Positions 1 through 64,000 of a DNA stretch of 64,000 bases are shown here, one piece after another (the stretch's first letter is position 1; each line of letters begins with the position of its first letter). Under the pieces are notes generated by a model, which saw nothing but the letters and a program-made list of their open reading frames with translations, did not search any database and was not told the DNA's origin. The DNA lies in the NCBI GenBank assembly GCA_964615955.1, contig CAZTUG010000003.1, forward strand, positions 1,226-65,225, read 5' to 3'. The stretch is from an uncultured Roseicyclus sp. GTDB taxonomy: Bacteria; Pseudomonadota; Alphaproteobacteria; Rhodobacterales; Rhodobacteraceae. The translations under genes were made by a program, and so were the position numbers.

Positions 1-538
1 TCATCGGATCGACGTAGTCGAACTTCGGCGGCAGCCATTCGCAGCCGAGGTAGGCGTCCGGGTTCCGGTCGAAGTCCCGCGCGGGCAGATCGCCGGTCAG
101 CACCGCCAGCCGCACGAACCGCTCCCAGACCGGGCGGCAGAACAGATGCACCACCACGTTGTGCTGCAGCTGCTCGACCCGGCGGCGGAACTCGATCAGC
201 CCGGCGCGGATCGAGGAATAGGTGACGCCTTCCAAGTCGCCCGAGACCAGCTCGTAGGGCAGGCCGAGCCCCGCCGCGACGGCGCGGAGATGGTTCTTCA
301 CGAAGGGCGCGTAGGCGTCGTGCTCCGTCGGGTTCGAGAAGCGGATGTCGGTGCCGGGTGGGAGCGGGATCAGGCTTCCAGGCTCCATGCCAACGGTCAG
401 CGCGCCGCCGGTGTTGATGCCGCTCAGCCCAGCCCCCCCGTATTCGGATCGCGACCAGGAGGAACCATGGGAGGGGGCGCCGCACATGGCCGAGAGTCGT
501 CGGTCAAGCTGTTGGGAGGGTTTATCCAAAGCGTCCAT
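1..538 (-). pseudogene. phage portal protein (lambda gpB family), N-terminally truncated fragment running off the left edge
   Basis: Absent from the ORF track because it has no stop in the window. Manual minus-strand translation (ATG at 538, in-frame TGA at 541-539) gives ...GMEPGSLIPLPPGTDIRFSNPTEHDAYAPFVKNHLRAVAAGLGLPYELVSGDLEGVTYSSIRAGLIEFRRRVEQLQHNVVVHLFCRPVWERFVRLAVLTGDLPARDFDRNPDAYLGCEWLPPKFDYVDPM-. The YSSxR..L.EFRR and W.PP....DP motifs are typical of the C-terminal half of lambda-type portals. Only about 150 bp separate it from the next gene, so the N-terminal half is missing. Confidence 0.55.
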
Positions 539-687
539 TCAAATTCAGTGCAACACATGTCTACATGGTTCTGCACGAAGCTGTAAAAGATCGCGTCGTC
601 GCAGAGCGCTAGCAGGTTCGGAAACGCTGGTCTTGATCGATATTTCTGCGCATTCCCTTCCGTCTAAGAACTCGACTTCGCCGGCGT

Positions 688-1353
688 TCATTTCATTTGC
701 GACAGATAACTCTCGCGCGTCTGAAGGATGTGGTGGCGCAGGATGTCCAACGCATGCGGGGCGTCTCGATCAGCAATCGCTTTGATCAGGGCCTGATGTT
801 CGCCCATCGTGCGATCATTATTCTTGGCTGCGGCCGATAATCGCGTGCGCAACGCCTGAACCCGAAACTCGATTGCAGAATGCGCATCTCGCAAGAATGC
901 GTTGCCGCAATGGGTTATGATGCCGCGATGCAGCGCTGCATCCAGCCGCCTATAACGCGCAAGATCCGCATTTTCGATTGCCTCGGCCATCTCGCTAACA
1001 ATCGGCTCCAGATGATCGACCAATTTACCCCACGCTTCGGCCATCGCGCGCTCAAGCGCCGCAGTCTCCAGAACCAACCGGAAGTCGCTGAGTTCACGCA
1101 CCAGTTCAGGGCTCGCCTCGAAAACAAACGTGCCGCGTTTTGGGAATATCTGTACCAGTCCCTCGCGCTTGAGTTCCTGAAGCGCTTCGCGCACTGGGGT
1201 TTTGGACACTTGCAAGGACGCGGCAAGTGAAGTCTCGGAGATCGCCTCGCCGAGCGCCAATGTACCATCAACTATCCGCGCCCTGATCTGTTCAAGTGCC
1301 CGTTGGGATAGCTTGGCTGCCGGTCGAGTCAGCGTTTCAATTTTACCTTGCAT
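688..1353 (-). CDS. GntR family transcriptional regulator (FadR/FCD subfamily)
   Basis: 221-aa ORF. N-terminal winged-helix motif ISETSLAASLQVSKTPVREALQELKREGLV plus a helical FCD-type C-terminal domain. Divergent from the TRAP operon. Confidence 0.9.
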   Translation of the reverse strand: MQGKIETLTRPAAKLSQRALEQIRARIVDGTLALGEAISETSLAASLQVSKTPVREALQELKREGLVQIFPKRGTFVFEASPELVRELSDFRLVLETAALERAMAEAWGKLVDHLEPIVSEMAEAIENADLARYRRLDAALHRGIITHCGNAFLRDAHSAIEFRVQALRTRLSAAAKNNDRTMGEHQALIKAIADRDAPHALDILRHHILQTRESYLSQMK

Positions 1354-1363
1354 GCCAGATACT

Positions 1364-1414
1364 CTTCTTATATGCCAATTTCTGTCCTAGTATATAAGAA
1401 GGCTAGTCACCTTC
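1364..1414. promoter_or_regulatory. candidate GntR operator(s) in the divergent intergenic region
   Basis: Perfect 10-bp inverted repeat CTTCTTATAT-N18-ATATAAGAAG (1364-1373 / 1392-1401), followed by GAAGG-N7-CCTTC (1398-1414). It lies in an AT-rich island between the GntR and dctP starts. Confidence 0.35.
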
Positions 1415-1473
1415 TAGTCGGGATGCAAGTCTACAAGCCGCATGCAGGCGGTTTTGACCGGGAGGAGAAAGTG

Positions 1474-2466
1474 ATGAACAGACGGAATATCCTGAAGGCA
1501 GGCGTTGCCCTGGGCGCAGCATACGCAACGGGCTTTGCCGGTGCGGCTCTGGCCCAATCTTCACAGCGGCTGCGCGTGGCCAATTTCTATGCCACTGAGC
1601 ATTCGATGAACCGCGCCCTGCGCGACGTCTTTGTGCCGCGGCTTGAGGCGCTCAGCGACAGCGCCCTGACCGCATCTATCCACGACAATTCCAGTCTTGG
1701 CGCCGAGGGCGAGTTGACCGAGGGGCTGCGCTTGGGCACGATCGAGATGGGGATTACCGGCGGGTTGCTATCGGCTTCGCGTCCGCGGCTGGCGGTGCTG
1801 GAACTGCCATTCCTGTTTCGGGATTTCGACCATGCTTGGGCCGTGTTTGACAGCGATATCGGCGATGATCTGGCCACAGAGTTCGAGGCTGAGGGGATCA
1901 AGGTGCTGGCCTGGGTCGGCAATGGCTTCCGCGCCATATCGAACTCGGTTCGTCCGCTCAATTCGGTGGATGACATGGCCGGGCTGCGCCTGAGGATGCC
2001 CGAAAACCGTGTCTATATCGAGACCGGGCGCGCGCTGGGGTTCAATGTCGTGACCATGCCCTTCAGCGAGATATTCAACGCGCTAAGTCAGGGTGTCGTT
2101 GATGCGCAAGACAATCCGCCACCCACGGTTCTGGCGAGCCGCTGGTTCGAGGTGCAGGACCATCTGGCGATTACCAACCATATCTTCAGCTATGGCGCGA
2201 TCTCGGTAAACAAGTCGCTATACGACCAGATGCCAGCGGATCAGCAAGCAGCGTTGCAGGAAGCTGCCACCGAATTTGCCATCGCCCAGCGTCAAATGCT
2301 GGAAGCCGATTCGGATGCAGTCGTGGCCGAGCTGGAGGGTCATGGGATGCAGATCACCCGTCCCGACATCGCCGAGCTTCAAGCCGCAACCGAAAACGTG
2401 CGCAACAGCATCGCGGCAGATGTGCCCGGCGGCGTCGAGCTTCTGGAGCGCATTGCAGCGCTCTGA
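1474..2466 (+). CDS. dctP: TRAP transporter substrate-binding protein (DctP family)
   Basis: In-frame ATG at 1474, preceded by GGGAGGAG. The N-terminus MNRRNILKAGVALGAAYATGFAGAALAQ is a Tat/Sec-like signal. The body is DctP-like (ELPFLFRD, GFRAISN). The track ORF 1348.. is over-extended. Confidence 0.9.
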   Translation: MNRRNILKAGVALGAAYATGFAGAALAQSSQRLRVANFYATEHSMNRALRDVFVPRLEALSDSALTASIHDNSSLGAEGELTEGLRLGTIEMGITGGLLSASRPRLAVLELPFLFRDFDHAWAVFDSDIGDDLATEFEAEGIKVLAWVGNGFRAISNSVRPLNSVDDMAGLRLRMPENRVYIETGRALGFNVVTMPFSEIFNALSQGVVDAQDNPPPTVLASRWFEVQDHLAITNHIFSYGAISVNKSLYDQMPADQQAALQEAATEFAIAQRQMLEADSDAVVAELEGHGMQITRPDIAELQAATENVRNSIAADVPGGVELLERIAAL

Positions 2467-2523
2467 GGATATGCTGGCCGCGCCGCGAACTTTTGGCGCG
2501 GCCAGAAACACAAGGGGGCTCGA

Positions 2524-2997
2524 ATGACTGCGTTTCTGCGGATGCGTTGGCTTGAGCCGGTACTGGCGGCAATTCTGGCAGTGCTGGTCACAATGGTTCT
2601 GGCAAATGTGATCGGTCGATACCTGCTGGGTGCCGGAATCACATGGACTGATGAAATGGCGCGGTTCCTGTTCGTTTGGCTGACTTTCCTGGGCGCCGTT
2701 CTGGGGCTGGCGCGCGGGGCGCATATCGGCATGGACATAGTAGTTTCTGCGTTGCCGGCACTTCCGGCACGCGCTCTGCGACTTTTCGCACTTGCGCTGA
2801 TGGTCGTCTTTCTCGCTGCCTGGGCCTGGTATGCGCTGGAGCTGGTCCAGCGCTCGATGACCTTTCGTACTCCGGCGCTGGGGGTGCCGCGAGGCTATGT
2901 CTATTCGGTAGCTCCAGCTTCGGCATTTCTGATGCTGTTGGTCTGCCTTCGCCAGTTCTGGCGTGTGCTGCACGGGCGGGAGCCATATGATGCTTAG
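2524..2997 (+). CDS. dctQ: TRAP transporter small permease (DctQ family)
   Basis: 157-aa hydrophobic 4-TM protein positioned between dctP and dctM. Contains the WTDEMARFLFVWLTFLGA motif. Confidence 0.85.
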   Translation: MTAFLRMRWLEPVLAAILAVLVTMVLANVIGRYLLGAGITWTDEMARFLFVWLTFLGAVLGLARGAHIGMDIVVSALPALPARALRLFALALMVVFLAAWAWYALELVQRSMTFRTPALGVPRGYVYSVAPASAFLMLLVCLRQFWRVLHGREPYDA

Positions 2998-4264
2998 TGC
3001 CTTTCTGGTCGTGCTGCTACTCATGCTGACGACCGGCATGCCGGTGGCCTTCGCGCTGGGCCTGACATTCCTTGTTCTGGTGTGGTGGCTGACCGAGTTG
3101 CCACTGATCCTGCTCGCGCAGCAGATCATGGTCGGCGCGGATAATTACAGTCTTGTCGCCATCCCCTTCTTCATGCTGGCGGCTGAAATCATGTCCGCGG
3201 GCGGTATCACCCGTCGGATCATCGCAGCGCTGATGGCGCTGATCGGCTGGGTACGTGGTGGGCTTGCCATGGCCAATGTCGGCGCAAGTGCTGCGATGGC
3301 GTCGTTTTCGGGTTCTGCAGTGGCCGATGCCTCGATGGTCGGCTCAGTAATGATCCCTTCGATGAAAGACCGTGGTTATCCGGCCGCCACAGCGGCGGCA
3401 GTGACGGCCAGTTCGTCGGTGCTAGGCGTCATAATCCCGCCCTCGATCCCGATGATCGTGTTGGGCTTCATCACCGGTACTTCGGTGCTGGACATGTTCC
3501 TCGGTGGGGTGCTGCCAGGGTTGCTGATTGCTGCTTCACTGATCACGGCGGCCTGGTGGGTGTGTCGCCGTCAGGGTGTACCCGCCGACGAGCGGCTGGG
3601 CGGCAGTGCCATCCGTGCGGCGCTGCGGGATGCGCTTTGGGCGCTTGGGCTTCCGGTGATCGTGGTAGGCGGCATCCGGTTCGGGGTTTTCACCGTAGTC
3701 GAATCTTCAGTCATTGCGGTGGCCTATGCGCTGATCGTCTCCGCCTTGATCTACCGCGAGCTGACTCCGCGCAGCCTGTACCGCGCTGCGGTGAATGCCG
3801 CGACAACCTCGGCGGTGGTGATGCTGATTGTCGCAGCGGCAACTGGTTCGGCATGGTTGATGGCATCAGAGCAGGTGCCCCAGACAATCGCCGCGCAGAT
3901 GACTCTTCTGACGGACAGTCCTGTGGTATTCCTACTGATCGCCGTGGCTTTTCTGCTGGTGGTGGGCATGGTCATCGACCTGACCCCTGCGCTTCTGATC
4001 CTGGGGCCGATCCTGATGCCCGTCGCAATGGGTTTCGGGATTTCGCCCGTACATTTCGCCGTGGTGATGGTCGTATCGCTCGCCTTTGGGCTGGTTACGC
4101 CGCCGGTGGGCACTTGCCTTTACATCACCGCAAGCATCGCGCGCACTTCGGCCATTTCGGTGGTTCATGCAGTGCTGCCGTTCCTGTGCGTCATGCTCCT
4201 CACACTGTTGATCATCGTGCTGGTACCGGGCCTGTCCACGTGGCTGCCAGCGACCCTGAGGTGA
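2987..4264 (+). CDS. dctM: TRAP transporter large permease (DctM family)
   Basis: Start MMLSAFLVVLLL overlaps the dctQ stop. About 425-aa polytopic membrane protein with a typical DctM sequence (GGITRRII, MGFGISPVHFAVVMV). Confidence 0.9.
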   Translation: MMLSAFLVVLLLMLTTGMPVAFALGLTFLVLVWWLTELPLILLAQQIMVGADNYSLVAIPFFMLAAEIMSAGGITRRIIAALMALIGWVRGGLAMANVGASAAMASFSGSAVADASMVGSVMIPSMKDRGYPAATAAAVTASSSVLGVIIPPSIPMIVLGFITGTSVLDMFLGGVLPGLLIAASLITAAWWVCRRQGVPADERLGGSAIRAALRDALWALGLPVIVVGGIRFGVFTVVESSVIAVAYALIVSALIYRELTPRSLYRAAVNAATTSAVVMLIVAAATGSAWLMASEQVPQTIAAQMTLLTDSPVVFLLIAVAFLLVVGMVIDLTPALLILGPILMPVAMGFGISPVHFAVVMVVSLAFGLVTPPVGTCLYITASIARTSAISVVHAVLPFLCVMLLTLLIIVLVPGLSTWLPATLR

Positions 4265-4269
4265 TACCC

Positions 4270-5397
4270 ATGTCCAACTCCGAAGCCCTCACCGAGACAG
4301 ATACGCGCCACTACATGGCAGAGACCCTGCATGCTCAGGTAGTGGCAGCGCTGACGGCTTGGGGATTTGCTGACCAGCATGCCGAGGCTTCGGCCGAGGT
4401 GATGATCGAGGCCGATCTGAACGGCATAGACTCGCACGGGCTGGCAATGCTGCTTTACTACGAGGGTTTGGTGCAGGCGGAGGCTCTGAACCCTGCACCG
4501 AGAGTCTCGCTGCTACGCGAAAGCGCGGCCACCGCATTGCTGGATGGCGACGGGGGGCTCGGTCACGGTGTCTCTCTACAGGCGATGGATCTCGCCTGCG
4601 ACAAAGCGCAGGCCGTGGGTGTCGGCGCGGTGGCTGTGCGCGGGTCGGATCATTTTGGAGCGGCTGGGGTCTATGCGGCGCGGGCAGCACGGCGAGGAAT
4701 GGTCAGTCTGATCACGTCGAATGGTTTCACACGCTGCGTTGTGCCTGCCGGTGGTGCGCGGCCGATGTTTTCCACAAATCCCATTGCCTTTGGAGCGCCG
4801 ACGCGCACGAACCCGCCAATGATGTTCGATATCGCCACGTCTACGGCATCTATCGGCAAGGTCAATCTGGCCTGGCTTGCAGGCAAGGAAATCCCTTCCG
4901 GCTGGGTCGTCGATGGCAGGGGCAAACCCGTGACCGATCCGGGTCAGGCACGGGTGATCATCTATGATACCGGCGAGGGCGGGCTGACGCCCTTGGGTGG
5001 CACACCTGAAATGAGCGCGCATAAAGGCTATGGCATCTGCACCATGATCGAGGTGCTCTCAGCACTCTTGTCCGGGGCAACCGCTGCACCGCTTCAGACC
5101 AACCGCGAAGCTGGCGCAGGGGGCACTGATACAGGGCACTTCTTTCTGGCGCTGAACCCGGATGCTTTTCGCCCGCTGGCAGATTTCCACACCGACATGG
5201 ACCGGCTGATTGAAGCGCTTCGTGCTACCCCGCCTGCCGATCCGAACCGGCCTGTCATGGTGCCAGGCGATATCGAATGGCGCACCTATTCGAAGCGAAG
5301 CGAAACCGGCATTCCACTGCCCGGCCGGTTGCGTGAGGAGTTGTGTGCCCTGTGCGAGCGGGCCGGGGCTGCGTTCCTGTTGGAGGCAGGAAAATGA
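4270..5397 (+). CDS. Ldh2 family malate/L-lactate/ureidoglycolate-type dehydrogenase
   Basis: ATG at 4270, 6 nt after the dctM stop. Motifs GIDSHGL, VRGSDHFGAAG, STNPIAFGAP and HKGYG are characteristic of the Ldh_2 family. The N-terminal part of track ORF 3556.. is an alternate frame of dctM. Confidence 0.85.
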   Translation: MSNSEALTETDTRHYMAETLHAQVVAALTAWGFADQHAEASAEVMIEADLNGIDSHGLAMLLYYEGLVQAEALNPAPRVSLLRESAATALLDGDGGLGHGVSLQAMDLACDKAQAVGVGAVAVRGSDHFGAAGVYAARAARRGMVSLITSNGFTRCVVPAGGARPMFSTNPIAFGAPTRTNPPMMFDIATSTASIGKVNLAWLAGKEIPSGWVVDGRGKPVTDPGQARVIIYDTGEGGLTPLGGTPEMSAHKGYGICTMIEVLSALLSGATAAPLQTNREAGAGGTDTGHFFLALNPDAFRPLADFHTDMDRLIEALRATPPADPNRPVMVPGDIEWRTYSKRSETGIPLPGRLREELCALCERAGAAFLLEAGK

Positions 5398-5424
5398 ACT
5401 TATGCTGAACTGAAAGGAAGCCAG

Positions 5425-6072
5425 ATGGACAAGATGCTGATCGAATCCTTCCGCCGTGTAGCCATCGCCTCGGTTGCCGATGCAGTCGAGAAAATCTGCG
5501 GTTCCCGCGGCTATCTTGGACCCGCGATCGCCCCGCGCACTTCTGAGCGCAAGATCGCGGGCCCGGCGGTGACAGTGCTGGAGGAGCCCGCAGAAGACGC
5601 CGGCCCGCCCACCCACGCACTTGAGCTGATTGATGCTGCCGATCCGGGCAGCGTGATGGTTATCGCGACCGGCGGCCATGCGGATGTTGCGGTCTGGGGT
5701 GGCTTGATGACGGCAGGTGCAGTTGCAAACGGGCTTGAGGCTGCAATTCTGGACGCGTGCTTGCGTGATGTCACCGAGATCAAGCGCGATTTCGGCTTTT
5801 CGGTCTTCGCCCGCGGGTCCTGCCCCGGCACGACTGTTGGTCGCGTCCGAACTGTGGCCAGCCAGGTTCCCGTCACTTTAGACGGTGTGACCGTTAATCC
5901 CGGAGATATCGTTGTGGGCGACACCGATGGCGTAGTCATCGTGCCTCAGGCGAAGGCCACAGAGGTTCTGGCTATGGCGCAGGAGATTGATGAACGCGAG
6001 ATGGAACAGGCGAAGCTAATCATCGACAGCGGTTCGCTTATTCAAGGCATCGCGAAATACGGGCGAATCTGA
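5425..6072 (+). CDS. RraA family protein (class II pyruvate aldolase / HMG-CHA aldolase-like)
   Basis: 215 aa. Motifs VADAVEK, GPAVTV, GGLMTAGAVANGLEAAILDACLRD and GDIVVGDTDGVVIVP are typical of the RraA/dimethylmenaquinone-methyltransferase-like fold. RBS AAAGGAAG upstream. Confidence 0.85.
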   Translation: MDKMLIESFRRVAIASVADAVEKICGSRGYLGPAIAPRTSERKIAGPAVTVLEEPAEDAGPPTHALELIDAADPGSVMVIATGGHADVAVWGGLMTAGAVANGLEAAILDACLRDVTEIKRDFGFSVFARGSCPGTTVGRVRTVASQVPVTLDGVTVNPGDIVVGDTDGVVIVPQAKATEVLAMAQEIDEREMEQAKLIIDSGSLIQGIAKYGRI

Positions 6073-6989
6073 TGACTGAACTTCTTTGCCTGGGCGAGCC
6101 GATGCTGGAGTTTAACCAGCAGCCGGACGGACATTTCCTGATGGGCCATGGCGGTGACACCTCGAACTGCGCCATTGCGGCCGCAAGGTCGGGCGCCTCA
6201 AGCGGGGTGGTTACTGCGCTGGGGCGGGATGCCTTCGGTGACAGTTTTGCTTCGCTTTGGGCCCAGAATGGCGTGGCCGCCGATCTGGTTAAGCGCCGCG
6301 GCGATGGGCATACGGGCGTGTATTTTGTGACCCACAGTGCGGATGGTCATGCGTTTTCCTATCTTCGCGCAGGGTCTGCGGCCAGTCGGATGGGTCCGGC
6401 TGACCTGCCGCTGGAAGCCATCCGCGCCGCGCGCTGCCTGCACTTGACTGGAATTACTCTGGCGATAAGCGATTCAAGTTGTGATGCCGGATTCGCTGCC
6501 ATCGAGGCCGCGCGGGAGAGCGGTGTCTCTGTTTCATTCGACACCAATCTGCGGCTGAAGCTCTGGCCTTTGGCCCGTGCTCGGGCATTGATCGGCGCAG
6601 CGATGGGAATGTGTGACATCGCCCTTCCAGGGCTTGACGATGCCCAACAACTCACTGGCCTGACCGAGCCGCAGGCGATCGTTGACCATTATCTTGCAGC
6701 AGGTGCCAGCATCGTTGCACTGACGCTTGGGGCCGAAGGCACACTTGTCGCCACGCCTGAGCGGACCGAACGGGTCGCAGCCTTCAGGGTCGTGGCTGTC
6801 GACGCGACGGCTGCCGGCGACACGTTTGACGGCGCTTTTCTGGCAGAATGGCTGCGTCAAGGAGACCCATTCGTCGCCGCCCGCTATGCCAATGCCGCCG
6901 CAGCGCTCAGCACGCAAGGGTACGGAGCGGTTGCACCTATGCCCGATCGCAAGGATGTAGAGACGTTTCTAGAAGGAGCAGCTCTGTGA
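6072..6989 (+). CDS. kdgK: PfkB family sugar kinase, 2-dehydro-3-deoxygluconokinase-like
   Basis: 305 aa. N-terminus LLCLGEPMLEF..GGDTSN and C-terminus DATAAGDTFDGAF (PfkB signature). TGATG overlap with the upstream gene. Confidence 0.8.
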   Translation: MTELLCLGEPMLEFNQQPDGHFLMGHGGDTSNCAIAAARSGASSGVVTALGRDAFGDSFASLWAQNGVAADLVKRRGDGHTGVYFVTHSADGHAFSYLRAGSAASRMGPADLPLEAIRAARCLHLTGITLAISDSSCDAGFAAIEAARESGVSVSFDTNLRLKLWPLARARALIGAAMGMCDIALPGLDDAQQLTGLTEPQAIVDHYLAAGASIVALTLGAEGTLVATPERTERVAAFRVVAVDATAAGDTFDGAFLAEWLRQGDPFVAARYANAAAALSTQGYGAVAPMPDRKDVETFLEGAAL

Positions 6990-6991
6990 TC

Positions 6992-7696
6992 ATGCCCCGC
7001 AAAGCGCTCGTTACTGGCGGCACCGGTGGCATTGGTCGAGGCACAGTCGAAGCGCTTCTGGCTGAGGGTTGGGAGGTCTTGGCGACTGGCGCTACCGAGG
7101 CAGAGGTAGCAGGCTTGACGCCCAGCTCGGGCCTACAAACTGTGGTCCTCGACGTAACCGACGAGGCGCAGGTTGCCAATTGCATCGCCGGACTTGACCG
7201 ACTGGATGCGCTTGTCAATGCGGCAGGGATTTTGCGCCGAGGGGACGAGCACCGGATCGAAGTCTTCGAACGGGTTGTTGCCGTCAATCTGACTGGAACC
7301 ATGCGGATGTGCCTTGCCTGTCATCCATTGCTTAAGGCTAGCGGTGGGGCAGTGGTCAACATCGCCTCTATGCTGTCGTATTTCGGTGGGGCGCTGGTGC
7401 CTGCTTATTCGGCATCAAAGGGTGGCGTGGTGCAATTGACGAAGTCGCTTGCAGCAGCATGGGCCTCAGACGGCATTCGAGTCAACGCTGTTGCTCCGGG
7501 CTGGATAGAGACAGAAATGACTGCCCCGCTGCGGGCTGACCCGATGCGTAATGATGCAATCCTGTCCCGTACCCCGATGGGCCGCTGGGGGCAGCCGGCT
7601 GAGGTGGGCGCAGTGATCTCGCTACTTCTGTCCCCCGGCGCAGGATTTGTGACCGGGACGACCCTGCCGGTAGATGGCGGATACGCTGCCGTCTGA
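6992..7696 (+). CDS. SDR family oxidoreductase
   Basis: ATG at 6992, after AGGAG. Motifs TGGTGGIGRG (Rossmann), YSASKGG (catalytic YxxxK) and PGWIETEM. Track ORF 6848.. is over-extended into kdgK. Confidence 0.85.
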   Translation: MPRKALVTGGTGGIGRGTVEALLAEGWEVLATGATEAEVAGLTPSSGLQTVVLDVTDEAQVANCIAGLDRLDALVNAAGILRRGDEHRIEVFERVVAVNLTGTMRMCLACHPLLKASGGAVVNIASMLSYFGGALVPAYSASKGGVVQLTKSLAAAWASDGIRVNAVAPGWIETEMTAPLRADPMRNDAILSRTPMGRWGQPAEVGAVISLLLSPGAGFVTGTTLPVDGGYAAV

Positions 7697-7719
7697 CCCC
7701 AAACCAGAGTGGAGGACTG

Positions 7720-8241
7720 ATGCCTGACATAACCGATACAACCCGGATGCCTTATCAGCTTCCGTTTCCCAGCGATGCGTTACCCGAAATCGTGATCCCC
7801 CAAGCAATTCCCGAGGATGAGCGCATCTGGGTGCCACAGGCCGAAAATGTCTGGTTCCGTCCCTTGTGCCTGAACCGTTCGCAGGGCTACTGGGTCAACC
7901 TGCTAAGAGTACGCCGGGCGGGGGTATTGTCACGCCACCGCCACCCGCAACCTGTTCATGGCTTCGTTCTTAAGGGGCGCTGGCACTATCTGGAGCATGA
8001 ATGGATCGCCGACGAGGGCGGCTATGTCTTCGAAGCACCGGGCGAGACCCATACCCTGGTCGTTCCTGAGGATGTGGACGAGATGATCACGCTATTCCAG
8101 GTCAATGGAGTGATGTGCTATGTGGACCCATGGGGCAAGGTCGCAGGCTATGAAGACGTTTTCACCAAGATCGACCTGTGCCGGAAACACTACGCGGACG
8201 TTGGCTTGGGAGCGGAGTTTGTGGAAAGTTTTATTCGTTAG
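7720..8241 (+). CDS. cupin protein, 2,4'-dihydroxyacetophenone dioxygenase family-like
   Basis: 173 aa with RBS GGAGGA. Cupin His cluster SRHRHPQPVHGFVLKGRWHY..EAPGETHTL. The overall sequence resembles the DAD dioxygenase family. Confidence 0.75.
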   Translation: MPDITDTTRMPYQLPFPSDALPEIVIPQAIPEDERIWVPQAENVWFRPLCLNRSQGYWVNLLRVRRAGVLSRHRHPQPVHGFVLKGRWHYLEHEWIADEGGYVFEAPGETHTLVVPEDVDEMITLFQVNGVMCYVDPWGKVAGYEDVFTKIDLCRKHYADVGLGAEFVESFIR

Positions 8242-8418
8242 CCTCGTCGATTTCGTAGAGGAGCCTTGTCGCCTACAGCGTAGCGAAGAATTGCGTTTAA
8301 CTTTCAAATGACTGTTTTGCGATGGACCCCAGCAGCCATCTACCACGGGCTGTTTACGCGTATGCTGCAGATGCAGTGCCGGGACCTCACAGATGGCTTT
8401 CTGCCCATCGCATCGGTT

Positions 8419-8781
8419 TCACACGGCTTCGCCCCACGGTCGCACCCTCGGCATCACCCCCGTCACCTCAACCTCGCGCAACATGCGAGCGGATACCAAC
8501 CCGTCGCGCACCCAATCGAGCGCCTGCCACCAGTCGTCATAACCCCGATGGGCGGCCTCGATCTGCTGCGGATGGGGTCGCAGGGTCACCGGACAGGCCG
8601 GAACCTCGACCGTGCGCCACTTGCCGCGTGAGAGCACGCGCTCGGTGCCCACGACGATGGTGGCGGCGCGCTCGCCATGCTGGTTGCGCCTGGTGTCAAC
8701 CGGGACGACGCGCGGCACCGCACCGGGCATCCAGTCCGGCGTCAGCCCAGCGCGCGCGAGTTCGGCGACACGGATCGCCAT
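8419..8781 (-). CDS. hypothetical protein or gene fragment (possibly mobile-element derived)
   Basis: Protein-like part of track ORF 8419..9027, read from its internal Met: MAIRVAELARAGLTPDW...RGKWRTVEVPACPVTL...YDDWWQALDWVRDGL. I recognise no family. The upstream part of the ORF is antisense to the integrase remnant. Confidence 0.25.
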   Translation of the reverse strand: MAIRVAELARAGLTPDWMPGAVPRVVPVDTRRNQHGERAATIVVGTERVLSRGKWRTVEVPACPVTLRPHPQQIEAAHRGYDDWWQALDWVRDGLVSARMLREVEVTGVMPRVRPWGEAV

Positions 8782-8826
8782 GCGCTTGCCGCCAAGGCTA
8801 TCGGGCAGGCCTGCGACAGTGGCAGC

Positions 8827-9009
8827 GATCACTTCTGCATCCTCATGGGTGTGTCGCTCTGGATCGAGCAGGGCTTCTCGATCAAGGAGATTATGACCTT
8901 CGCTGGCCACTCCTCGATCCAGATGACCATGGAACGCTACGGCCACCTGTTCCCTTCGCCCGACCACCAGAAGGCCATGGCCATGGTCGAGGCGAAGCTG
9001 CTGGGATAA
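8827..9009 (+). pseudogene. tyrosine recombinase/phage integrase, C-terminal ~60-aa remnant
   Basis: The C-terminus of track ORF 8677..9009 reads ..LWIEQGFSIKEIMTFAGHSSIQMTMERYGHLFPSPDHQ... This is the conserved His-II (GHSS) and catalytic Tyr (RYGHL) box of tyrosine recombinases. The upstream Arg-I/His-Arg boxes are absent. Confidence 0.7.
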
Positions 9010-9141
9010 CAAGTATTTGCGCCTCATACAGGATTCCCAATGGTGAGCATATGCGCCTTGCTTGGGTCATGTTGCGCTTTGCCACGGACATTCACCGTGG
9101 CAAAAACGAATGTTGCCGCGAATAGCCAAATGCGGGCAGTT

Positions 9142-10302
9142 CTATTTCAAACGTTGCTCAAAAAACTCATCTTCGAGCCCTTCATATTTTTTGTCCAATA
9201 GCGGAGCCACGAAGCGCCACGGGACGAAGACTTCGTGCGAGCCAAAAGCGTAGGGCAGAACTCCATAGGGACTGAAATTCATCGTCAGGCCTCGGTCGTC
9301 GAAACTGAATTGCGAGGCGAGGCCCCAAGTGTGTTTCCGATCCTCAAATGAGTGCGTGATGAAGTCCTCTAGACCTTCGCCATCGAACATCGCGAGAAGG
9401 ACTTTCTTGCAATACTCAAGTAGCCGAAAGGCATTGTCTGCATCATGCCCTAGCAGATCATTGATTGAGCAAAGGCCATAGTCGGGCCCGAGAAAGTTAA
9501 GCGTAGTAACCCCATGGTTTGGGTGCGCGCCGCCCGAGTACCAATATACGGAAGACCGAACCGACAGAAACTCCCCACGCCGAAAAAATTCCTGCATGTT
9601 TAAACCCCACTCATGTGGTGCGTTGTATTCTACGGCCCGTTCTTTTTCTTGCTCGTCCATTAGCTTGAATTCGGCAACCGCACCAACAAACCCGCCCAGT
9701 GCTTCAGTAGTCAGACGTGCGTTGACAAAATCCCAGTAGACGTTGCCACCAGGGTACTGAAGGTAATCAGCGGAGACCAGAAAGTGCTCCGTTGATACAG
9801 ACGATTCGACATGCGAGGGCCGCGCCTCACCACTAGCGTCACGCGGGTCTTCCTTCACCGTCGTCGTTCTTTCGGGAGCAATCCGAAGGACGGTGCCGCC
9901 AAGTTGTCTTAAACGCTTCGTGACGGCATGCGCGAGTTGGTCGCGCCATGCCTCCTGGAAGTGGTCGATGTATTGAAATCGGATCAGCTCAACCGGCATC
10001 CGCAGGTCGTCAAGGCGAATAAAAACGACGTATGTCGCGCCAATCGGTTGGTCGTCGACGAGTTTAAGTGTCTGCTTGATTTCACGGTTCACGACGCCCG
10101 GCCGCGAAAATACCTCGGTAGATATCAAGTGGACAACGAAATCGGCATCTTGCTGTGCGGTGGCTCTTTCACGGTCCCAATCGTCGCCACCGGTCAGAGA
10201 TTCTTTGTCGAACCAGACGTTGTCATTGAGGGTTCTCAGAAAGCCACAAACCTCTTTAGCCGCCTCAAGACGTTCCGATGGATATCCCAAGAATATTTTC
10301 AC
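9142..10302 (-). CDS. TIR domain - DUF4163/DUF3298-like domain fusion protein
   Basis: The N-terminus VKIFLGYPSERLEAAKEVCGFLRTLNDNVWFDKESLTGGDDWDRERATAQQDADFVVHLISTEVFSRPGVVNREIKQ fits the bacterial TIR_2 pattern (F.SY, VW.D, G..W, conserved E). The C-terminus has the DUF3298 hallmark YWYSGGAHPNHG and LNF..G. No signal peptide or TM segment. Probable GTG start at 10302 (AAGGG 7 nt upstream); the track ORF extends to a TTG at 10380. Low GC. Confidence 0.8.
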   Translation of the reverse strand: MKIFLGYPSERLEAAKEVCGFLRTLNDNVWFDKESLTGGDDWDRERATAQQDADFVVHLISTEVFSRPGVVNREIKQTLKLVDDQPIGATYVVFIRLDDLRMPVELIRFQYIDHFQEAWRDQLAHAVTKRLRQLGGTVLRIAPERTTTVKEDPRDASGEARPSHVESSVSTEHFLVSADYLQYPGGNVYWDFVNARLTTEALGGFVGAVAEFKLMDEQEKERAVEYNAPHEWGLNMQEFFRRGEFLSVRSSVYWYSGGAHPNHGVTTLNFLGPDYGLCSINDLLGHDADNAFRLLEYCKKVLLAMFDGEGLEDFITHSFEDRKHTWGLASQFSFDDRGLTMNFSPYGVLPYAFGSHEVFVPWRFVAPLLDKKYEGLEDEFFEQRLK

Positions 10303-10544
10303 AGATCGCCCTTTGTCTCGATGAGTTTTCAGCAGAACCGTAAGCGATACGGGGGCTGTTGAGAAGGGCTGCGGCCACAATCCCTCAAATCGGGCATCTG
10401 CGGTTGTATGCTTCAGATTGTTGCTTCACCAAAAGGCTATTATCGAGGCGAAGCCGCTCGCCTGATCGGATTACTGTTTGTTCCCATGGGTTTGCGGATC
10501 TTCCGTGCGACACGACGCCGACGTTTCGTGTCCAACATTGGCAT

Positions 10545-10570
10545 AAGTCTTGGAGTTAACAAGACTTTTT
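10545..10570 (+). terminator. AT-rich hairpin plus T-run just inside the att-like end
   Basis: AAGTCTT-ggagttaac-AAGACTT followed by TTT. The stem is weak (7 bp, AT-rich). Confidence 0.25.
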
Positions 10571-10587
10571 GAGTGCAAGGAGTAACC

Positions 10588-10632
10588 CTCATAACCTGAA
10601 GGTCGTAGGTTCAAATCCTACTCCCGCAACCA
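10588..10632 (+). other. tRNA-Met (anticodon CAU) 3' fragment: anticodon loop to CCA, att-site-like remnant
   Basis: CTCATAACCTGAAGGTCGTAGGTTCAAATCCTACTCCCGCAACCA closely matches the 3' part of alphaproteobacterial initiator-type tRNA-Met (..CTCATAACCCGAAGGTCGTAGGTTCAAATCCTAC.CCCGCAACCA). The preceding 40 nt lack an acceptor 5' strand (GCGGGAG) and a D-arm, so this is not a functional tRNA. Confidence 0.7.
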
Positions 10633-10851
10633 ATTTTCTAAATACCATGAATGACTTAGCGCTGCGTCCGTTTGCTCGGGATCGCACCGCTAAAGTCATG
10701 GTGCGTAGCGTGCCCGCATGTGAATCCGGGAATAACGACTCGGGCACCGGCAGACCGCTTCGGGATGACGGCCAAGGCGGGGAACGGTCGTTCGCTGCGC
10801 CCGGCACGAATGCCCGGGACGCGCAGGATGCGGACCATGTCGAATTGGCGC

Positions 10852-11355
10852 CTAAGGTTTCGCGTCTCTGTCAATGGCGAAACTCAACACGGCAGGCAGC
10901 GCCAGTTGGTCGAGCTTGGCGAGGCGGTCGTCGATGTAATGTCCCGGGGCGTGAAGCAGGTTGACCGTTCCGATGAACTCTCCGCCCAGCACCACGGGCA
11001 GGTTTATCACGGACCCAAGACCGAGCGCGGCAATCATCTCGTGGTCGGGGAAGACGTCCGAAAATCCCTCGACAGAGTTCGCGACAAAAACCTCGCGCTC
11101 GCGGATCACGCGCCCGGTCCAGCGGTTCGGAACGATCTCCTTCAGTCCCGACAACGGGTAGTTCCTTGAATCGCTCGTGTATATACGCGCCGCGACGCCG
11201 CTTTCCGGGCCGGTCAGTCGGAACTCGGACACCGAGAAAAGCTTGTGGCCGATACAGGCCTGGCAAAGCTCCTCCAGAGCGGGGAACAGGTTGGTCCAGC
11301 CATCGCTCCGGACGGTGCGGGCGAAGCGCGCAAGTGGGGCAGTCCCGTTATCCAA
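10852..11355 (-). CDS. GAF domain-containing protein
   Basis: 167 aa. The GSVINLPVVLGGEFIGTVNLLH pattern is typical of small GAF proteins. The TTG start overlaps the stop of the upstream M24 gene by 8 nt. Confidence 0.75.
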   Translation of the reverse strand: MDNGTAPLARFARTVRSDGWTNLFPALEELCQACIGHKLFSVSEFRLTGPESGVAARIYTSDSRNYPLSGLKEIVPNRWTGRVIREREVFVANSVEGFSDVFPDHEMIAALGLGSVINLPVVLGGEFIGTVNLLHAPGHYIDDRLAKLDQLALPAVLSFAIDRDAKP

Positions 11356-12451
11356 TGACCTGCATCCTTGTGTCGAACTGCGTCAGGCAAACGTGGCCGT
11401 TTTCGACGACCACGACATCATCCTCGATGCGGACCCCGATCTCGGCCTCCCGGTACAGCCCGGGTTCGATTGTGAAGACCATGCCGGTGCGCTGCGGGGC
11501 CGTGTTGGATCGCAGGATTGGCGGCGCCTCGTGCACCTCCCGGCCAAGCCCATGGCCGGTCTTGTGCAAGATCATGTCGGCGAAGCGCGATGCCTCGAGA
11601 ACGCCGGACGCGGCATCGTCCACGGCGCGCAAGGGGGCGCCGGCGCACACGGCCGCGCGACCGGCCAGATTTGCACCCAGCACTGTTTCGTAGATTTCCG
11701 CGTGGGCGTCGGTGGCATGCTCGCAGAATACGGTTCGGGTGATGTCGGCATGCATGGTGCCGTAACTTGCGCCGAAATCCATCAGCAAGACGTCGCCCGC
11801 CGAAAGCCTTCGGTCGGACGGGTCGCCATGCGGGTTCGCCGCTGCGCCACCACCAAGCACGATCGGATCGAAGGCGAAGCCGGTTGCGCCGTGGGAAAGC
11901 ATCGCCGCTTTCAGACGGGCAGCTATCTGGCGCTCGCTGCAACCGCAAATGCCTGCCTCAAGGGTTTCGCCCAACGCCGCCTCGCTGATCGAGATGGCCC
12001 GGCGCAGCTGGTCCAGTTCTTCCGCGTCCTTGATCAATCGTAGATCGGACAGAGCGGCATCGGCGTCGGTCAAGGCTGCGACGCCCACATGCCGGGCCAG
12101 CGCCCTGTATTCGGCGGCGCGCATCCGCATCCCCTCGATCCCGAGCGGCAATCTGGCGGAAAGGCGTGCCGCAAGCGCGGCGAAGCCGGCTTCAGGCCCC
12201 TCCGCGTCATCCCAGTATGTCGTCTCGCACCGAGGCATCGCAGCCTGCCACTTTTGACGTTCGAGGGCCGGCATCAGCGCATGCGAGTCACCGTCTGCCA
12301 TCAACACGTAAAGCGTCGGCCGCTCCATCAAGTGCAGCGAGACGTCGGTGAGATACCGCAGGTTCGGCCCCGGCACGAACGCGACGCAGCCAAGCCCGGC
12401 GTCGCGCAACAAAGTTGCAGCGCGTGCGCGCCGATCATCGAGAACGTTCAT
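11348..12451 (-). CDS. M24 family metallopeptidase (Xaa-Pro aminopeptidase/creatinase-like)
   Basis: 367 aa with a creatinase/prolidase N-domain plus pita-bread fold. Metal ligands appear in LLMDFGASY, DITRT, HKTGHGLGREVHE, FTIEPG and IRIEDDV. ATGA overlap with the GntR gene. Confidence 0.9.
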   Translation of the reverse strand: MNVLDDRRARAATLLRDAGLGCVAFVPGPNLRYLTDVSLHLMERPTLYVLMADGDSHALMPALERQKWQAAMPRCETTYWDDAEGPEAGFAALAARLSARLPLGIEGMRMRAAEYRALARHVGVAALTDADAALSDLRLIKDAEELDQLRRAISISEAALGETLEAGICGCSERQIAARLKAAMLSHGATGFAFDPIVLGGGAAANPHGDPSDRRLSAGDVLLMDFGASYGTMHADITRTVFCEHATDAHAEIYETVLGANLAGRAAVCAGAPLRAVDDAASGVLEASRFADMILHKTGHGLGREVHEAPPILRSNTAPQRTGMVFTIEPGLYREAEIGVRIEDDVVVVENGHVCLTQFDTRMQVIG

Positions 12452-13182
12452 GGCTCCTGCACCTGATCGATCGCCATCTTGTGCCCGAAGCGCGGGCCCA
12501 GGCCGTTCTGGATGACGCGGGATTCAAAGAGAATGACCGCGCTGACCGCGACATCGCCAGCCTCCGCGTCGTGTGCCGCCATGGCGTCGACAACAGCCCT
12601 CAACCGCGCCACCGCCTCGTTGAATTCGGCCTTGGTCAGGTGCGGGAAGAAGTACAGAAGCTTCATGCGGACCGAGGCGTCCTGTGCTTCGAGGAAATAC
12701 TTCGACAAGAAGCGATTGCGCGCGAGGCTCGCGATGTGCCGGAAAAGGCCAAGCTGCGCGCGGAAGGCCGACTCGGTGTCGCCTGCCTGCAGGCCTGTTT
12801 CATAGGTCGCGACGAAGGCTTCGAGATCGGCACGTCGTGTCTGGCCTTGCAGTGCGGCGGCACGGATCAGGCCCCGCGACAGAAGCAGATACGTGTCGAG
12901 AAACGCTGATTGGTTGTGCAGGGACAGGGGCGCGACGATCGACGTCCTGTTCTGGAGGAACTGGACGAAGCCTTCGTTCGCAAGCAGTAAAAGGGCTTCG
13001 CGGACAGGTGTGCGCGACACCTCGTAGGACTTGGCCAGTTCGACTTCGTCGAGCGCCGTGCCCGGCGCGATCCGAAGCCACTGTATATCTTCGCGCAGTT
13101 TTTCATGGACCATCAGCGCGCCCCGCTTCTTGCGGGGGGGCGAGGTCTTGGCGGCGTCGGTAGGGTCATTTTGCGTCTGCAT
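12448..13182 (-). CDS. GntR family transcriptional regulator
   Basis: Internal ATG at 13182 gives MQTQNDP.... HTH motif ELAKSYEVSRTPVREALLLLANEGFV plus an FCD-like C-terminal domain. Track ORF 12448..13356 is over-extended across the promoter region. Confidence 0.85.
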   Translation of the reverse strand: MQTQNDPTDAAKTSPPRKKRGALMVHEKLREDIQWLRIAPGTALDEVELAKSYEVSRTPVREALLLLANEGFVQFLQNRTSIVAPLSLHNQSAFLDTYLLLSRGLIRAAALQGQTRRADLEAFVATYETGLQAGDTESAFRAQLGLFRHIASLARNRFLSKYFLEAQDASVRMKLLYFFPHLTKAEFNEAVARLRAVVDAMAAHDAEAGDVAVSAVILFESRVIQNGLGPRFGHKMAIDQVQEP

Positions 13183-13192
13183 GAAAAAATTC

Positions 13193-13211
13193 TTGCATAA
13201 AGTTTGCATAA
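13193..13211. promoter_or_regulatory. direct repeat TTGCATAA-N3-TTGCATAA, candidate operator
   Basis: Lies in the AT-rich divergent intergenic region between the GntR gene (13182) and the SBP gene (13260). Confidence 0.3.
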
Positions 13212-13259
13212 TAGACAACCTGAAACCATCACGGATCAAAAAATTCCTGGAGGACGAAG

Positions 13260-14246
13260 ATGGGGAAGTTCGGAATGCTATTGCTCGCCGGCACAGCGGT
13301 GACCGGCTTGGCTGACGCCGCCGCGGCCGAGGGCACGATCGCCTATTTCGCGGCAACGTCGCAGAACGGGTTCAACCAGGCCACCTATGAAGGTGTGCAG
13401 GAGGTCGCGGCTGCACGCGGCTACGACACCGAGATCCTTGATGGGCGGTTCGATGCGGCCGTGCAGTACAGCCAGATCGAGGATGCGCTGGCCTCGGGGC
13501 GCTACGTCGGCATGATCGTGGCTCCGAACGATTCGGTGGGCATCGCCGGCGCCTTCGAGCAGGTGATAGCCGAAGGCATCCCGATCGGAACCGTCTTGTT
13601 CCCCATCGGCCCGGACCTGAACTCGCTCGACCCGCAAGTCGAGGGGATTACCGTCACCGCCGCCTCGCCACCGGTGCCCGGCGCCACCAGCCAGGCCGAG
13701 GCCGTGGTGGCGTATTGCGCCGACAGGGATCCGTGCCGCGTCGTCATCATGATCGGGGCGCAAATCTTCCCGTTCGACAACCTGCGCCTGGAAACCTTCC
13801 AGGCCGTCCTGGGCGCGCATGACAACATCGAGGTCGTGGCCGTCGGCGAGGGGTATTACTCGCCTGATCCAAGTCTGCAGGCGATGAGCGACATCCTGCA
13901 GGCCCACCCGGATGTCGATGTTGTGCTGTCCAACGCCGACCAGCATCTTGTCGGCGTCGAGATAGCGCTTGAAGGGGCAGGCATTGACCCGGCAGGGCTT
14001 TACCTGTCGGGCGGCGGGGCGGCGGCCATCGCCATCTCGGCGATTCGTGAAGGCCGCTGGGATTCGACGCTGGCCTATTTCCCCAGGACGATGGGTGCGC
14101 TGGCGATGGAACAGATCGCCAACGCGATCGAGGGAAGGCCGGTCACCCAGGCCATCAACATGGATGAGGCGGGACCGATCGAGGCGATGATCGATGCCGA
14201 CGTGCTTGCGGCCAACCCCGAGTTCACTGGCGAGTGGGAACAGTAA
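13260..14246 (+). CDS. ABC transporter substrate-binding protein (ribose/LacI-type periplasmic binding fold)
   Basis: 328 aa with RBS GGAGGA and signal peptide MGKFGMLLLAGTAVTGLADAAAA. Type I periplasmic-binding-protein-like sequence. Confidence 0.85.
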   Translation: MGKFGMLLLAGTAVTGLADAAAAEGTIAYFAATSQNGFNQATYEGVQEVAAARGYDTEILDGRFDAAVQYSQIEDALASGRYVGMIVAPNDSVGIAGAFEQVIAEGIPIGTVLFPIGPDLNSLDPQVEGITVTAASPPVPGATSQAEAVVAYCADRDPCRVVIMIGAQIFPFDNLRLETFQAVLGAHDNIEVVAVGEGYYSPDPSLQAMSDILQAHPDVDVVLSNADQHLVGVEIALEGAGIDPAGLYLSGGGAAAIAISAIREGRWDSTLAYFPRTMGALAMEQIANAIEGRPVTQAINMDEAGPIEAMIDADVLAANPEFTGEWEQ

Positions 14247-14310
14247 ACCCGACCACCAGACCTGCGGCGTGCGCATCGTGCACGCCGCCACAGGACAGGG
14301 ATCAGAAATC

Positions 14311-16338
14311 GTGACTATCAGCTATCGCGTGTCGGCCGATATCGGCGGGACATTTACAGACATCGTCTACCAGGATGTTGCAACCGGCCGCTGCGGTGCA
14401 ACCAAGGTCCTGTCGACGCCGGACAACCCGGCACTCGCGGTCCTGAAGGGGATCGACCAGGTGCTTGGGGATGACGGCAAACTGACATTCTTCGTGCATG
14501 GCACGACTGTCGGGCTCAACGCGCTTCTGACGCGGCGCGGCTCGAAGGTCGCCCTCGTGACGAACGAGAATTTCCGCGACGTCTACACCATCCAGGGAAA
14601 CGACCGCGGCGAGATCTTCTCCATCCGCTGGAACAAGCCCGAGCCTCTTGTCACATTGGAGCACACCTATACGGTCGGCGGTCGCATCGCGGCCGATGGC
14701 AGCGAGCTTGCGCCACTGCGCCTGTCGGATCTGGATGTGCTGGTGGATGCCTGCTTGCGAGAGCGCTACGAGGCCATCGCAGTTTCCCTGCTCTTCTCCT
14801 TCAACAACCCTGCGCATGAGCTGGCGGTGCGCGATTACCTCGTCGAACGGCTGCCCGATGTGCAGATCGTGTTGTCGCATCATGTGTCGCCGGAATGGCG
14901 CGAGTTCGAGCGGACATCGACCGCGGTCACGGATGCCTATCTGGCGCCCGTGGTGCGGCGCTACATCGCGACGCTGCAAAACGAGATGGGCGACCGACTG
15001 CCCGAAGGCGGTGCGCTGCACGTCATGGAATCCAATGGCGGGGTGATGACGGCGGCAGCCGCCTCCGCGACGCCGCTTCAAACACTGCTTTCGGGTCCGG
15101 TCGGCGGTGCCATCGGCGGCAAGGCGCTTGCGGCCACAACGGGCCGCGGCAACCTCATCTGCGTTGATATGGGCGGCACGTCCTTTGACGCCTCGCTGGT
15201 GGTCGATGGCCTGCCGTCCACCTCGAACGAGGCCAAGCTGGAGGGCCTGCCCCTGCAAATGTCGGTTGTGGACATTCACGTGATCGGCGCGGGCGGTGGA
15301 TCCATCGCCTGGCAAGAAGCCGGCGCCTTGCGTGTCGGGCCGCAATCTGCCGGATCCAACCCCGGCCCGGTCTGCTACGGTCTCGGCGGAACGGATCCGG
15401 TCGTGTCCGATGCGAACCTCGTCCTGGGGCGTCTGGACGGCGCCAATTTCTCTGGCGGCGAAATGACCCTTGACCGGGACGCGGCTGCGGACGCGCTGGC
15501 GCGGCTGGGCGCCGCGTTCGGCATGAATGCCGAGCAGATGGCGCAGGGCGTGATCGATATCGTCAACGCGAAGATGGCCGATGCCATCCGCACCATAACA
15601 ATTCAGCGCGGGATCGATCCGCGCGAATTCTCGCTGGTGGCCTTCGGCGGGGCGGGTCCGTCGCAGGCGGCGGCACTGGCCGAAGAACTGGAGATCGCCG
15701 AAGTCATCATTCCCGTCCATCCCGGCGCATTCTCGGCCTGGGGGATGTTGCAGACCGACATGCGCCATGACTTCAAGGAAACGCTTTACAGCTTCTGGGA
15801 CATGATCGAGGCCGAAACCATCGATAGCGCCTTCGACGCCTTGCGCGAGCGTGGCCGTGCCCATCTTGGCGCGGAAGGCATCACCATGGACCAAATCGCC
15901 TTCGAGCGTGCGATCGACTTCCGCTATTACGGGCAGGAATACGTGCTGACAATCGCACTTGATGACGGGCCGATCGACATGGACAAGGTGCGCGCCGATT
16001 TCGACGCCGCCTACCAGCGGCAATATGGCCACAACAGTCCCGAGAACCGCGTCGAGATGGCCAATATCCGCCTTGCCGCGCTGGGTCGGCTGGAGCGCCC
16101 CGAGAACGCACCGCCAGAGCGGGTCAATTCGCGCCCTCGACGCGAACGCGAGGTGTGGTTCGGGGGCAAGCCGCAGACCGCCGCCATCCTTGACCGCAAC
16201 GGCATCGGCGAAGGCGACAGCGTATCGGGCCCCGCCATCATCGAGGAAGTCACATCGACCACCCTCTTGCCGCCCGGCTGGACTGCGCGGCTGATCGAGG
16301 GCGGCCACATGACACTCACCCGGGAGGATGCGGCATGA
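14311..16338 (+). CDS. hyuA: hydantoinase/oxoprolinase family protein, A subunit
   Basis: GTG at 14311 gives VTISYRVSADIGGTFTDIV, the canonical HyuA N-terminus. Also GTTVGLNALLTRRG and DMGGTSFD. Track ORF 14194.. is over-extended. Confidence 0.9.
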   Translation: MTISYRVSADIGGTFTDIVYQDVATGRCGATKVLSTPDNPALAVLKGIDQVLGDDGKLTFFVHGTTVGLNALLTRRGSKVALVTNENFRDVYTIQGNDRGEIFSIRWNKPEPLVTLEHTYTVGGRIAADGSELAPLRLSDLDVLVDACLRERYEAIAVSLLFSFNNPAHELAVRDYLVERLPDVQIVLSHHVSPEWREFERTSTAVTDAYLAPVVRRYIATLQNEMGDRLPEGGALHVMESNGGVMTAAAASATPLQTLLSGPVGGAIGGKALAATTGRGNLICVDMGGTSFDASLVVDGLPSTSNEAKLEGLPLQMSVVDIHVIGAGGGSIAWQEAGALRVGPQSAGSNPGPVCYGLGGTDPVVSDANLVLGRLDGANFSGGEMTLDRDAAADALARLGAAFGMNAEQMAQGVIDIVNAKMADAIRTITIQRGIDPREFSLVAFGGAGPSQAAALAEELEIAEVIIPVHPGAFSAWGMLQTDMRHDFKETLYSFWDMIEAETIDSAFDALRERGRAHLGAEGITMDQIAFERAIDFRYYGQEYVLTIALDDGPIDMDKVRADFDAAYQRQYGHNSPENRVEMANIRLAALGRLERPENAPPERVNSRPRREREVWFGGKPQTAAILDRNGIGEGDSVSGPAIIEEVTSTTLLPPGWTARLIEGGHMTLTREDAA

Positions 16339-18023
16339 GCCAGGCAGATCCGATCACCACCGAAGTCGTCCGCAATTTCGTCATTTCCTGCGCGGAAGAC
16401 ATGAACGCCTCGCTCTGGCGCTCGGCCCATTCGGCGATCATCTACGAGGGCAAGGACAGCGCCGTTGCCTTGATGGACGAACGGGGCAACATGCTGGGCC
16501 AATCCACCGGCGTGCCGCTCTTCATCGGCGCCATCGATGTCTGTGTCCGCCATGTGCAGGACTATTACGGCGATGATATCCACGAAGGCGACATCTTCAT
16601 CATGAACGACAGCTACATGCAGGGCACGCACCTGCATGATGTCACCGCCATCGGCCCCATTTTCCACGAGGGCGAACTGGTCGGTTTTGGCGCGGCGCGG
16701 GCGCATTGGAACGACATCGGCGCGATGGATCCCGGTTCGACCATGTCGTCCACCAACATCTATCAGGAGGGCTTGCGCCTTGGACCGACACGGATCGTGT
16801 CGCGCGGCAAGCCGGTGCGCGAGTGGTACGACCACCTCAAGCTCAACACCCGGCTCGAGGGCGCCACCATCGGCGATCTCGGCGCGCAGATCGCCGCCAT
16901 CCGCACCGGCGAGCGGCGTCTTGGCCAGCTTCTGTCGAAGATCGGAACAAGGACCTACCGCGCCGCTTGCCAGAACATATTCGCGCAGGCGCGCCGGATG
17001 GATCGCGAAGCCATCGCCGCGATCAAGGACGGAACCTGGAGCCGCGAGGGTTATCTGGACAATGACGGTGTGGGTACCGAACCGGTCAAGGTCAAGCTGA
17101 CGCTCACGGTCCGGGGCGAGGACCTGATCGTCGATCTGACCGGCACGTCGGGGCCGGTCGCAGGGTCGGTCAATTGTGGCGCAAGCCAGACGGAGTCGCT
17201 GCTGCGACTGGCCTACAAGACGATGATCTCGCCCGAACGCGCGATCACCGGCGGCTCCTTCGAGACGATGACGGTCGTGCTGCCAGACGATTGCATGTTC
17301 AACGCCGGTGAACCTGCCGCCTGCGAATGGTATTTCACCGGGCTGGGTCTTCTGGCCGACCTTTTCATCTCCTGCCTCGGCGAAGCGATGCCAGAGCGCT
17401 CGACCGCCGCGCATTACGGCGACTCCATGGTCGTGGGCTTCTTCTCCGTCGACCCCAGGCGCGGACAGTGGATCTCGATCGAGCCGACCGCCGGAGGCTG
17501 GGGCGGGCGCCACGACAGCGATGGCGAAAGCGCGCTGATCAACCTTGTCAACGGCGGTTTCCGCAACATCCCCGCCGAGGTGATGGAGACGAAGTTTCCG
17601 GTGCGGCTGGAGGAATTCGCGATCCGTACCGACAGCGCCGGGCCGGGCAGGCATCGCGGCGGCTGCGGCGTGGTGCGGCGTTACAAGATGCTGGAGGATT
17701 GCCATGGCGCGATCTGGTTCGAGCGCTCGAAGACGCCCGCCTGGGGCCTGAACGGCGGCGGCGACGGCATGGGGCCGGAGGTCACGGTCAGCTTTCCCGA
17801 CGGCGTCGTGGAAGACCCGCTCAAGATGCGCGCGCGCGCCTTGCCGGCCGGAACCATCGTCGAAACCAGGACCGGCGGCGGTGGTGGCAATGGCGATCCG
17901 CTAGAGCGCGATGTCGCGGCGGTGGCGCGCGACGTGGCCCGGGGTCTCGTAAGCCGCGAGGCGGCCGCACGGGATTACGGTGTGACCGTCACCAGCGATG
18001 GCGAAGCGACGCGCGCCGGATGA
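16335..18023 (+). CDS. hyuB: hydantoinase B/oxoprolinase family protein, B subunit
   Basis: 562 aa. DPITTEVVRNFV and NDSYMQGTHLHDV motifs. ATGA overlap with hyuA. Confidence 0.9.
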   Translation: MSQADPITTEVVRNFVISCAEDMNASLWRSAHSAIIYEGKDSAVALMDERGNMLGQSTGVPLFIGAIDVCVRHVQDYYGDDIHEGDIFIMNDSYMQGTHLHDVTAIGPIFHEGELVGFGAARAHWNDIGAMDPGSTMSSTNIYQEGLRLGPTRIVSRGKPVREWYDHLKLNTRLEGATIGDLGAQIAAIRTGERRLGQLLSKIGTRTYRAACQNIFAQARRMDREAIAAIKDGTWSREGYLDNDGVGTEPVKVKLTLTVRGEDLIVDLTGTSGPVAGSVNCGASQTESLLRLAYKTMISPERAITGGSFETMTVVLPDDCMFNAGEPAACEWYFTGLGLLADLFISCLGEAMPERSTAAHYGDSMVVGFFSVDPRRGQWISIEPTAGGWGGRHDSDGESALINLVNGGFRNIPAEVMETKFPVRLEEFAIRTDSAGPGRHRGGCGVVRRYKMLEDCHGAIWFERSKTPAWGLNGGGDGMGPEVTVSFPDGVVEDPLKMRARALPAGTIVETRTGGGGGNGDPLERDVAAVARDVARGLVSREAAARDYGVTVTSDGEATRAG

Positions 18024-19525
18024 CCGAGCCACTGCTTTCGGCCCGGGATATCGGCGTGCGCTTTGGCGATATCGACGTGCTGTCCGGGGTGGATATCGAC
18101 ATCCGGCCCGGCGAGATCCACGGGCTGATCGGTGAGAACGGCGCGGGGAAATCCACGTTGGGAAAGGTTCTGGGCGGCTTTTACCGCGCAACCCATGGCA
18201 CGATCGCCGTCGCGGGGCGGCGGCAGGATCGCTGGGACACGCCCACGGCACTGGCCAACAGTGTCGCGATCATGCACCAGGAATTGCAGCTGGTGCCCGC
18301 GCTGACGGTCGCGCAAAACGTCTTCCTCGGGCTAGAGGACAACCGCCTCGGCGTGCTGCGCGGGACCGAAGCCACGCGTCTTGCGGCGCTGATGGAACAA
18401 AGCGGCCTGTTCCTGACGCCCGAGGCGCGCGCCGCCAGCCTGACGATCGCCGAGCAGCAGAAAATCGAGATCCTGCGCGCGCTTGCCCGGCGGGCACGGT
18501 TGATCGTGATGGACGAGCCGACCGCGTCGCTGTCGAAAACCGAGATCGACCAATTGCACCGGATCATGCGGAAGCTGCGCGACGAGGGGCGGTCGGTCGT
18601 CTACGTCACGCATTTCCTGAACGACATTCTCGACGTCACTGACCGGGTCACCGTGCTGCGCAACGGTCGCAAGGTGCATACGCGCGACACGTCGGGCGAG
18701 AGCAAGGAAACGCTCATTTCCGCGATGTTGGGAACGTCGAAGACCGAGACGCTGTATCCTGAGAAGACTTACGATTTCGGCCCGGTCGCGCTGTCCGTGC
18801 GCGATCTTGTCTCGCCGAATGGGGCCCGTGTCGACAGGCTCGATATCCGGGCGGGAGAGATCGTCGGCTTCGCCGGGCTGGTCGGCGCCGGCCGGACCGA
18901 GATTGCGCGCGCCATCATCGGCGCCGATCCCGCCGCGGGCGTCGTGGAGATCTACGGCAAGCCATTGGCCCGCCGATCCATCACCGAGGCCACCCGGGCG
19001 GGTCTTGCCATGGTCCCCGAAGACCGGCGCGGGCAGGGGTTGGTGATGACCCTGCCGGTTCGCGCCAATATCTCCTTGCCGCATCTGGGTTGGCTTTCGT
19101 CGCGCGGCGTGATGCGCAAGATCCGGGAACGGACGCTTGCCAAAGGCCTGATCGAACAGCTCGACGTGCGCCCGGCCATCGTGGACGGCGACGTGTCGAA
19201 CTATTCCGGCGGCAACCAGCAAAAGGTGCTGATCGGCAAGTGGCTGGCCGGTGCCCCGAAGGTGCTGATCCTCGATGAGCCGTCACGGGGCGTCGATGTT
19301 GGCGCGCGCGAGACCATCCACCGCGAGATCGGACGCCTGGCGCGGGAGGGCGTTGCGATCCTCGTGATCTCCAGCGAGATCGACGAGGTTCTTGGCCTTG
19401 CGACACGCATCTTTCTGGTCGACCGGGGCCGCCTTGTCGATGAAATCGATCCCGACACGGTCGGCGAGGCCGAGGTTCTGGCGGCACTGTTCACGCATCA
19501 AGGCAGGGAAGACGACGCCGCATGA
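18020..19525 (+). CDS. sugar-type ABC transporter ATP-binding protein (two fused ATPase domains)
   Basis: ATG at 18020 overlaps the hyuB stop. Walker A GENGAGKST, signature LSKTEIDQL / SGGNQQK, and two NBDs as in RbsA/MglA. Confidence 0.9.
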   Translation: MTEPLLSARDIGVRFGDIDVLSGVDIDIRPGEIHGLIGENGAGKSTLGKVLGGFYRATHGTIAVAGRRQDRWDTPTALANSVAIMHQELQLVPALTVAQNVFLGLEDNRLGVLRGTEATRLAALMEQSGLFLTPEARAASLTIAEQQKIEILRALARRARLIVMDEPTASLSKTEIDQLHRIMRKLRDEGRSVVYVTHFLNDILDVTDRVTVLRNGRKVHTRDTSGESKETLISAMLGTSKTETLYPEKTYDFGPVALSVRDLVSPNGARVDRLDIRAGEIVGFAGLVGAGRTEIARAIIGADPAAGVVEIYGKPLARRSITEATRAGLAMVPEDRRGQGLVMTLPVRANISLPHLGWLSSRGVMRKIRERTLAKGLIEQLDVRPAIVDGDVSNYSGGNQQKVLIGKWLAGAPKVLILDEPSRGVDVGARETIHREIGRLAREGVAILVISSEIDEVLGLATRIFLVDRGRLVDEIDPDTVGEAEVLAALFTHQGREDDAA

Positions 19526-20457
19526 CCCGGGCACAGATCCTTCATTTCCTGCAGACCTACGCGGTTCTGATCCTGATCGGCCTGCTCATCGTCGTGCTCA
19601 GCCTGTCGTCTGAGAACTTTCTGACGACGCGCAACCTGCTCAACATTCTCAACCAGAACGCACCGCTCGCGATCATGGCTTCGGCGATGACGCTGGTGAT
19701 CATCGTCGGCGGTTTCGACCTGTCGGTCGGGGCGATCTTCGCCGTGGGGTCGGTCACGGCGGCCTGGCTTGCGGTGAATGTCGATCCCTATCTCGGGTTG
19801 CTTCTGGGGCCCTGCGTGGGCCTCCTGTTCGGGATCGCCAACGGCGTCGTCATCACCGCGCTCAAGGTGCATTCGTTTCTCGCGACCATCGCGACGGCCC
19901 TCATCTTCAAGGGTATCGCCATCGCTGTCTCCGACGGGCGGCTGATTTCGGTGCGGATCGACGCGTTCATTTGGCTGGGTCGCGGCACCTTTCTCGGCGT
20001 ATTCAACTCGATCTGGGTCATGATCGGTTTCGCGGTGATCCTGACCTTCCTGTTGACGCAGACCACCTTCGGTCGGCGGGTCTTTTCGGTCGGCGGAAAC
20101 GAACAGGCGGCGATCCTGTCGGGAATCCGCACCGACCGCATCAAGATCGCGGCCTTCGCCATTGCAGGGTTCGCCGCCGGGCTCGCCTCCATCATCACCA
20201 CCTCGCGCGTTGCATTGGGGCAGGCGACCGCCGGCGAGGGGATGGAGCTTCAGGCCATCGCCGCCGTCATCCTTGGCGGCACCAGCATCTATGGCGGCCA
20301 GGGAGCGGTCTGGCGCTCGCTTGCCGGTGTGTTCCTGCTGGCGCTGGTCAACAACGGCTTCAACATTCTCAACATCGATCCGTTCTTCCGCGATCTGACC
20401 ATGGGTCTGATCATTCTTGCTGCAGTGGGGATCTCGGCAATGGGTGCGCGCCGCTGA
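19522..20457 (+). CDS. ABC transporter permease (RbsC/branched-sugar type)
   Basis: 311-aa polytopic protein. The motifs GGFDLSVGAI and VLGGTSIYGGQG are typical of RbsC-like permeases. Confidence 0.9.
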   Translation: MTRAQILHFLQTYAVLILIGLLIVVLSLSSENFLTTRNLLNILNQNAPLAIMASAMTLVIIVGGFDLSVGAIFAVGSVTAAWLAVNVDPYLGLLLGPCVGLLFGIANGVVITALKVHSFLATIATALIFKGIAIAVSDGRLISVRIDAFIWLGRGTFLGVFNSIWVMIGFAVILTFLLTQTTFGRRVFSVGGNEQAAILSGIRTDRIKIAAFAIAGFAAGLASIITTSRVALGQATAGEGMELQAIAAVILGGTSIYGGQGAVWRSLAGVFLLALVNNGFNILNIDPFFRDLTMGLIILAAVGISAMGARR

Positions 20458-20508
20458 TCGGGATATCAACACGCATCAGGAACAAGGTTGGGGGAAGAGG
20501 GACGACAG

Positions 20509-20720
20509 ATCACCACGACGGATCGCGAGTGCGTCTTCGCCCGGCACACCGGCATCGGCGGCCTGCAATTTCTGGATCCAGCCCCCCAAGACGCCGGACC
20601 CGGCGAGGTGCGCCTCAGGGTCGAGGCCTTCGCGCTCAACCGGGACGACATGGGTCGCATGCCGGGGCGCTATTCGGTCAACTTCGGCACCTTGCCCGCC
20701 CGTCTTGAACGCGCTGCCTC
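20509..20720 (+). pseudogene. zinc-type alcohol dehydrogenase/quinone oxidoreductase (MDR) N-terminal fragment
   Basis: ..RECVFARHTGIGGLQFLDPAPQDAGPGEVRLRVEAFALNRDDM.. matches the GroES-like N-terminus of MDR quinone reductases. Similarity is lost after about 70 aa, and no Rossmann domain is seen in any frame up to 21005. Confidence 0.4.
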
Positions 20721-20824
20721 CACCGGTCCCGCCGCGGAGGATCTTGCATTTGGGCCTCCCGCGCGCCGGGATCGCCCGCTGCGCCCTCCCGCACCCAACA
20801 ATCAATGAGATCTTCTCGCGTGAG

Positions 20825-20891
20825 CCCCCCCCCGACCGGAGCCCTCTTGCGTTCCGCACCCGCGCCCCGCGCACGCACCGCCCCCCCCCCC
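20825..20891. repeat. two homopolymeric C tracts (C9 at 20825-20833; C11 at 20881-20891)
   Basis: Counted directly in the sequence. They lie in non-coding or decayed DNA between convergent genes. Confidence 0.9.
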
Positions 20892-21005
20892 GGCACCGCC
20901 GCGCGAGACCACGGCGTCTCGCGCATCGCGATTCTCGGCGATGTCGGATCTCTGCCTGGCGCCGCCAAGCATCGGACCATGCTGCGATCGACATTCGTGA
21001 CGGTG

Positions 21006-22472
21006 TCAATTGCGCAAGGATCCACGATCATCCGTTTCGGGTTCTGCCGTTGCCACGCCCCAGACCGCCACGTTCAGCGGCAACACCCAGTCATCCGACC
21101 TTGCATATGCCAGATCGACGGCCGTGAGGTCGACCTCCGGGTCGACAAACAACTGTTCCGGGCGACCGTTCAGGGATTTCCAGATCTCGGCGCGAACCTC
21201 CACATCGCCATGGCCTGCATTGCGCCAGACCTCCTCCAGATGGGCTGCGAACTGGTGGATCATGTCCGAGCGGACCAGCATCTTGCCGGCCTGCCGCGCG
21301 GACAGGTATTCGGTCGGATCGACCGCCCAGACCTGATCGCCGGAAACCACGTAGAACACACCTTCGGCGCGGCGATCGTAGATCCGCATCCGCCACGAAA
21401 ACCGGTGGCCGTCGCCGCTCCAGCGAACCTCGGTCGGGAAGACGGCGGCGCGCAGCGGCAGCGCCACCTGCACACAGACCCAGCCGACCATGGCGACAAG
21501 GGCCGCCATCGGGATCAGACGGACCGGGCAAGACGCTTGCGTCACCGTGGTTGCGGGAAGCGCGGAGAGATCCTCCACCCGGCCATGCAGCCAGCGCGCG
21601 ACCCCGCGCGGCCAGTCGGGCGCAAAGAAGATCGTCGTCGCGGCGATGGTCAGCCATGGAAAGATGCCGATGTTGAAGAAGGCTGCGTTGGCGCTGTGGA
21701 AACAGCAATAGACAAGGAAGGTTGCCAGCCGCGTCCGCCGCCAGAGCAGAAGCGGTGCGCCAAGGACGTGCAGGGCGACGGTGGCCCACGCTCCCGCGAT
21801 GATGACCCAGTCGAACTGGAACAGGACTCCGAAGGGGAAATCCCCCGCCAGCGGTCGAAGCCAGAGCCCAAGCGGTTCGCCCGCCAGCCAGTCGGGCGTC
21901 AGTTTCACGAGGCCCGCGAAGATCAGCATGATCTCCATCTGCGTCCTGAGGATCGCGACCGACGCATAAGGCACCGATGTGCCGCGCACCCGGGAAAACA
22001 GCCATGCATCCAGTGACAAGGCCCTGTGCGCCGGCAGGAAGCACATCAGGATCAGGAACAGGATGACGAGGTAGAAGTGGTTGAGGTATTCCGCCTTGTC
22101 GAGCAGGAAGAAGTAGCTGAACAGCACCGTCAACACGACGATCGAGACGCGGTAGAACAGCCCCAGCATCACCAGCGCCGCCGAAAGGCCGACCAGCAGC
22201 CAGGCAACATGGATCCATGGCTCGGGAAGGGGCGTGACCCAGCCGAAACCGGCATAGGTGAAGTGGAACTCCGGCTCGACCCAGTAGCGATAGACACGGT
22301 CGTGGCGGATGAAGCGCCAGCAATCCACGACCATAAGCGCGCCCAGAGCGATGCGGAAGACCGCAAGCGACAGCGGCGATACCGGTCGGGACAGCACGGC
22401 GCGCAGGCGTTGGGCTTTGCCTGGCGCATCGGTGATGCGGTCGGCGGTTCGGGGATCGGCGAAGGTCGTCAT
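21006..22472 (-). CDS. HTTM domain protein, vitamin K-dependent gamma-carboxylase-like (HTTM plus lumenal/periplasmic domain)
   Basis: ATG at 22472, with GGGAGA 7 nt upstream. LAVFRIALGALMVVDCWRFI...FHFTYAGFGWV...LDKAEYLNHFYLVILFLILMCFLP is the HTTM signature. The C-terminal ~200 aa contain WSGDGHRFSWRMRIYDR, as in the VKGC lumenal domain. Confidence 0.85.
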   Translation of the reverse strand: MTTFADPRTADRITDAPGKAQRLRAVLSRPVSPLSLAVFRIALGALMVVDCWRFIRHDRVYRYWVEPEFHFTYAGFGWVTPLPEPWIHVAWLLVGLSAALVMLGLFYRVSIVVLTVLFSYFFLLDKAEYLNHFYLVILFLILMCFLPAHRALSLDAWLFSRVRGTSVPYASVAILRTQMEIMLIFAGLVKLTPDWLAGEPLGLWLRPLAGDFPFGVLFQFDWVIIAGAWATVALHVLGAPLLLWRRTRLATFLVYCCFHSANAAFFNIGIFPWLTIAATTIFFAPDWPRGVARWLHGRVEDLSALPATTVTQASCPVRLIPMAALVAMVGWVCVQVALPLRAAVFPTEVRWSGDGHRFSWRMRIYDRRAEGVFYVVSGDQVWAVDPTEYLSARQAGKMLVRSDMIHQFAAHLEEVWRNAGHGDVEVRAEIWKSLNGRPEQLFVDPEVDLTAVDLAYARSDDWVLPLNVAVWGVATAEPETDDRGSLRN

Positions 22473-22501
22473 GGCATGTCTCCCGTTTTCGGATCTCACG
22501 G

Positions 22502-22527
22502 GGAATTACGCGCCAGGTCGCGCGTTA
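22502..22527 (+). promoter_or_regulatory. ECF-type promoter candidate GGAAT-N16-CGTTA(ATCC) upstream of the DCC/poly-Asp operon
   Basis: -35 GGAAT at 22502-22506, a 16-nt spacer, and -10 CGTTA at 22523-22527. It is embedded in the imperfect palindrome GGAATTACGCGC-N6-GCGCGTTAATCC, so the opposite strand reads GGATT-N16-CGTAA towards the HTTM gene. Nearly the same motif occurs at 25635-25663. Confidence 0.45.
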
Positions 22528-22562
22528 ATCCCCCAGACATGTTGAAAATCTGGAGTCCGTTG

Positions 22563-22976
22563 ATGTCTGATCAGGCCCTGACGATCATTTACGATGGCCA
22601 ATGCCCATTCTGCGCTTCCTATGTCGCCATGGTGCAATTGAAAAAGACTGTGGGGCAAGTGGTGCTGGTCGATGCCAGAAGCGACGATCCGCGCGTGACC
22701 GCTTCGGTCGAGGCGGGCCACGACCTCGACCGCGGCATGGTGGTGCTGTGGCATGACGAGACATTCTTCGGTGATCGGGCAGTGCACTTGCTGGCCACGC
22801 TGACCGCCGCGGATGGCGGGATCGGCAGTCGCCTGCAACGGGCGGTCTTCCGCTCGCCTCGACGCGCGGCCCGGATCTATCCCGTTCTTGCGTGGGGGCG
22901 CCGCGCCTTTCTGCGGCTGATCGGGCGGCGGCCGATTGCCGGGCACCGAAAAGAAACTTCTGCCGGACGGGAATAG
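22563..22976 (+). CDS. DCC1-like thiol-disulfide oxidoreductase family protein (DUF393)
   Basis: MSDQALTIIYDGQCPFCASYV carries the family CxxC motif. ATG at 22563 has GGAG 8 nt upstream; an alternative ATG at 22539 would sit almost on the predicted -10. The first 170 aa of track ORF 22026.. are antisense to the HTTM gene. Confidence 0.85.
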   Translation: MSDQALTIIYDGQCPFCASYVAMVQLKKTVGQVVLVDARSDDPRVTASVEAGHDLDRGMVVLWHDETFFGDRAVHLLATLTAADGGIGSRLQRAVFRSPRRAARIYPVLAWGRRAFLRLIGRRPIAGHRKETSAGRE

Positions 22977-23039
22977 CCTCGGGTCTCGCCCGTTTTATGT
23001 CCGAGGCCCGACTGGCGGGTCCGAGCGAAAGGAAACCAC

Positions 23040-23303
23040 ATGACACATATGAAAACCCTGCTTGCGGCCACTGTGGCCGTCACGGCCCTGATGTCGGCAC
23101 CCCAGCCTGCACAAGCGCAATCCGGTGACCCGTTCCTGCGGTTGCTCAATTCGATGCTTCCGAACGCGCAGATGCGTCCGTCGCGCGGCGGCTGGGACGA
23201 CGATGACGACAATGGCCGCGGCAATTGGAACGACGACGACGACGATCGCGGTGGCCGCGACGACGACGACGATGACGGTCGTGGCAATGATGACGACGAC
23301 TGA
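23040..23303 (+). CDS. small secreted poly-Asp repeat protein
   Basis: 87 aa with RBS AAGGA. Signal peptide MTHMKTLLAATVAVTALMSAPQPAQA, then a tail WDDDDDNGRGNWNDDDDDRGGRDDDDDDGRGNDDDD. Same strand as the DCC gene and 63 nt downstream of it. Confidence 0.7.
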   Translation: MTHMKTLLAATVAVTALMSAPQPAQAQSGDPFLRLLNSMLPNAQMRPSRGGWDDDDDNGRGNWNDDDDDRGGRDDDDDDGRGNDDDD

Positions 23304-23351
23304 GCTGTCGGCACCGACTTCCCAGACTTCAACCAGCGACAGGTTCCCAAT

Positions 23352-23759
23352 ATGAAACCCATTTATCTTCTGCTTCCTGCCAGCGTCACGGCGCTGATGC
23401 TGCTCTCCACCTCGATCCACGCGCAAGCCGTGCGGTTCTCGGACGTGGACACCGACGGCAATGGCCGTCTGTCCTATTCCGAGCTGCAAGCCGCCTTCGG
23501 AACCAGCGCCGCCGATCGGATCTGGACGCGCAACAATGGCACCGAGATCAGCCGCGACGACATTCGCGCCATCAACGGAGCCGATGACGACGATGACGAC
23601 GGACGTGGTCTTGACGATGACGACGATGACGACGGACGCGATGACGACGACGATGACGGCGGCCGCGATGACGACGACGATGACGGCGGCCGCGATGACG
23701 ACGACGATGACGGCGGCAACGACGACGACGATGACGGCGGCAACGACGACGATGATTGA
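23352..23759 (+). CDS. secreted EF-hand plus poly-Asp repeat protein
   Basis: 135 aa with signal peptide MKPIYLLLPASVTALMLLSTSIHA. Canonical 12-residue EF loop DTDGNGRLSYSE (about 23448-23483). C-terminal tail ADDDDDDGRGLDDDDDDDGRDDDDDDGGRDDDDDDGGRDDDDDDGGNDDDDDGGNDDDD, encoded by a 27-bp tandem DNA repeat. Confidence 0.75.
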   Translation: MKPIYLLLPASVTALMLLSTSIHAQAVRFSDVDTDGNGRLSYSELQAAFGTSAADRIWTRNNGTEISRDDIRAINGADDDDDDGRGLDDDDDDDGRDDDDDDGGRDDDDDDGGRDDDDDDGGNDDDDDGGNDDDD

Positions 23760-23815
23760 TGCCGAAAGACCGTCATTTTCCTGAATGACCCCGACCGGGA
23801 CGTCCCATCCCCCCG

Positions 23816-23845
23816 CCCCGCACCGCCCCGTGCGGGGCGGTTTTC
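23816..23845 (+). terminator. rho-independent terminator of the DCC/poly-Asp operon
   Basis: CCCCGCAC-cgcccc-GTGCGGGG (8-bp GC stem) followed by CGGTTTTCGTT, 57 nt after the stop at 23759. Confidence 0.6.
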
Positions 23846-24286
23846 GTTCTGGTCTGGCGCAAACCGGCGATGGCCGCACGCTATCCCGCCTTCCCGGCTT
23901 GGGGACATGGCCGGATCGGCAGACTGGCCCAGGTGCATCAATGACCCATTTTGACAGTGGATAACGGCAGGTTCCACGTTCCCGGATCGGGCTTGCGCAG
24001 CCCCGGGGCCGCCTTGATCGCTCAACCAGCCGGGCGCTCGCGTGCCGGCGCAACCGACACGATCCAGCCCCGGGCAGAGGGTTGCGGTCGCTCGCTGGCC
24101 GTCACCCATGACCCAGGACGCACCCTGCCAGCATCCGATGCACGTGACTGGGGCTGGGGGCTGGGGACCGGGGCCGTGGACCCTGGCGCACGTCGCGCGA
24201 AAGTGGGTGCCGGTCTTGCGCATCTCGGACGCGCGCGATCAAAAGGGTGGCGTGGCTCGCGTGACCGCGGAAGAACGCGGCACGCC

Positions 24287-25069
24287 CTAACCGCCGAGAG
24301 CCGACAGGCGCGCGGCTTCTTCCTCGGGCGAAAGGGTGGGCCCGGCGCCAATGGCGTCGAGGTAGGTATCCAGCGTCTCAAGGGAAGAGGCCGGGGCATA
24401 GCCCGTGTCATCCAAACCCGACGACACCAGGGCAAAGCGGGTGCGCCATCCCCCTGCCTCGTGGCACACCACCGATACCGAGGTGCCGCTGTCAGGTGCG
24501 TCATATTCGAATTCGCGGCAGAACAGGCCGTCTCTGGTCAGGAACGACGCAATGATCGCCACCTCGCCAGGCCCTGCCGCCCCCCTCTCGCCTGCGGCCA
24601 ACCGGCCCAGGGCGTCTTCGATCCCCGGCGAGTCGAGCAGCGCAAGGCCAGGCCCGTTCCCCGTGTCGGGCCGGATCGCAAGGCTCGCGATGACCCCGCC
24701 GACCGCGCCGACCAGCAATGCGGCGCTGGCGGCAAGAGCCAGCGTGACGCGTGGGCGGGGCGGTGCCGCGGACACGGGAAAAGGCACCACCCGATCGGAG
24801 CCCGCTTCGGGCGCAGCGGTGGCGGGCGCGCCACGGGCGGCGGCCAATGTCGCCTCGACCCGCGCGGCAAGATCGCCCGGGACAGGCGCCTCGGGACGGG
24901 CAGCCCCAAGCGATCCCAAAAGGTCGCCGGTCTGCCGGAACATGGCGATCCGCGCCGCCAACGCGTCATCGGCGGCCTCTGCTTCGGCCACGCGCTGCGC
25001 CGCCGCGCGGTCGAGCTCCCCGTCGGCATAGGCCATCAGTGTTTCGTCGTCGAAATCGGTCGGGTTCAT
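24287..25069 (-). CDS. anti-sigma factor (single-pass membrane protein)
   Basis: 260 aa. N-terminus FDDETLMAYADGELDRAAAQRV is the typical anti-sigma N-terminal helix. TM segment VTLALAASAALLVGAVGGVIASLAI plus a ~120-aa periplasmic domain. Lies immediately downstream of the ECF sigma gene. Confidence 0.75.
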   Translation of the reverse strand: MNPTDFDDETLMAYADGELDRAAAQRVAEAEAADDALAARIAMFRQTGDLLGSLGAARPEAPVPGDLAARVEATLAAARGAPATAAPEAGSDRVVPFPVSAAPPRPRVTLALAASAALLVGAVGGVIASLAIRPDTGNGPGLALLDSPGIEDALGRLAAGERGAAGPGEVAIIASFLTRDGLFCREFEYDAPDSGTSVSVVCHEAGGWRTRFALVSSGLDDTGYAPASSLETLDTYLDAIGAGPTLSPEEEAARLSALGG

Positions 25070-25111
25070 TGCGTGTCACTCCTTGCCCCTCACGGATTAA
25101 CGCATGACGGA

Positions 25112-25603
25112 TCAGGTTATTCCCAGTTTTTCCGCCAGCGCCACACGGCCGCGCGCGAGGCGGCTCATCACGGTGCCCTTCGGGATACCGAGGATCTCGG
25201 CGGTTTCGGCGTAAGACATCTCCTCGAAACAGACGAGGGCGATGATCTCTTGATGTTCCGGGGCCAGCGTGGCCAGTGCGGCCTCGGTCTTCTGCAGCAT
25301 CAGGGTGCTTTCGGTCACGCGCGGACCATCGACCATCGCTGCTTCGGGCACATCGAAGATATCCACCTCCGTGCCGCGCGTCGCGAAGCGGCGGGTCTGG
25401 TCGATCCACGCATTGCGCAGGATGCGGAACAGCCAGGGATCCAGCCGGGTCTCGGGATCGAAGCGGTCACGCGCCACGATCGCCTTCTCGACGGTGATCT
25501 GCACCAGGTCGTCGGCGATGTCGCCCCGACGGCACAGCGACAATGCGAAACGGCGAAGCTTCGGCAGCGCCGCCACCAGATCCCGTTCGAATGCATCCCT
25601 CAT
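25112..25603 (-). CDS. RNA polymerase ECF sigma factor (sigma-70 family, group 4)
   Basis: 163 aa from ATG 25603. Region 2 DIADDLVQITVEKAI...DPWLFRILRNAWID and region 4 SYAETAEILGIPKGTVMSRLARGR. Track ORF 25112..26170 is over-extended (antisense to the S8 gene). Confidence 0.9.
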   Translation of the reverse strand: MRDAFERDLVAALPKLRRFALSLCRRGDIADDLVQITVEKAIVARDRFDPETRLDPWLFRILRNAWIDQTRRFATRGTEVDIFDVPEAAMVDGPRVTESTLMLQKTEAALATLAPEHQEIIALVCFEEMSYAETAEILGIPKGTVMSRLARGRVALAEKLGIT

Positions 25604-25634
25604 TTCCTGCGCCGACCCTTGCCGCGCAGGGCGC

Positions 25635-25660
25635 GGAATAAACCTTTGGTGCAGACGTAA
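25635..25660 (+). promoter_or_regulatory. ECF-type promoter candidate GGAAT-N16-CGTAA(TCC) upstream of the S8 peptidase gene
   Basis: -35 GGAAT at 25635-25639, a 16-nt spacer, and -10 CGTAA at 25656-25660, about 29 nt before the ATG at 25689. Same architecture and flanking ATCC as the motif at 22502-22531. Confidence 0.45.
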
Positions 25661-25688
25661 TCCTTTTGACCATGTTAAACCAGAAGAG

Positions 25689-27071
25689 ATGACCGCGATG
25701 ATGCACCGCCTCTTGTTGATCGTTCCCCTTGCCGCGCTGTTCGTGATCGGACTTTCGGCGGTTCCGTCTTTCGTTGCGGACGGTCGGATGGCCTCGATGG
25801 CGTTTGCCGACGACGACGACGATGGCGGCGGCAACGACGACGATGACGGCGGTGGCGGTGGTGGCGCGGCCGGGGCAACCGACGACGATGAAGGGCGGTT
25901 TCCCGTGTTCGGGAACCGTCCGCGCACGCCGCAGGCTGGCCCAGCCGGCCCGCAGGCACCCGATTTCGCCCCGGACGAGATCGTGACCCTTGCGCTGACC
26001 GAGGCGGATCTTGCCGTGCTTGTGGGGCAGGGCTTCACCGTGCTGGATGAACAGGCGCTGGAAGCGTTAGATACCACGTCCCGCCGTTTGCGCATCCCCA
26101 ACGACCTGACGCTGGACGAGGCACGCGAAGCCGCCCGCGGTGTTCCCAGCGGGCAGGACGCCGACTTCAACCACTATTATCGCTCCGAACAGGCGTTTTC
26201 GTCGAGTTGCCGAGGCGTCGACTGCCCGGCGCGCATCCTTGTGGACTGGCCACTGGACCTGTCGCGCGACGGTGGCTGCGGCAACGGCGTCCGGATCGGG
26301 ATGATCGACACCGGCATCAATGCCGCGCACACCACCTTCACGGGTGCCGATCTGGAGGTGCTGCGGCTGGGCGATGAAGCCTTGCCCGAATCCGGTGCCT
26401 TGCACGGAACCGCCGTCGCGGCTCTTCTGGTGGGCGACCCGGGCTCCCGTTCGCCCGGCCTCGTTCCCGGGGCCAGCCTGATCGCCGTCGATGCCTTCCA
26501 CAGTTCGGGCGGTGACGAACGCACCGATGTCTTCACCTTGCTGTCGGGCCTCGACCATCTGGCGGAGGCCAGGGTGTCGATCATCAACCTGAGCCTCGCC
26601 GGACCGCCCAATGCCGTGCTGGAACGCGCCGTGACGCAGCTGGTGGAAGCCGAGGATATCGTCCTTGTCGCAGCCGTGGGCAATGACGGGCCCGCTGCCG
26701 ATCCGGCCTATCCGGCGGCCTATGCGTCCGTTATCGCCGTGACGGCGGTGGACCGCGACGGCGTGGTCTACCGCCGCGCGATCACCGGCTCGCATGTGGA
26801 TATTGCCGCGCCCGGGGTCGATGTCTGGACCGCCGCCTCGATCAGCGGCGCCCGCCCGAAGACCGGCACGTCCTACGCGGTGCCCTTCGTGACGGCGGCG
26901 GCGGCCATCTTGCGCGATACCCGCCCGGAACTGCGCGCCGCCGAAGTCGCGGCGGCCTTGCAGGCGCTGGCCCGCGATATCGGGGATCCCGGCCCGGACA
27001 ATGTCTATGGCGCGGGGCTGGTGCAATTCGATCCGGTCTGCAGCGACCGGCCCCTGATCCTTCCGGACTGA
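25689..27071 (+). CDS. S8 family serine peptidase (subtilase) with N-terminal signal/anchor and poly-Asp/Gly tract
   Basis: ATG at 25689, in frame with track ORF 25269... Hydrophobic N-terminus MHRLLLIVPLAALFVIGLSAV, then ADDDDDGGGNDDDDGGGGGG. Catalytic triad contexts GMIDTGI (Asp), HGTAVAALL (His) and GTSYAVPFVTAAAA (Ser). Confidence 0.9.
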   Translation: MTAMMHRLLLIVPLAALFVIGLSAVPSFVADGRMASMAFADDDDDGGGNDDDDGGGGGGAAGATDDDEGRFPVFGNRPRTPQAGPAGPQAPDFAPDEIVTLALTEADLAVLVGQGFTVLDEQALEALDTTSRRLRIPNDLTLDEAREAARGVPSGQDADFNHYYRSEQAFSSSCRGVDCPARILVDWPLDLSRDGGCGNGVRIGMIDTGINAAHTTFTGADLEVLRLGDEALPESGALHGTAVAALLVGDPGSRSPGLVPGASLIAVDAFHSSGGDERTDVFTLLSGLDHLAEARVSIINLSLAGPPNAVLERAVTQLVEAEDIVLVAAVGNDGPAADPAYPAAYASVIAVTAVDRDGVVYRRAITGSHVDIAAPGVDVWTAASISGARPKTGTSYAVPFVTAAAAILRDTRPELRAAEVAAALQALARDIGDPGPDNVYGAGLVQFDPVCSDRPLILPD

Positions 27072-27163
27072 AATGGTCCGCCGCCTTGCGGGCGACAGGG
27101 CGCCCGTCATTCATCGAGGGATCATCCCGCCGGTCGCGCGTCCGCCCGCAAGGTCTGTCCGCT

Positions 27164-27511
27164 TCAGCCTGCGCAGTCCCGACACCGGATCAACGTGGGA
27201 TCGAGCTCAAGCCGCTGCTGCCCGATAAATTCGCCGCACTCCTCGCACCAGCCGAATTCACCCGAGTCCATCCGCCGGACGGCGGCCTCAAGCGCCCTGA
27301 TCCGTCCAAGCCGCCGCGTTTGCTGGGCGGCGGCCATGGCCTGTTGTTGCATCGCATCCATTCGGCTGAGCCGGCCGACGCTCTGCTGGTCAAGCTCCAC
27401 GGGCCGACGGTCTGCCGATGTCTGCACGGAGGCCGTGCGCAGGCTCTGCAACTCGTCGCGAAGCCGCGGCAGGAACGTGGTCTTCAAGTGCGCGGGGCCG
27501 CGGTCCGTCAT
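27164..27511 (-). CDS. TraR/DksA family C4-type zinc-finger protein
   Basis: 115 aa. Coiled N-terminal part and C-terminus CEECGEFIGQQRLELDPTLIRCRDC (CxxC-N17-CxxC). Lies 3 nt downstream of the Usp gene. Confidence 0.85.
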   Translation of the reverse strand: MTDRGPAHLKTTFLPRLRDELQSLRTASVQTSADRRPVELDQQSVGRLSRMDAMQQQAMAAAQQTRRLGRIRALEAAVRRMDSGEFGWCEECGEFIGQQRLELDPTLIRCRDCAG

Positions 27512-27514
27512 GCC

Positions 27515-28369
27515 CTACCTCATCAGCACCACGGGCACCTTGCAGGTACGGACCATTTCGGTCGTGGTCGATCCGATCACGAGACTGCGAATGCGGCTGT
27601 GCCCATAGGCACCCATGACGACCATGCCGAAACCTTCCTCCTCGACCATCTTGCCCAGCCCGGCTTCCGGTTGGCCGGAAACGATCCGCGTCTCGGCGTC
27701 GATGCCCGCAGCCTTCAGAAGCGCCTTCGCATCGGCAAGGCCCTTCTGCGCCTCGGACGTCTCGTTCCCGACGGTCACGATGGTGATGGCCAGTTGTGCA
27801 AACAGCGCGCTGCGCGAAATGTGATCCACCGCCTTCATCGCGGACACGCCGCCGTCATAGGCCACCAGAACGCTTTCGATCGGCTTGAAGGCGCGGGCGG
27901 CCACGAAGACGGGACGGTGTGCCGCCCGCACGATCCGCTCCAGGTTCGATCCCAGATGGCCCTTTGCGAAATCCGCCGCTTCGCCGCGCTTGCCGATGAC
28001 GATGACGCGGGCATCGCCTTCGATCTCGCCGATGGCCTCGACGATGTCGCCATGGCGCAGGCGGGTGGTGATTTCGGTCACCCCGTCCTGATCCACGATG
28101 GCGCGCGCATCCTCAAGGATGGCGCGGCCCCGGTGGCTCACCAGCTTCGCGCGCTGCGCGTCCAATTCGGCCAGTTCCTCCATCAATCTCGTGCGGGCGC
28201 CAAGGCGAATCGCGCCGGAAAGGTCCCGATTGCCCGTGCCGTCGCGGCGCCCCAGCACATGGATCAACTCCACCGGCGATTGCGTGCGCTGCGAAATCCA
28301 GGCGGCATGGCGGCAGACGCTTTCGGAATAGACGGACCCGTCCACAAGGGCGATGATCTTGTCTGTCAT
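27515..28369 (-). CDS. universal stress protein (tandem UspA domains)
   Basis: ATG at 28369, after GGGAGA. MTDKIIALVDGS..., two Usp repeats, C-terminus GHSRIRSLVIGSTTTEMVRTCKVPVVLM. Confidence 0.85.
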   Translation of the reverse strand: MTDKIIALVDGSVYSESVCRHAAWISQRTQSPVELIHVLGRRDGTGNRDLSGAIRLGARTRLMEELAELDAQRAKLVSHRGRAILEDARAIVDQDGVTEITTRLRHGDIVEAIGEIEGDARVIVIGKRGEAADFAKGHLGSNLERIVRAAHRPVFVAARAFKPIESVLVAYDGGVSAMKAVDHISRSALFAQLAITIVTVGNETSEAQKGLADAKALLKAAGIDAETRIVSGQPEAGLGKMVEEEGFGMVVMGAYGHSRIRSLVIGSTTTEMVRTCKVPVVLMR

Positions 28370-28383
28370 GGTCTTGGTCTCCC

Positions 28384-29874
28384 TCAATGGTCCATCAACG
28401 TGTCCATGGCGCCGGGCTTGTCATGGATGGCCAACCGGTCCACCAGCGTCTCGGTTGCGTCATTCATGCCCACCACCTCGACCTCGGCCCCGTCGCGCCG
28501 GAACTTGAGGATCGCCATGTCCAGCGCCTGCACCGAACTGATATCCCAGATATGCGCCGCACTCACGTCGATCACGACCCGCTCGGGCGCTTCCTTGAAA
28601 TCGAACGCGTCCATGAAATCCTCCACCGAGCCGTAGAAAAGCTGACCCTCGACGCGATAGGTCCGCACGCGGCCATCATCGCTGATATCCGAGGTGACGC
28701 GGAACAGCTGCGCGATCTTGCCGGCAAAGAAGATTCCCGACAGCAGCACGCCCACCAGCACACCGATGGCAAGGTTGTGGGTGTAGACCACGGTCGCGAC
28801 GGTGGCGATCATCACGATGGAGGACGACCGCGGATGCACCGCAAGGTTCTTGATCGACGACCACGAAAAGGTGCCGACCGAGACCATGATCATGATCGCG
28901 ACCAGCGCGGGCATGGGAATGATGCTGACCAGATCGCCAAGGCCGACGACCAGGACCAGCAGGAAGACACCCGCCACGAAGCACGACAGCCGCCCGCGCC
29001 CGCCCGACTTCACGTTGATGATGGATTGGCCGATCATGGCGCAGCCCGCCATGCCGCCGATGAAGCCCGTGGCGGTATTGGCCAGCCCCTGGCCCACACA
29101 TTCCTGGTTCCGGTTCGATTTCGTGTCGGTCAGGTCGTCCACGATGTTCTGCGTCATCAGGCTTTCAAGCAGGCCCACGACGGCGACGGCGACCGAATAG
29201 GGCAGGATGATCATCAGTGTCTCGAAGGTCGGCGCGATGTCGGGGATCAGGAAGACCGGCAGCGTGTCCGGAAGCGCGCCCATGTCGCCCACCGTGCGCA
29301 CGTCCAGCCCCAGCGCGAAGGTCAGCGCCGTCAGGACCACGATGGTCACGAGCGGCGAGGGAATGGCCGTCGTCAGAAGCGGCAAGAGATAGATGATCGC
29401 CAGTCCCATTGCGACCAGCGCATAGGTCAACCACGTGACATCGCGTGGGTCAAGCTCGGGGAATTGCGCCATGAAGATCAGGATCGCCAGCGCGTTGACG
29501 AAGCCGATCATCACCGATTTCGACACGTAACGCATGACGAAGCCAAGCCTCAGCACGCCCATGGCGATCTGCAACAGCCCCGCCAGCACAGTGGCCGCCA
29601 GCAGGTATTCAAGCCCGTGATCGCGCACCAGCGTGACCATCAGGACGGCTGTCGCGGCCGTCGCGGCCGAGATCATGCCGGGTCGCCCGCCCGTGATGGC
29701 GGTGATGACGGCTATGGAGAAGCTCGCGTAAAGACCCACCTTGGGGTCCACGCCCGCGATGATGGAAAAGGCGATGGCCTCGGGAATGAGGGCCAGCGCA
29801 ACGACAAGGCCTGCAAGCAGGTCGCCGCGGATGTTGCCAAGCCACTGGCTGCGATAAGCGTCGAGAGAAATCAT
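28384..29874 (-). CDS. SulP family inorganic anion transporter with C-terminal STAS domain
   Basis: ATG at 29874 gives [42 protein letters not shown], the canonical SulP start. A STAS domain lies at the C-terminus ([15 protein letters not shown]..). The extra 174 aa of the track ORF are not protein-like. Confidence 0.9.
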
Positions 29875-30477
29875 CAAAATGTTATCCGATACCGAACCTG
29901 CGCACCTTGCGCCGGATCGGTGTGCACCTGCACCGTTTTCCAGTTTGTCCGGCGGATCGGCGGCCGGAAGAGCCACCCGGAATCGCTTCCGGGTCCATGT
30001 TCGCTGCATTGCCGAATAAGGCTTGCGACGTGAAATGGCAACATTCAGACACGGCCTGTGGGCCGGATTGGGGCGTTCATGTCGGCATCGAGCCTCGCGT
30101 GCCCAGTTTGGCCGCAGGTCCGCAGTCGAGAATGACAGACGCGCGGAGGCCGCGAATTTAGGCCGTTTCGGGTTGGAATTGACCTTGGAAGGCCTACCTT
30201 GAGCGCCGATAACGTTGTCACAATCGAGAAGGGAACGAATCGCATGCAAAGTCCTTTGGATGGAGAAATGGCCGTTCTCTCCGAGCGCGGAGGCGCCGAG
30301 ATCGATTGTCGTCGGATGTGCTGCGGGGGCTGGCTGGACCGGGGGCGAACGCGACCAGACCATCGCAAAAACGGCGCCGTCGGCACCGCACCGCACCTGG
30401 CCGCCAGACGAAAAAGGATCACGTCGTCACAGAATGGCGCGGCGGCCGACCCTTGGCGATTTCTTCGATTCTGGAAC

Positions 30478-30948
30478 ATGCGGTTCAGGCCGGGCGTCGT
30501 TCGCGGCGCAGTGTTCGCAGTGGCGGTGTTCGGCTCCGCTGCCGTGTCCGCCGGTCTCGCATCCGCGCAATCGGCCGGCGACGAGGACCAACTGCGGATG
30601 GTGGGGCAGTGCCACGGCTGCCGTTTCGAGAATCTGGACGTCACTGGCGAGAGAATGGCAGGCCTCGATCTGACCGAGGCGACGATCCGGAATATGAATT
30701 TTTCTCACACTGCGTTGACCATTGCGATATTCGATTTCGCCGTTCTGGAGAACGTGAGCTTTGCGGCGGCCGATCTGAGCGGAGCCAGTTTCAGAGGCGC
30801 ACACCTGATCAATGTCTCGTTCGAAGATACCGACCTGCGTGGCGCTGTCTTTGAAGATGCAGCGCTGGAAGAGACCGAGTTGCAGGCAGGTCACCTCTGC
30901 AACACGCGGATGCCGGACGAGACCCTGGACAATTCAAACTGCAACTAG
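30478..30948 (+). CDS. pentapeptide repeat-containing protein with signal peptide
   Basis: ATG at 30478: MRFRPGVVRGAVFAVAVFGSAAVSAGLASAQS. Followed by A(D/N)LxX-type repeats (FENLDVTGERMAGLDLTEATIRNMNFSHTAL...ADLSGASFRGAHLINVSFEDTDLRGAVFEDAAL). Confidence 0.8.
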   Translation: MRFRPGVVRGAVFAVAVFGSAAVSAGLASAQSAGDEDQLRMVGQCHGCRFENLDVTGERMAGLDLTEATIRNMNFSHTALTIAIFDFAVLENVSFAAADLSGASFRGAHLINVSFEDTDLRGAVFEDAALEETELQAGHLCNTRMPDETLDNSNCN

Positions 30949-31026
30949 ACGGCTCGAAATCCACCGCCCGGAACGAACATCGCCCGCCCAAGTGCCGTAA
31001 ACGCGGCCGACCTTGCGGCCCCCCGG

Positions 31027-31938
31027 TCAGGCTCGCGGCAAGCTCCAGCCCGCATCGGCAAGCCGCGCGCGCAGCGCCTCCAGATCGGCGGCGGGCAGTG
31101 CATCCAGCGGCGGGCGCAGGGTGGCAAGCCGGGGATCGTCCATCTCGGCGCTCAACAGCGCCTTGGCGGCGGGGATCAGCGGACAGGACGAAAAGATCTT
31201 GCGCACCTCGGCCACCGGCGCCTGCAAAGCCTCGGCTTCGGGCGTGCCCAGGGCGTCGATGACAGCGCGGATCGCGGCGGGGTTGATATTGCCCGATGCA
31301 GTGATGCAGCCCACACCGCCCAAGGCATGGGACTTCACCAGCACGCCCTCGGAAGACGGGAAGATGCGAAAGCCGGGAAAGCGGTGCAGCATCGCCTCGG
31401 TATTCGCCCAGTCGCCGGAACTGTCCTTTATGCCCAAAACGGTGTCGGGGAAGTCGCGGATCAGGCGTTCGATCAGGTCATGGGGAATGCCCACGCCGGT
31501 CATCTGCGGGATGTGGTAGAGCCACAGGCCAAGATCGTCGGACCCGACGCCACGAATCACCGCCGCATACCAGTCGTAGAGACCGTCCACCGATACCGGC
31601 TTGTAATAGAACGGCGGCAGCGCCAGCACCCCGCCGCAGCCCAGCGCCACGGCATGTTTGGCCAGGGTGGTCGTATCGACAAGCGACGGCAGGCCGACGC
31701 CGGGCATCAGCGCTTCGGCGGGCACGTCCGCGGCGATCAGCGCCTCCAGAAGCGCCATCCGCTCGGCCATGCTCAGCGAATTGGCCTCCGAGGTGGTGCC
31801 GAACACGGCCAGCCCGTTGGCGCCATTGGCCAGCAGCCATTTGCAAGTATCCACGAACGCCGCCGCATCGACGGAGAGGTCTGCCTTGAACGGCGTGATC
31901 GCGGGCACAAGCAGCCCGCTGAAGAGTGTCGCAGCCAT
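31027..31938 (-). CDS. dihydrodipicolinate synthase family protein (DapA/NAL-type class I aldolase)
   Basis: ATG at 31938 gives MAATLFSGLLVPAITPFKADLSVD...GLAVFGTTSEANSLS. Also PFYYKP and IKDSSGD (Schiff-base Lys context). Confidence 0.85.
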   Translation of the reverse strand: MAATLFSGLLVPAITPFKADLSVDAAAFVDTCKWLLANGANGLAVFGTTSEANSLSMAERMALLEALIAADVPAEALMPGVGLPSLVDTTTLAKHAVALGCGGVLALPPFYYKPVSVDGLYDWYAAVIRGVGSDDLGLWLYHIPQMTGVGIPHDLIERLIRDFPDTVLGIKDSSGDWANTEAMLHRFPGFRIFPSSEGVLVKSHALGGVGCITASGNINPAAIRAVIDALGTPEAEALQAPVAEVRKIFSSCPLIPAAKALLSAEMDDPRLATLRPPLDALPAADLEALRARLADAGWSLPRA

Positions 31939-32682
31939 CTGTCCGGTGTTCCTTTCGGTATCCTGCCTGGCCGTTGCCGCGCGCGGATCTGGCGCGTCGT
32001 GCGGGCGGCTGCCCCGTCGTCGAGGATATGCGTTTCGCGTCAGAATGTTGTCAACTGAAACATCAGATCGGACAGAACGCGCCCGGGCGTGGCCCATGAA
32101 TGGCGCCCGGAACGGGCCTCATGGCCCGCAAGACCGGCAAGGCAACAGCCCGCGCGGCGGGGGCGTCCTTGGCCAATGCCAGCGCGCAGCGCAAGCCGGC
32201 ATGTTACCCACCCCCGTCACATCCATGCCCAACGCTTGGGCAAGAGGCGGATCTTCCGCCTCGATCGGGGCAGTCTTGGCCCAAAGGGAAGCCGCCTGCG
32301 ACAGGGGTGTGAAGAGGGCCTGCAAGGTTCGCGCCGGACACGAACCCGCGCAGTGCGCGTCATGGGGCGGGTCCGTCTGGGGGCCCGGCGGGCAAGTGGA
32401 TCAGGTCCTTGGCGCGTTTGGCCCTAACCTTCCGCGTGCAAGCGCTTGCACCTTCTGGCGACGACGCGGGCAGGGTCAGGCCCTTCTGGCCCATTCGCGG
32501 GCCAAATCTGGCCTTATGGAAATTGCTTGACGCAAAGAAAGCGCGCTGCCTAGCGTTTTGCGTGGCCCCATCGGTCGCATAATGACGGACCGCCCGAGGC
32601 GGCGATGGCGCAGGACAAGGCACCGCCCGAACCGCCCTGAAGCGACCCGCAGGAAACAAGACGATCCCGACAGGAGAGACCA

Positions 32683-33684
32683 ATGAAACAGACAATCGCC
32701 GCAGCCCTGGCTGGAACCGCGATCCTGGCCAGCGGGCAGTCCGCCCTTGCCGATGGTCACATCAGCGAAATCACCGTCGCCTATTTCCTCGAATGGCCCC
32801 TGCCGATGTATGACGCATGGGCCAATGGCGAATTCGAGGAGGCCATGGGCATCACCCTCAACTGGGTCTCGTTCGAGACCGGCACCGCCATGTCCGCCGC
32901 CATGGCATCGGGCGACGTGCAGATCGCCGTCTCCCAAGGTTTGCCGCCCTTTGTCGTGGCCGCTTCCGCCGGTCAGGATATCGAGGTCGTGGACGTCGCC
33001 GTGACCTATGCCGACAACGACAACTGCGTCGTGCGCTCGGATCTGGAAATCGACGCCGACAATGCCTCCGAACTGGCCGGGCGCCGCGTCGCCGTGCCGC
33101 TGGGCACCGCCGCCCATTACGGCTTCCTGCGCCAGATGGAGCATTTCGGCATCGATCTCGCCAGCCTCGTCATCGTCGACATGGCGCCGCCCGAAGGCGC
33201 CGCCGCCCTGTCGCAGGGTTCCGTGGATTTCGCCTGCGGCTATGGCGGTGGCCTGACCCGCATGCTGGAATACGGCAATGTCCTGCTGACCGGCGACGAG
33301 AAGACCGAACTGGGCATCCTCGTGTTCGACGTGATCTCGGCCCCTGCCGAATTCGTGGCGGAGAATCCCGACCTCGTGGCCTCGTTCCTGGCCGTGACAC
33401 AGGCCGCCAACGATCGCTGGAACGCCGGAGAGACCGAGGCGATGTTGCCCAATATCGCCGAACGTGCGGGCATGGATCTGGACGCCGCCCGCGCCTCCAT
33501 CGCGACCATGGGCTTTCCCAGCGCCGACGCGGTGCTTGGCCCGATCTGGATGGATGGCGGCATGGCCACCTTCATGGGGGGCGTGGCGAATGTCTTCGTG
33601 GAGGCCGGGTCCATCGACTCCGCGCTGGCCGACTACACCGATCGCGTGAATCCCGGCCCGCTGACCACCGCCGCCGGCAACTGA
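32683..33684 (+). CDS. ABC transporter substrate-binding protein (NitT/TauT family, taurine/aliphatic sulfonate-like)
   Basis: 333 aa with RBS AGGAGAG and signal peptide MKQTIAAALAGTAILASGQSALA. TauA/SsuA-like body (ITVAYFLEWP, GDVQIAVSQG, GRRVAVPLGTAAHY). Confidence 0.8.
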   Translation: MKQTIAAALAGTAILASGQSALADGHISEITVAYFLEWPLPMYDAWANGEFEEAMGITLNWVSFETGTAMSAAMASGDVQIAVSQGLPPFVVAASAGQDIEVVDVAVTYADNDNCVVRSDLEIDADNASELAGRRVAVPLGTAAHYGFLRQMEHFGIDLASLVIVDMAPPEGAAALSQGSVDFACGYGGGLTRMLEYGNVLLTGDEKTELGILVFDVISAPAEFVAENPDLVASFLAVTQAANDRWNAGETEAMLPNIAERAGMDLDAARASIATMGFPSADAVLGPIWMDGGMATFMGGVANVFVEAGSIDSALADYTDRVNPGPLTTAAGN

Positions 33685-33696
33685 TCGGCAAGGGGC

Positions 33697-33722
33697 GGGC
33701 CCGGCGGTTCCGGGCCCGTTTG
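33697..33722 (+). terminator. intra-operon hairpin/attenuating terminator after the SBP gene
   Basis: GGGCCCGG-cggtt-CCGGGCCC followed by GTTTG. Confidence 0.5.
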
Positions 33723-33753
33723 TCCCCGCCGCAGTCTGTCCCCGCCGCAGTCT
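33722..33753. repeat. 16-bp perfect tandem duplication GTCCCCGCCGCAGTCT x2
   Basis: Read directly. Located between the SBP and ATPase genes. Confidence 0.9.
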
Positions 33754-33770
33754 CAAATCGGAGCCCGCCC

Positions 33771-34577
33771 ATGACAGGACTGGCCATTCGAAACGTCTCC
33801 ATGCGCTTCGATCTGCCCAATGGCGGGTCGGTGCAGGCGTTGCAGGATGTCTCTCTCGACATCAAGGAGAGCGAGATCGTCAGCGTCCTTGGTCCCTCGG
33901 GTTGCGGCAAGACCACCCTTCTCAACATTGTCGCGGGCTTTCTTGCGCCGACATCCGGCATGATCGAGTTGAACGGTCACCGCGTCCATGGTCCCGATGC
34001 CGAACGCGGCATGGTGTTCCAGAAGGGCGCGCTGTTCGAATGGATGAACGTGCGCGAAAACGTCAGCTTCGGGCCGCGCATGAAGGGGCAGGGCCGCGCG
34101 CAATACGGCGCGACGGTCGATCACCTTCTCGATGTGGTCGGCTTGCGGGACTTCAAGGAAAAGGCGATCTACGAATTGTCCGGCGGCATGCAGCAGCGCG
34201 TTGCCCTTGCCCGCTGTCTCGCCAATGACCCCGACGTGATCTTGATGGACGAACCGCTCGGCGCGCTGGATGCGCTGACGCGCGAGAAGATGCAAAGCCT
34301 CGTGCTGAAGCTGTGGAAGGAAACCGGCAAGACCATCATTCTCATCACCCATTCGGTAGAAGAAGCGCTTTTGCTGGGCGAACGGCTTATCGTCATGGCC
34401 CCCCGTCCGGGGCGCATCCACCGCGAATACAACCTGCCTTTCGCCGATATGGGCGTCGGCGCCGACCTGCGCGAGGTCAAGAAACACCCCCGCTTCGCCG
34501 AGGTGCGCGAGGAAATCCTCGGCATGATCTGGGACATGGAGGAAGAGATCATGGGCCGGACGGAGACCGCGCAATGA
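33771..34577 (+). CDS. ABC transporter ATP-binding protein (NitT/TauT family)
   Basis: ATG at 33771. Walker A GPSGCGKTT, signature LSGGMQQRVALARCL, Walker B ILMDEPLGALD. Confidence 0.9.
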   Translation: MTGLAIRNVSMRFDLPNGGSVQALQDVSLDIKESEIVSVLGPSGCGKTTLLNIVAGFLAPTSGMIELNGHRVHGPDAERGMVFQKGALFEWMNVRENVSFGPRMKGQGRAQYGATVDHLLDVVGLRDFKEKAIYELSGGMQQRVALARCLANDPDVILMDEPLGALDALTREKMQSLVLKLWKETGKTIILITHSVEEALLLGERLIVMAPRPGRIHREYNLPFADMGVGADLREVKKHPRFAEVREEILGMIWDMEEEIMGRTETAQ

Positions 34578-35866
34578 TCCCGTTCCTGATCTATCTCGGC
34601 ATCTTCGTCGGGGCCTTCGTCATCGTCCGCGTCGTTGCGGGCGGCATCGCGCGCACCGGGTTCTCGTCGCTCAAGACGGTGACCTTCGGCGATGAAAGCG
34701 CCGTGCTGCCCGACCGGCGCGCCTCGGTCATCTCCATCCTGACCTTGTTCTTCCTCTGGGCGACCTTTACCGGCTCGGCCCTGATCCCGTCGTTCCTGCA
34801 CATGCCCGGCCCGCCGCTGGGCCTGCATACGTTCGAACATACGGTCCGGAACGCCGAGGGCGAAACCGACACCGCCACCGTGACATTCCTGCTGTTCGAG
34901 ACCGGCCGCGACGAAGACGGCAACGAACTTCCCGATCCCGAACCGCCCGTGGTGGAACCGGGCGATGGCTTCGCGCGCAACGACAGCCTCGTGATCGAAG
35001 CCTATGGCTCGGAACTGGCGCGGTTGCAGGACAACGACCTGCTGACCCGCGATGACGGCACCACGATCATCGCCGTTAACGGCCAGCCGATAGCGCCGGG
35101 CGATCGGCTGCGGTTCGGTTTCGGCACGGTTTCCATGTCCACGCGCGGGTCGCTCAACATCCTGCCCGACAAGGGCTGGCAGATGGAACCGATCTGGCTG
35201 CCCGCGCCCGAAGCCGTCGCGGTGCGGTTCTGGGACATCCTGTGGAACGGCTTCCGCAACTATTCTCTGGGGCAGCATCTGGGCTATTCGCTGTTTCGCG
35301 TCCTTGCAGGCTTCGCGCTGGGCGCGCTGGTCGGCATCCCGCTTGGCTATGCCATGGGCCTGTCGAACTGGGCGCGCGGCTGGTTCGATCCCATTGTCGA
35401 ATTCATGCGCCCCGTTCCGCCGCTGGCACTGATCCCGCTGGTCATCATCTGGGCCGGCATCGGAGAGCCGGGAAAGATCGTCCTCCTGTTCCTGGCCGCG
35501 CTCTGGATCATGGCGATATCGGCGCGCTCGGGCGTGTCCGGCGTCAGCATCTCCAAGGTTCACGCGGCCTATTCGCTGGGCGCCAGCAAGGCGCAGATCA
35601 TGCGCCATGTCATCGTCCCGAATTCCCTGCCCGAGATCTTCACCGGCGCGCGGGTGGCGATGGGCGTGTGCTGGGGCACCGTAGTCGCGGCGGAGCTGGT
35701 GGCGGCCGAACAGGGCGCGGGCATGATGATCATGGTCGCCTCGCGTTTCCAGAACACCGATATCGTGATCCTCGGCATCATCCTGATCGGCATCATCGGC
35801 TTCGGCATCGATATTCTCATGCGGCTGGCCGAGAAGGCCCTCGTGCCCTGGAAGGGCAAAAGCTGA
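34574..35866 (+). CDS. ABC transporter permease (NitT/TauT family) with ~200-aa N-terminal extension
   Basis: ATGA overlap with the ATPase gene. The C-terminal ~230 aa are TauC/SsuC-like (EAA loop region SLGASKAQIMRHVIVPNSLPEIF). The N-terminal part is two TM segments plus an acidic soluble domain. Confidence 0.85.
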   Translation: MIPFLIYLGIFVGAFVIVRVVAGGIARTGFSSLKTVTFGDESAVLPDRRASVISILTLFFLWATFTGSALIPSFLHMPGPPLGLHTFEHTVRNAEGETDTATVTFLLFETGRDEDGNELPDPEPPVVEPGDGFARNDSLVIEAYGSELARLQDNDLLTRDDGTTIIAVNGQPIAPGDRLRFGFGTVSMSTRGSLNILPDKGWQMEPIWLPAPEAVAVRFWDILWNGFRNYSLGQHLGYSLFRVLAGFALGALVGIPLGYAMGLSNWARGWFDPIVEFMRPVPPLALIPLVIIWAGIGEPGKIVLLFLAALWIMAISARSGVSGVSISKVHAAYSLGASKAQIMRHVIVPNSLPEIFTGARVAMGVCWGTVVAAELVAAEQGAGMMIMVASRFQNTDIVILGIILIGIIGFGIDILMRLAEKALVPWKGKS

Positions 35867-35953
35867 CCCCGTGCCCTGGAAGGGCAAAAGCTGACCCCGT
35901 GCCCTGGGGGGGCAAAAGCTGACCCCGTGCCCTGGAGGGGCAAAAGCTGGCCC
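35843..35953. repeat. 28-bp tandem repeat x4 (GTGCCCTGGAAGGGCAAAAGCTGACCCC) spanning the permease stop codon
   Basis: Copies at 35843, 35871, 35899 and 35927 differ only at GGA(A/G)GGG / GGGGGGG and TGA/TGG. Each unit has a small hairpin GCCC-tggaa-GGGC. Confidence 0.9.
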
Positions 35954-36006
35954 CCTCGATGACGCAGACAGTGGCTTTTGTAACCATTCGCTGCTAGCGG
36001 AGCGTC

Positions 36007-36462
36007 ATGTCCGATGCGCCCTTCCATCTGCCGCATTTCCTGCCCTACCTGCTGAATCAGGCCGCCGAGGCCGCTGGTCAGGAATTCCAGGCCTATTACC
36101 GGGGCCGCTATGGCATGTTGCGGACGGAATGGCGGGTGCTGTTCCACCTCGGATGCTACGGCCCGCTCTCCGCCAGGCGGATCTGCGAGATGGCCTCGAT
36201 CCACAAGACCAAGGTCAGCCGCGCCGTCGCCGCGCTGGAGGCCAAGCGCTACCTCGCGCGCAGCCAGATGGCCGACGACCGGCGGGTGGAGGACTTGTCC
36301 CTCACGCCCGTCGGCCGCGTCGTGTTCGAGGATCTCAGCGGTGCCGCCGCCCGGTTCGAGACCCGGTTGGTCGATGGCCTGACGCCCGAGGAATTGCGCG
36401 TCCTTCGACGCGGACTCTTGAAGTTGTCGCACCTGCCGGATGCGCCGGATCGGCCGTTCTAG
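36007..36462 (+). CDS. MarR family transcriptional regulator
   Basis: 151 aa. Winged helix SARRICEMASIHKTKVSRAVAALEAKRYLARSQMADDRRVEDLSLTPVG. Confidence 0.85.
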   Translation: MSDAPFHLPHFLPYLLNQAAEAAGQEFQAYYRGRYGMLRTEWRVLFHLGCYGPLSARRICEMASIHKTKVSRAVAALEAKRYLARSQMADDRRVEDLSLTPVGRVVFEDLSGAAARFETRLVDGLTPEELRVLRRGLLKLSHLPDAPDRPF

Positions 36463-36583
36463 GCGGTGCTTGATTCGGGCGCTCGACTGGCCCCGTCGCG
36501 GGCGCCCTGTCGCCTCCGCAACCGTGATACGGGGCCTGTGTGCTCCGTTTGATCGTGTCCTCGGGATCCGCGGCGCATGAAAT

Positions 36584-36603
36584 TGATATAGCATTGATAT
36601 ACC
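36584..36603 (-). promoter_or_regulatory. 20-nt motif GGTATATCAATGCTATATCA (copy A, minus orientation)
   Basis: Exact copy of the 20-mer found at 60835-60854. Internal direct repeat TATATCA-N4-TATATCA. Lies ~175 nt upstream of the SBP gene at 36779. Confidence 0.4.
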
Positions 36604-36778
36604 TTCGGACCGGCAAGGACGGTCGGCGGCGGCTTGCCTCCCGTGCCTGCGACGGGGATTGTTCTATCCGGCGCGGTTCGCTGCTTTGCAGCATCATCGG
36701 GCCCGCGCGATAACCTGTGGACGGCACCGCGGGTTGTTTTTATCGTGATGCAAAATAAGACAAATGGGAGGACGACAA

Positions 36779-38047
36779 ATGACCAAACTGCAATCCTTGC
36801 GGCTGACTTGTGCCGCGACTGCGTTGATGGCGGCCAGCGCCGCCTCGGCGGACGAAATCAGCTTTCTGTGCTTCCAGAACGGCGTCGAATGCGACGTTCT
36901 GGCGGGCCTGATCACGGATTTCGAGGCTGAAACCGGCCATACCGTTGCCATGGAAGTCGTGGGCTACGAGATTGTCCGCGATCAACTGGAAAACCAGCTT
37001 CAGACCAACGCAGCACCCGATGTCGCGCGGGTCAACAACCTTGGCGGGTTGAACCAGTATTACCTCGACCTGACGCCCTATGTGGATGTCGATTACATGG
37101 AAAGCGCATATGGCGCGGTCCTGCCTTGGTATCGCGCGCCCGGCGGCGAGGATCAGGGCATCTATGGCTGGCCGATGGAGCTGACGGTGACCGGCCCCTA
37201 TGTCAACGTCACGATGTTCGACGATGCCGGTGTCGAGATGCCGGGCGAGGGAGCCACCTGGGACGATTGGGCCGCGGCACTAGCCGAAGTGCAGGAAACG
37301 CTGGGGATGGATGCCGCCTTGGCGATGGACCGCACCGCGCACCGCTGGGCAGGCCCCGCCTTCTCCTATGGTGCTGCTTTCTTTGACGATTCCGGCGTTC
37401 CGATCCTGGTGGACGACGGCTTCCGCAGCTTTGCGGAAACCTTTGTCGGCTGGCACAGCTCGGGCCTGATGCCCGCCGATGGCTGGCCCGCGGGCACCGG
37501 CACCGCCTACCAGAACGCGGCGCCGCTGTTCCTGTCGGGATCGGTCGCGATGCACATGTCGGGCTCGTGGATGATCTCCAACTACGCGGAGAACATCACC
37601 GATTTCGAATGGCGCGCGGTGCCCGCACCCTGTGGCCCGGGCGGCTGCGGCGCGATGCCGGGCGGAGCCGGAATCGTGGCCTTCTCGTCCACCGATGTGC
37701 CGGAGGCGGCAGCAGCCTTCATCGCCTTCCTGGCGGCCGAGGACAACGCCGCGCGCTACGCCGCCGAGACACGGTCCATCACGGCGCATTCCGGCTTGCA
37801 GGCAGCGGGTGTCGACTATGGCGACACGGACCCGGCGGTCGCCGCAGCCTTGTCGACCTTCGCAACCTCGATCGCCCGCGCGGCCGAGACCACGCCCCAG
37901 GCCTTCACGTTCCAGGGCTATACCAAGAACTTCGTGATCTATGGCATCGTGCCCGACTACATCACGCAGGCGATCACCGGCGCAATGTCCCTCGACGACG
38001 CGCTGGCGGCAATCGATGCGGACGTCGCGGCGCAGATCGCGGAGTAA
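36779..38047 (+). CDS. ABC transporter substrate-binding protein (carbohydrate, family 1)
   Basis: ATG at 36779, after GGGAGGA. Signal peptide MTKLQSLRLTCAATALMAASAASA. Confidence 0.85.
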   Translation: MTKLQSLRLTCAATALMAASAASADEISFLCFQNGVECDVLAGLITDFEAETGHTVAMEVVGYEIVRDQLENQLQTNAAPDVARVNNLGGLNQYYLDLTPYVDVDYMESAYGAVLPWYRAPGGEDQGIYGWPMELTVTGPYVNVTMFDDAGVEMPGEGATWDDWAAALAEVQETLGMDAALAMDRTAHRWAGPAFSYGAAFFDDSGVPILVDDGFRSFAETFVGWHSSGLMPADGWPAGTGTAYQNAAPLFLSGSVAMHMSGSWMISNYAENITDFEWRAVPAPCGPGGCGAMPGGAGIVAFSSTDVPEAAAAFIAFLAAEDNAARYAAETRSITAHSGLQAAGVDYGDTDPAVAAALSTFATSIARAAETTPQAFTFQGYTKNFVIYGIVPDYITQAITGAMSLDDALAAIDADVAAQIAE

Positions 38048-38068
38048 AGGCAAGAGCGGGCCGGGCCG

Positions 38069-39130
38069 ATGTGGAACGCCATTCACAATGCTTTCGCAGG
38101 CTCGGCGTGGCCCCTTGGCTTTCTCGTCTATCTGGTCGTGGGGGCGGTCATTGCCCGCCCCCGAGGCACCCTGGGTGCTCGCGCAATGGCCATTCTGGGT
38201 TGGCCGATCGAACTGGCGCAGAAGCTGCGCGGCCACGGACCGCTGCCCTACCTGTTCCTGCTGCCGAACCTGCTGGTGTTCGGCATCTTCACCTTCGCGC
38301 CGCTGTTCATCAACGTAGGTTTCAGCTTCACCGAAGGCCAGTCGATCAACTTCGCCGACCGCCCCTTCGCGGGCACCGACAACTGGCAACGCCTGCTGGC
38401 GGAAACGCAGATCGACACCGGCGCCGCCAATCTCGAGGACGACAAGTTCTACCGCGCGGTCATGGATACATCGGTTTTCGTGATCTTTCAGGTGCCGATC
38501 ATGGTGCTGTTCTCGTTGATCACGGCGCTGGTTCTGAACCGCGACATCGTCGCACGCGGGTTCTGGCGGTCGATCTTCTTCTACCCTGTCATGCTGTCGC
38601 CCGTCGTTGTCGGCTTCCTCTGGACGTTGATCCTGAAACGTCAGGGGCTCATGACGGTTACCCTGATGGAATGGGGTTGGATCGACGCGCCGATTCAATG
38701 GCTTGTGGACCCGGCCTGGACGATGTTCTGGTCCGTTTTCGTCTATACTTGGGCGCATCTCGGCTTCTACATGCTGATCCTTCTGGCGGGTCTTCAGGCG
38801 ATCCCCGGCGATCTTTATGAAGCCGCCGAGATGGACGGCGCCTCGCCCTGGCGCGTGCTGCGCAAGATCACCCTGCCGTTGCTGATGCCGACGCTGCTGG
38901 TCGTCACGGTGCTGTCTCTCATCAAGGCATTCCAGGCGTTCGAGGAGCTTTACGCGATGCAGGTCGGCTGGATCTCCATCGTGGCCTATATCTTCGAGAC
39001 GGCGGGCCTGCGTGGCCAGACCACGACCCACGGGCTTGGCGTTGCGGCCACGGCTTCGCTTCTTATCGCGGGAGCTTTGGCTGTCTTGTCGGTGATCCAG
39101 ATCTTCCTGTCCGGACGGAGCGCGAGATGA
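38069..39130 (+). CDS. carbohydrate ABC transporter permease (MalF/UgpA-like)
   Basis: 353 aa. YLFLLPNLLVFGIFTFAPL and EAA motif YEAAEMDGASPWRVLRKITLPLLMP. Confidence 0.85.
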   Translation: MWNAIHNAFAGSAWPLGFLVYLVVGAVIARPRGTLGARAMAILGWPIELAQKLRGHGPLPYLFLLPNLLVFGIFTFAPLFINVGFSFTEGQSINFADRPFAGTDNWQRLLAETQIDTGAANLEDDKFYRAVMDTSVFVIFQVPIMVLFSLITALVLNRDIVARGFWRSIFFYPVMLSPVVVGFLWTLILKRQGLMTVTLMEWGWIDAPIQWLVDPAWTMFWSVFVYTWAHLGFYMLILLAGLQAIPGDLYEAAEMDGASPWRVLRKITLPLLMPTLLVVTVLSLIKAFQAFEELYAMQVGWISIVAYIFETAGLRGQTTTHGLGVAATASLLIAGALAVLSVIQIFLSGRSAR

Positions 39131-40563
39131 GCGCGGTATGGGACTTCCTCAGCCGCCGTCAGGGGCGAGACAAGCTGACCTTCGTGGATTGGCTGTCCTA
39201 TGCCTACCTTGTGTTCGGCTTCCTCGTGATCCTTGTCCCGGTCCTGTGGCTGGGGTTGAATTCGGTCAAGACACAGTTCCAGATCGAAAGCCAGGACCTG
39301 TCCCTGCTGCCGGGCGACTATGATCGCGTCGCTCGCGCCACTGTGAATGGTCCTGACGGCCGCGAGATTTTCGTCGTCGCGGATATCCCGGATTGGGTTC
39401 TGAACTGGACCGATCTGACGCTCGACGAACGGGCGGATCAGGATGTGGAGGGCTTCCTCGCCGGTCTGGAGGGCAACACGCTCTACGCTCTCCGCTCCCA
39501 TCTGGGGCAAGTCTCCAATGCTGCGCGGGCGCTGGTCGCCGAGGAAGGGCTGCCGGACTGGCTCAATCGATACGGCGCGCTGACGCCGCAGGCGCGGGAG
39601 GCGTTCGACGTGGACGCCGTGATGAATGGCCTGGACGTCGACGAACAACGCCTGATCGGAGAGTATCTGGGCGTCGGTCCCTACCAGCCCAATGCCATCG
39701 TCACGCAAGTGCTGGTCACCGCCCCCCATCCCGACACTGGCGAAGTGATGCAATGGGCCGTTCCCAATGTCAGCGCCACATCCGCGTTCTATCCCGGTCG
39801 CGCCGTCAATGGCAGCGTGGATGGCGTCGTGCGCCTTCCCGCCGATACCGTCACCGCGAACCGAAATATCGCGCCCGACTGGCGCAATTATCTGGAGCCG
39901 CTGACGGGCACCGCCTATGGCGTGAACGTGGATTTTGCCACCTGCATCACGAATTCGGTTCTGGTGACGGTGATCGCCACGCTGATGACACTGCTGATCA
40001 ACTCCATGGCCGCCTTCGCTCTCTCGAAATACACCTTCCGGGGGCAGACGCTGTTCTTGGCGGTGATCCTTGCGACGCTGATGGTGCCGGCCACGATCAC
40101 GCTGGTGGGTGTGTTCAAGGCGATCCATGCGACGGGTCTTTCCGGTTCCATCTGGGGCGTCATCATACCCGGCGCCGCGACACCGGCGGGCGTCTTCCTG
40201 CTGCGGCAATACATGCTGACGATCCCCGAGGAATTGCTGGAAGCGGCAAGGATGGACAGCGCGTCGGAATGGAAGGTGTATTGGCGGATCGTGCTGCCGC
40301 TGGCCCTTCCGGCCATTGCCGCGCTTGGCATCCTGTCGATCATCTGGCGCTGGAACGACTTGATCATTCCGATGGTCGCCATCGCAACGAACACCGAGGC
40401 CTACACGATCCAGTTATGCCTGCTGGAATTCCGGGGCGAGCATATCAGCCAGGAGCATTACCGGCTGGCCATGACGGTCGTGAGCCTGATCCCGACCACG
40501 CTGGTCTTCGTCTTCCTGCAAAAATACATCACCACCGGTATCGCCAATACCGGCATGAAATGA
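39127..40563 (+). CDS. carbohydrate ABC transporter permease (MalG/UgpE-like) with ~200-aa periplasmic insertion
   Basis: 478 aa. EAA motif LEAARMDSASEWKVYWRIVLPLALP. A long soluble segment follows TM1 (about 39230-39900). Confidence 0.85.
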   Translation: MSAVWDFLSRRQGRDKLTFVDWLSYAYLVFGFLVILVPVLWLGLNSVKTQFQIESQDLSLLPGDYDRVARATVNGPDGREIFVVADIPDWVLNWTDLTLDERADQDVEGFLAGLEGNTLYALRSHLGQVSNAARALVAEEGLPDWLNRYGALTPQAREAFDVDAVMNGLDVDEQRLIGEYLGVGPYQPNAIVTQVLVTAPHPDTGEVMQWAVPNVSATSAFYPGRAVNGSVDGVVRLPADTVTANRNIAPDWRNYLEPLTGTAYGVNVDFATCITNSVLVTVIATLMTLLINSMAAFALSKYTFRGQTLFLAVILATLMVPATITLVGVFKAIHATGLSGSIWGVIIPGAATPAGVFLLRQYMLTIPEELLEAARMDSASEWKVYWRIVLPLALPAIAALGILSIIWRWNDLIIPMVAIATNTEAYTIQLCLLEFRGEHISQEHYRLAMTVVSLIPTTLVFVFLQKYITTGIANTGMK

Positions 40564-40606
40564 CCTCCCTCGAGCAGCGAAGCGATAGGGAAAGAAGGAA
40601 ACGCTT

Positions 40607-41680
40607 ATGGCCCTGCTAGAACTCCGCGACGTGAAGAAGGCCTATGGAGAGGTGGAGGTGATCCACGGTATCGACATCACGGTGAAGTCGGGGGACTTCT
40701 GCGTGTTCGTCGGCCCGTCGGGTTGCGGAAAATCGACATTGCTGCGGATGATCGCGGGGCTGGAAAAGATCAGCGGTGGCCAGATCGCGATTGACGACGA
40801 GGTGCTGAACCATGTGCCGGCCTCCAAGCGCGGGCTGGCGATGGTGTTCCAGAGCTATGCGCTCTACCCCCATATGTCCGTGCGCAACAACCTGTCCTTC
40901 GGCTTGGAGAATGTCGGCATGCCCCGCGCCGAGATCGATACCCGCGTGTCCGAGGCCGCGCGGATGTTGCAGATCGACGAATACCTCGACCGTCGCCCCG
41001 GCCAGCTTTCGGGCGGCCAACGCCAGCGCGTCGCCATTGGCCGCGCCGTCGTGCGCGAGCCGCGTGTCTTCTTGTTCGACGAACCGTTGTCGAACCTCGA
41101 TGCAGAGCTGCGGGTGGCCACGCGAGGCGAGATCAGCGAATTGCACCAGCGCCTTGGCAATACCATGGTTTACGTCACCCACGATCAGGTCGAAGCGATG
41201 ACCATGGCCGACAAGATCGCCGTGCTGCGGGCCGGGCGGCTGGAACAATTCGGTCCGCCGCTTCAGCTCTACAACCATCCCGCGAACCGGTTCGTCGCGG
41301 GCTTCATCGGCTCGCCCAAGATGAACTTCATCCGGGGTGTGATGGGGGAAGGGGGGCTGTTCGTGTCCGAAGGTGGGGCCGAGGTGGCGATGGACCCAGG
41401 CCGTTTCAACGTCCATCCCGGACAAGATGTCGAACTCGGTATCCGCCCCGGCCATACCAAACCGGCCGATGGTGCAGGCGTGCCGCTTCAGGTGCGCGCG
41501 GTTGAGCAGTTGGGGACGGAAACCTTCGTCTATGGTGCCGTCGCGGGGGCGGACGACTTCGCCATGCAGCTTCCGGGTCAGGTGGCGATCAGCGCGAAGA
41601 CGACGCTGCAAGTGGCGATCGACGCTGGCGCGGCGCATGTGTTCGACCACAAGACCGGCCTCAGTTGCGCCAGACGGTGA
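40607..41680 (+). CDS. ABC transporter ATP-binding protein (MalK/UgpC type)
   Basis: 357 aa. [33 protein letters not shown], and a C-terminal TOBE-like domain. Confidence 0.9.
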
Positions 41681-41721
41681 CCCTTGACTCTCAGTCAGCA
41701 AACTTCCAAGACATTCGCGAA

Positions 41722-41735
41722 TAGGAACGTTCCAA
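41722..41735. promoter_or_regulatory. LacI-type operator candidate TAGGAACGTTCCAA
   Basis: 12/14 match to the perfect palindrome at 52191. Lies 20 nt upstream of the Gfo/Idh/MocA start. Confidence 0.45.
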
Positions 41736-41754
41736 AATTGGGAGACGAACGCGC

Positions 41755-42747
41755 ATGCGGTGGGGACTGATCGGCGCGAGCACAATCGCGGCAGAGCATA
41801 TGATCGGAGCCATCCGCGCATCGGGCGGTCAGATCGAAACAGTCCTCAGTTCCAGTACTGATCGGGCCGCCAGCTACGCCGCGACCCATGCAATCGGCCG
41901 TGGCGTGACAGATCTGGACGCCGCAATGGACGGCGTTGACGCCGTTTACATCTCTACCACGAACGAGAAGCACTTCCCGCAAGCCATGGCCGCGATTGCT
42001 GCGGGAAAGCATGTGCTGTGCGAGAAGCCCCTTGCGATGGGCGTCGCAGATGCCGTCACCATGGTGCGCGCTGCAAAGGCGGCCGACGTGACCTTCGCCA
42101 CGAACCACCACCTGCGCAATGCGGGCTCACATCTGGCGATCCGGGATGCGATCCGGGCAGGCCGCATCGGAGACGTGCTTTCGATCCGCGTGTTCCACGC
42201 CGTGCACCTCCCGCCGCATCTGCAGGGCTGGCGCATCGACAACCCGGCAGCAGGTGGCGGGGTGATCCCCGACATTACTGTCCACGATGCGGATACGGTC
42301 CGTTTCCATCTGGACGAGGATCCTGTCGACGTGGTTGCCATTAAAACCACCAGCGGATTGGGGCGGGGAGTGGAAGACAGCGCCATGTCCGTATGGTCCA
42401 TGCCCTCTGGTGCCATGGTGCAAAGCCATGAGAGCTTCACCCATCCTTTCGCCGGTTCCGGGATCGAATGTCACGGAACCAAGGGTTCGATCTTTGCGCG
42501 GGGTGTAATGACACAGCAGCCCGTGGGAGAGGTCGTCTTGCGGACGGAGGCGGGGGAAGAGGCATTGTCCTATGCCCTCCACGGCCTCTACGATCGCGCT
42601 TTGGACCTGTTCGCCAAGGCCTGCGCTGGGCAGGGGCGCCCCTCTGCCGATGGCGCCGATGGTGTCAAATCTCTCGCTGTCGCCATGGCTGTCGCGACGG
42701 CAGCCGAAACAGGCCGTCGCGTGGCCGTCGATTATGGCGGGATCTGA
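41755..42747 (+). CDS. Gfo/Idh/MocA family oxidoreductase
   Basis: 330 aa. MRWGLIGASTIAAEHM (Rossmann) and EKPLA motif (CEKPLAM). Confidence 0.9.
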   Translation: MRWGLIGASTIAAEHMIGAIRASGGQIETVLSSSTDRAASYAATHAIGRGVTDLDAAMDGVDAVYISTTNEKHFPQAMAAIAAGKHVLCEKPLAMGVADAVTMVRAAKAADVTFATNHHLRNAGSHLAIRDAIRAGRIGDVLSIRVFHAVHLPPHLQGWRIDNPAAGGGVIPDITVHDADTVRFHLDEDPVDVVAIKTTSGLGRGVEDSAMSVWSMPSGAMVQSHESFTHPFAGSGIECHGTKGSIFARGVMTQQPVGEVVLRTEAGEEALSYALHGLYDRALDLFAKACAGQGRPSADGADGVKSLAVAMAVATAAETGRRVAVDYGGI

Positions 42748-42748
42748 G

Positions 42749-44320
42749 ATGGTGAAGATCGTGACCGGGGCCGAGGCCGTTGCGCGCATCAGGGACGGTG
42801 CAGTCGTGACCGTTTCCAGTTCGTCAGCGCTTGGGTGTCCGGATGCGGTGTTGCAGGCCCTAGGAGAGCGGTTCGACGCCGAAGGCCACCCGAGGGGCCT
42901 GACCACGCTCCACCCCATCGCGGCGGGGGACATGTATGGCGTGAAGGGCGTGGATCATATCGCCAAGGACGGATTGCTGTCGCGGATCATCGGTGGGTCA
43001 TATCCATCGGGCCCGTCGAACCTGCCGATGCCCGCGATCTGGGCCATGGTCATGGAGGATCGCGTGGCCGCCTACAACGTGCCCTCCGGCATCCTGTATG
43101 ACATGCACCGCGACGTGGCCGCGCGCCGCCCCGGCGTGCTGACGCAGGTGGGGTTGGAGACGTTCGTGGACCCGGTCCGCGAGGGCTGCGCGATGAACGC
43201 GGTGGCCGCGCAAGCGCCGATCGTGTCCCGCGTGCAATTCGCCGGAGACACCTGGCTGCACTTCCCCAATATCGTGCCGGATGTCTGCATTCTGCGCGCC
43301 ACCACCGCGGATGAGCGCGGCAACCTGACCTATGAGCACGAGGGCGCGTATCTGGGCGGTCTCGATCAGGCCATCGCCACGCGCAACCATGGCGGGCTGG
43401 TGATCGCGCAGGTCAAACGGGTGACCGCAGGGGGCTCGCTTCGGCCCCATGATGTGCATGTGCCCGGACATCTGGTGGACCTGATCGTGGTGGCCCCGGA
43501 TCAGAAGCAGACCACCGAAACGCCTTACGACCCTGCGATCTCGGGCGAGGTGATGCGACCATGGTCGTCCTTCTCGCTGGCGGAACACGGGGTGGAAAAG
43601 ATCATCGCCCGGCGCGCCGCGATGGAATTGCGGCGCGGGATGACGGCCAATCTGGGCTTCGGCATCTCGGCCATGGTGCCGCGCATCTTGCTGGAGGAAG
43701 GTGCCCATGATGCGGTGACATGGGCCATCGAACAGGGTGCCGTGGGCGGCATGCCCCTGACCGGCTTCGCCTTTGGCTGCGCGTCGAACGCCGATGCCTT
43801 CGTGCCGTCGCCACAGCAGTTCAGCTATTTCCAGGGCGGCGGCTTCGATGTGTCGTTCCTGTCTTTCATGGAGGTCGATGTGGACGGGAATGTGAATGTC
43901 TCGAAGCTGGGCAAGAAGCCGTATCTGACGGCAGGCTGCGGGGGCTTCGTGGATATCACGGCGAATGCGAAGAAGATCGTCTTCAGCGGCTATTTCGAAG
44001 CGGGCGCGCAGTTGGAGATCACTGACGAGGGCCTGCGCGTGGTCTCCCCGGGCAAATTCACAAAGATGGTGGAAGCGGTCGAACACGTGACCTTCGCGGG
44101 CCGAAGGGCAAAGGCGCGTGGGGCCGATGTGCTCTATGTCACCGAGCGCTGCGTGATGCGGTTGGGTGACAAGGGTCTTGTCGCTGTGGAGATCATGCCG
44201 GGGATCGATCCCGCGCGCGACATCGTGGCGGCATCAGATGGTCGCGTTGCGGTGGCGGAGGACGCGCAGATACTGCCGCTTGGTGTCCTGCGCGATGCGC
44301 CGATGGGATTGCAGTTATGA
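42749..44320 (+). CDS. acyl-CoA:acetate/3-ketoacid CoA-transferase family protein (fused A/B, YdiF-like)
   Basis: ATG at 42749. MVKIVTGAEAVARIRDGAVV..., ERGNLTYEHEG (catalytic Glu region), GGMPL..GCGGFVDI. Confidence 0.85.
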   Translation: MVKIVTGAEAVARIRDGAVVTVSSSSALGCPDAVLQALGERFDAEGHPRGLTTLHPIAAGDMYGVKGVDHIAKDGLLSRIIGGSYPSGPSNLPMPAIWAMVMEDRVAAYNVPSGILYDMHRDVAARRPGVLTQVGLETFVDPVREGCAMNAVAAQAPIVSRVQFAGDTWLHFPNIVPDVCILRATTADERGNLTYEHEGAYLGGLDQAIATRNHGGLVIAQVKRVTAGGSLRPHDVHVPGHLVDLIVVAPDQKQTTETPYDPAISGEVMRPWSSFSLAEHGVEKIIARRAAMELRRGMTANLGFGISAMVPRILLEEGAHDAVTWAIEQGAVGGMPLTGFAFGCASNADAFVPSPQQFSYFQGGGFDVSFLSFMEVDVDGNVNVSKLGKKPYLTAGCGGFVDITANAKKIVFSGYFEAGAQLEITDEGLRVVSPGKFTKMVEAVEHVTFAGRRAKARGADVLYVTERCVMRLGDKGLVAVEIMPGIDPARDIVAASDGRVAVAEDAQILPLGVLRDAPMGLQL

Positions 44321-45084
44321 GCGCGGTTCACCTCGAGATCGACGGCGCATTGGCCCGCATCACGGTCGACAATCCGGCCAAACTCAATGCGCTGACGCCC
44401 GAGATGCTGGCGCAGTTGGAGGACGCCTGCGCGACTCTTGAGCGGTCTTCCCTGGTGCGGGCGGTTCTTCTGACTGCAGTCGGCGAGAGGGCGTTTTGCG
44501 CGGGGGCAGATATCGTCGGTTGGGGTGCATTGTCGCCCACCGATTTCGCAAGGCTTTGGGTGCGGGAGGGGCATCGCGTCTACGACCGCTTCGCGCGGCT
44601 GTCACAACCGACCATTGCCGTGATCCACGCCCATGCCTTCGGCGGCGGTCTGGAATTGGTAGCCTGTGCGGATATCCGCGTGATGGCCCCGCAAGCGACG
44701 CTGGCCTTGCCCGAGGCACAGGTGGGCATCGTGCCGGGTTGGGGCGGCAATACGCGGCTCTTGCGGTTGCTGCCCGAGGCAGCGGTGAAGGAAATGGCCC
44801 TGTTCGGGCGGCGCCTGTCGGCAGAGCGCGCGCTGGCGTTGGGCTTCGTGGCCGAGGTTTCGGACAACCCGCTGGCCACCGCGCTGGCGATCGCCAATCA
44901 GGCCATCGCTGCGTCACCCCGCGCCCATGAAGTTGCGAAATATCAGATCCATGCCGCTGTCGGAGAAGACCGCGCGGCGATGATCGAGGCCTTGGGTAGC
45001 GGCATGGTGGGCGCGACCAAAGATCGGGACGAGGGCGTATCGGCCTTCCGTGAAAAACGCTCACCAGACTTCCAGGGAATCTGA
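44317..45084 (+). CDS. enoyl-CoA hydratase/isomerase family protein
   Basis: 255 aa. FCAGADI and HAFGGGLELVACADIRV crotonase motifs. Confidence 0.9.
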   Translation: MSAVHLEIDGALARITVDNPAKLNALTPEMLAQLEDACATLERSSLVRAVLLTAVGERAFCAGADIVGWGALSPTDFARLWVREGHRVYDRFARLSQPTIAVIHAHAFGGGLELVACADIRVMAPQATLALPEAQVGIVPGWGGNTRLLRLLPEAAVKEMALFGRRLSAERALALGFVAEVSDNPLATALAIANQAIAASPRAHEVAKYQIHAAVGEDRAAMIEALGSGMVGATKDRDEGVSAFREKRSPDFQGI

Positions 45085-45087
45085 GAC

Positions 45088-46611
45088 ATGACCGAAATGA
45101 CCATCATCCCCGGAACCGGCGTTGCGCTGCCCGACCCGTTCAGAGCTCGCCACCTGATCGGCGGCGCCTGGCGTGACAGTGCAGACGGTGCGGTGTCGAA
45201 GCGGCACTCGCCTTCCCATGGCGGATTGGTCAGCACCGCGGCGAAGGGCGGCAAGGCAGAGGCGGAAGCGGCCATCGCTGCAGCACGAGCCGCCTTCGAT
45301 GCGGGCGACTGGGCGTTTTCCAGCGGAGCTTCCCGTGCACGCATCCTGTTGCGCGTGGCCGATCTGATAGAAGAACACGTCGACCGCATCGCCCTGTTGG
45401 AGGTGCTGGAATCCGGCAAACCGATTTCACAGGCCAAAGGGGAAATTGCAGGCGCCGCCGATCTCTGGCGCTATGCCGCCAGCCTTGCGCGGATGATCCA
45501 TGGTGACAGTCACAACAGCCTTGGCGCGGACATGCTGGGCGTCGTGTTGAAGGAGCCAATCGGCGTCGTCTCCCTGATCTGCCCATGGAACTTCCCGTTC
45601 CTGATCGTCAGCCAGAAGCTTCCTTTCGCTTTGGCGGCAGGCTGCACGGCGGTGATCAAGCCGTCGGAGCTTACGCCGTCCACAACCTGCATGCTGGGTG
45701 AACTGCTGATCGAGGCGGGCATTCCCGACGGCGTGGTCAACATCGCCCTCGGGTTCGGAGACCCTGTGGGCGAGGTCCTCTCCACCGATGCCCGCGTCGA
45801 CATGGTCAGCTTCACCGGCTCAACCGGGGTGGGCAAACGGATCAGCGCGGCGGCATCCGGGACACTCAAGCGGGTGTCTCTGGAGCTTGGCGGCAAGAAC
45901 CCGCAGGTAATCTTCCCCGATGCCGATCTGGATCAGGCCGCCGATGCAATTGTCTTCGGCGTCTATTTCAACGCGGGGGAGTGCTGCAATTCCGGCAGCC
46001 GGATCATCGTGCACGAAGACGTGGCCGAGGACCTGACCGCGAAGATCGTGGCGCTAAGCCGCCGCGTTCCCTTCGGCGACCCGCTGGACCCGGCCACGCA
46101 GGTCGGCGCAATCATCTCGCCGGAGCATCTGGCGAAGATCGACGGCTATGTGCAGGCCGCCGTGGCCGAAGGCGCGACTCTGGCCATCGGCGGCGCTGCG
46201 TTCGGTGTCGACGGTGTCGGACCGCAATTTTACCAGCCCACGGTCGTCACCAACCTGCGCCCCGACATGCCCATCGCGCGCGACGAGGTGTTCGGGCCGG
46301 TCCTGTCCGTCCTGACCTTCCGCACGCTGGACGAGGCGCTGAGCCTGGCCAACGACGCGGCCTATGGGTTGAGCGCGGGCGTCTGGTCGCGCGACATGTC
46401 CACCTGCCTTGCCTTCGCGCGGCGGGTGCAGGCGGGCACGGTCTGGACCAACACCTGGATGGACGGCTACCCGGAAATGCCCTTCGGCGGCGTCAAGCAA
46501 AGCGGTCAGGGCCGCGAATTGGGCCGCTACGGGCTCGAGGAGTTCCTGGAGGTCAAGACGGTGCAGATGCGCATTGGCGACACGCGTGGCAAATGGGTTG
46601 CTCAGGAATGA
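45088..46611 (+). CDS. aldehyde dehydrogenase family protein
   Basis: 507 aa. PWNFP, ELGGKNP, GECCNSGSR (catalytic Cys) and EVFGPV. Confidence 0.9.
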   Translation: MTEMTIIPGTGVALPDPFRARHLIGGAWRDSADGAVSKRHSPSHGGLVSTAAKGGKAEAEAAIAAARAAFDAGDWAFSSGASRARILLRVADLIEEHVDRIALLEVLESGKPISQAKGEIAGAADLWRYAASLARMIHGDSHNSLGADMLGVVLKEPIGVVSLICPWNFPFLIVSQKLPFALAAGCTAVIKPSELTPSTTCMLGELLIEAGIPDGVVNIALGFGDPVGEVLSTDARVDMVSFTGSTGVGKRISAAASGTLKRVSLELGGKNPQVIFPDADLDQAADAIVFGVYFNAGECCNSGSRIIVHEDVAEDLTAKIVALSRRVPFGDPLDPATQVGAIISPEHLAKIDGYVQAAVAEGATLAIGGAAFGVDGVGPQFYQPTVVTNLRPDMPIARDEVFGPVLSVLTFRTLDEALSLANDAAYGLSAGVWSRDMSTCLAFARRVQAGTVWTNTWMDGYPEMPFGGVKQSGQGRELGRYGLEEFLEVKTVQMRIGDTRGKWVAQE

Positions 46612-47648
46612 TGGAGGCGGTCGAAATTCGGCAGCAGCAAATGGGTCAACCCTTCCGGTGCCTCGCCTTTCATGCGCCGCAAGAGCGTCGTGGCCATCAG
46701 GTTGCCTGTCTGGCGGAGGTCCTCGAACACCGTGTCGATTCGGGGCCGGATATTGTCGAATATCGGCGAGGCGCGCTTGGCGAAGACATCCGCATCGCGT
46801 CCCATCACGTCACCGCTATCGGACAGTGCGGACAGCGTCACAAGCGCCGTCACCTCGCCCACGCAGACATATCCATCGGGCGGGGAAGCCGAGGCTCGGC
46901 TTTTGCGCAGGACTTGGGCGATAGAGGCCGCGGGACTGTCCAGCGTTACTCCGCTGACGATCTCGAAATCCACCCCGGCTTCGCGCGCCGCGCTGACGAA
47001 GCCGTATCGCAGGTGCTGGGTGAAGGTGAAGCGATCCCCGGGCAGGATCAGGGAGAGGCGCTTTCGGCCTTTGGCGACAAGACGCTGAACGGCGGCGCGC
47101 GCGAAGGCCTCGTTGTCGAAGTCGACCCAGGGGTGCGGCGTGGTGAATTCGGTGCGGCCATGGCTGACAAAGGGAAAACCGGCCTCCAACAGCAGGCGCG
47201 CGCGGGGATCGAAAGCCTCGGTTCGGGTGAAGAGGATGCCGTCGGCCAGCTGGTTGCGCAGGATATTTCGCACGGGTTGCAACCGATCTTCGCCCACATG
47301 ATCGGGCACAACGTTGACGGAATACCCTGTGCCGCGCAGGGCCTCCGTGATGCCGGACAGAAACTCGTGGGTGAAGCCGAGAAACTCGTGCTCGGTGTTG
47401 AGCAGCAGGGTCACCACTTGCGTACGGCCGGTGCGCAGGCGGCGTGCGGCACGGTCGGGCACGTAACCTGCGGCGGCGGCGGCCTCGGCCACGGTCGCGC
47501 GGGTCTTCACGGCGATCTGCGGATCGTCCGCAAGTGCCCGGCTGACCGTCGCGACCGAAAATCCCGTCAGTTCCGCAAGGCTGCGCAGGGTCGGTTTCTC
47601 GCCGGTTGGAGAGGGTGCGGCATCACTGGTGTCGCGGCTCGAGGCCAT
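46602..47648 (-). CDS. LacI family transcriptional regulator
   Basis: ATG at 47648. HTH LRSLAELTGFSVATVSRALADDPQIAVKTRATV plus a periplasmic-binding-fold C-terminus. Convergent 10-nt overlap with the ALDH gene. Confidence 0.9.
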   Translation of the reverse strand: MASSRDTSDAAPSPTGEKPTLRSLAELTGFSVATVSRALADDPQIAVKTRATVAEAAAAAGYVPDRAARRLRTGRTQVVTLLLNTEHEFLGFTHEFLSGITEALRGTGYSVNVVPDHVGEDRLQPVRNILRNQLADGILFTRTEAFDPRARLLLEAGFPFVSHGRTEFTTPHPWVDFDNEAFARAAVQRLVAKGRKRLSLILPGDRFTFTQHLRYGFVSAAREAGVDFEIVSGVTLDSPAASIAQVLRKSRASASPPDGYVCVGEVTALVTLSALSDSGDVMGRDADVFAKRASPIFDNIRPRIDTVFEDLRQTGNLMATTLLRRMKGEAPEGLTHLLLPNFDRLHHS

Positions 47649-47690
47649 GGGTCGCCCTTCAGGTTCTATGCCAGCTATATTGCCCGGCAT

Positions 47691-47704
47691 TTGAAACGTT
47701 ACAA
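47691..47704. promoter_or_regulatory. LacI-type operator candidate TTGAAACGTTACAA
   Basis: 12/14 palindromic around a central CG. Lies in the AT-rich LacI/SBP divergent region. A second weaker site, TATAACGTTTTA, is at 47823-47834, and an inverted repeat CAGAAT-N3-ATTCTG is at 47739-47753. Confidence 0.35.
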
Positions 47705-47880
47705 TAGGCTGATTTCTCTGCGAAGATTCTCTGCGCTGCAGAATAATATTCTGATTGTAGGCAGTTCTGAAGAAAGATACCTGGTTTTGCAAAAGCACTT
47801 TCTGGTTGACTTCGACCAGATTTATAACGTTTTAATTTCGTCAGTCCCGGTAAGGGATACGGTCATAAGGGAGGACTACA

Positions 47881-49131
47881 ATGACCAAGTTCACTAAATT
47901 CTACATGGGCGCCGCGATCATGGCGCTGTCGACCGGCGTGGCCGCAGCCCAGGAGGTTGAGGTTCTGCACTGGTGGACCTCTGGCGGTGAAGCGGCCGCG
48001 CTGAACGTCCTGCGCGAAGACTTGGCCGGTGGCGGCATCGGCTGGACCGACATGCCGGTTGCCGGCGGCGGTGGCTCTGACGCCATGACCGTTCTGCGTG
48101 CCCGTGTGACCGCAGGCGATCCTCCGACTGCGGTGCAGATGCTGGGTTTCGCGATCCAGGATTGGGCAGCCGAGGGTGCGCTGGCAAACCTCGACGCTTT
48201 GGCCGCCGAGCAGGGTTGGGCCGACGTCGTTCCCGCCGCTCTTCAGGCATTCTCCACCTATGATGGCCATTGGGTCGCGGCTCCGGTCAATGTTCACTCG
48301 ACCAATTGGGTCTGGGCAAATACAGCCCTGATGGAAGAGCTTGGCATCAGCCAGCCGACCACGTGGGAAGAGTTCGTGGCAGCGATGCAGGCCGCACAAG
48401 ATGCAGGCTACACCGCCTTGGCCCATGGTGGTCAGGCATGGCAGGACGCGACCATCTTCGATTCGATGGTGATGGGCGTGGGTGGCCCCGAGTTCTACCA
48501 GGCGGCCTTCATCGACCTCGATCCCGAGGCGCTTGGCGGTGCACAGATGGTCGAAGCCTTCGATCGGATGGCGACGCTGCGTGGATTCGTGGACGACAAC
48601 TTCTCGGGTCGTGACTGGAACCTTGCCTCGGCCATGGTGATCAACGGCGAAGCGCTGTTCCAGATCATGGGTGACTGGGCGAAGGGCGAATTCGTCAATG
48701 CCGGTCAGACTGCGGGCGAGGAGTTCCAGTGCTTCCGTGTTCCCGGCACCGAAGGCACGGTGATGTTCAACTCGGACCAGTTCGCGATGTTCAACGTGGC
48801 TGATCCGGTGGCGCAGGAATCGCAGCTGACCATGGCTTCGGCCGTGTTGAGCCCCGAATTCCAGATTGCGTTCAACGTGGTCAAGGGGTCCGTTCCCGCG
48901 CGGACCGACATCGACCCCTCGTCGTTCGATGCCTGCGGTCAGCTTGGCATGGCGCAACTGGCGGAAGCCGGTGCCAATGGCGGACTCTTCGGCTCCATGG
49001 CCCATGGCCACGCCAACCCGCCGTCGGTGCAGAACGCGATGTATGACGTGATCACCGCCCACTTCAATGGTGAGTATGACAGCGAGACTGCAGCGGCCGA
49101 AATGGTCACCGCCGTCGAACTGGCGCAGTAA
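47881..49131 (+). CDS. ABC transporter substrate-binding protein (glucose/mannose GtsA-like, HWWTSGGE type)
   Basis: 416 aa with RBS GGGAGGA. Signal peptide, then [16 protein letters not shown] and [10 protein letters not shown] motifs. Confidence 0.85.
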
Positions 49132-49229
49132 GCGCGTCCTTCCCCGGTCCGGTTCCGCCAATCACGCGGGGCCGGACCATCTTGCAGCGCTGATCTGCAA
49201 GTCATTCACCCGAGTGAAGGAGAGGCCCC

Positions 49230-50138
49230 ATGGCCGCAACCGATCCCATGTTGTCGGACGGAGTGGATTTCCGCACCCGTTTGCAGAATTGGCTTCCCAA
49301 GATCGTCCTCGCGCCATCCTTCGCGATCATGGTGATCTTCGTCTACGGCTTCATCGCCTTCACTGTTTTCCTCAGCTTCACCGACAGCCGGATGCTGCCG
49401 TCCTTCAACCTGGTCGGCCTGCAGAATTACGACCGCCTGTTCCGCATCCGGGAATGGGATACGGCCGTCACCAATCTTGCGATCTTCGCGTCGCTCTACA
49501 TCGTGATCTGCACGTTGATCGGGCTGATGCTGGCGATCTTGCTGGACCAGAAGATCCGGGGCGAAGGGCTGCTGCGCCCGATCTTCCTGTATCCCATGGC
49601 GCTGTCGTTCATCGTGACGGGCACAGCGTGGAAATGGTTCCTCGATCCTGCCATCGGGCTCGAGAACACGATGCATCTCTGGGGGTGGGAGAGCTTTGAG
49701 TTCGACTGGATCAAAGACAGCGAAATGGCCATCTATACAATCGTCATCGCCGCGGTCTGGCAGTCCTCGGGCTTTGTCATGGCGATGTTCCTTGCGGGCC
49801 TGCGCGGGATCGACAACGAGATCCTGAAAGCCGCCCAGATGGATGGCGCGTCCAACTTCCAGCTCTATCGCCGGATCATCCTGCCGCAGCTGCGCCCCGC
49901 GTTTCTGAGCGCATTCGTGATCCTGAGCCACCTTGCGATCAAGTCCTATGACCTTGTGATCGCGCTGACTGGCGGGGGGCCGGGCAACGCCACAGCTTTG
50001 CCTGCGACGTTCATGTATTCCTACACCTTCACGCGCAACCAGATGGGCATCGGCGCATCTTCGGCCGTCATCATGCTGATGACCATCGCCGCGATCATGG
50101 TGCCGTATCTCTACGCCGAATTGCGGGAGCGCAAGTAA
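49230..50138 (+). CDS. carbohydrate ABC transporter permease
   Basis: 302 aa. EAA motif KAAQMDGASNFQLYRRIILPQLRP. Confidence 0.9.
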   Translation: MAATDPMLSDGVDFRTRLQNWLPKIVLAPSFAIMVIFVYGFIAFTVFLSFTDSRMLPSFNLVGLQNYDRLFRIREWDTAVTNLAIFASLYIVICTLIGLMLAILLDQKIRGEGLLRPIFLYPMALSFIVTGTAWKWFLDPAIGLENTMHLWGWESFEFDWIKDSEMAIYTIVIAAVWQSSGFVMAMFLAGLRGIDNEILKAAQMDGASNFQLYRRIILPQLRPAFLSAFVILSHLAIKSYDLVIALTGGGPGNATALPATFMYSYTFTRNQMGIGASSAVIMLMTIAAIMVPYLYAELRERK

Positions 50139-51019
50139 TGGCCTTGGCATCCTCCGACAACGCCGTTCGTTCATCCAACGTGGCACGGTTCTTCATCTAC
50201 CTCGTGCTTATCCTTTTCGCGCTGTTCTACCTGCTGCCCTTCGGGATCATGCTGGTGAACTCCCTCAAGCCGTTGGAGGAAATCACCGGCGGCAATATGA
50301 TCGCCCTGCCGCGCGAATGGACCATCGCGCCATGGCTTTCGGCTTGGTCGACGGCCCAGATCGGGGTGCAACCCACCGGACTGCGCCCCTATTTCATCAA
50401 CTCCATCGCCATGGCGGTGCCGGCCGTCGCAATCTCCACCATCGCCGGAGCGCTGAACGGCTACGTCCTGACGAAATGGCATTTCAAGGGCGCAACCTGG
50501 ATCTTCGGATTGCTCCTGTTCTCGTGCTTCATCCCCTTCCAGATCGTCCTGATCCCAATGGCGCGAATCCTGGGGCTTCTCAACATCTCCGGCACGACCT
50601 ATGGCCTGATCCTCGTTCATGTCGTCTATGGAATAGGCTTCTCCACCCTCTATTTCCGCAACTACTATGCCGCGTTCCCGACTGAATTGGTGCGCGCGGC
50701 GATGATCGACGGGGCGGGCTTCTTCCAGATCTTCTGGCGGATCATGTTGCCGTCGTCTGGCCCGATCATTGCTGTCTGCTGCATCTGGCAGTTCACCAAT
50801 ATCTGGAACGACTTCCTGTTCGGCGCGTCATTTGCATCGGGCGGATCGGCGCCGATGACGGTCGCGCTAAACAATCTCGTCAACTCCTCCACGGGGGTGC
50901 GTGAATACAACGTCCACTTTGCGGGTGCCATCATGGCCGCCGCGCCCACTCTCCTCGTCTACATCGTGGCCGGTCGATACTTCGTCCGCGGCCTGATGGC
51001 CGGCAGCGTGAAAGGCTAA
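50138..51019 (+). CDS. carbohydrate ABC transporter permease
   Basis: 293 aa. EAA motif RAAMIDGAGFFQIFWRIMLPSSGP. Confidence 0.9.
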   Translation: MALASSDNAVRSSNVARFFIYLVLILFALFYLLPFGIMLVNSLKPLEEITGGNMIALPREWTIAPWLSAWSTAQIGVQPTGLRPYFINSIAMAVPAVAISTIAGALNGYVLTKWHFKGATWIFGLLLFSCFIPFQIVLIPMARILGLLNISGTTYGLILVHVVYGIGFSTLYFRNYYAAFPTELVRAAMIDGAGFFQIFWRIMLPSSGPIIAVCCIWQFTNIWNDFLFGASFASGGSAPMTVALNNLVNSSTGVREYNVHFAGAIMAAAPTLLVYIVAGRYFVRGLMAGSVKG

Positions 51020-51022
51020 CCC

Positions 51023-52138
51023 ATGGGTTTTCTCGACATCAACAACGTCACCAAATCGTATGGCGCGATGGAGGTCCTGCACAAAGTGGACATCCAGGTG
51101 CAGGAGGGGGAGTTCCTGGTTCTTGTCGGTCCGTCCGGCTGCGGCAAGTCCACGCTGCTGAACATGATCGCGGGGCTGGAAGGTATTTCGAGCGGAGAAA
51201 TCGCGATCAAGGATCGCGTCGTCAACAACGTTGCGCCGTCCAAGCGCAACATCGCGATGGTGTTCCAGTCCTATGCGCTTTACCCCAACATGACCGTTGG
51301 CAAGAACATCACCTTCGGGCTGGAGATGCAGGGCACCCCGAAGTCCGAACGTGACGCCGCCATGGCAGATGTGGCAAAGCTGCTGCAGATCGAGAACCTG
51401 CTGGACCGCAAGCCGGGGCAACTGTCCGGCGGCCAGCGGCAGCGCGTCGCCATGGGCCGTGCGCTGGTGCGCAACCCCGATGTGTTCCTGTTCGATGAGC
51501 CGCTGTCGAACCTCGACGCCAAGCTGCGTGTCGACATGCGGACCGAGATCAAGAAACTGCACCAGAAACTTGGCACCACCATTGTCTACGTCACCCATGA
51601 CCAGATCGAGGCGATGACGCTCAGCACCCGGATCGCGGTGATGTATGACGGCTACGTCCAGCAACTTGGCACCCCGAAAGAGATCTACGACAACCCTGCC
51701 AACCTATTTGTGGCGACCTTCATGGGGTCTCCGGCAATGAACGTGCTGAATGCGCAACTGGTCGAGATGAACGGCGCGCTCCATGCGAGGATCGCAGGAT
51801 CGGAGGGGCAGCAGGTGAACCTTCGTATCGAGAACGCGCCCGAGGCATACCGCGCCTATGTCGACCGTGAGGTGATGTTCGGGGTGCGCCCCGAGGCGAT
51901 CACCGATCCAGAAGGGGCCGACCGCAATGCGCGCAACATCCAGGCGATGACCAACACGGTCAGCGTGACTGAACCGGCAGGAGCGGATACCTTCGTGTCC
52001 ACGACCCTGTCGGGGAGGGACTGCATTGCACGGATGCGGGCGGATGCCGATGTCCACGCTGGCCAGCCCTTCGAATTCGCGGTCAACATGGACAAGGCCG
52101 TGCTGTTCGACCCAAAGACGGAAGACCGAATCGCCTGA
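51023..52138 (+). CDS. ABC transporter ATP-binding protein (MalK/UgpC type)
   Basis: 371 aa. [23 protein letters not shown] and FDEPLSNLD. Confidence 0.9.
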
Positions 52139-52154
52139 TCCGTTTCGCGGCGGT

Positions 52155-52180
52155 GGCAACGCCGTTGACCTTGTTTTTTT
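52155..52180 (+). terminator. candidate intrinsic terminator after the ATPase gene
   Basis: GGCAAC-gcc-GTTG(A)CC stem (one bulge), directly followed by TTGTTTTTTT. Confidence 0.4.
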
Positions 52181-52190
52181 CGCCGAATTG

Positions 52191-52204
52191 TTGGAACGTT
52201 CCAA
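52191..52204. promoter_or_regulatory. LacI-type operator, perfect 14-bp palindrome TTGGAACGTTCCAA
   Basis: Located 66 nt upstream of the second SBP gene. Related copies are at 41722 and 53609. Confidence 0.5.
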
Positions 52205-52269
52205 TCACTGTTTTCAACAAGATGCACCCGAAATCGGGCCCGCATGACTTCTCGGGAGGATCAAGAATC

Positions 52270-53538
52270 ATGACTATTTTCCAGACACGCCTCACAGGGT
52301 TGACGCTCAGCCTTGCCGCAGGCCTTGCTGCAGGCAGCGCCACCGCCGATCCCTCGGTCGAGGTGATGCATTTCTGGACCTCGGGCGGGGAGGCGGCAGC
52401 GCTTGCGGCCGTTCGGGATGCCGTCGTCGCCCAAAGGGTCACCTGGGATGATGCCCCGGTTGCGGGCGGCGGTGGCGACGCCGCACGAACGGTGCTGCAG
52501 GCCCGCATCGCGGCCGGCGATCCGCCGACGGCGATGCTTCTTCTGGGGCAAAACATCCTGGATTGGTCGCAAGAGGGCATGTTGGGCAATGTTGACGACC
52601 TTGCAGCGCAGCAAGGATGGTCACAGGTGCTGCCGAACGCGGTGCGCGCCTATACGGAGATTGACGGCCATTACGTTTCGGCGCCCACCAACGTTCACCG
52701 CACGGACATGATCTGGGCCAGCCGCGCCGCGTTCGAGGCGATCGGAGCAGAGGTGCCCACCACCTGGGAGGCATTCAACGCGCTTGTGCCACAATTCATT
52801 GACGCCGGAATCGTGCCCTTGGCCCATGGGGGGCAAGCCTGGCAGGAGGCCTACATGTTCGAAGCCGTGGCGCTTGGCCTTGGCGGGTCGGATTTCTACC
52901 GACAGGCGCTGGTCGAACTGGACCCCGAGGCCCTGACATCCGCGACCATGGTCGAGATCTTCACACAACTCGCCCTGATCCGTGACACCATGATCGACGA
53001 CAATGCCTCGGGTCGCGATTGGAACCTTGCGACCGCCATGGTCATCAACGGCGAAGCCGCGATGCAGATCATGGGCGATTGGGCAAAGGGAGAATTCACC
53101 AATGCCGGTCAGGTCGCGGGCGAGAATTTCCTGTGTTTTCCCGTGCCTCGGTCGCAAGAAACCGGCTTCATCTTCCTGGTCAATTCTCTGACGTTCTTCG
53201 AACAATCCGACCCGGACATGATGGCCGGGCAGGCGGCCCTTGCCTCGGCGATCATGTCGCCCGAGGTGCAGATTGCGTTCAATATCGCCAAGGGGTCCAT
53301 TCCCGCCCGCAATGACATCGACCTATCCAGCTTGGATGCATGCGCGCAGGCCTCGGCGGCGGATTTCGCGGCGGCCGACGCGGCCGGAACGGCAGTGCCT
53401 ACTTTCGCCGGCTCACATGCGGCCGCAGCAGCGGTCGTCGGCGGCGCCACCGACGCGATCACCGAGTTCTTCAACTCGGACATGAGCCCCGAAGATGGGG
53501 TAACTCTTTTGTCCGAGGCGGTGTTGCTGAACCAATAG
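52270..53538 (+). CDS. second ABC substrate-binding protein, paralogue of 47881-49131
   Basis: ATG at 52270, after GGGAGGA. Signal MTIFQTRLTGLTLSLAAGLAAGSATA, then [16 protein letters not shown] and [10 protein letters not shown]. Roughly half the positions are identical to SBP1 by eye. Confidence 0.85.
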   Translation: MTIFQTRLTGLTLSLAAGLAAGSATADPSVEVMHFWTSGGEAAALAAVRDAVVAQRVTWDDAPVAGGGGDAARTVLQARIAAGDPPTAMLLLGQNILDWSQEGMLGNVDDLAAQQGWSQVLPNAVRAYTEIDGHYVSAPTNVHRTDMIWASRAAFEAIGAEVPTTWEAFNALVPQFIDAGIVPLAHGGQAWQEAYMFEAVALGLGGSDFYRQALVELDPEALTSATMVEIFTQLALIRDTMIDDNASGRDWNLATAMVINGEAAMQIMGDWAKGEFTNAGQVAGENFLCFPVPRSQETGFIFLVNSLTFFEQSDPDMMAGQAALASAIMSPEVQIAFNIAKGSIPARNDIDLSSLDACAQASAADFAAADAAGTAVPTFAGSHAAAAAVVGGATDAITEFFNSDMSPEDGVTLLSEAVLLNQ

Positions 53539-53608
53539 AAAGACCAGCACCAGTCCCGGGCATGGCCCCGGGGCTGGACGGTGTTGAACGTTGATTTTCC
53601 GCTTGGAA

Positions 53609-53622
53609 TTGGAACGATCCAA
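53609..53622. promoter_or_regulatory. LacI-type operator candidate TTGGAACGATCCAA
   Basis: 13/14 match to the 52191 palindrome. Lies 19 nt upstream of the GMC oxidoreductase start. A strong 11-bp hairpin (53550-53577) precedes it. Confidence 0.45.
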
Positions 53623-53640
53623 ACCTAAACAGGCGGGATA

Positions 53641-55116
53641 ATGAGTGACGCTGACATCATCATCGTAGGCTCTGGCATGGGCGGCGCGACACTGGCTGCG
53701 GGGCTGGTGGGATCTGGATTGCGCGTTTTGATTCTCGAACGTGGGCAGGTGCTGCATGATTGCGCCGAGGCGCGCGATGCAGAGGCGATTTACCGGCATG
53801 GCCATTTCCGACCGGATGAAACCTGGCTGACGCCCGACGGGGATCGCCTGAATCCCGGCAATTACTCCTATGTCGGCGGCAATTCGAAATTCTACGGCGG
53901 CGTGATGATGCGTTACCGGGAGGCCGATTTCAGCCCCATCCGCCACATCGGCGGCACAACCCCGGGCTGGCCGCTGGCCTACAGCGATCTTGCCCCCTAT
54001 TATACTCTTGCCGAACGTCTGTTCCAGGTGCGCGGCGTGATCGGGGAAGATCCGACCGAACCTGCCCACGATGCCCCCTACGACTTTCCGCCGATTGCCC
54101 ATGAACCTGCCATCATCGACCTGAAGGCGCGACTCGCCCGTATCGGACTGCACCCTACACCGCTGCCTTTGGCTGTCGATCTGGACCGGTGGCTGCACCG
54201 TGCGGCGACGCCCTGGGACGGGTTTCCGGACACCACGGGCGGCAAGCTGGACGCGGAAAGTGCGGCGTTGGTGACGGCCTTGCGCGATTGCAACATCACC
54301 CTGCGCACCGGCGTTAGTGTGCGGCACATCGAGGTGGAGGGCGCGCGCGTGAAGGGCCTGCTCACCTCCGCCGGGCGGCTCAGCGCGCCGCGCATCGTGT
54401 TGGCGGCGGGCGCGGTGCATAGCGCCGCCCTGTTGCTCCGCTCCGCTACGCACGCGCATCCGAACGGGATCGCGAACAGCTCTGACCAGGTCGGGCGAAA
54501 CTTCATGAACCACAACGCAAGCGCGGTTCTGGCCCTGAGCCACAGACGGAACCGAAGCATCTACCAGAAGACATTGCAATTGAACGATTGGTATTTGAAA
54601 GGCGGACCGGGCGGTGCGCCGCTGGGCAACGTGCAATTGTTGGGGCGCGTGTCCGGCCCGATCCTTGCCTCGCAAACGGGGCTGCCGAAACCTCTGGCTC
54701 GGCTTATCGCAAACCATGCCATCGATTTCTACGCCATGTCCGAGGATCTGCCTGACCCTGACAGCCGTGTGACGGTCCAGGGTGATGAGATCGTTCTTGA
54801 TTGGCGCCGTTCCAATTGGGACGGGCATCTGGCGCTGGTCGCGGCACTGAAGGCGGCATTGAAGCGCGCGGGCTTCCCGGTGGTGTTGTCCAAGGCCTTC
54901 GACCGGCGCACGCCGTCGCATCAATGTGGCACGGCCCGGATCGGCGTCGATCCGGCGACAAGCGTGTGCGACCCCTTCGGCCGCACCCACGACCATCCGA
55001 ACCTCTATATCTGCGACGCCTCGCTGCTGCCGACATCGGCCGCGGTCAATCCGTCGCTGACCATCGCGGCGCTGGCGCTACGGCAGGCCGAACACTTGCG
55101 GGAGGGGACGGCATGA
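53641..55116 (+). CDS. GMC family FAD-dependent oxidoreductase
   Basis: 491 aa. IIIVGSGMGGATLA (FAD), and a C-terminal HQCGTARIG...NLYICDASLLPTSAAVNP GMC signature. Confidence 0.85.
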   Translation: MSDADIIIVGSGMGGATLAAGLVGSGLRVLILERGQVLHDCAEARDAEAIYRHGHFRPDETWLTPDGDRLNPGNYSYVGGNSKFYGGVMMRYREADFSPIRHIGGTTPGWPLAYSDLAPYYTLAERLFQVRGVIGEDPTEPAHDAPYDFPPIAHEPAIIDLKARLARIGLHPTPLPLAVDLDRWLHRAATPWDGFPDTTGGKLDAESAALVTALRDCNITLRTGVSVRHIEVEGARVKGLLTSAGRLSAPRIVLAAGAVHSAALLLRSATHAHPNGIANSSDQVGRNFMNHNASAVLALSHRRNRSIYQKTLQLNDWYLKGGPGGAPLGNVQLLGRVSGPILASQTGLPKPLARLIANHAIDFYAMSEDLPDPDSRVTVQGDEIVLDWRRSNWDGHLALVAALKAALKRAGFPVVLSKAFDRRTPSHQCGTARIGVDPATSVCDPFGRTHDHPNLYICDASLLPTSAAVNPSLTIAALALRQAEHLREGTA

Positions 55117-55835
55117 AGGCGCTCATCACCGGTGGGCAACAGGGCATTGGCTTCGGCATCGCGCAGGTGCTGCATGGCGCGGGCTGGGAGATCGCTCTTG
55201 CCGCCGACGTGCCCGATGCACCCGAGGCTCTGGCTGCCTTGCCCGGCGCGACTTACCACCAGCATGACGTGACCGATATCGGTGCGGCGGCTGCACTTCT
55301 GGACAAGGTCGGGCCGATCCATACCTTTGTGTCGAATGCCGGTGTGGGCGCGCTGCAACGCGGCGACCTGCTGGACATGACACCCGAAAGTTTCGATCGC
55401 TGCATGAATGTGAACTTGCGCGGTGCCGTCTTTCTTGCACAGGAAGTGGCGCGCCGAATGCTCGACATGCCAACCGAGCCCTACCGGTCGATGGTCTTCA
55501 TCACCTCTGTCAGCGCCGCAATTGTCAACGTGGACCGCGCGGAGTACTGCATGTCAAAGGCCGCAGCCGCGATGAGCGCGCAAGCCTTTGCCCTGCGCCT
55601 TGCGCCCCATGGCATAGGCGTTTTTGACGTTCGACCCGGTATCATCTCCACACCGCTGACCGCCCCCGTCGCCACGCGCTACGATGCGGCCATACCGCAG
55701 CTCGTGCCCGCCGGCCGCTGGGGCTATCCCGATGACATTGCCCGGATCGTCCTGCCTTTAGCGCGGGGCGAGTTCGCCTTTGCCACCGGCGCGCAGATCC
55801 CGGTCGACGGCGCGCTGTCTATCAATCGGTTCTGA
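55113..55835 (+). CDS. SDR family oxidoreductase
   Basis: ATGA overlap with the upstream gene. MKALITGGQQGIGFG, YCMSKAA (YxxxK), and PGIISTPL. Confidence 0.85.
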   Translation: MKALITGGQQGIGFGIAQVLHGAGWEIALAADVPDAPEALAALPGATYHQHDVTDIGAAAALLDKVGPIHTFVSNAGVGALQRGDLLDMTPESFDRCMNVNLRGAVFLAQEVARRMLDMPTEPYRSMVFITSVSAAIVNVDRAEYCMSKAAAAMSAQAFALRLAPHGIGVFDVRPGIISTPLTAPVATRYDAAIPQLVPAGRWGYPDDIARIVLPLARGEFAFATGAQIPVDGALSINRF

Positions 55836-55845
55836 GGGGCGCGTC

Positions 55846-57432
55846 ATGTCGGAAACATATGATTTCATTGTCATCGGTGGCGGTTCGGCCGGGTCGGTCG
55901 TCGCGTCACGCCTGTCCGAGAACCCGGATGTCCGCGTCTGTCTGCTGGAGGCCGGGGGGTCTGATCGCCACCCCTTCTTCCACCTGCCCGCTGGTTTCGC
56001 CAAGATGACCAAGGGCATCGCGTCGTGGGGCTGGAAGACCGTCCCGCAGGCGCACTTGCGGGGCAAGGTTTTCACCTACACGCAGGCCAAGGTGATCGGC
56101 GGCGGCTCTGCCATCAACGCGCAGATCTACACCCGCGGTCATCCGTTGGACTACGACGAATGGCGGCAGAAGGGCTGCGAGGGATGGAGCTACGAGGATG
56201 TCCTGCCCTATTTCCGAAAATCCGAGGATAACGACAGCTTCTCAGGACGTTACCATGGTCAGGGTGGACCCTTGGGCGTCTCGAAGCCCGTCGCACCATT
56301 GCCGATCTGCGAGGCCTATTTCAAAGCGGCCAATGCGCTTGGCATCCCTTTCAACCCCGACATCGCCGGAGAGGTGCAGGAGGGCGCGGCCTACTACCAA
56401 CTGACCCAACGAAATGCCCGCCGGTCCTCGGCTGCGATGGCGTTCCTGCATCCGAACCGAGGGCGCGCGAACCTGACCGTCAAACTCCGTGCGCAAGTGC
56501 GGCGGCTGGTGGTGGACGGTGGGCGCGCCACCGGCGTCGACATGCTGGACGGAACAAGGATCACGGCGGAGCGCGAGGTGATCCTGTGCAGTGGCGCCAT
56601 CGGATCACCTCGGCTTCTGCAATTGTCCGGGATCGGTCCGGCTGATGACATGCGCCGGCTTGGCATCGACGTCGTGCTGGACCAGCCGCAAGTGGGCGCG
56701 AACTTGCAAGACCATCTGGACCTCTATTGCATTGCCGAAGTCTCCGGCCCTCACACCTATGATCGCTTCGCAAAACCGCATCTGAGCGTGCTGGCGGGCC
56801 TGCAATACTTGGCCACCCGCAAGGGGCCGGTGGCCAGCAGCCTCTTCGAGACAGGCGGATTCTGGTATGCGGATCCGAATGCCCGCTCGCCCGATCTGCA
56901 ATTTCACCTCGGCCTTGGGACCGGGATCGAAGCCGGGGTCGTCGCGATGCCGCTCGGGGGCGTGACGCTCAATTCCTGCTACCTGCGCCCCCGGTCCCGC
57001 GGCTCGGTCCGGCTGGCCAGCAGTGATCCGTCGGCAGCCCCGCTGATCGACCCGAACTATTGTGCAGACCCGTTCGACCGGGAGATGTCCATTCGCGGTC
57101 TGAGGCTGACACAGGATATCCTTGCGCAAGACCCATTGAAGCCCTTCATCAAGGCGCAGCGCCTTCCGGGGCCAGAGGTCCGTACGGATCAAGACTACTT
57201 CGCCTTCATCTGCGAACATTCCAAAACCTCCCATCACTGTGTCGGGACTTGTGCCATGGGGCCGGGCGACAGCGCCGTCGTCACGCCGCGCCTGCGGTTC
57301 AACGGGATCGACGGGCTGCGGATCGCCGATGCCTCGATCATGCCGACTGTCGTTTCCTCCAACACCAACGCGCCCACGATCATGATCGGCGAGAAAGCCG
57401 CCGACATGATCCGCGAAGATCACGGGATCTGA
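55846..57432 (+). CDS. GMC family oxidoreductase (choline dehydrogenase-like)
   Basis: ATG at 55846. YDFIVIGGGSAGSVVASRLSE, GGGSAINAQIYTRG, and HHCVGTCAMG...LRIADASIMP. Confidence 0.9.
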   Translation: MSETYDFIVIGGGSAGSVVASRLSENPDVRVCLLEAGGSDRHPFFHLPAGFAKMTKGIASWGWKTVPQAHLRGKVFTYTQAKVIGGGSAINAQIYTRGHPLDYDEWRQKGCEGWSYEDVLPYFRKSEDNDSFSGRYHGQGGPLGVSKPVAPLPICEAYFKAANALGIPFNPDIAGEVQEGAAYYQLTQRNARRSSAAMAFLHPNRGRANLTVKLRAQVRRLVVDGGRATGVDMLDGTRITAEREVILCSGAIGSPRLLQLSGIGPADDMRRLGIDVVLDQPQVGANLQDHLDLYCIAEVSGPHTYDRFAKPHLSVLAGLQYLATRKGPVASSLFETGGFWYADPNARSPDLQFHLGLGTGIEAGVVAMPLGGVTLNSCYLRPRSRGSVRLASSDPSAAPLIDPNYCADPFDREMSIRGLRLTQDILAQDPLKPFIKAQRLPGPEVRTDQDYFAFICEHSKTSHHCVGTCAMGPGDSAVVTPRLRFNGIDGLRIADASIMPTVVSSNTNAPTIMIGEKAADMIREDHGI

Positions 57433-57436
57433 AGCC

Positions 57437-58600
57437 ATGCAACTGCCGACCTATGCCGGGACGCTGGAAGACTACATCCTTGAGGGAGACCCCCTTGTCC
57501 CCCGTGCGCCAAGCGTCCCGCTGACCCGCACCGCGTTCGCCGCGGCCCATGTGGTCAGCGATCCCCTGGCCGAGCGCGACCCGTGGCACGGGCGGCCCGC
57601 CGTGGATTGGGACGCGACGCTGCGGTTCCGGGAAGGTCTGTGGGATCAAGGGCTTGGCCTTGCGGAGGCGATGGACACCGCGCAGCGTGGCATGGGCGTG
57701 GATTGGGCGACCGCACGGGAACTGATCGACCGCACGATGCGAGCGGCCAAAGTCCATCCGATGCGCCCGCGCGTGGCCTGCGGGGCCGGAACCGACCACG
57801 TCGCACTGACCGATTTGACAGACACCTCCCGCATCACCGCTGCCTATGCCGAGCAGATGGAGGTGATCGAGGCAGCCGGTGGCCAGCTTATCCTGATGGC
57901 CACCCGCGCGCTTCCCGCGATCGGCGCGGGGCCCGAGACCTACGCGCGGGTCTATGACGACCTGATCGCACAAGCGGCGGAGCCGGTGATCCTGCATTGG
58001 TTGGGCGACATGTTCGATCCGGCCCTGCGCGGCTATTGGGGGGCGACGCGGGTGGCGGAGGCGAACGACATCGTGCTCGATATCATTAACCGGCACTGCG
58101 AAAAAATCGACGGCATCAAGATTTCCCTTCTGAATCAATCACATGAAGAGGAATTTCGCGCGCGCCTTCCCAATGGTGTCCGGCTCTATACCGGTGACGA
58201 TTTCAACTATGCCGCGCTGATCGAAGGGGATGGCACGCACGTCTCTCACGCACTTCTGGGCATCTTCGCGGCCATCGCCCCTGCCGCGAGCCAGGCGTTG
58301 GACGCGCTCGCCCAAGGTGATCACGCCACCTATCATGCGCTCCTGGAACCGACCGTTCCACTGAGCCGCGAAATCTTCAAGACGCCGACGCAATTCTACA
58401 AGGCAGGCATCGCGTTCCTGGCCTGGCTGAACGGTTGGCAACCCCATTTCATCATGCCCGGAGGCTTCCAATCCTCTCGTGAAATCAGCCACTTCGCCGA
58501 GGTTTTCCGGTTGGCCGACAAGGCACGCCTGCTCTCCGACCCGGACCTTGCCTGCCGCCGCATGGGCACGCTTCTGGCGCTGCACGGGATCGACGCTTGA
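57437..58600 (+). CDS. DUF993 family protein (DapA-like TIM barrel of unknown function)
   Basis: 387 aa. The overall sequence (PLTRTAFAAAHVVSDPL...VDWDATLRFREGLWDQGLGLAEAMDTAQRGMG...ILHWLGDMFDP) matches my recollection of the DUF993 family. Confidence 0.7.
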   Translation: MQLPTYAGTLEDYILEGDPLVPRAPSVPLTRTAFAAAHVVSDPLAERDPWHGRPAVDWDATLRFREGLWDQGLGLAEAMDTAQRGMGVDWATARELIDRTMRAAKVHPMRPRVACGAGTDHVALTDLTDTSRITAAYAEQMEVIEAAGGQLILMATRALPAIGAGPETYARVYDDLIAQAAEPVILHWLGDMFDPALRGYWGATRVAEANDIVLDIINRHCEKIDGIKISLLNQSHEEEFRARLPNGVRLYTGDDFNYAALIEGDGTHVSHALLGIFAAIAPAASQALDALAQGDHATYHALLEPTVPLSREIFKTPTQFYKAGIAFLAWLNGWQPHFIMPGGFQSSREISHFAEVFRLADKARLLSDPDLACRRMGTLLALHGIDA

Positions 58601-59610
58601 CCCGCCGACCCACCATACTCGACGTGGCTGCCAAGGCGGGTGTGTCCAAATCGACCGTGTCACTTGTGCTGCAGAACTCGCCTTCCGTGAAACACGAAAC
58701 GCGCGAGGCCGTGCGCAAGGCGATGGCGGACATCGGCTACGTCTACAACCGCGCGGCGGCACAGATGCGGTCGGGATCCGTGGGCTTGGTCGGACTGGTC
58801 ATCAACGATCTGCGCAACCCGTTTTTCACGGAATTTGCCACCGTGCTGCAAATGACGCTGGCGGCCAAAGGCTATGCGACAGTGATCGCAAATTCCGATG
58901 AAGACACTGATTTACAAGCGAAATTGATCGGTTCAATGATTGAACACGGCGTATCCGCGCTGGTTATCTCGCCCGCCTATGGCGAAGGGTGCGGCGGTTT
59001 CGACCAAGTGGAGCGGGCGGGGATTCCGGCTTTGCAGGTGCTCCGCAAGACAGATCCGCGCACGGGACTTTTCCCGTTCGCTTCCTTCGATTACGCCACC
59101 GGATCGGCGCAGGCGACGCGGCATCTTCTGACTCAGGGCGCGCAGCGGGTCGCATTCGTTGGCGGTATGGCCGGGCGCGCCATAACCGAGGAGCGGAAGT
59201 CGGGCTATCTGGCCGAGATGAAACGCGCCGGGATGGAGCCCTACACACTCCATGGGCGCAGCTCCCGAGCCTTCGGCGTTGGCGCTGTCGAGACGCTTTT
59301 GACCAACGCACCCGATGTGGATTCCGCGATATGTTTCAATGACCTGGTCGCGTTGGGCATGCTGTCTGGATTCGCCCGTGCCGGGGTGCAGGTCGGGCAG
59401 GAATTTCGCTTGGTCGGGTTCGACGACATCGAGGAATGCGCCCAGGCTTGGCCGCAACTGTCCTCTGTCGCCTGCGATATCTCCGGGTTCGCGCGTGCGA
59501 TGGCGGATGGTCTGATGGCGTGGATGCAGGATGGTGTAACACCTCCGCCCGAGTATCGTGCGCCCATCGATCTTGTTGCTCGGGCATCAAGCACAGGACG
59601 AAGCTATTGA
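58597..59610 (+). CDS. LacI family transcriptional regulator
   Basis: The TTG start overlaps the upstream stop. HTH PTILDVAAKAGVSKSTVSLVLQNSPSVKHETREAV. Confidence 0.9.
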   Translation: MTRRPTILDVAAKAGVSKSTVSLVLQNSPSVKHETREAVRKAMADIGYVYNRAAAQMRSGSVGLVGLVINDLRNPFFTEFATVLQMTLAAKGYATVIANSDEDTDLQAKLIGSMIEHGVSALVISPAYGEGCGGFDQVERAGIPALQVLRKTDPRTGLFPFASFDYATGSAQATRHLLTQGAQRVAFVGGMAGRAITEERKSGYLAEMKRAGMEPYTLHGRSSRAFGVGAVETLLTNAPDVDSAICFNDLVALGMLSGFARAGVQVGQEFRLVGFDDIEECAQAWPQLSSVACDISGFARAMADGLMAWMQDGVTPPPEYRAPIDLVARASSTGRSY

Positions 59611-60833
59611 TAAAGAAAGACTTTCTGGTCGCGTTGTTTGATCGTGCCGTGGCCGTTGCGGACCCGATGCAGAGTCTTGCAGCTGCCCTTCCGCCCAAAC
59701 CCGCAGGCCGCGTGGTCGTGATCGGCGCGGGCAAGGCCAGCGCGCGGATGGCGGAGGCGGTGGAGGCGGAATGGGGGCCCTGCGAGGGATTGGTGATAAC
59801 CCGCTACGGCTATGGGCGGCCCTGCCAAGGTATTGAAATCGTAGAGGCTTCGCACCCGGTTCCTGATGCAGCGGGCGTTGCTGCGACTCTGCGGATGCTG
59901 GACTTGCTGGACACGGTGGGCGCGGGTGATTTCGTCCTTGCGCTGATTTCGGGCGGCGGGTCGGCGTTGCTATGCGCCCCGGTGGGCGGAATAACTCTCC
60001 TTGAAAAACAACTAGTTACATCGAATTTGCTGGCGTCAGGTGCCCCGATCGGGACGATCAACGGGATCAGAAAAGAGCTGTCCGCGGTGAAGGGGGGGCG
60101 ACTTGCGGCTGCGGCCTTTCCGGCGCGGATGCTGGCACTTCTGATCTCTGACGTGCCCGGCGACAATCCGGCGGATATCGCCAGCGGTCCGACTGTGGGG
60201 CACCGGGGTGACGCCGCCAAGGCTTTGAAAGATTTGGATAAATGGGACGTCGCGCCCGCCGCGTCGATCCGTACGTTCCTTGCGGCGGGTGGCGACCCGG
60301 TCACACCCGACGACCCGCGGCTGACACAGGTGGAGAATGTCATCTGCGCGGCCCCGGCGCAATCGTTGAAAGCAGCGGCACAGATGGCGCGCGAGGCTGG
60401 GTATGTCGTTGAATTACTTGGAGACTCCATCGAGGGTGAGGCGCGCGAGGTGGCCGCAGCCCATGCCGCGCTTGCGCAACGGGCCAAGCCCGGAACGGTC
60501 ATCCTGTCGGGGGGCGAATTGACGGTGACCCGGCGCGGGGATGGTGTGGGTGGACCGAATGCGGAATATGCGCTGGCCTTGGCTATCGCATTGAACGGGA
60601 TAGAAAATATACACGCGATCGCCTGCGACACCGATGGCGTGGATGGCGCGGCGGAGGTTGCGGGCGCCGTCATCGGGCCCGATACGCTGGCCAGGGCGCG
60701 GGCGAGGGGCCTTGATCCGCAAGCCTGTCTTGACCGCAACGACGCCCACAGTTTTTTCGCGGAGATCGGGGACCAGGTCGTGACCGGACCGACCCTGACC
60801 AACGTGAACGATTTTCGCGCAATTCTGGCATAG
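59607..60833 (+). CDS. glycerate kinase type 2 / hydroxypyruvate reductase family protein (DUF4147 + MOFRL)
   Basis: TTG at 59607, with AGGA 8 nt upstream and overlapping the LacI stop. VIGAGKASARMA, ISGGGSALL, IRKELSAVKGGRLA and TDGVDG. The earlier part of track ORF 59436.. is an alternate frame of the LacI gene. Confidence 0.8.
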   Translation: MIKKDFLVALFDRAVAVADPMQSLAAALPPKPAGRVVVIGAGKASARMAEAVEAEWGPCEGLVITRYGYGRPCQGIEIVEASHPVPDAAGVAATLRMLDLLDTVGAGDFVLALISGGGSALLCAPVGGITLLEKQLVTSNLLASGAPIGTINGIRKELSAVKGGRLAAAAFPARMLALLISDVPGDNPADIASGPTVGHRGDAAKALKDLDKWDVAPAASIRTFLAAGGDPVTPDDPRLTQVENVICAAPAQSLKAAAQMAREAGYVVELLGDSIEGEAREVAAAHAALAQRAKPGTVILSGGELTVTRRGDGVGGPNAEYALALAIALNGIENIHAIACDTDGVDGAAEVAGAVIGPDTLARARARGLDPQACLDRNDAHSFFAEIGDQVVTGPTLTNVNDFRAILA

Positions 60834-60834
60834 G

Positions 60835-60854
60835 GGTATATCAATGCTATATCA
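60835..60854 (+). promoter_or_regulatory. 20-nt motif GGTATATCAATGCTATATCA (copy B), overlapping the Dabb start codon
   Basis: Exact repeat of the 36584-36603 reverse complement. The ATG of the Dabb gene (60844) is the ATG inside the motif. Confidence 0.4.
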
Positions 60855-61152
60855 CTTGGTGATGATGGAGGCCGATGGCGACGGCGCTCAGAAGCTGATC
60901 GACGACGCGATCGCCATCCTTGAGAAGCTGCCGGGACGTATCCCCGGCTTCACCGGATTTCGCCACGGCCCGAACCTCGATTTCGAGCGGAAGTCGCAGC
61001 GCTATCCCTACGGGTTCGTGTGCACCTTCGACGACAAGGCCGCGCTGGACGCCTATGCCGCCGATGCGGACCACCGGCGCGCGGGGGGGATGCTGGTGGC
61101 GTCGTGCACGCGCGGGGCGGACGGGATCTTCGTGGTCGATCTGGAGGTCTGA
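60844..61152 (+). CDS. Dabb family (stress-responsive alpha/beta barrel) protein
   Basis: 102 aa. MLYHLVMME...FDDKAALDAYAADADH is typical of the Dabb domain. Confidence 0.8.
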   Translation: MLYHLVMMEADGDGAQKLIDDAIAILEKLPGRIPGFTGFRHGPNLDFERKSQRYPYGFVCTFDDKAALDAYAADADHRRAGGMLVASCTRGADGIFVVDLEV

Positions 61153-61236
61153 GGCTGCGGATCCGGGCGGGGCTGGTGCGAAGGGCGGATTGCGGGCAGA
61201 GTGCAGCCCGAGCAGTTCCAAAGCGGACGAACCGCC

Positions 61237-62175
61237 ATGACCGACGCCAGATCCCTTGCGCTGTTCTACGTGGCCGATGGTCAGCGGCTGGAGATCCAGT
61301 CGTGGCTTCTGGCGGCGTCGCTGGCGCGGGCACATGCGGGCGACGCGCGGGTTTGCCAATTCGCCTATGTCAGTGCCGCCCATCGCCCCGAGATCCGCGA
61401 TGTCAGCCATGCGATCTACGAGGCCTGCGAGGTGGAGCTGCGCACACTGGACGCGCCGCCCGCGTGGAAAAGCCCCTATCCCCACGGCAACAAGATGGTC
61501 GCGGCCTGTGATGCGCGCGGCACCAGCCATGCGATCTTCCTTGACACCGACATGGCGTGCACGGGTTCGCTGGCGGAGTTCATGGACCTTGCCCCCGACA
61601 CCGTCGCCGCAGCGCCGGAGGGACGACCCACATGGGGCGGCAAGAATGCCCGCTGGGCGCGCGCTTATGCACATTTTGGCCTGAGCGTCCCGCAGGAGCG
61701 GGTGCGCCTGCTGCGCGGCGCGAAGATGGAATACGTGCCCTATTTCAATGCGGGCTTCGTCGCTTTCCCCGAGGCGATGCATCCCGAGGACGGGCTGCGC
61801 TTCGCCGAGCATTGGCGCGATACGGCGGTGGACTTCGACAACAATTGCGCCATCGCGCAGAAACGGCCGTGGCTGGACCAGATCACCCTCCCGCTGACCA
61901 TGGCGCGGTTCGGATACAAGGCGCGGGTGCTGGGGGAGTTGCACAACTATTCGCTCTCGCACCGCGCGGATTATGAACGCACGCCGCCCGATACGGTGAT
62001 CCTGCACTACCACCGGCAACGCTTTCTGGCGCAGGCGCCGCAATGGCCGGGGTTGCGGGAAATGCTGCTGGACAGCGTGCCGATCGCCTTCGCGGATGTA
62101 GTCCGAGATTACGTGGCGACGGTGGAAGCGACGGTAGACGAGCGGTCAGACGCGGCGTCACAGGCGGCGGATTAG
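61237..62175 (+). CDS. hypothetical protein, glycosyltransferase family 8-like (nucleotide-diphospho-sugar transferase fold)
   Basis: ATG at 61237. FLDTDM (DxD), YFNAGFVAF and PWLDQITLP resemble the GT8 motifs (DxD, YFNxG, DQD). The assignment is tentative. Confidence 0.45.
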   Translation: MTDARSLALFYVADGQRLEIQSWLLAASLARAHAGDARVCQFAYVSAAHRPEIRDVSHAIYEACEVELRTLDAPPAWKSPYPHGNKMVAACDARGTSHAIFLDTDMACTGSLAEFMDLAPDTVAAAPEGRPTWGGKNARWARAYAHFGLSVPQERVRLLRGAKMEYVPYFNAGFVAFPEAMHPEDGLRFAEHWRDTAVDFDNNCAIAQKRPWLDQITLPLTMARFGYKARVLGELHNYSLSHRADYERTPPDTVILHYHRQRFLAQAPQWPGLREMLLDSVPIAFADVVRDYVATVEATVDERSDAASQAAD

Positions 62176-63086
62176 AGCAATGCCGCAATTTCGGCGCGCG
62201 ACGGCATGGACGCCGCCGTGCCGTGTTTCGTGACGCTGAGCGCGGCGGTGGCGGTGGCGAAGGCCAGCGCGTCTTCGATCGGTTGCCCCTCGGCCAGGGC
62301 CGTGGCGAAGCCGCCGTTGAAGGCGTCGCCCGCGCCGGTGGCGTCGACCACGGGGCCAGCTTTCATCGCCGGCGTGTGGATCGCGCGCGTCCCGTCCCAG
62401 TAAAGCGAGCCGTTGCCCCCCAGCGTCAGCAGCGCGCCCTTGCGCACGCCAAGTTCCAGCAAGGCCTGCGCGGCGGGCAGGGCATCGCCCGGCCCGGTGA
62501 CGCGAAGGCCGGTCAATTCCTCGGCCTCGGTCTCGTTCGGAGTGACATAGTCGCAAAGTGCCAGCAGGCCTGCGGGCAACGCGGTGGCGGGGGCGGGGTT
62601 GAGGATGGTGGTGACGCCCGCGCCATGGGCGATCCTCAGGAAGCTTTGCGCCGCTTCCATCGGTTGTTCCAGTTGCGTCAGGGCGACCTTGGCCGATGCG
62701 ATCCGGTCGGAATGGCCCGCGACATCTGCCGGGGACAGGTTCCCCGCCGCGCCCGGCACGATGATGATGGCGTTCTGCCCGGTGGCCTCGACGATGAAGA
62801 TGCCCGCCGATCCGGTAGGGGTGTCAGGATCTTCGACCACCAGCGGTTGCACGCCCGCCTCGGCCCAGACGGCGCGGCCCATGGCACCGAACGTGTCGGC
62901 CCCGATCCGGCTGAGAAAGGCGACATCGCCGCCCGCCCGCGCCGCCGCCACCGCCTGGTTGGACCCCTTGCCTCCCGGCCCGAGTTGAAACCCGGTGCCC
63001 AGAAGCGTTTGCCCCGCGACCGGCATCTTGACGGTCCGATACGCGGCGTCCGCGACGAAGACGCCGAGGATGATGATATCTGCCAT
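62172..63086 (-). CDS. rbsK: ribokinase (PfkB family)
   Basis: 304 aa. GPGGKGSNQAVAAARAG near the N-terminus and DATGAGDAFNGGFATALAEG near the C-terminus. Confidence 0.85.
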   Translation of the reverse strand: MADIIILGVFVADAAYRTVKMPVAGQTLLGTGFQLGPGGKGSNQAVAAARAGGDVAFLSRIGADTFGAMGRAVWAEAGVQPLVVEDPDTPTGSAGIFIVEATGQNAIIIVPGAAGNLSPADVAGHSDRIASAKVALTQLEQPMEAAQSFLRIAHGAGVTTILNPAPATALPAGLLALCDYVTPNETEAEELTGLRVTGPGDALPAAQALLELGVRKGALLTLGGNGSLYWDGTRAIHTPAMKAGPVVDATGAGDAFNGGFATALAEGQPIEDALAFATATAALSVTKHGTAASMPSRAEIAALL

Positions 63087-63152
63087 GCTGCCCCTTCACC
63101 TTGCCGGGCGATCGAAGCATGATGATGCGCAAACTGGCAAGGGAGAGCGGTC

Positions 63153-63977
63153 ATGAAACTGGTGCGTTGGGGCGAAGCGGGCGCGGAGAAGCCCGGGATA
63201 CTGGACCGCGCGGGCCATGTGCGCGACCTGTCGCACCTTGTGGCGGATATCGACGGCGCGACGCTGGGCGCATTTCCCGAGATCGACGCGGAGAGCCTGC
63301 CGCTGGCAGGCGATGTGCGGCTGGGGCCTTGCGTGGCGCGGCCGGGCAAGCTGGTCTGCGTCGGGTTGAACTATGCCGATCACGCGGCGGAAGGCGGCTG
63401 GGACGTGCCGACGGAACCGGTGCTGTTCATGAAGGCCACCACCGCCATTTCCGGCGCGACCGATCCGGTGATCCTGCCGCCGGGCAGCGAGAAGACCGAC
63501 TGGGAGGCGGAACTGGCCTTCGTGATCGGGCGGCGTGCCAAGGGCGTGGCGACGGGCGACGGGGCGGCGCATATCGCGGGCTACTGCATCCTGAACGACG
63601 TGTCCGAGCGCGCCTTCCAGCAAGAGATGGGCGGCCAGTGGACCAAGGGCAAATCCTGCGACACCTTCGCGCCGATTGGTCCGTGGCTGGTAACACCGGA
63701 CGAGGTGCCGGACCCGCAGGCGCTGGCGATCTGGCTGGAGGTGGACGGCGTGCGGATGCAGGACGGCAATACCTGCACGATGATCTTCGGCCCCGCCTTC
63801 CTGGTCGAATACATCAGCCGTTTCATGACGCTGGAGCCCGGTGATATCGTGACGACAGGCACTCCGCCGGGTGTCGGGCTGGGGAAGAAACCGCCGGTCT
63901 TCCTGCGCGCAGGGCAGGAGATGCGGCTTGGGATCGACGGCCTTGGAGAGCAGCGGCTGCCGGTGCGGGCCTCCTGA
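63153..63977 (+). CDS. fumarylacetoacetate hydrolase (FAH) family protein
   Basis: 274 aa with RBS GGGAGAG. KLVCVGLNYADHAAE, DWEAELAFVIG and GDIVTTGTPPGVG. Confidence 0.9.
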   Translation: MKLVRWGEAGAEKPGILDRAGHVRDLSHLVADIDGATLGAFPEIDAESLPLAGDVRLGPCVARPGKLVCVGLNYADHAAEGGWDVPTEPVLFMKATTAISGATDPVILPPGSEKTDWEAELAFVIGRRAKGVATGDGAAHIAGYCILNDVSERAFQQEMGGQWTKGKSCDTFAPIGPWLVTPDEVPDPQALAIWLEVDGVRMQDGNTCTMIFGPAFLVEYISRFMTLEPGDIVTTGTPPGVGLGKKPPVFLRAGQEMRLGIDGLGEQRLPVRAS

Positions 63978-64000
63978 ACCGGGTGAGTTCCGCCACAGAC

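What the first reader, a model, noticed from the sequence alone, without database searches (positions are those of the whole stretch)
23040..23759. Two tandem genes for signal-peptide proteins with extreme poly-Asp repeat tails; 27-bp DNA tandem repeat and an EF-hand
Protein 1 tail: WDDDDDNGRGNWNDDDDDRGGRDDDDDDGRGNDDDD. Protein 2 has the EF loop DTDGNGRLSYSE (positions 1,3,5 = D,D,N; G6; L8; E12), then DDDDDDGRGLDDDDDDDGRDDDDDDGGRDDDDDDGGRDDDDDDGGNDDDDDGGNDDDD. At DNA level the unit CGCGATGACGACGACGATGACGGCGGC (27 bp) is repeated about 3 times and followed by 24-bp variants (about 23635-23750). That structure is prone to slippage and copy-number variation. Runs of 5-7 Asp punctuated by Gly-Gly-Arg/Asn are reminiscent of eukaryotic biomineralisation and Ca-storage proteins, and are very unusual for bacterial periplasmic proteins. 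The regular G-G-R punctuation could also be protease recognition sites. A 7-bp-stem hairpin (GCCTCGG..CCGAGGC, 22976-23007) sits between the DCC gene and gene 1.
Basis: partly seen in the sequence, partly recalled or inferred. Interest (0 to 1): 0.7.

Follow-up and report, generated by a model that had tools for sequence, protein, structure and literature searches.

The report
Secreted poly-aspartate proteins beside bacterial carboxylase
Two real genes encode exported proteins with long aspartate-only tails, and in many Alphaproteobacteria such proteins sit beside, and appear co-regulated with, a bacterial relative of the human vitamin-K-dependent carboxylase, which makes them the first obvious candidate protein clients of that enzyme in bacteria.

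Summary
Gene g1 (23040-23303, 87 aa) and gene g2 (23352-23759, 135 aa) both encode a signal peptide followed by a poly-Asp tail. The 27-bp tandem repeat and a real EF-hand are also present.

The two genes are the variable cargo of a conserved alphaproteobacterial module. Its parts are:
- a full-length vitamin-K-carboxylase homologue (HTTM plus lumenal domain)
- a DCC/DUF393 thiol oxidoreductase
- one or two poly-Asp proteins
- an ECF sigma factor and its anti-sigma factor
- an S8 peptidase that carries its own poly-Asp N-terminus

A poly-Asp protein sits in 22 of 24 informative loci. These come from Paracoccus, Celeribacter, Loktanella, Bosea and a Xanthobacteraceae strain. One further locus has an RTX calcium-binding protein in the same slot.

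Each transcription unit is preceded by the same ECF-type promoter motif, GGAATA-N15-CGTW. The window has 3 copies where 0.24 are expected, all inside this locus.

Tail length varies in whole repeat units between close relatives.

My best reading is that these are Sec-exported polyanionic Ca2+-binding proteins under ECF control that are functionally tied to the carboxylase homologue. The most novel reading I cannot exclude is that the Asp runs themselves are carboxylated, which has a precedent in MloH.

RefSeq calls the proteins "hypothetical", and I found no paper on them.

The parts
21006..22472 (-). Vitamin-K-dependent gamma-carboxylase homologue (HTTM domain plus VKGC lumenal domain), 488 aa
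   Evidence: Pfam HTTM 1.4e-77 and VKGC_lumenal_dom 2.1e-36. phmmer against human GGCX gives E = 2.4e-41 over residues 21-468. K218, N159/H160, H287, N290, F299, W390, S398/W399, M401 and R406 are conserved; D263 and Y395 align with His.
22502..22526 (+). ECF-type promoter-like motif GGAATT-N15-CGTT, 37 nt upstream of the DCC start codon
   Evidence: The same motif occupies the same position in about 18 diverged loci. There it overlaps a divergent copy that points at the HTTM gene.
22563..22976 (+). DCC1-like / DUF393 thiol-disulfide oxidoreductase, 137 aa, CPFC motif, no signal peptide
   Evidence: Pfam DCC1-like 1.8e-08; gene calls on matching contigs. HTTM-DCC fusion proteins exist in other bacteria (bioRxiv 10.64898/2026.08.19.745780).
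22970..22994 (+). ECF-type promoter-like motif GGAATA-N15-CGTT, 45 nt upstream of g1; presumed promoter of the g1-g2 unit
   Evidence: GGAATA-N15-CGT occurs 3 times in the 64-kb window against 0.24 expected (0 of 100 shuffles reach 3), always in this locus. It is conserved upstream of g1/g2 homologues.
22976..23007 (+). Its inner part (22980-22992 plus TTTTATGT) looks like a weak terminator for DCC
   Evidence: z = -1.9, marginal. It lies in the spacer of the promoter motif. No comparable stem seen by eye in the homologous sites of L014, L026 and L031; not folded.
23040..23303 (+). g1: signal peptide (23040-23117), conserved motif GDPFLRLLNSML, about 12 aa of linker, Trp, then a poly-Asp tail (23196-23300)
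   Evidence: Homologues lie next to HTTM-DCC in L014, L017, L025, L026, L031, L032, L035, L036, L037, L039 and L041. dN/dS = 0.065. AAGGAA ribosome-binding site 7 nt upstream.
23352..23759 (+). g2: signal peptide (23352-23423), EF-hand pair domain, poly-Asp tail
   Evidence: Colinear homologues at 40-57% identity carry the same architecture. AlphaFold2 gives pLDDT above 90 for residues 28-77.
23448..23483 (+). Canonical 12-residue EF-hand loop DTDGNGRLSYSE
   Evidence: Pfam EF-hand_6 25.2 bits against a cut-off of 25. The top Foldseek matches are all EF-hand pairs.
23583..23756 (+). Poly-Asp tail of g2 (40 Asp in 58 residues). The 27-bp tandem array lies at 23619-23752
   Evidence: Length variants differ by multiples of 9 aa.
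23813..23850 (+). Intrinsic terminator closing the g1-g2 unit (11-bp stem with 10 G-C pairs, then TTTTCGTTCT)
24287..25069 (-). Transmembrane anti-sigma factor, 260 aa, with a conserved periplasmic domain (FCREFE...VSV.C...YAPASS)
   Evidence: Weak hits to RseA_N and to NCBIfam anti-sigma models. Conserved in the module.
25099..25123 (-). Promoter-like motif GGAATA-N15-CGTT, 29 nt upstream of the anti-sigma gene, inside the 3' end of the ECF gene
25112..25603 (-). ECF sigma factor, 163 aa
   Evidence: Pfam Sigma70_r2 1e-14 and Sigma70_r4_2 9.7e-16. TIGR02937 89 bits against a cut-off of 42.9.
25635..25659 (+). Promoter-like motif GGAATA-N15-CGTA(ATCC), 38 nt upstream of the S8 start codon
25698..27071 (+). 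S8 serine peptidase, 457 aa. A poly-Asp/Gly tract (25809-25892, AFA|DDDDDGGGNDDDDGGGGGG...DDDE) follows directly after the signal sequence
   Evidence: Pfam Peptidase_S8 2.1e-31; sequence. The S8 of every related locus has the same tract, for example AWADDDDDDGGRDDDDDDDDDGGGRDDDDDDD in L016.

Best explanation
g1 and g2 are co-transcribed genes for Sec-exported, largely disordered polyanionic proteins.

- g1 has a short conserved amphipathic motif followed by Trp-punctuated Asp runs.
- g2 has a compact EF-hand pair domain with one canonical Ca2+ loop, followed by D6-GGR repeats.

They are the variable cargo of a conserved alphaproteobacterial module. The module comprises a vitamin-K-carboxylase-like membrane enzyme, a DCC/DUF393 redox partner, the poly-Asp protein(s), an ECF sigma factor, its anti-sigma factor, and an S8 peptidase with its own poly-Asp N-terminus.

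Proposed mechanism:
1. An envelope signal releases the ECF sigma factor from the transmembrane anti-sigma factor (inferred).
2. The sigma factor fires the shared GGAATA-N15-CGTW promoters in front of HTTM, DCC, g1-g2, the anti-sigma gene and S8. The motif and its positions are shown. Which sigma factor uses it is inferred.
3. The poly-Asp proteins are exported, and their signal peptides are cleaved at AQA|Q and IHA|Q (inferred from sequence).
4. In the periplasm or at the cell surface, the Asp runs bind Ca2+ or other divalent cations, or Ca-mineral surfaces, at high capacity and low affinity. The EF-hand of g2 adds one specific site (inferred from composition and fold).
5. The carboxylase homologue, whose catalytic side should face the periplasm by homology with GGCX, works on or with these Asp-rich clients. 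The genetic linkage is shown; the chemistry is not.

The 27-bp DNA repeats let tail length change in whole units between strains.
For: The genes are real:
- The frames, signal peptides, EF-hand and terminal Asp run (mostly ...NDDDD or DDDDD) are conserved in 27 diverged homologues.
- dN/dS is 0.07-0.36.
- A ribosome-binding site, an upstream promoter motif and a strong terminator flank the unit.

EF-hand:
- Pfam gives 25.2 bits against a cut-off of 25.
- AlphaFold2 gives pLDDT above 90 with a helix-loop-helix x2 topology.
- Foldseek's best matches are calmodulin lobes, MCFD2 and an ALG-2-like protein, at rmsd about 2.1 A.

Module:
- The gene set recurs with different flanking genes in the window and in L014, L016, L021-L024, L026, L029-L032, L036, L037, L039, L041, L107 and L108. 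The set is HTTM(-)/DCC/(g1)/g2/anti-sigma(-)/ECF(-)/S8. Gene order differs in L026, L107 and L108, and short contigs show only part of the set.
- A poly-Asp ORF sits next to HTTM-DCC in 22 of 24 informative loci whose HTTM is at least 59% identical.
- It is also there where no ECF or S8 gene is adjacent, in Paracoccus caeni L025, in L035, and in the P. albus plasmid L109, where only a short S8 gene lies about 4 kb away.

Calcium theme:
- In L034 the same slot, behind the same promoter motif, holds an RTX GGxGxD-repeat protein instead.

Co-regulation:
- The motif occurs 3 times in the window against 0.24 expected, always in this locus.
- In about 18 loci it lies 4-141 nt upstream of each unit (mostly 10-50 nt), and always in the gene's orientation.

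Carboxylase competence:
- K218, N159/H160, F299, W399, M401 and R406 are conserved. Their roles are described in PMC12647623 and PMC13486548.

Precedents:
- A periplasmic EF-hand protein coupled to an ECF sigma factor in Caulobacter (PMC13171946).
- EfhP of Pseudomonas aeruginosa.
Against: - There is no experimental datum of any kind: no transcript, no peptide and no metal-binding measurement.
- Pfam support for the EF-hand is at threshold, and the second loop of the pair is non-canonical.
- The minimal family members in Hyphomicrobiales have only two Asp runs (77-95 aa). That is little capacity for a buffer.
- One g2-like protein (P0019, L018) stands alone next to trpF/trpB with no module in 9 kb.
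- One HTTM locus (L038) has neither DCC nor a poly-Asp gene.
- Assigning the promoter motif to this particular ECF sigma factor is an inference. L025 and L035 carry the motif with no ECF gene nearby.
- No motif copy was found upstream of the ECF gene itself.
- Seawater-level Mg2+ would compete for the Asp runs.
Confidence: 0.55

Rival explanations
1. Enzyme-substrate pair. The primary role of g1/g2, and of the S8 N-terminus, is to be post-translationally modified by the VKGC-like enzyme. Runs of Asp would be carboxylated to beta-carboxy-aspartate or a related malonate-type residue in the periplasm, driven by quinol oxidation, with DCC as redox helper. Cation binding would then be a consequence of the modification, as in Gla proteins.
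For: - Poly-Asp genes are linked to HTTM-DCC in 22 of 24 informative loci across two orders, with three unrelated N-terminal domain types but the same Asp-run tails.
- In Bosea and the Xanthobacteraceae strain, the poly-Asp gene lies directly downstream of HTTM.
- A separate HTTM lineage at 40% identity (L051/L053) has a membrane-anchored protein with CVWIDDDDSRCFDDDDDNDQGCDDDDF 24-51 bp upstream of HTTM. These are the only very acidic ORFs in about 293,000 ORF residues of the distant-clade loci.
- The catalytic residues of GGCX are conserved.
- MloH, a bacterial VKGC orthologue, carboxylates an aspartyl residue.
- The g1 motif (D)DPFxRLLxSxL plus a 10-15 aa linker before the first Asp run resembles a docking propeptide plus linker (compare).
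Against: - No chemistry has been shown.
- MloH acts on a polyketide-peptide intermediate, not on a protein.
- Rhodobacterales and Hyphomicrobiales make ubiquinone rather than menaquinone (own knowledge), so the cofactor is unclear.
- D263 and Y395 of GGCX are replaced by His.
- The basic 'substrate loop' that I suspected was tuned to poly-Asp is common to all bacterial HTTM clades, including those with no acidic neighbour.
- The RTX replacement in L034 has no Sec signal peptide and would bypass the periplasm.
Confidence: 0.3
2. Protease-centred module. The poly-Asp tails would be inhibitors, chaperones or co-localisation tags for the S8 peptidase, or its substrates. The peptidase and its partners would be brought to the same cation-coated surface by their shared Asp runs.
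For: - The S8 of every module carries a poly-Asp tract directly after its signal sequence.
- It shares the promoter motif.
- L040 encodes an in-frame g2-S8 fusion.
Against: - Poly-Asp genes persist next to HTTM-DCC where no S8 gene is adjacent (L025, L035). In L109 only a short S8 gene lies about 4 kb away. They also persist where S8 is truncated (Bosea).
- Spacer sequences are not conserved, so there is no specific cleavage motif.
- The L040 fusion may be an assembly collapse between similar repeats.
Confidence: 0.08
3. Sensor accessory. g2, or g1, would be a periplasmic Ca2+ sensor that modulates the anti-sigma factor, as proposed for the CaBP-SigV loop in Caulobacter, rather than an effector.
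For: - A periplasmic EF-hand protein lies next to an ECF/anti-sigma pair.
- Caulobacter provides a precedent (PMC13171946).
Against: - The promoter motif places g1-g2 downstream of the sigma factor, as a target.
- g1-type and Bosea-type proteins have no EF-hand.
- Loci without an adjacent ECF pair keep the poly-Asp gene.
Confidence: 0.05
4. Artefact. The ORFs would be spurious products of a GAY-rich simple repeat, or the real gene would lie on the opposite strand (the ORFs at 22995-24053 and 23474-24223 on the minus strand).
For: GAC/GAT repeats are stop-free in all three antisense frames, so long antisense ORFs appear.
Against: - The sense frame is conserved together with its signal peptide, EF-hand, stop codon, ribosome-binding site, promoter motif and terminator.
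- dN/dS is well below 1 in the sense frame.
- Two of the three antisense frames carry stops in the g2 N-domain. The stop-free one is less conserved, at 29-40% identity against about 50% in the sense frame.
Confidence: 0.01

Closest known systems
Periplasmic bacterial EF-hand proteins: EfhP (PA4107) of Pseudomonas aeruginosa and CaBP of Caulobacter vibrioides, the latter coupled to the ECF sigma factor SigV (PMC4053335, PMC9132961, PMC13171946)
   Same: Small proteins with a Sec signal peptide and an EF-hand. In Caulobacter the gene is coupled to an ECF sigma factor in an alphaproteobacterium.
   Different: g2 has one canonical loop rather than two or three, and carries a 58-residue poly-Asp tail. 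Neither EfhP nor CaBP appeared among the colinear full-length matches to g2. Neither known protein is described as linked to an HTTM/VKGC-DCC pair or an S8 peptidase. g1 has no EF-hand at all.
Vitamin-K-dependent carboxylase (GGCX) with its Gla-protein substrates in animals (PMC12647623)
   Same: A GGCX homologue with conserved catalytic residues sits next to small secreted acidic Ca-binding-type proteins. The client domain lies on the extracytoplasmic side. A possible docking helix plus linker precedes the acidic run. Several adjacent acidic residues could be modified processively.
   Different: The tails contain Asp and no Glu. No Gla-domain signature or propeptide consensus is present. No modification has been shown. 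The likely quinone pool is ubiquinone. A DCC/DUF393 partner takes the place of VKOR. The whole set appears to be under ECF control.
MloH, the VKGC orthologue of Streptomyces in malonomycin biosynthesis (Law et al. 2018, cited in PMC12647623, PMC12186529 and bioRxiv 10.64898/2026.08.19.745780)
   Same: A bacterial HTTM/VKGC-type enzyme whose substrate residue is aspartyl rather than glutamyl.
   Different: MloH acts on a polyketide-nonribosomal-peptide intermediate inside a biosynthetic cluster. Here the candidates are ribosomal, Sec-exported proteins and no biosynthetic cluster is present.
Eukaryotic poly-Asp Ca-storage and biomineralisation proteins, such as the calsequestrin C-terminal tail and mollusc Aspein/Asprich (own knowledge, not tested)
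   Same: Runs of 5-10 Asp punctuated by Gly or Ser, intrinsic disorder, and high-capacity low-affinity Ca2+ or mineral binding as the expected behaviour.
   Different: There is no homology: no Pfam hit other than the EF-hand, and no thioredoxin-like domains. These proteins are bacterial, 60-110 residues when mature, and genetically tied to a carboxylase homologue.
RTX (GGxGxD nonapeptide) Ca-binding repeat proteins
   Same: Asp/Gly-rich, Ca-binding and secreted. One such protein occupies the g1/g2 slot behind the same promoter motif in L034.
   Different: g1/g2 have no nonapeptide repeat and carry Sec signal peptides rather than a C-terminal type I secretion signal.

Membership tests
EF-hand (g2 N-domain) | 12-residue loop with ligands at positions 1, 3, 5 and 12, Gly at 6 and a hydrophobic residue at 8 | tested here: met
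   DTDGNGRLSYSE has D1, D3, N5, G6, L8 and E12. The loop is conserved in homologues; D33, G38, L40 and E44 are invariant.
EF-hand (g2 N-domain) | Profile score at or above the Pfam gathering threshold | tested here: met
   EF-hand_6 scores 25.2 against 25, which is marginal. EF-hand_1 scores 25.0 against 25.4 and EF-hand_7 scores 23.4 against 30, both below threshold. The full-length protein gives no hit.
EF-hand (g2 N-domain) | Helix-loop-helix pair fold | tested here: met
   AlphaFold2 gives pLDDT above 90 for residues 28-77, with two helix-loop-helix units and paired short strands. The top Foldseek PDB matches are all EF-hand pairs, with probability up to 0.97 and rmsd about 2.1 A, although E is only 0.3 because the domain is small.
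EF-hand (g2 N-domain) | Ca2+ binding | not testable with these tools
   Requires 45Ca overlay, ITC or a mobility-shift assay.
Sec-exported proteins (g1, g2) | Cleavable signal peptide with n-, h- and c-regions and a small-x-small cleavage site | tested here: met
   By inspection only: MTHMK-TLLAATVAVTALMSA-PQPAQA|Q and MKPIY-LLLPASVTALMLLST-SIHA|Q. The feature is conserved in all homologues. No predictor was available.
Vitamin-K-dependent (Gla) substrate proteins | Glu-rich Gla domain | tested here: not met
   The tails of g1 and g2 contain Asp, Gly, Arg, Asn, Trp and Leu but no Glu.
Vitamin-K-dependent (Gla) substrate proteins | Carboxylase-recognition propeptide (conserved hydrophobic positions -16, -10 and -6) about 7-8 residues before the first modified residue | tested here: inconclusive
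   g1-type proteins share the amphipathic motif DPFxRLLxSxL followed by a 10-15 aa linker before the first Asp run. There is no sequence match to the animal consensus, and g2 has an EF-hand domain at that position instead.
VKGC / GGCX family (neighbouring gene 21006-22472) | HTTM transmembrane domain plus lumenal domain | tested here: met
   Pfam E-values of 1.4e-77 and 2.1e-36. E = 2.4e-41 to human GGCX structures.
VKGC / GGCX family (neighbouring gene 21006-22472) | Catalytic and substrate-pocket residues K218, N159/H160, F299, W399, M401, R406, D263 and Y395 | tested here: inconclusive
   K218, N159, H160, H287, N290, F299, W390, S398, W399, M401 and R406 are conserved. D263 and Y395 align with His, and M402 aligns with Arg.
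VKGC / GGCX family (neighbouring gene 21006-22472) | Quinol-dependent carboxylation activity | not testable with these tools
   Requires an enzyme assay.
ECF sigma regulon | Sigma-2 and sigma-4 domains with a co-transcribed anti-sigma factor | tested here: met
   Pfam and TIGR02937 hits. A transmembrane protein with a weak anti-sigma N-domain hit lies directly downstream.
ECF sigma regulon | Shared -35/-10-type promoter in front of the target genes | tested here: met
   GGAATA-N15-CGTW is enriched (3 observed against 0.24 expected), always in the gene's orientation, and conserved before five transcription units in about 18 loci. Which sigma factor reads it has not been shown.
Calsequestrin / Asp-rich biomineralisation proteins | Homologous folded domains (thioredoxin-like repeats and similar) | tested here: not met
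   No Pfam or NCBIfam hit other than the EF-hand. The resemblance is compositional only.
RTX repeat proteins | GGxGxDxUx nonapeptide repeats | tested here: not met
   Absent from g1 and g2. Present in the protein that replaces them in L034.

The most novel reading that the evidence does not exclude
The Asp runs of g1, g2 and the S8 N-terminus would be the natural substrates of the co-regulated vitamin-K-carboxylase homologue. In the periplasm the enzyme, using a respiratory quinol and CO2/bicarbonate with DCC/DUF393 as redox partner, would convert strings of Asp into beta-carboxy-aspartate-type (malonate-like) residues. That would create a bacterial counterpart of Gla proteins. These would be the first ribosomal protein clients of a bacterial VKGC, and a genetically defined source of protein-bound carboxy-aspartate.
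Probability: 0.3. Interest if true: 0.92.

Novelty: new variant of a known kind. Interest (0 to 1): 0.78.

Why it matters
Bacterial homologues of the vitamin-K-dependent carboxylase are widespread. The only substrate I could find in the searchable literature is a small-molecule intermediate, that of MloH. No protein client was reported in anything I found.

This locus gives a concrete and testable candidate. Short exported poly-Asp proteins are genetically and, by promoter motif, transcriptionally tied to the enzyme in cultured strains. Those strains are Paracoccus albus SCSIO 80058 (plasmid p1), Celeribacter persicus, Paracoccus caeni and Bosea sp. Root381.

If the Asp runs are modified, the Gla paradigm extends to bacteria and to a different residue.

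If they are not, the module still matters in three ways. It defines an undescribed ECF-controlled envelope system built around polyanionic Ca-binding proteins, which bears on calcium and mineral handling by marine and saline-lake Rhodobacterales. It offers a natural poly-Asp tag shared by a protease and its partners. It is also a clear case of in-frame repeat-number variation in a secreted protein.

Tried and rejected
1. The word-indexed homology search with the g2 N-domain found only its own cluster. The exhaustive phmmer search was needed to find the family.
2. The genome scan with the 9-sequence alignment failed because no stretch was conserved enough. A 4-sequence alignment worked, but that genome-collection scan returned only 3 loci, all MAGs.
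3. I hypothesised that the carboxylase 'substrate loop' GHRFSWRMRIYDRR is unusually basic because it binds poly-Asp. I rejected this. The same basic loop (W.E.GHRF[SA]W[RH]MKLR.K) occurs in all bacterial HTTM clades, including those with no acidic neighbour.
4. I rejected G-G-R as a protease recognition site, because the spacers are not conserved among homologues.
5. I rejected the hairpin at 22976-23007 as a regulatory element. Its z-score is -1.9, it overlaps the promoter spacer, and I saw no comparable stem by eye in three homologous sites.
6. No Rfam family matches 20500-27500.
7. Pfam and NCBIfam give nothing for g1, the g2 tail, the S8 N-terminal 200 aa or the anti-sigma periplasmic domain.
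8. The main text of the ECF classification paper does not mention S8, carboxylase or calcium contexts, and its supplements are not held.
10. I searched for acidic neighbours of distant HTTM clades (30-48% identity). None turned up except in L051/L053, so the association is not general to all HTTM proteins.
11. Antisense coding was rejected.
12. Literature searches combining HTTM with ECF, and vitamin-K-dependent carboxylase with Proteobacteria, found no description of this module. A search for beta-carboxyaspartic acid returned no paper at all.
Full report
OBSERVATION

g1 is at 23040-23303 (87 aa) and g2 at 23352-23759 (135 aa), and the translations match the quoted ones.

Both proteins start with a typical Sec signal peptide. 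In g1 it is MTHMK / TLLAATVAVTALMSA / PQPAQA|Q. In g2 it is MKPIY / LLLPASVTALMLLST / SIHA|Q.

Tandem Repeats Finder reports a 27-bp period at 23619-23752, with 5.1 copies and 89% matches, and a 30-bp period in g1. Read directly, the g2 array holds three exact 27-bp R-D6-G-G units. An N-D5-G-G unit and the terminal N-D4-stop follow.

g1 has an AAGGAA ribosome-binding site. The pair is closed by a strong intrinsic terminator at 23813-23840 followed by TTTTCGTTCT. No Rfam family matches the region.

The hairpin at 22976-23007 exists but is only marginally more stable than shuffled sequence (z = -1.9).

THE GENES ARE REAL AND FORM FAMILIES

The word-indexed protein search found only g2's own cluster. 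An exhaustive phmmer search of 1.8 billion representatives with the g2 N-domain found colinear homologues at 40-53% identity. Nearly all have the same three-part build: signal peptide, an EF-hand domain of about 50 residues, and a poly-Asp tail.

Across the loci I fetched, I collected 16 g2-type and 11 g1-type proteins.
- g1-type proteins share a short motif directly after the signal peptide, (G/D)DPFxRLLxSxL. A 10-15 residue linker follows, often ending in Trp, and then the Asp runs.
- Of 26 complete proteins, 15 end in NDDDD and 8 end in DDDDD.

dN/dS in the annotated frame is 0.20-0.36 for the g2 N-domain and 0.065 for g1. Two of the three antisense frames carry stops, and the stop-free one is less conserved. 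The long antisense ORFs are therefore by-products of GAY repeats.

EF-HAND

The full-length protein gives no Pfam hit. The mature N-domain scanned alone scores 25.2 bits on EF-hand_6 (cut-off 25) and 25.0 bits on EF-hand_1.

AlphaFold2, run with nine family members, gives pLDDT above 90 for residues 28-77. The topology is helix-loop-helix twice, with two short paired strands.

The best Foldseek matches in the PDB are all EF-hand pairs, including a calmodulin lobe, MCFD2 and an ALG-2-like protein. rmsd is about 2.1 A over about 50 columns. E-values are weak because the domain is small.

The first loop is canonical and the second is not.

COPY-NUMBER VARIATION

Alleles of g2 with 135, 126, 117 and 109 residues share an identical N-terminus and differ by whole repeat units. 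The shorter alleles sit on contigs under 1.6 kb, so short-read assembly collapse cannot be excluded.

Evidence from more diverged strains is firmer. Loktanella-type proteins have 147, 165 and 183 residues, and another group has 132, 134 and 154 residues. Spacer types also differ between lineages: GGR, GF x5, GGS, GSR and GRRRG.

CONTEXT: A CONSERVED MODULE

The neighbours in the window are as follows:
- a 488-aa protein at 21006-22472 on the minus strand, with Pfam HTTM (1.4e-77) and VKGC_lumenal_dom (2.1e-36)
- a DCC1-like/DUF393 protein with a CPFC motif at 22563-22976
- g1 and g2
- an anti-sigma factor at 24287-25069 on the minus strand
- an ECF sigma factor at 25112-25603 on the minus strand
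- an S8 peptidase at 25698-27071

The S8 peptidase carries AFA|DDDDDGGGNDDDDGGGGGG directly after its signal sequence.

The same gene set recurs in these places, with different flanking genes:
- metagenome contigs and MAGs of Rhodobacterales, including a Loktanella MAG
- Celeribacter persicus
- Bosea sp. Root381
- a Xanthobacteraceae isolate

Two Paracoccus loci keep only the HTTM-DCC-poly-Asp core. In P. caeni no ECF or S8 gene is nearby. On plasmid p1 of P. albus SCSIO 80058 only a short S8 gene lies about 4 kb away, and RefSeq calls the g2 homologue WP_271073463.1 a hypothetical protein.

I also scanned metagenomes with an alignment of the HTTM protein, which returned 80 loci from 100% down to 30% identity. 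Adding these to the loci above gives the following counts:
- Among loci whose HTTM is at least 59% identical and that have enough sequence, 22 carry a poly-Asp signal-peptide gene next to HTTM-DCC.
- One locus (L034) has an RTX GGxGxD-repeat protein in that slot.
- One locus (L038) has neither.

The poly-Asp gene stays with HTTM-DCC even where no ECF or S8 gene is adjacent (L025, L035; in L109 only a short S8 gene about 4 kb away). In the Hyphomicrobiales it lies directly downstream of HTTM, with a third, unrelated N-terminal region.

Outside the module, ORFs with at least 45% Asp in a 20-residue window are almost absent: 2 in about 490,000 ORF residues.

In HTTM clades at 30-48% identity I found no DCC, ECF, S8 or acidic neighbour, with one exception. 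In L051/L053 a membrane-anchored protein with CVWIDDDDSRCFDDDDDNDQGCDDDDF lies 24-51 bp upstream of HTTM.

CO-REGULATION

The motif GGAATA-N15-CGT occurs three times in the 64-kb window against 0.24 expected, and 0 of 100 shuffles reach three. The three copies lie:
- 45 nt upstream of g1
- 29 nt upstream of the anti-sigma gene
- 38 nt upstream of S8

A GGAATT variant lies 37 nt upstream of DCC.

In about 18 diverged loci the same motif, extended to CGTWWTCC, precedes five units: HTTM, DCC, the poly-Asp gene (or the RTX gene in L034), the anti-sigma gene and S8. It is always in the gene's orientation and lies 4-141 nt before the start codon.

In the short HTTM-DCC intergenic region the two divergent copies overlap completely and form a palindrome.

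A -35 element of GGAAY type, a 16-nt spacer and a -10 element of CGT type is the usual architecture of ECF promoters (own knowledge). That the module's own sigma factor reads these sites is my inference.

g2 has no motif of its own in the window, so g1-g2 is one transcription unit.

THE CARBOXYLASE HOMOLOGUE

The carboxylase homologue aligns with human GGCX over residues 21-468 at E = 2.4e-41.
- Conserved: K218 (the base that deprotonates the quinol), N159/H160, H287, N290, F299 (CO2 pocket), W390, S398/W399, M401 and R406.
- Changed: D263 and Y395 align with His, and M402 aligns with Arg.

The residue roles come from PMC12647623 and PMC13486548.

The region equivalent to human residues 374-418, which truncated viral epoxidase-only homologues lack, is present here.

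I tested whether its basic character is specific to the poly-Asp clade. It is not.

Two points from the literature matter:
- HTTM and DCC domains are fused in some bacteria, which ties the two functionally.
- The one characterised bacterial orthologue, MloH, carboxylates an aspartyl residue of a natural-product intermediate.

INTERPRETATION

Shown:
- The genes are real.
- The proteins have signal peptides.
- g2 has an EF-hand pair fold with one canonical loop.
- The tails are extreme poly-Asp tracts with repeat-number variation.
- The genes belong to a conserved module with a VKGC homologue, DCC, an ECF/anti-sigma pair and a poly-Asp-tagged S8 peptidase.
- One promoter motif precedes all the units.

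Inferred:
- The proteins are exported and bind Ca2+ or other divalent cations, or Ca-mineral surfaces, at high capacity.
- The ECF sigma factor drives the regulon in response to an envelope signal.
- The carboxylase homologue acts on or with the Asp-rich proteins.

The RTX replacement in L034 favours calcium binding as the common theme.

Three observations favour an enzyme-client relation:
- the strict HTTM-DCC linkage
- the three unrelated N-terminal domains carrying the same kind of tail
- the independent L051/L053 case

I give the composite reading a confidence of 0.55. That reading is exported Ca-binding polyanions under ECF control that are functionally coupled to the carboxylase. I give the specific claim that the Asp runs are carboxylated a probability of about 0.3.

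Points against, or still open:
- There are no experimental data.
- The quinone is unknown, because these orders make ubiquinone (own knowledge).
- D263 and Y395 are substituted.
- One g2-like gene stands alone (L018).
- One HTTM gene stands alone (L038).

COMPARISON WITH KNOWN SYSTEMS

- Closest in kind are the periplasmic EF-hand proteins EfhP and Caulobacter CaBP. CaBP is also coupled to an ECF sigma factor. Neither is described with a poly-Asp tail or an HTTM partner.
- The GGCX/Gla-protein system is the closest functional analogy, but g1/g2 fail its defining feature because they contain no Glu.
- MloH supplies the precedent for Asp as the target residue.
- The resemblance to calsequestrin and mollusc Asp-rich proteins is compositional only.

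I found no paper describing this module.

VERDICT

It is a new, unnamed protein family within an undescribed, conserved and apparently co-regulated module. It offers the first concrete candidate protein clients for bacterial vitamin-K-carboxylase homologues, in strains that can be cultured.

Noticed in passing
window 22502-22526 (+) and its reverse complement; L016 9346/9375, L023 2942/2971 and others: The HTTM-DCC intergenic region carries two fully overlapping divergent copies of the promoter motif, which together form a palindrome (GGAATWACG-N11-CGTWATTCC). In the window the copy pointing at HTTM is degenerate (GGATTA).
   Followed up: partly
window 25099-25123 (-): The motif copy that would drive the anti-sigma gene lies inside the 3' end of the ECF gene. 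No copy was found upstream of the ECF gene itself. The sigma factor may therefore induce its inhibitor but not itself.
   Followed up: partly
L040 3621-5639 (-): This ORF is an in-frame fusion of a complete g2-type protein (signal peptide, EF-hand, poly-Asp) to the S8 peptidase. The anti-sigma and ECF genes are missing. The cause is either a real deletion between the poly-Asp-coding direct repeats or an assembly collapse.
   Followed up: partly
L034 about 1650-2560 (-), motif at 2639: An RTX-type GGxGxD nonapeptide-repeat protein of 261 aa, without a Sec signal peptide, occupies the slot between DCC and the anti-sigma gene, behind the same promoter motif. The S8 of that locus still has a poly-Asp/Gly N-terminus.
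   Followed up: partly
L051 1479-2225 and L053 837-1583 (+): In an HTTM lineage only 40% identical and of unknown taxon, a membrane-anchored protein with Cys-flanked Asp runs (CVWIDDDDSRCFDDDDDNDQGCDDDDF) ends 24-51 bp upstream of the HTTM gene.
   Followed up: partly
L026 (Celeribacter persicus QAOH01000004) 6279-6883, 9760-11422, 4146, 6084, 14271: The locus holds fragments of an anti-sigma pseudogene and remnants of an insertion sequence next to HTTM, with a second intact anti-sigma/ECF/S8 set on the other side. Extra motif copies lie before a response regulator, a 97-aa signal-peptide ORF and a 278-aa hydrolase-like ORF.
   Followed up: no
L107 (Bosea sp. Root381) 9798-10639: The S8 gene (172 aa) and the ECF gene (106 aa, region 4 only) are both truncated and abut each other, as if a deletion had removed their divergent 5' halves and the shared promoter region. 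HTTM, DCC, the poly-Asp gene and the anti-sigma gene are intact.
   Followed up: no
L038 477-2596: This HTTM gene (59% identity) follows a two-component system and a copy of the promoter motif. It has no DCC gene and no poly-Asp gene, and is the single clear exception to the linkage.
   Followed up: partly
window 24287-24700 (-) and alignment A4: The periplasmic domain of the anti-sigma factor has an invariant signature (SF...CREFE...V.C...W..R...Y.PAS..L..L) with two conserved Cys. It matches no Pfam or NCBIfam family, and the signal it senses is unknown.
   Followed up: partly
window 13260-20808: Upstream of the module lie a periplasmic binding protein, hydantoinase A and B, an ABC ATPase and a permease, then a 106-aa ORF (20488-20808) that was called as a gene on the matching contigs but has no family.
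   Followed up: no
window 23196-23300 and 23583-23756: Asp codons in the tails are a mix of GAC and GAT (16:4 in g1, 27:13 in g2). The pattern GAT GAC GAC GAC GAT GAC repeats, so the array is a 27-bp repeat rather than a pure trinucleotide run.
   Followed up: partly
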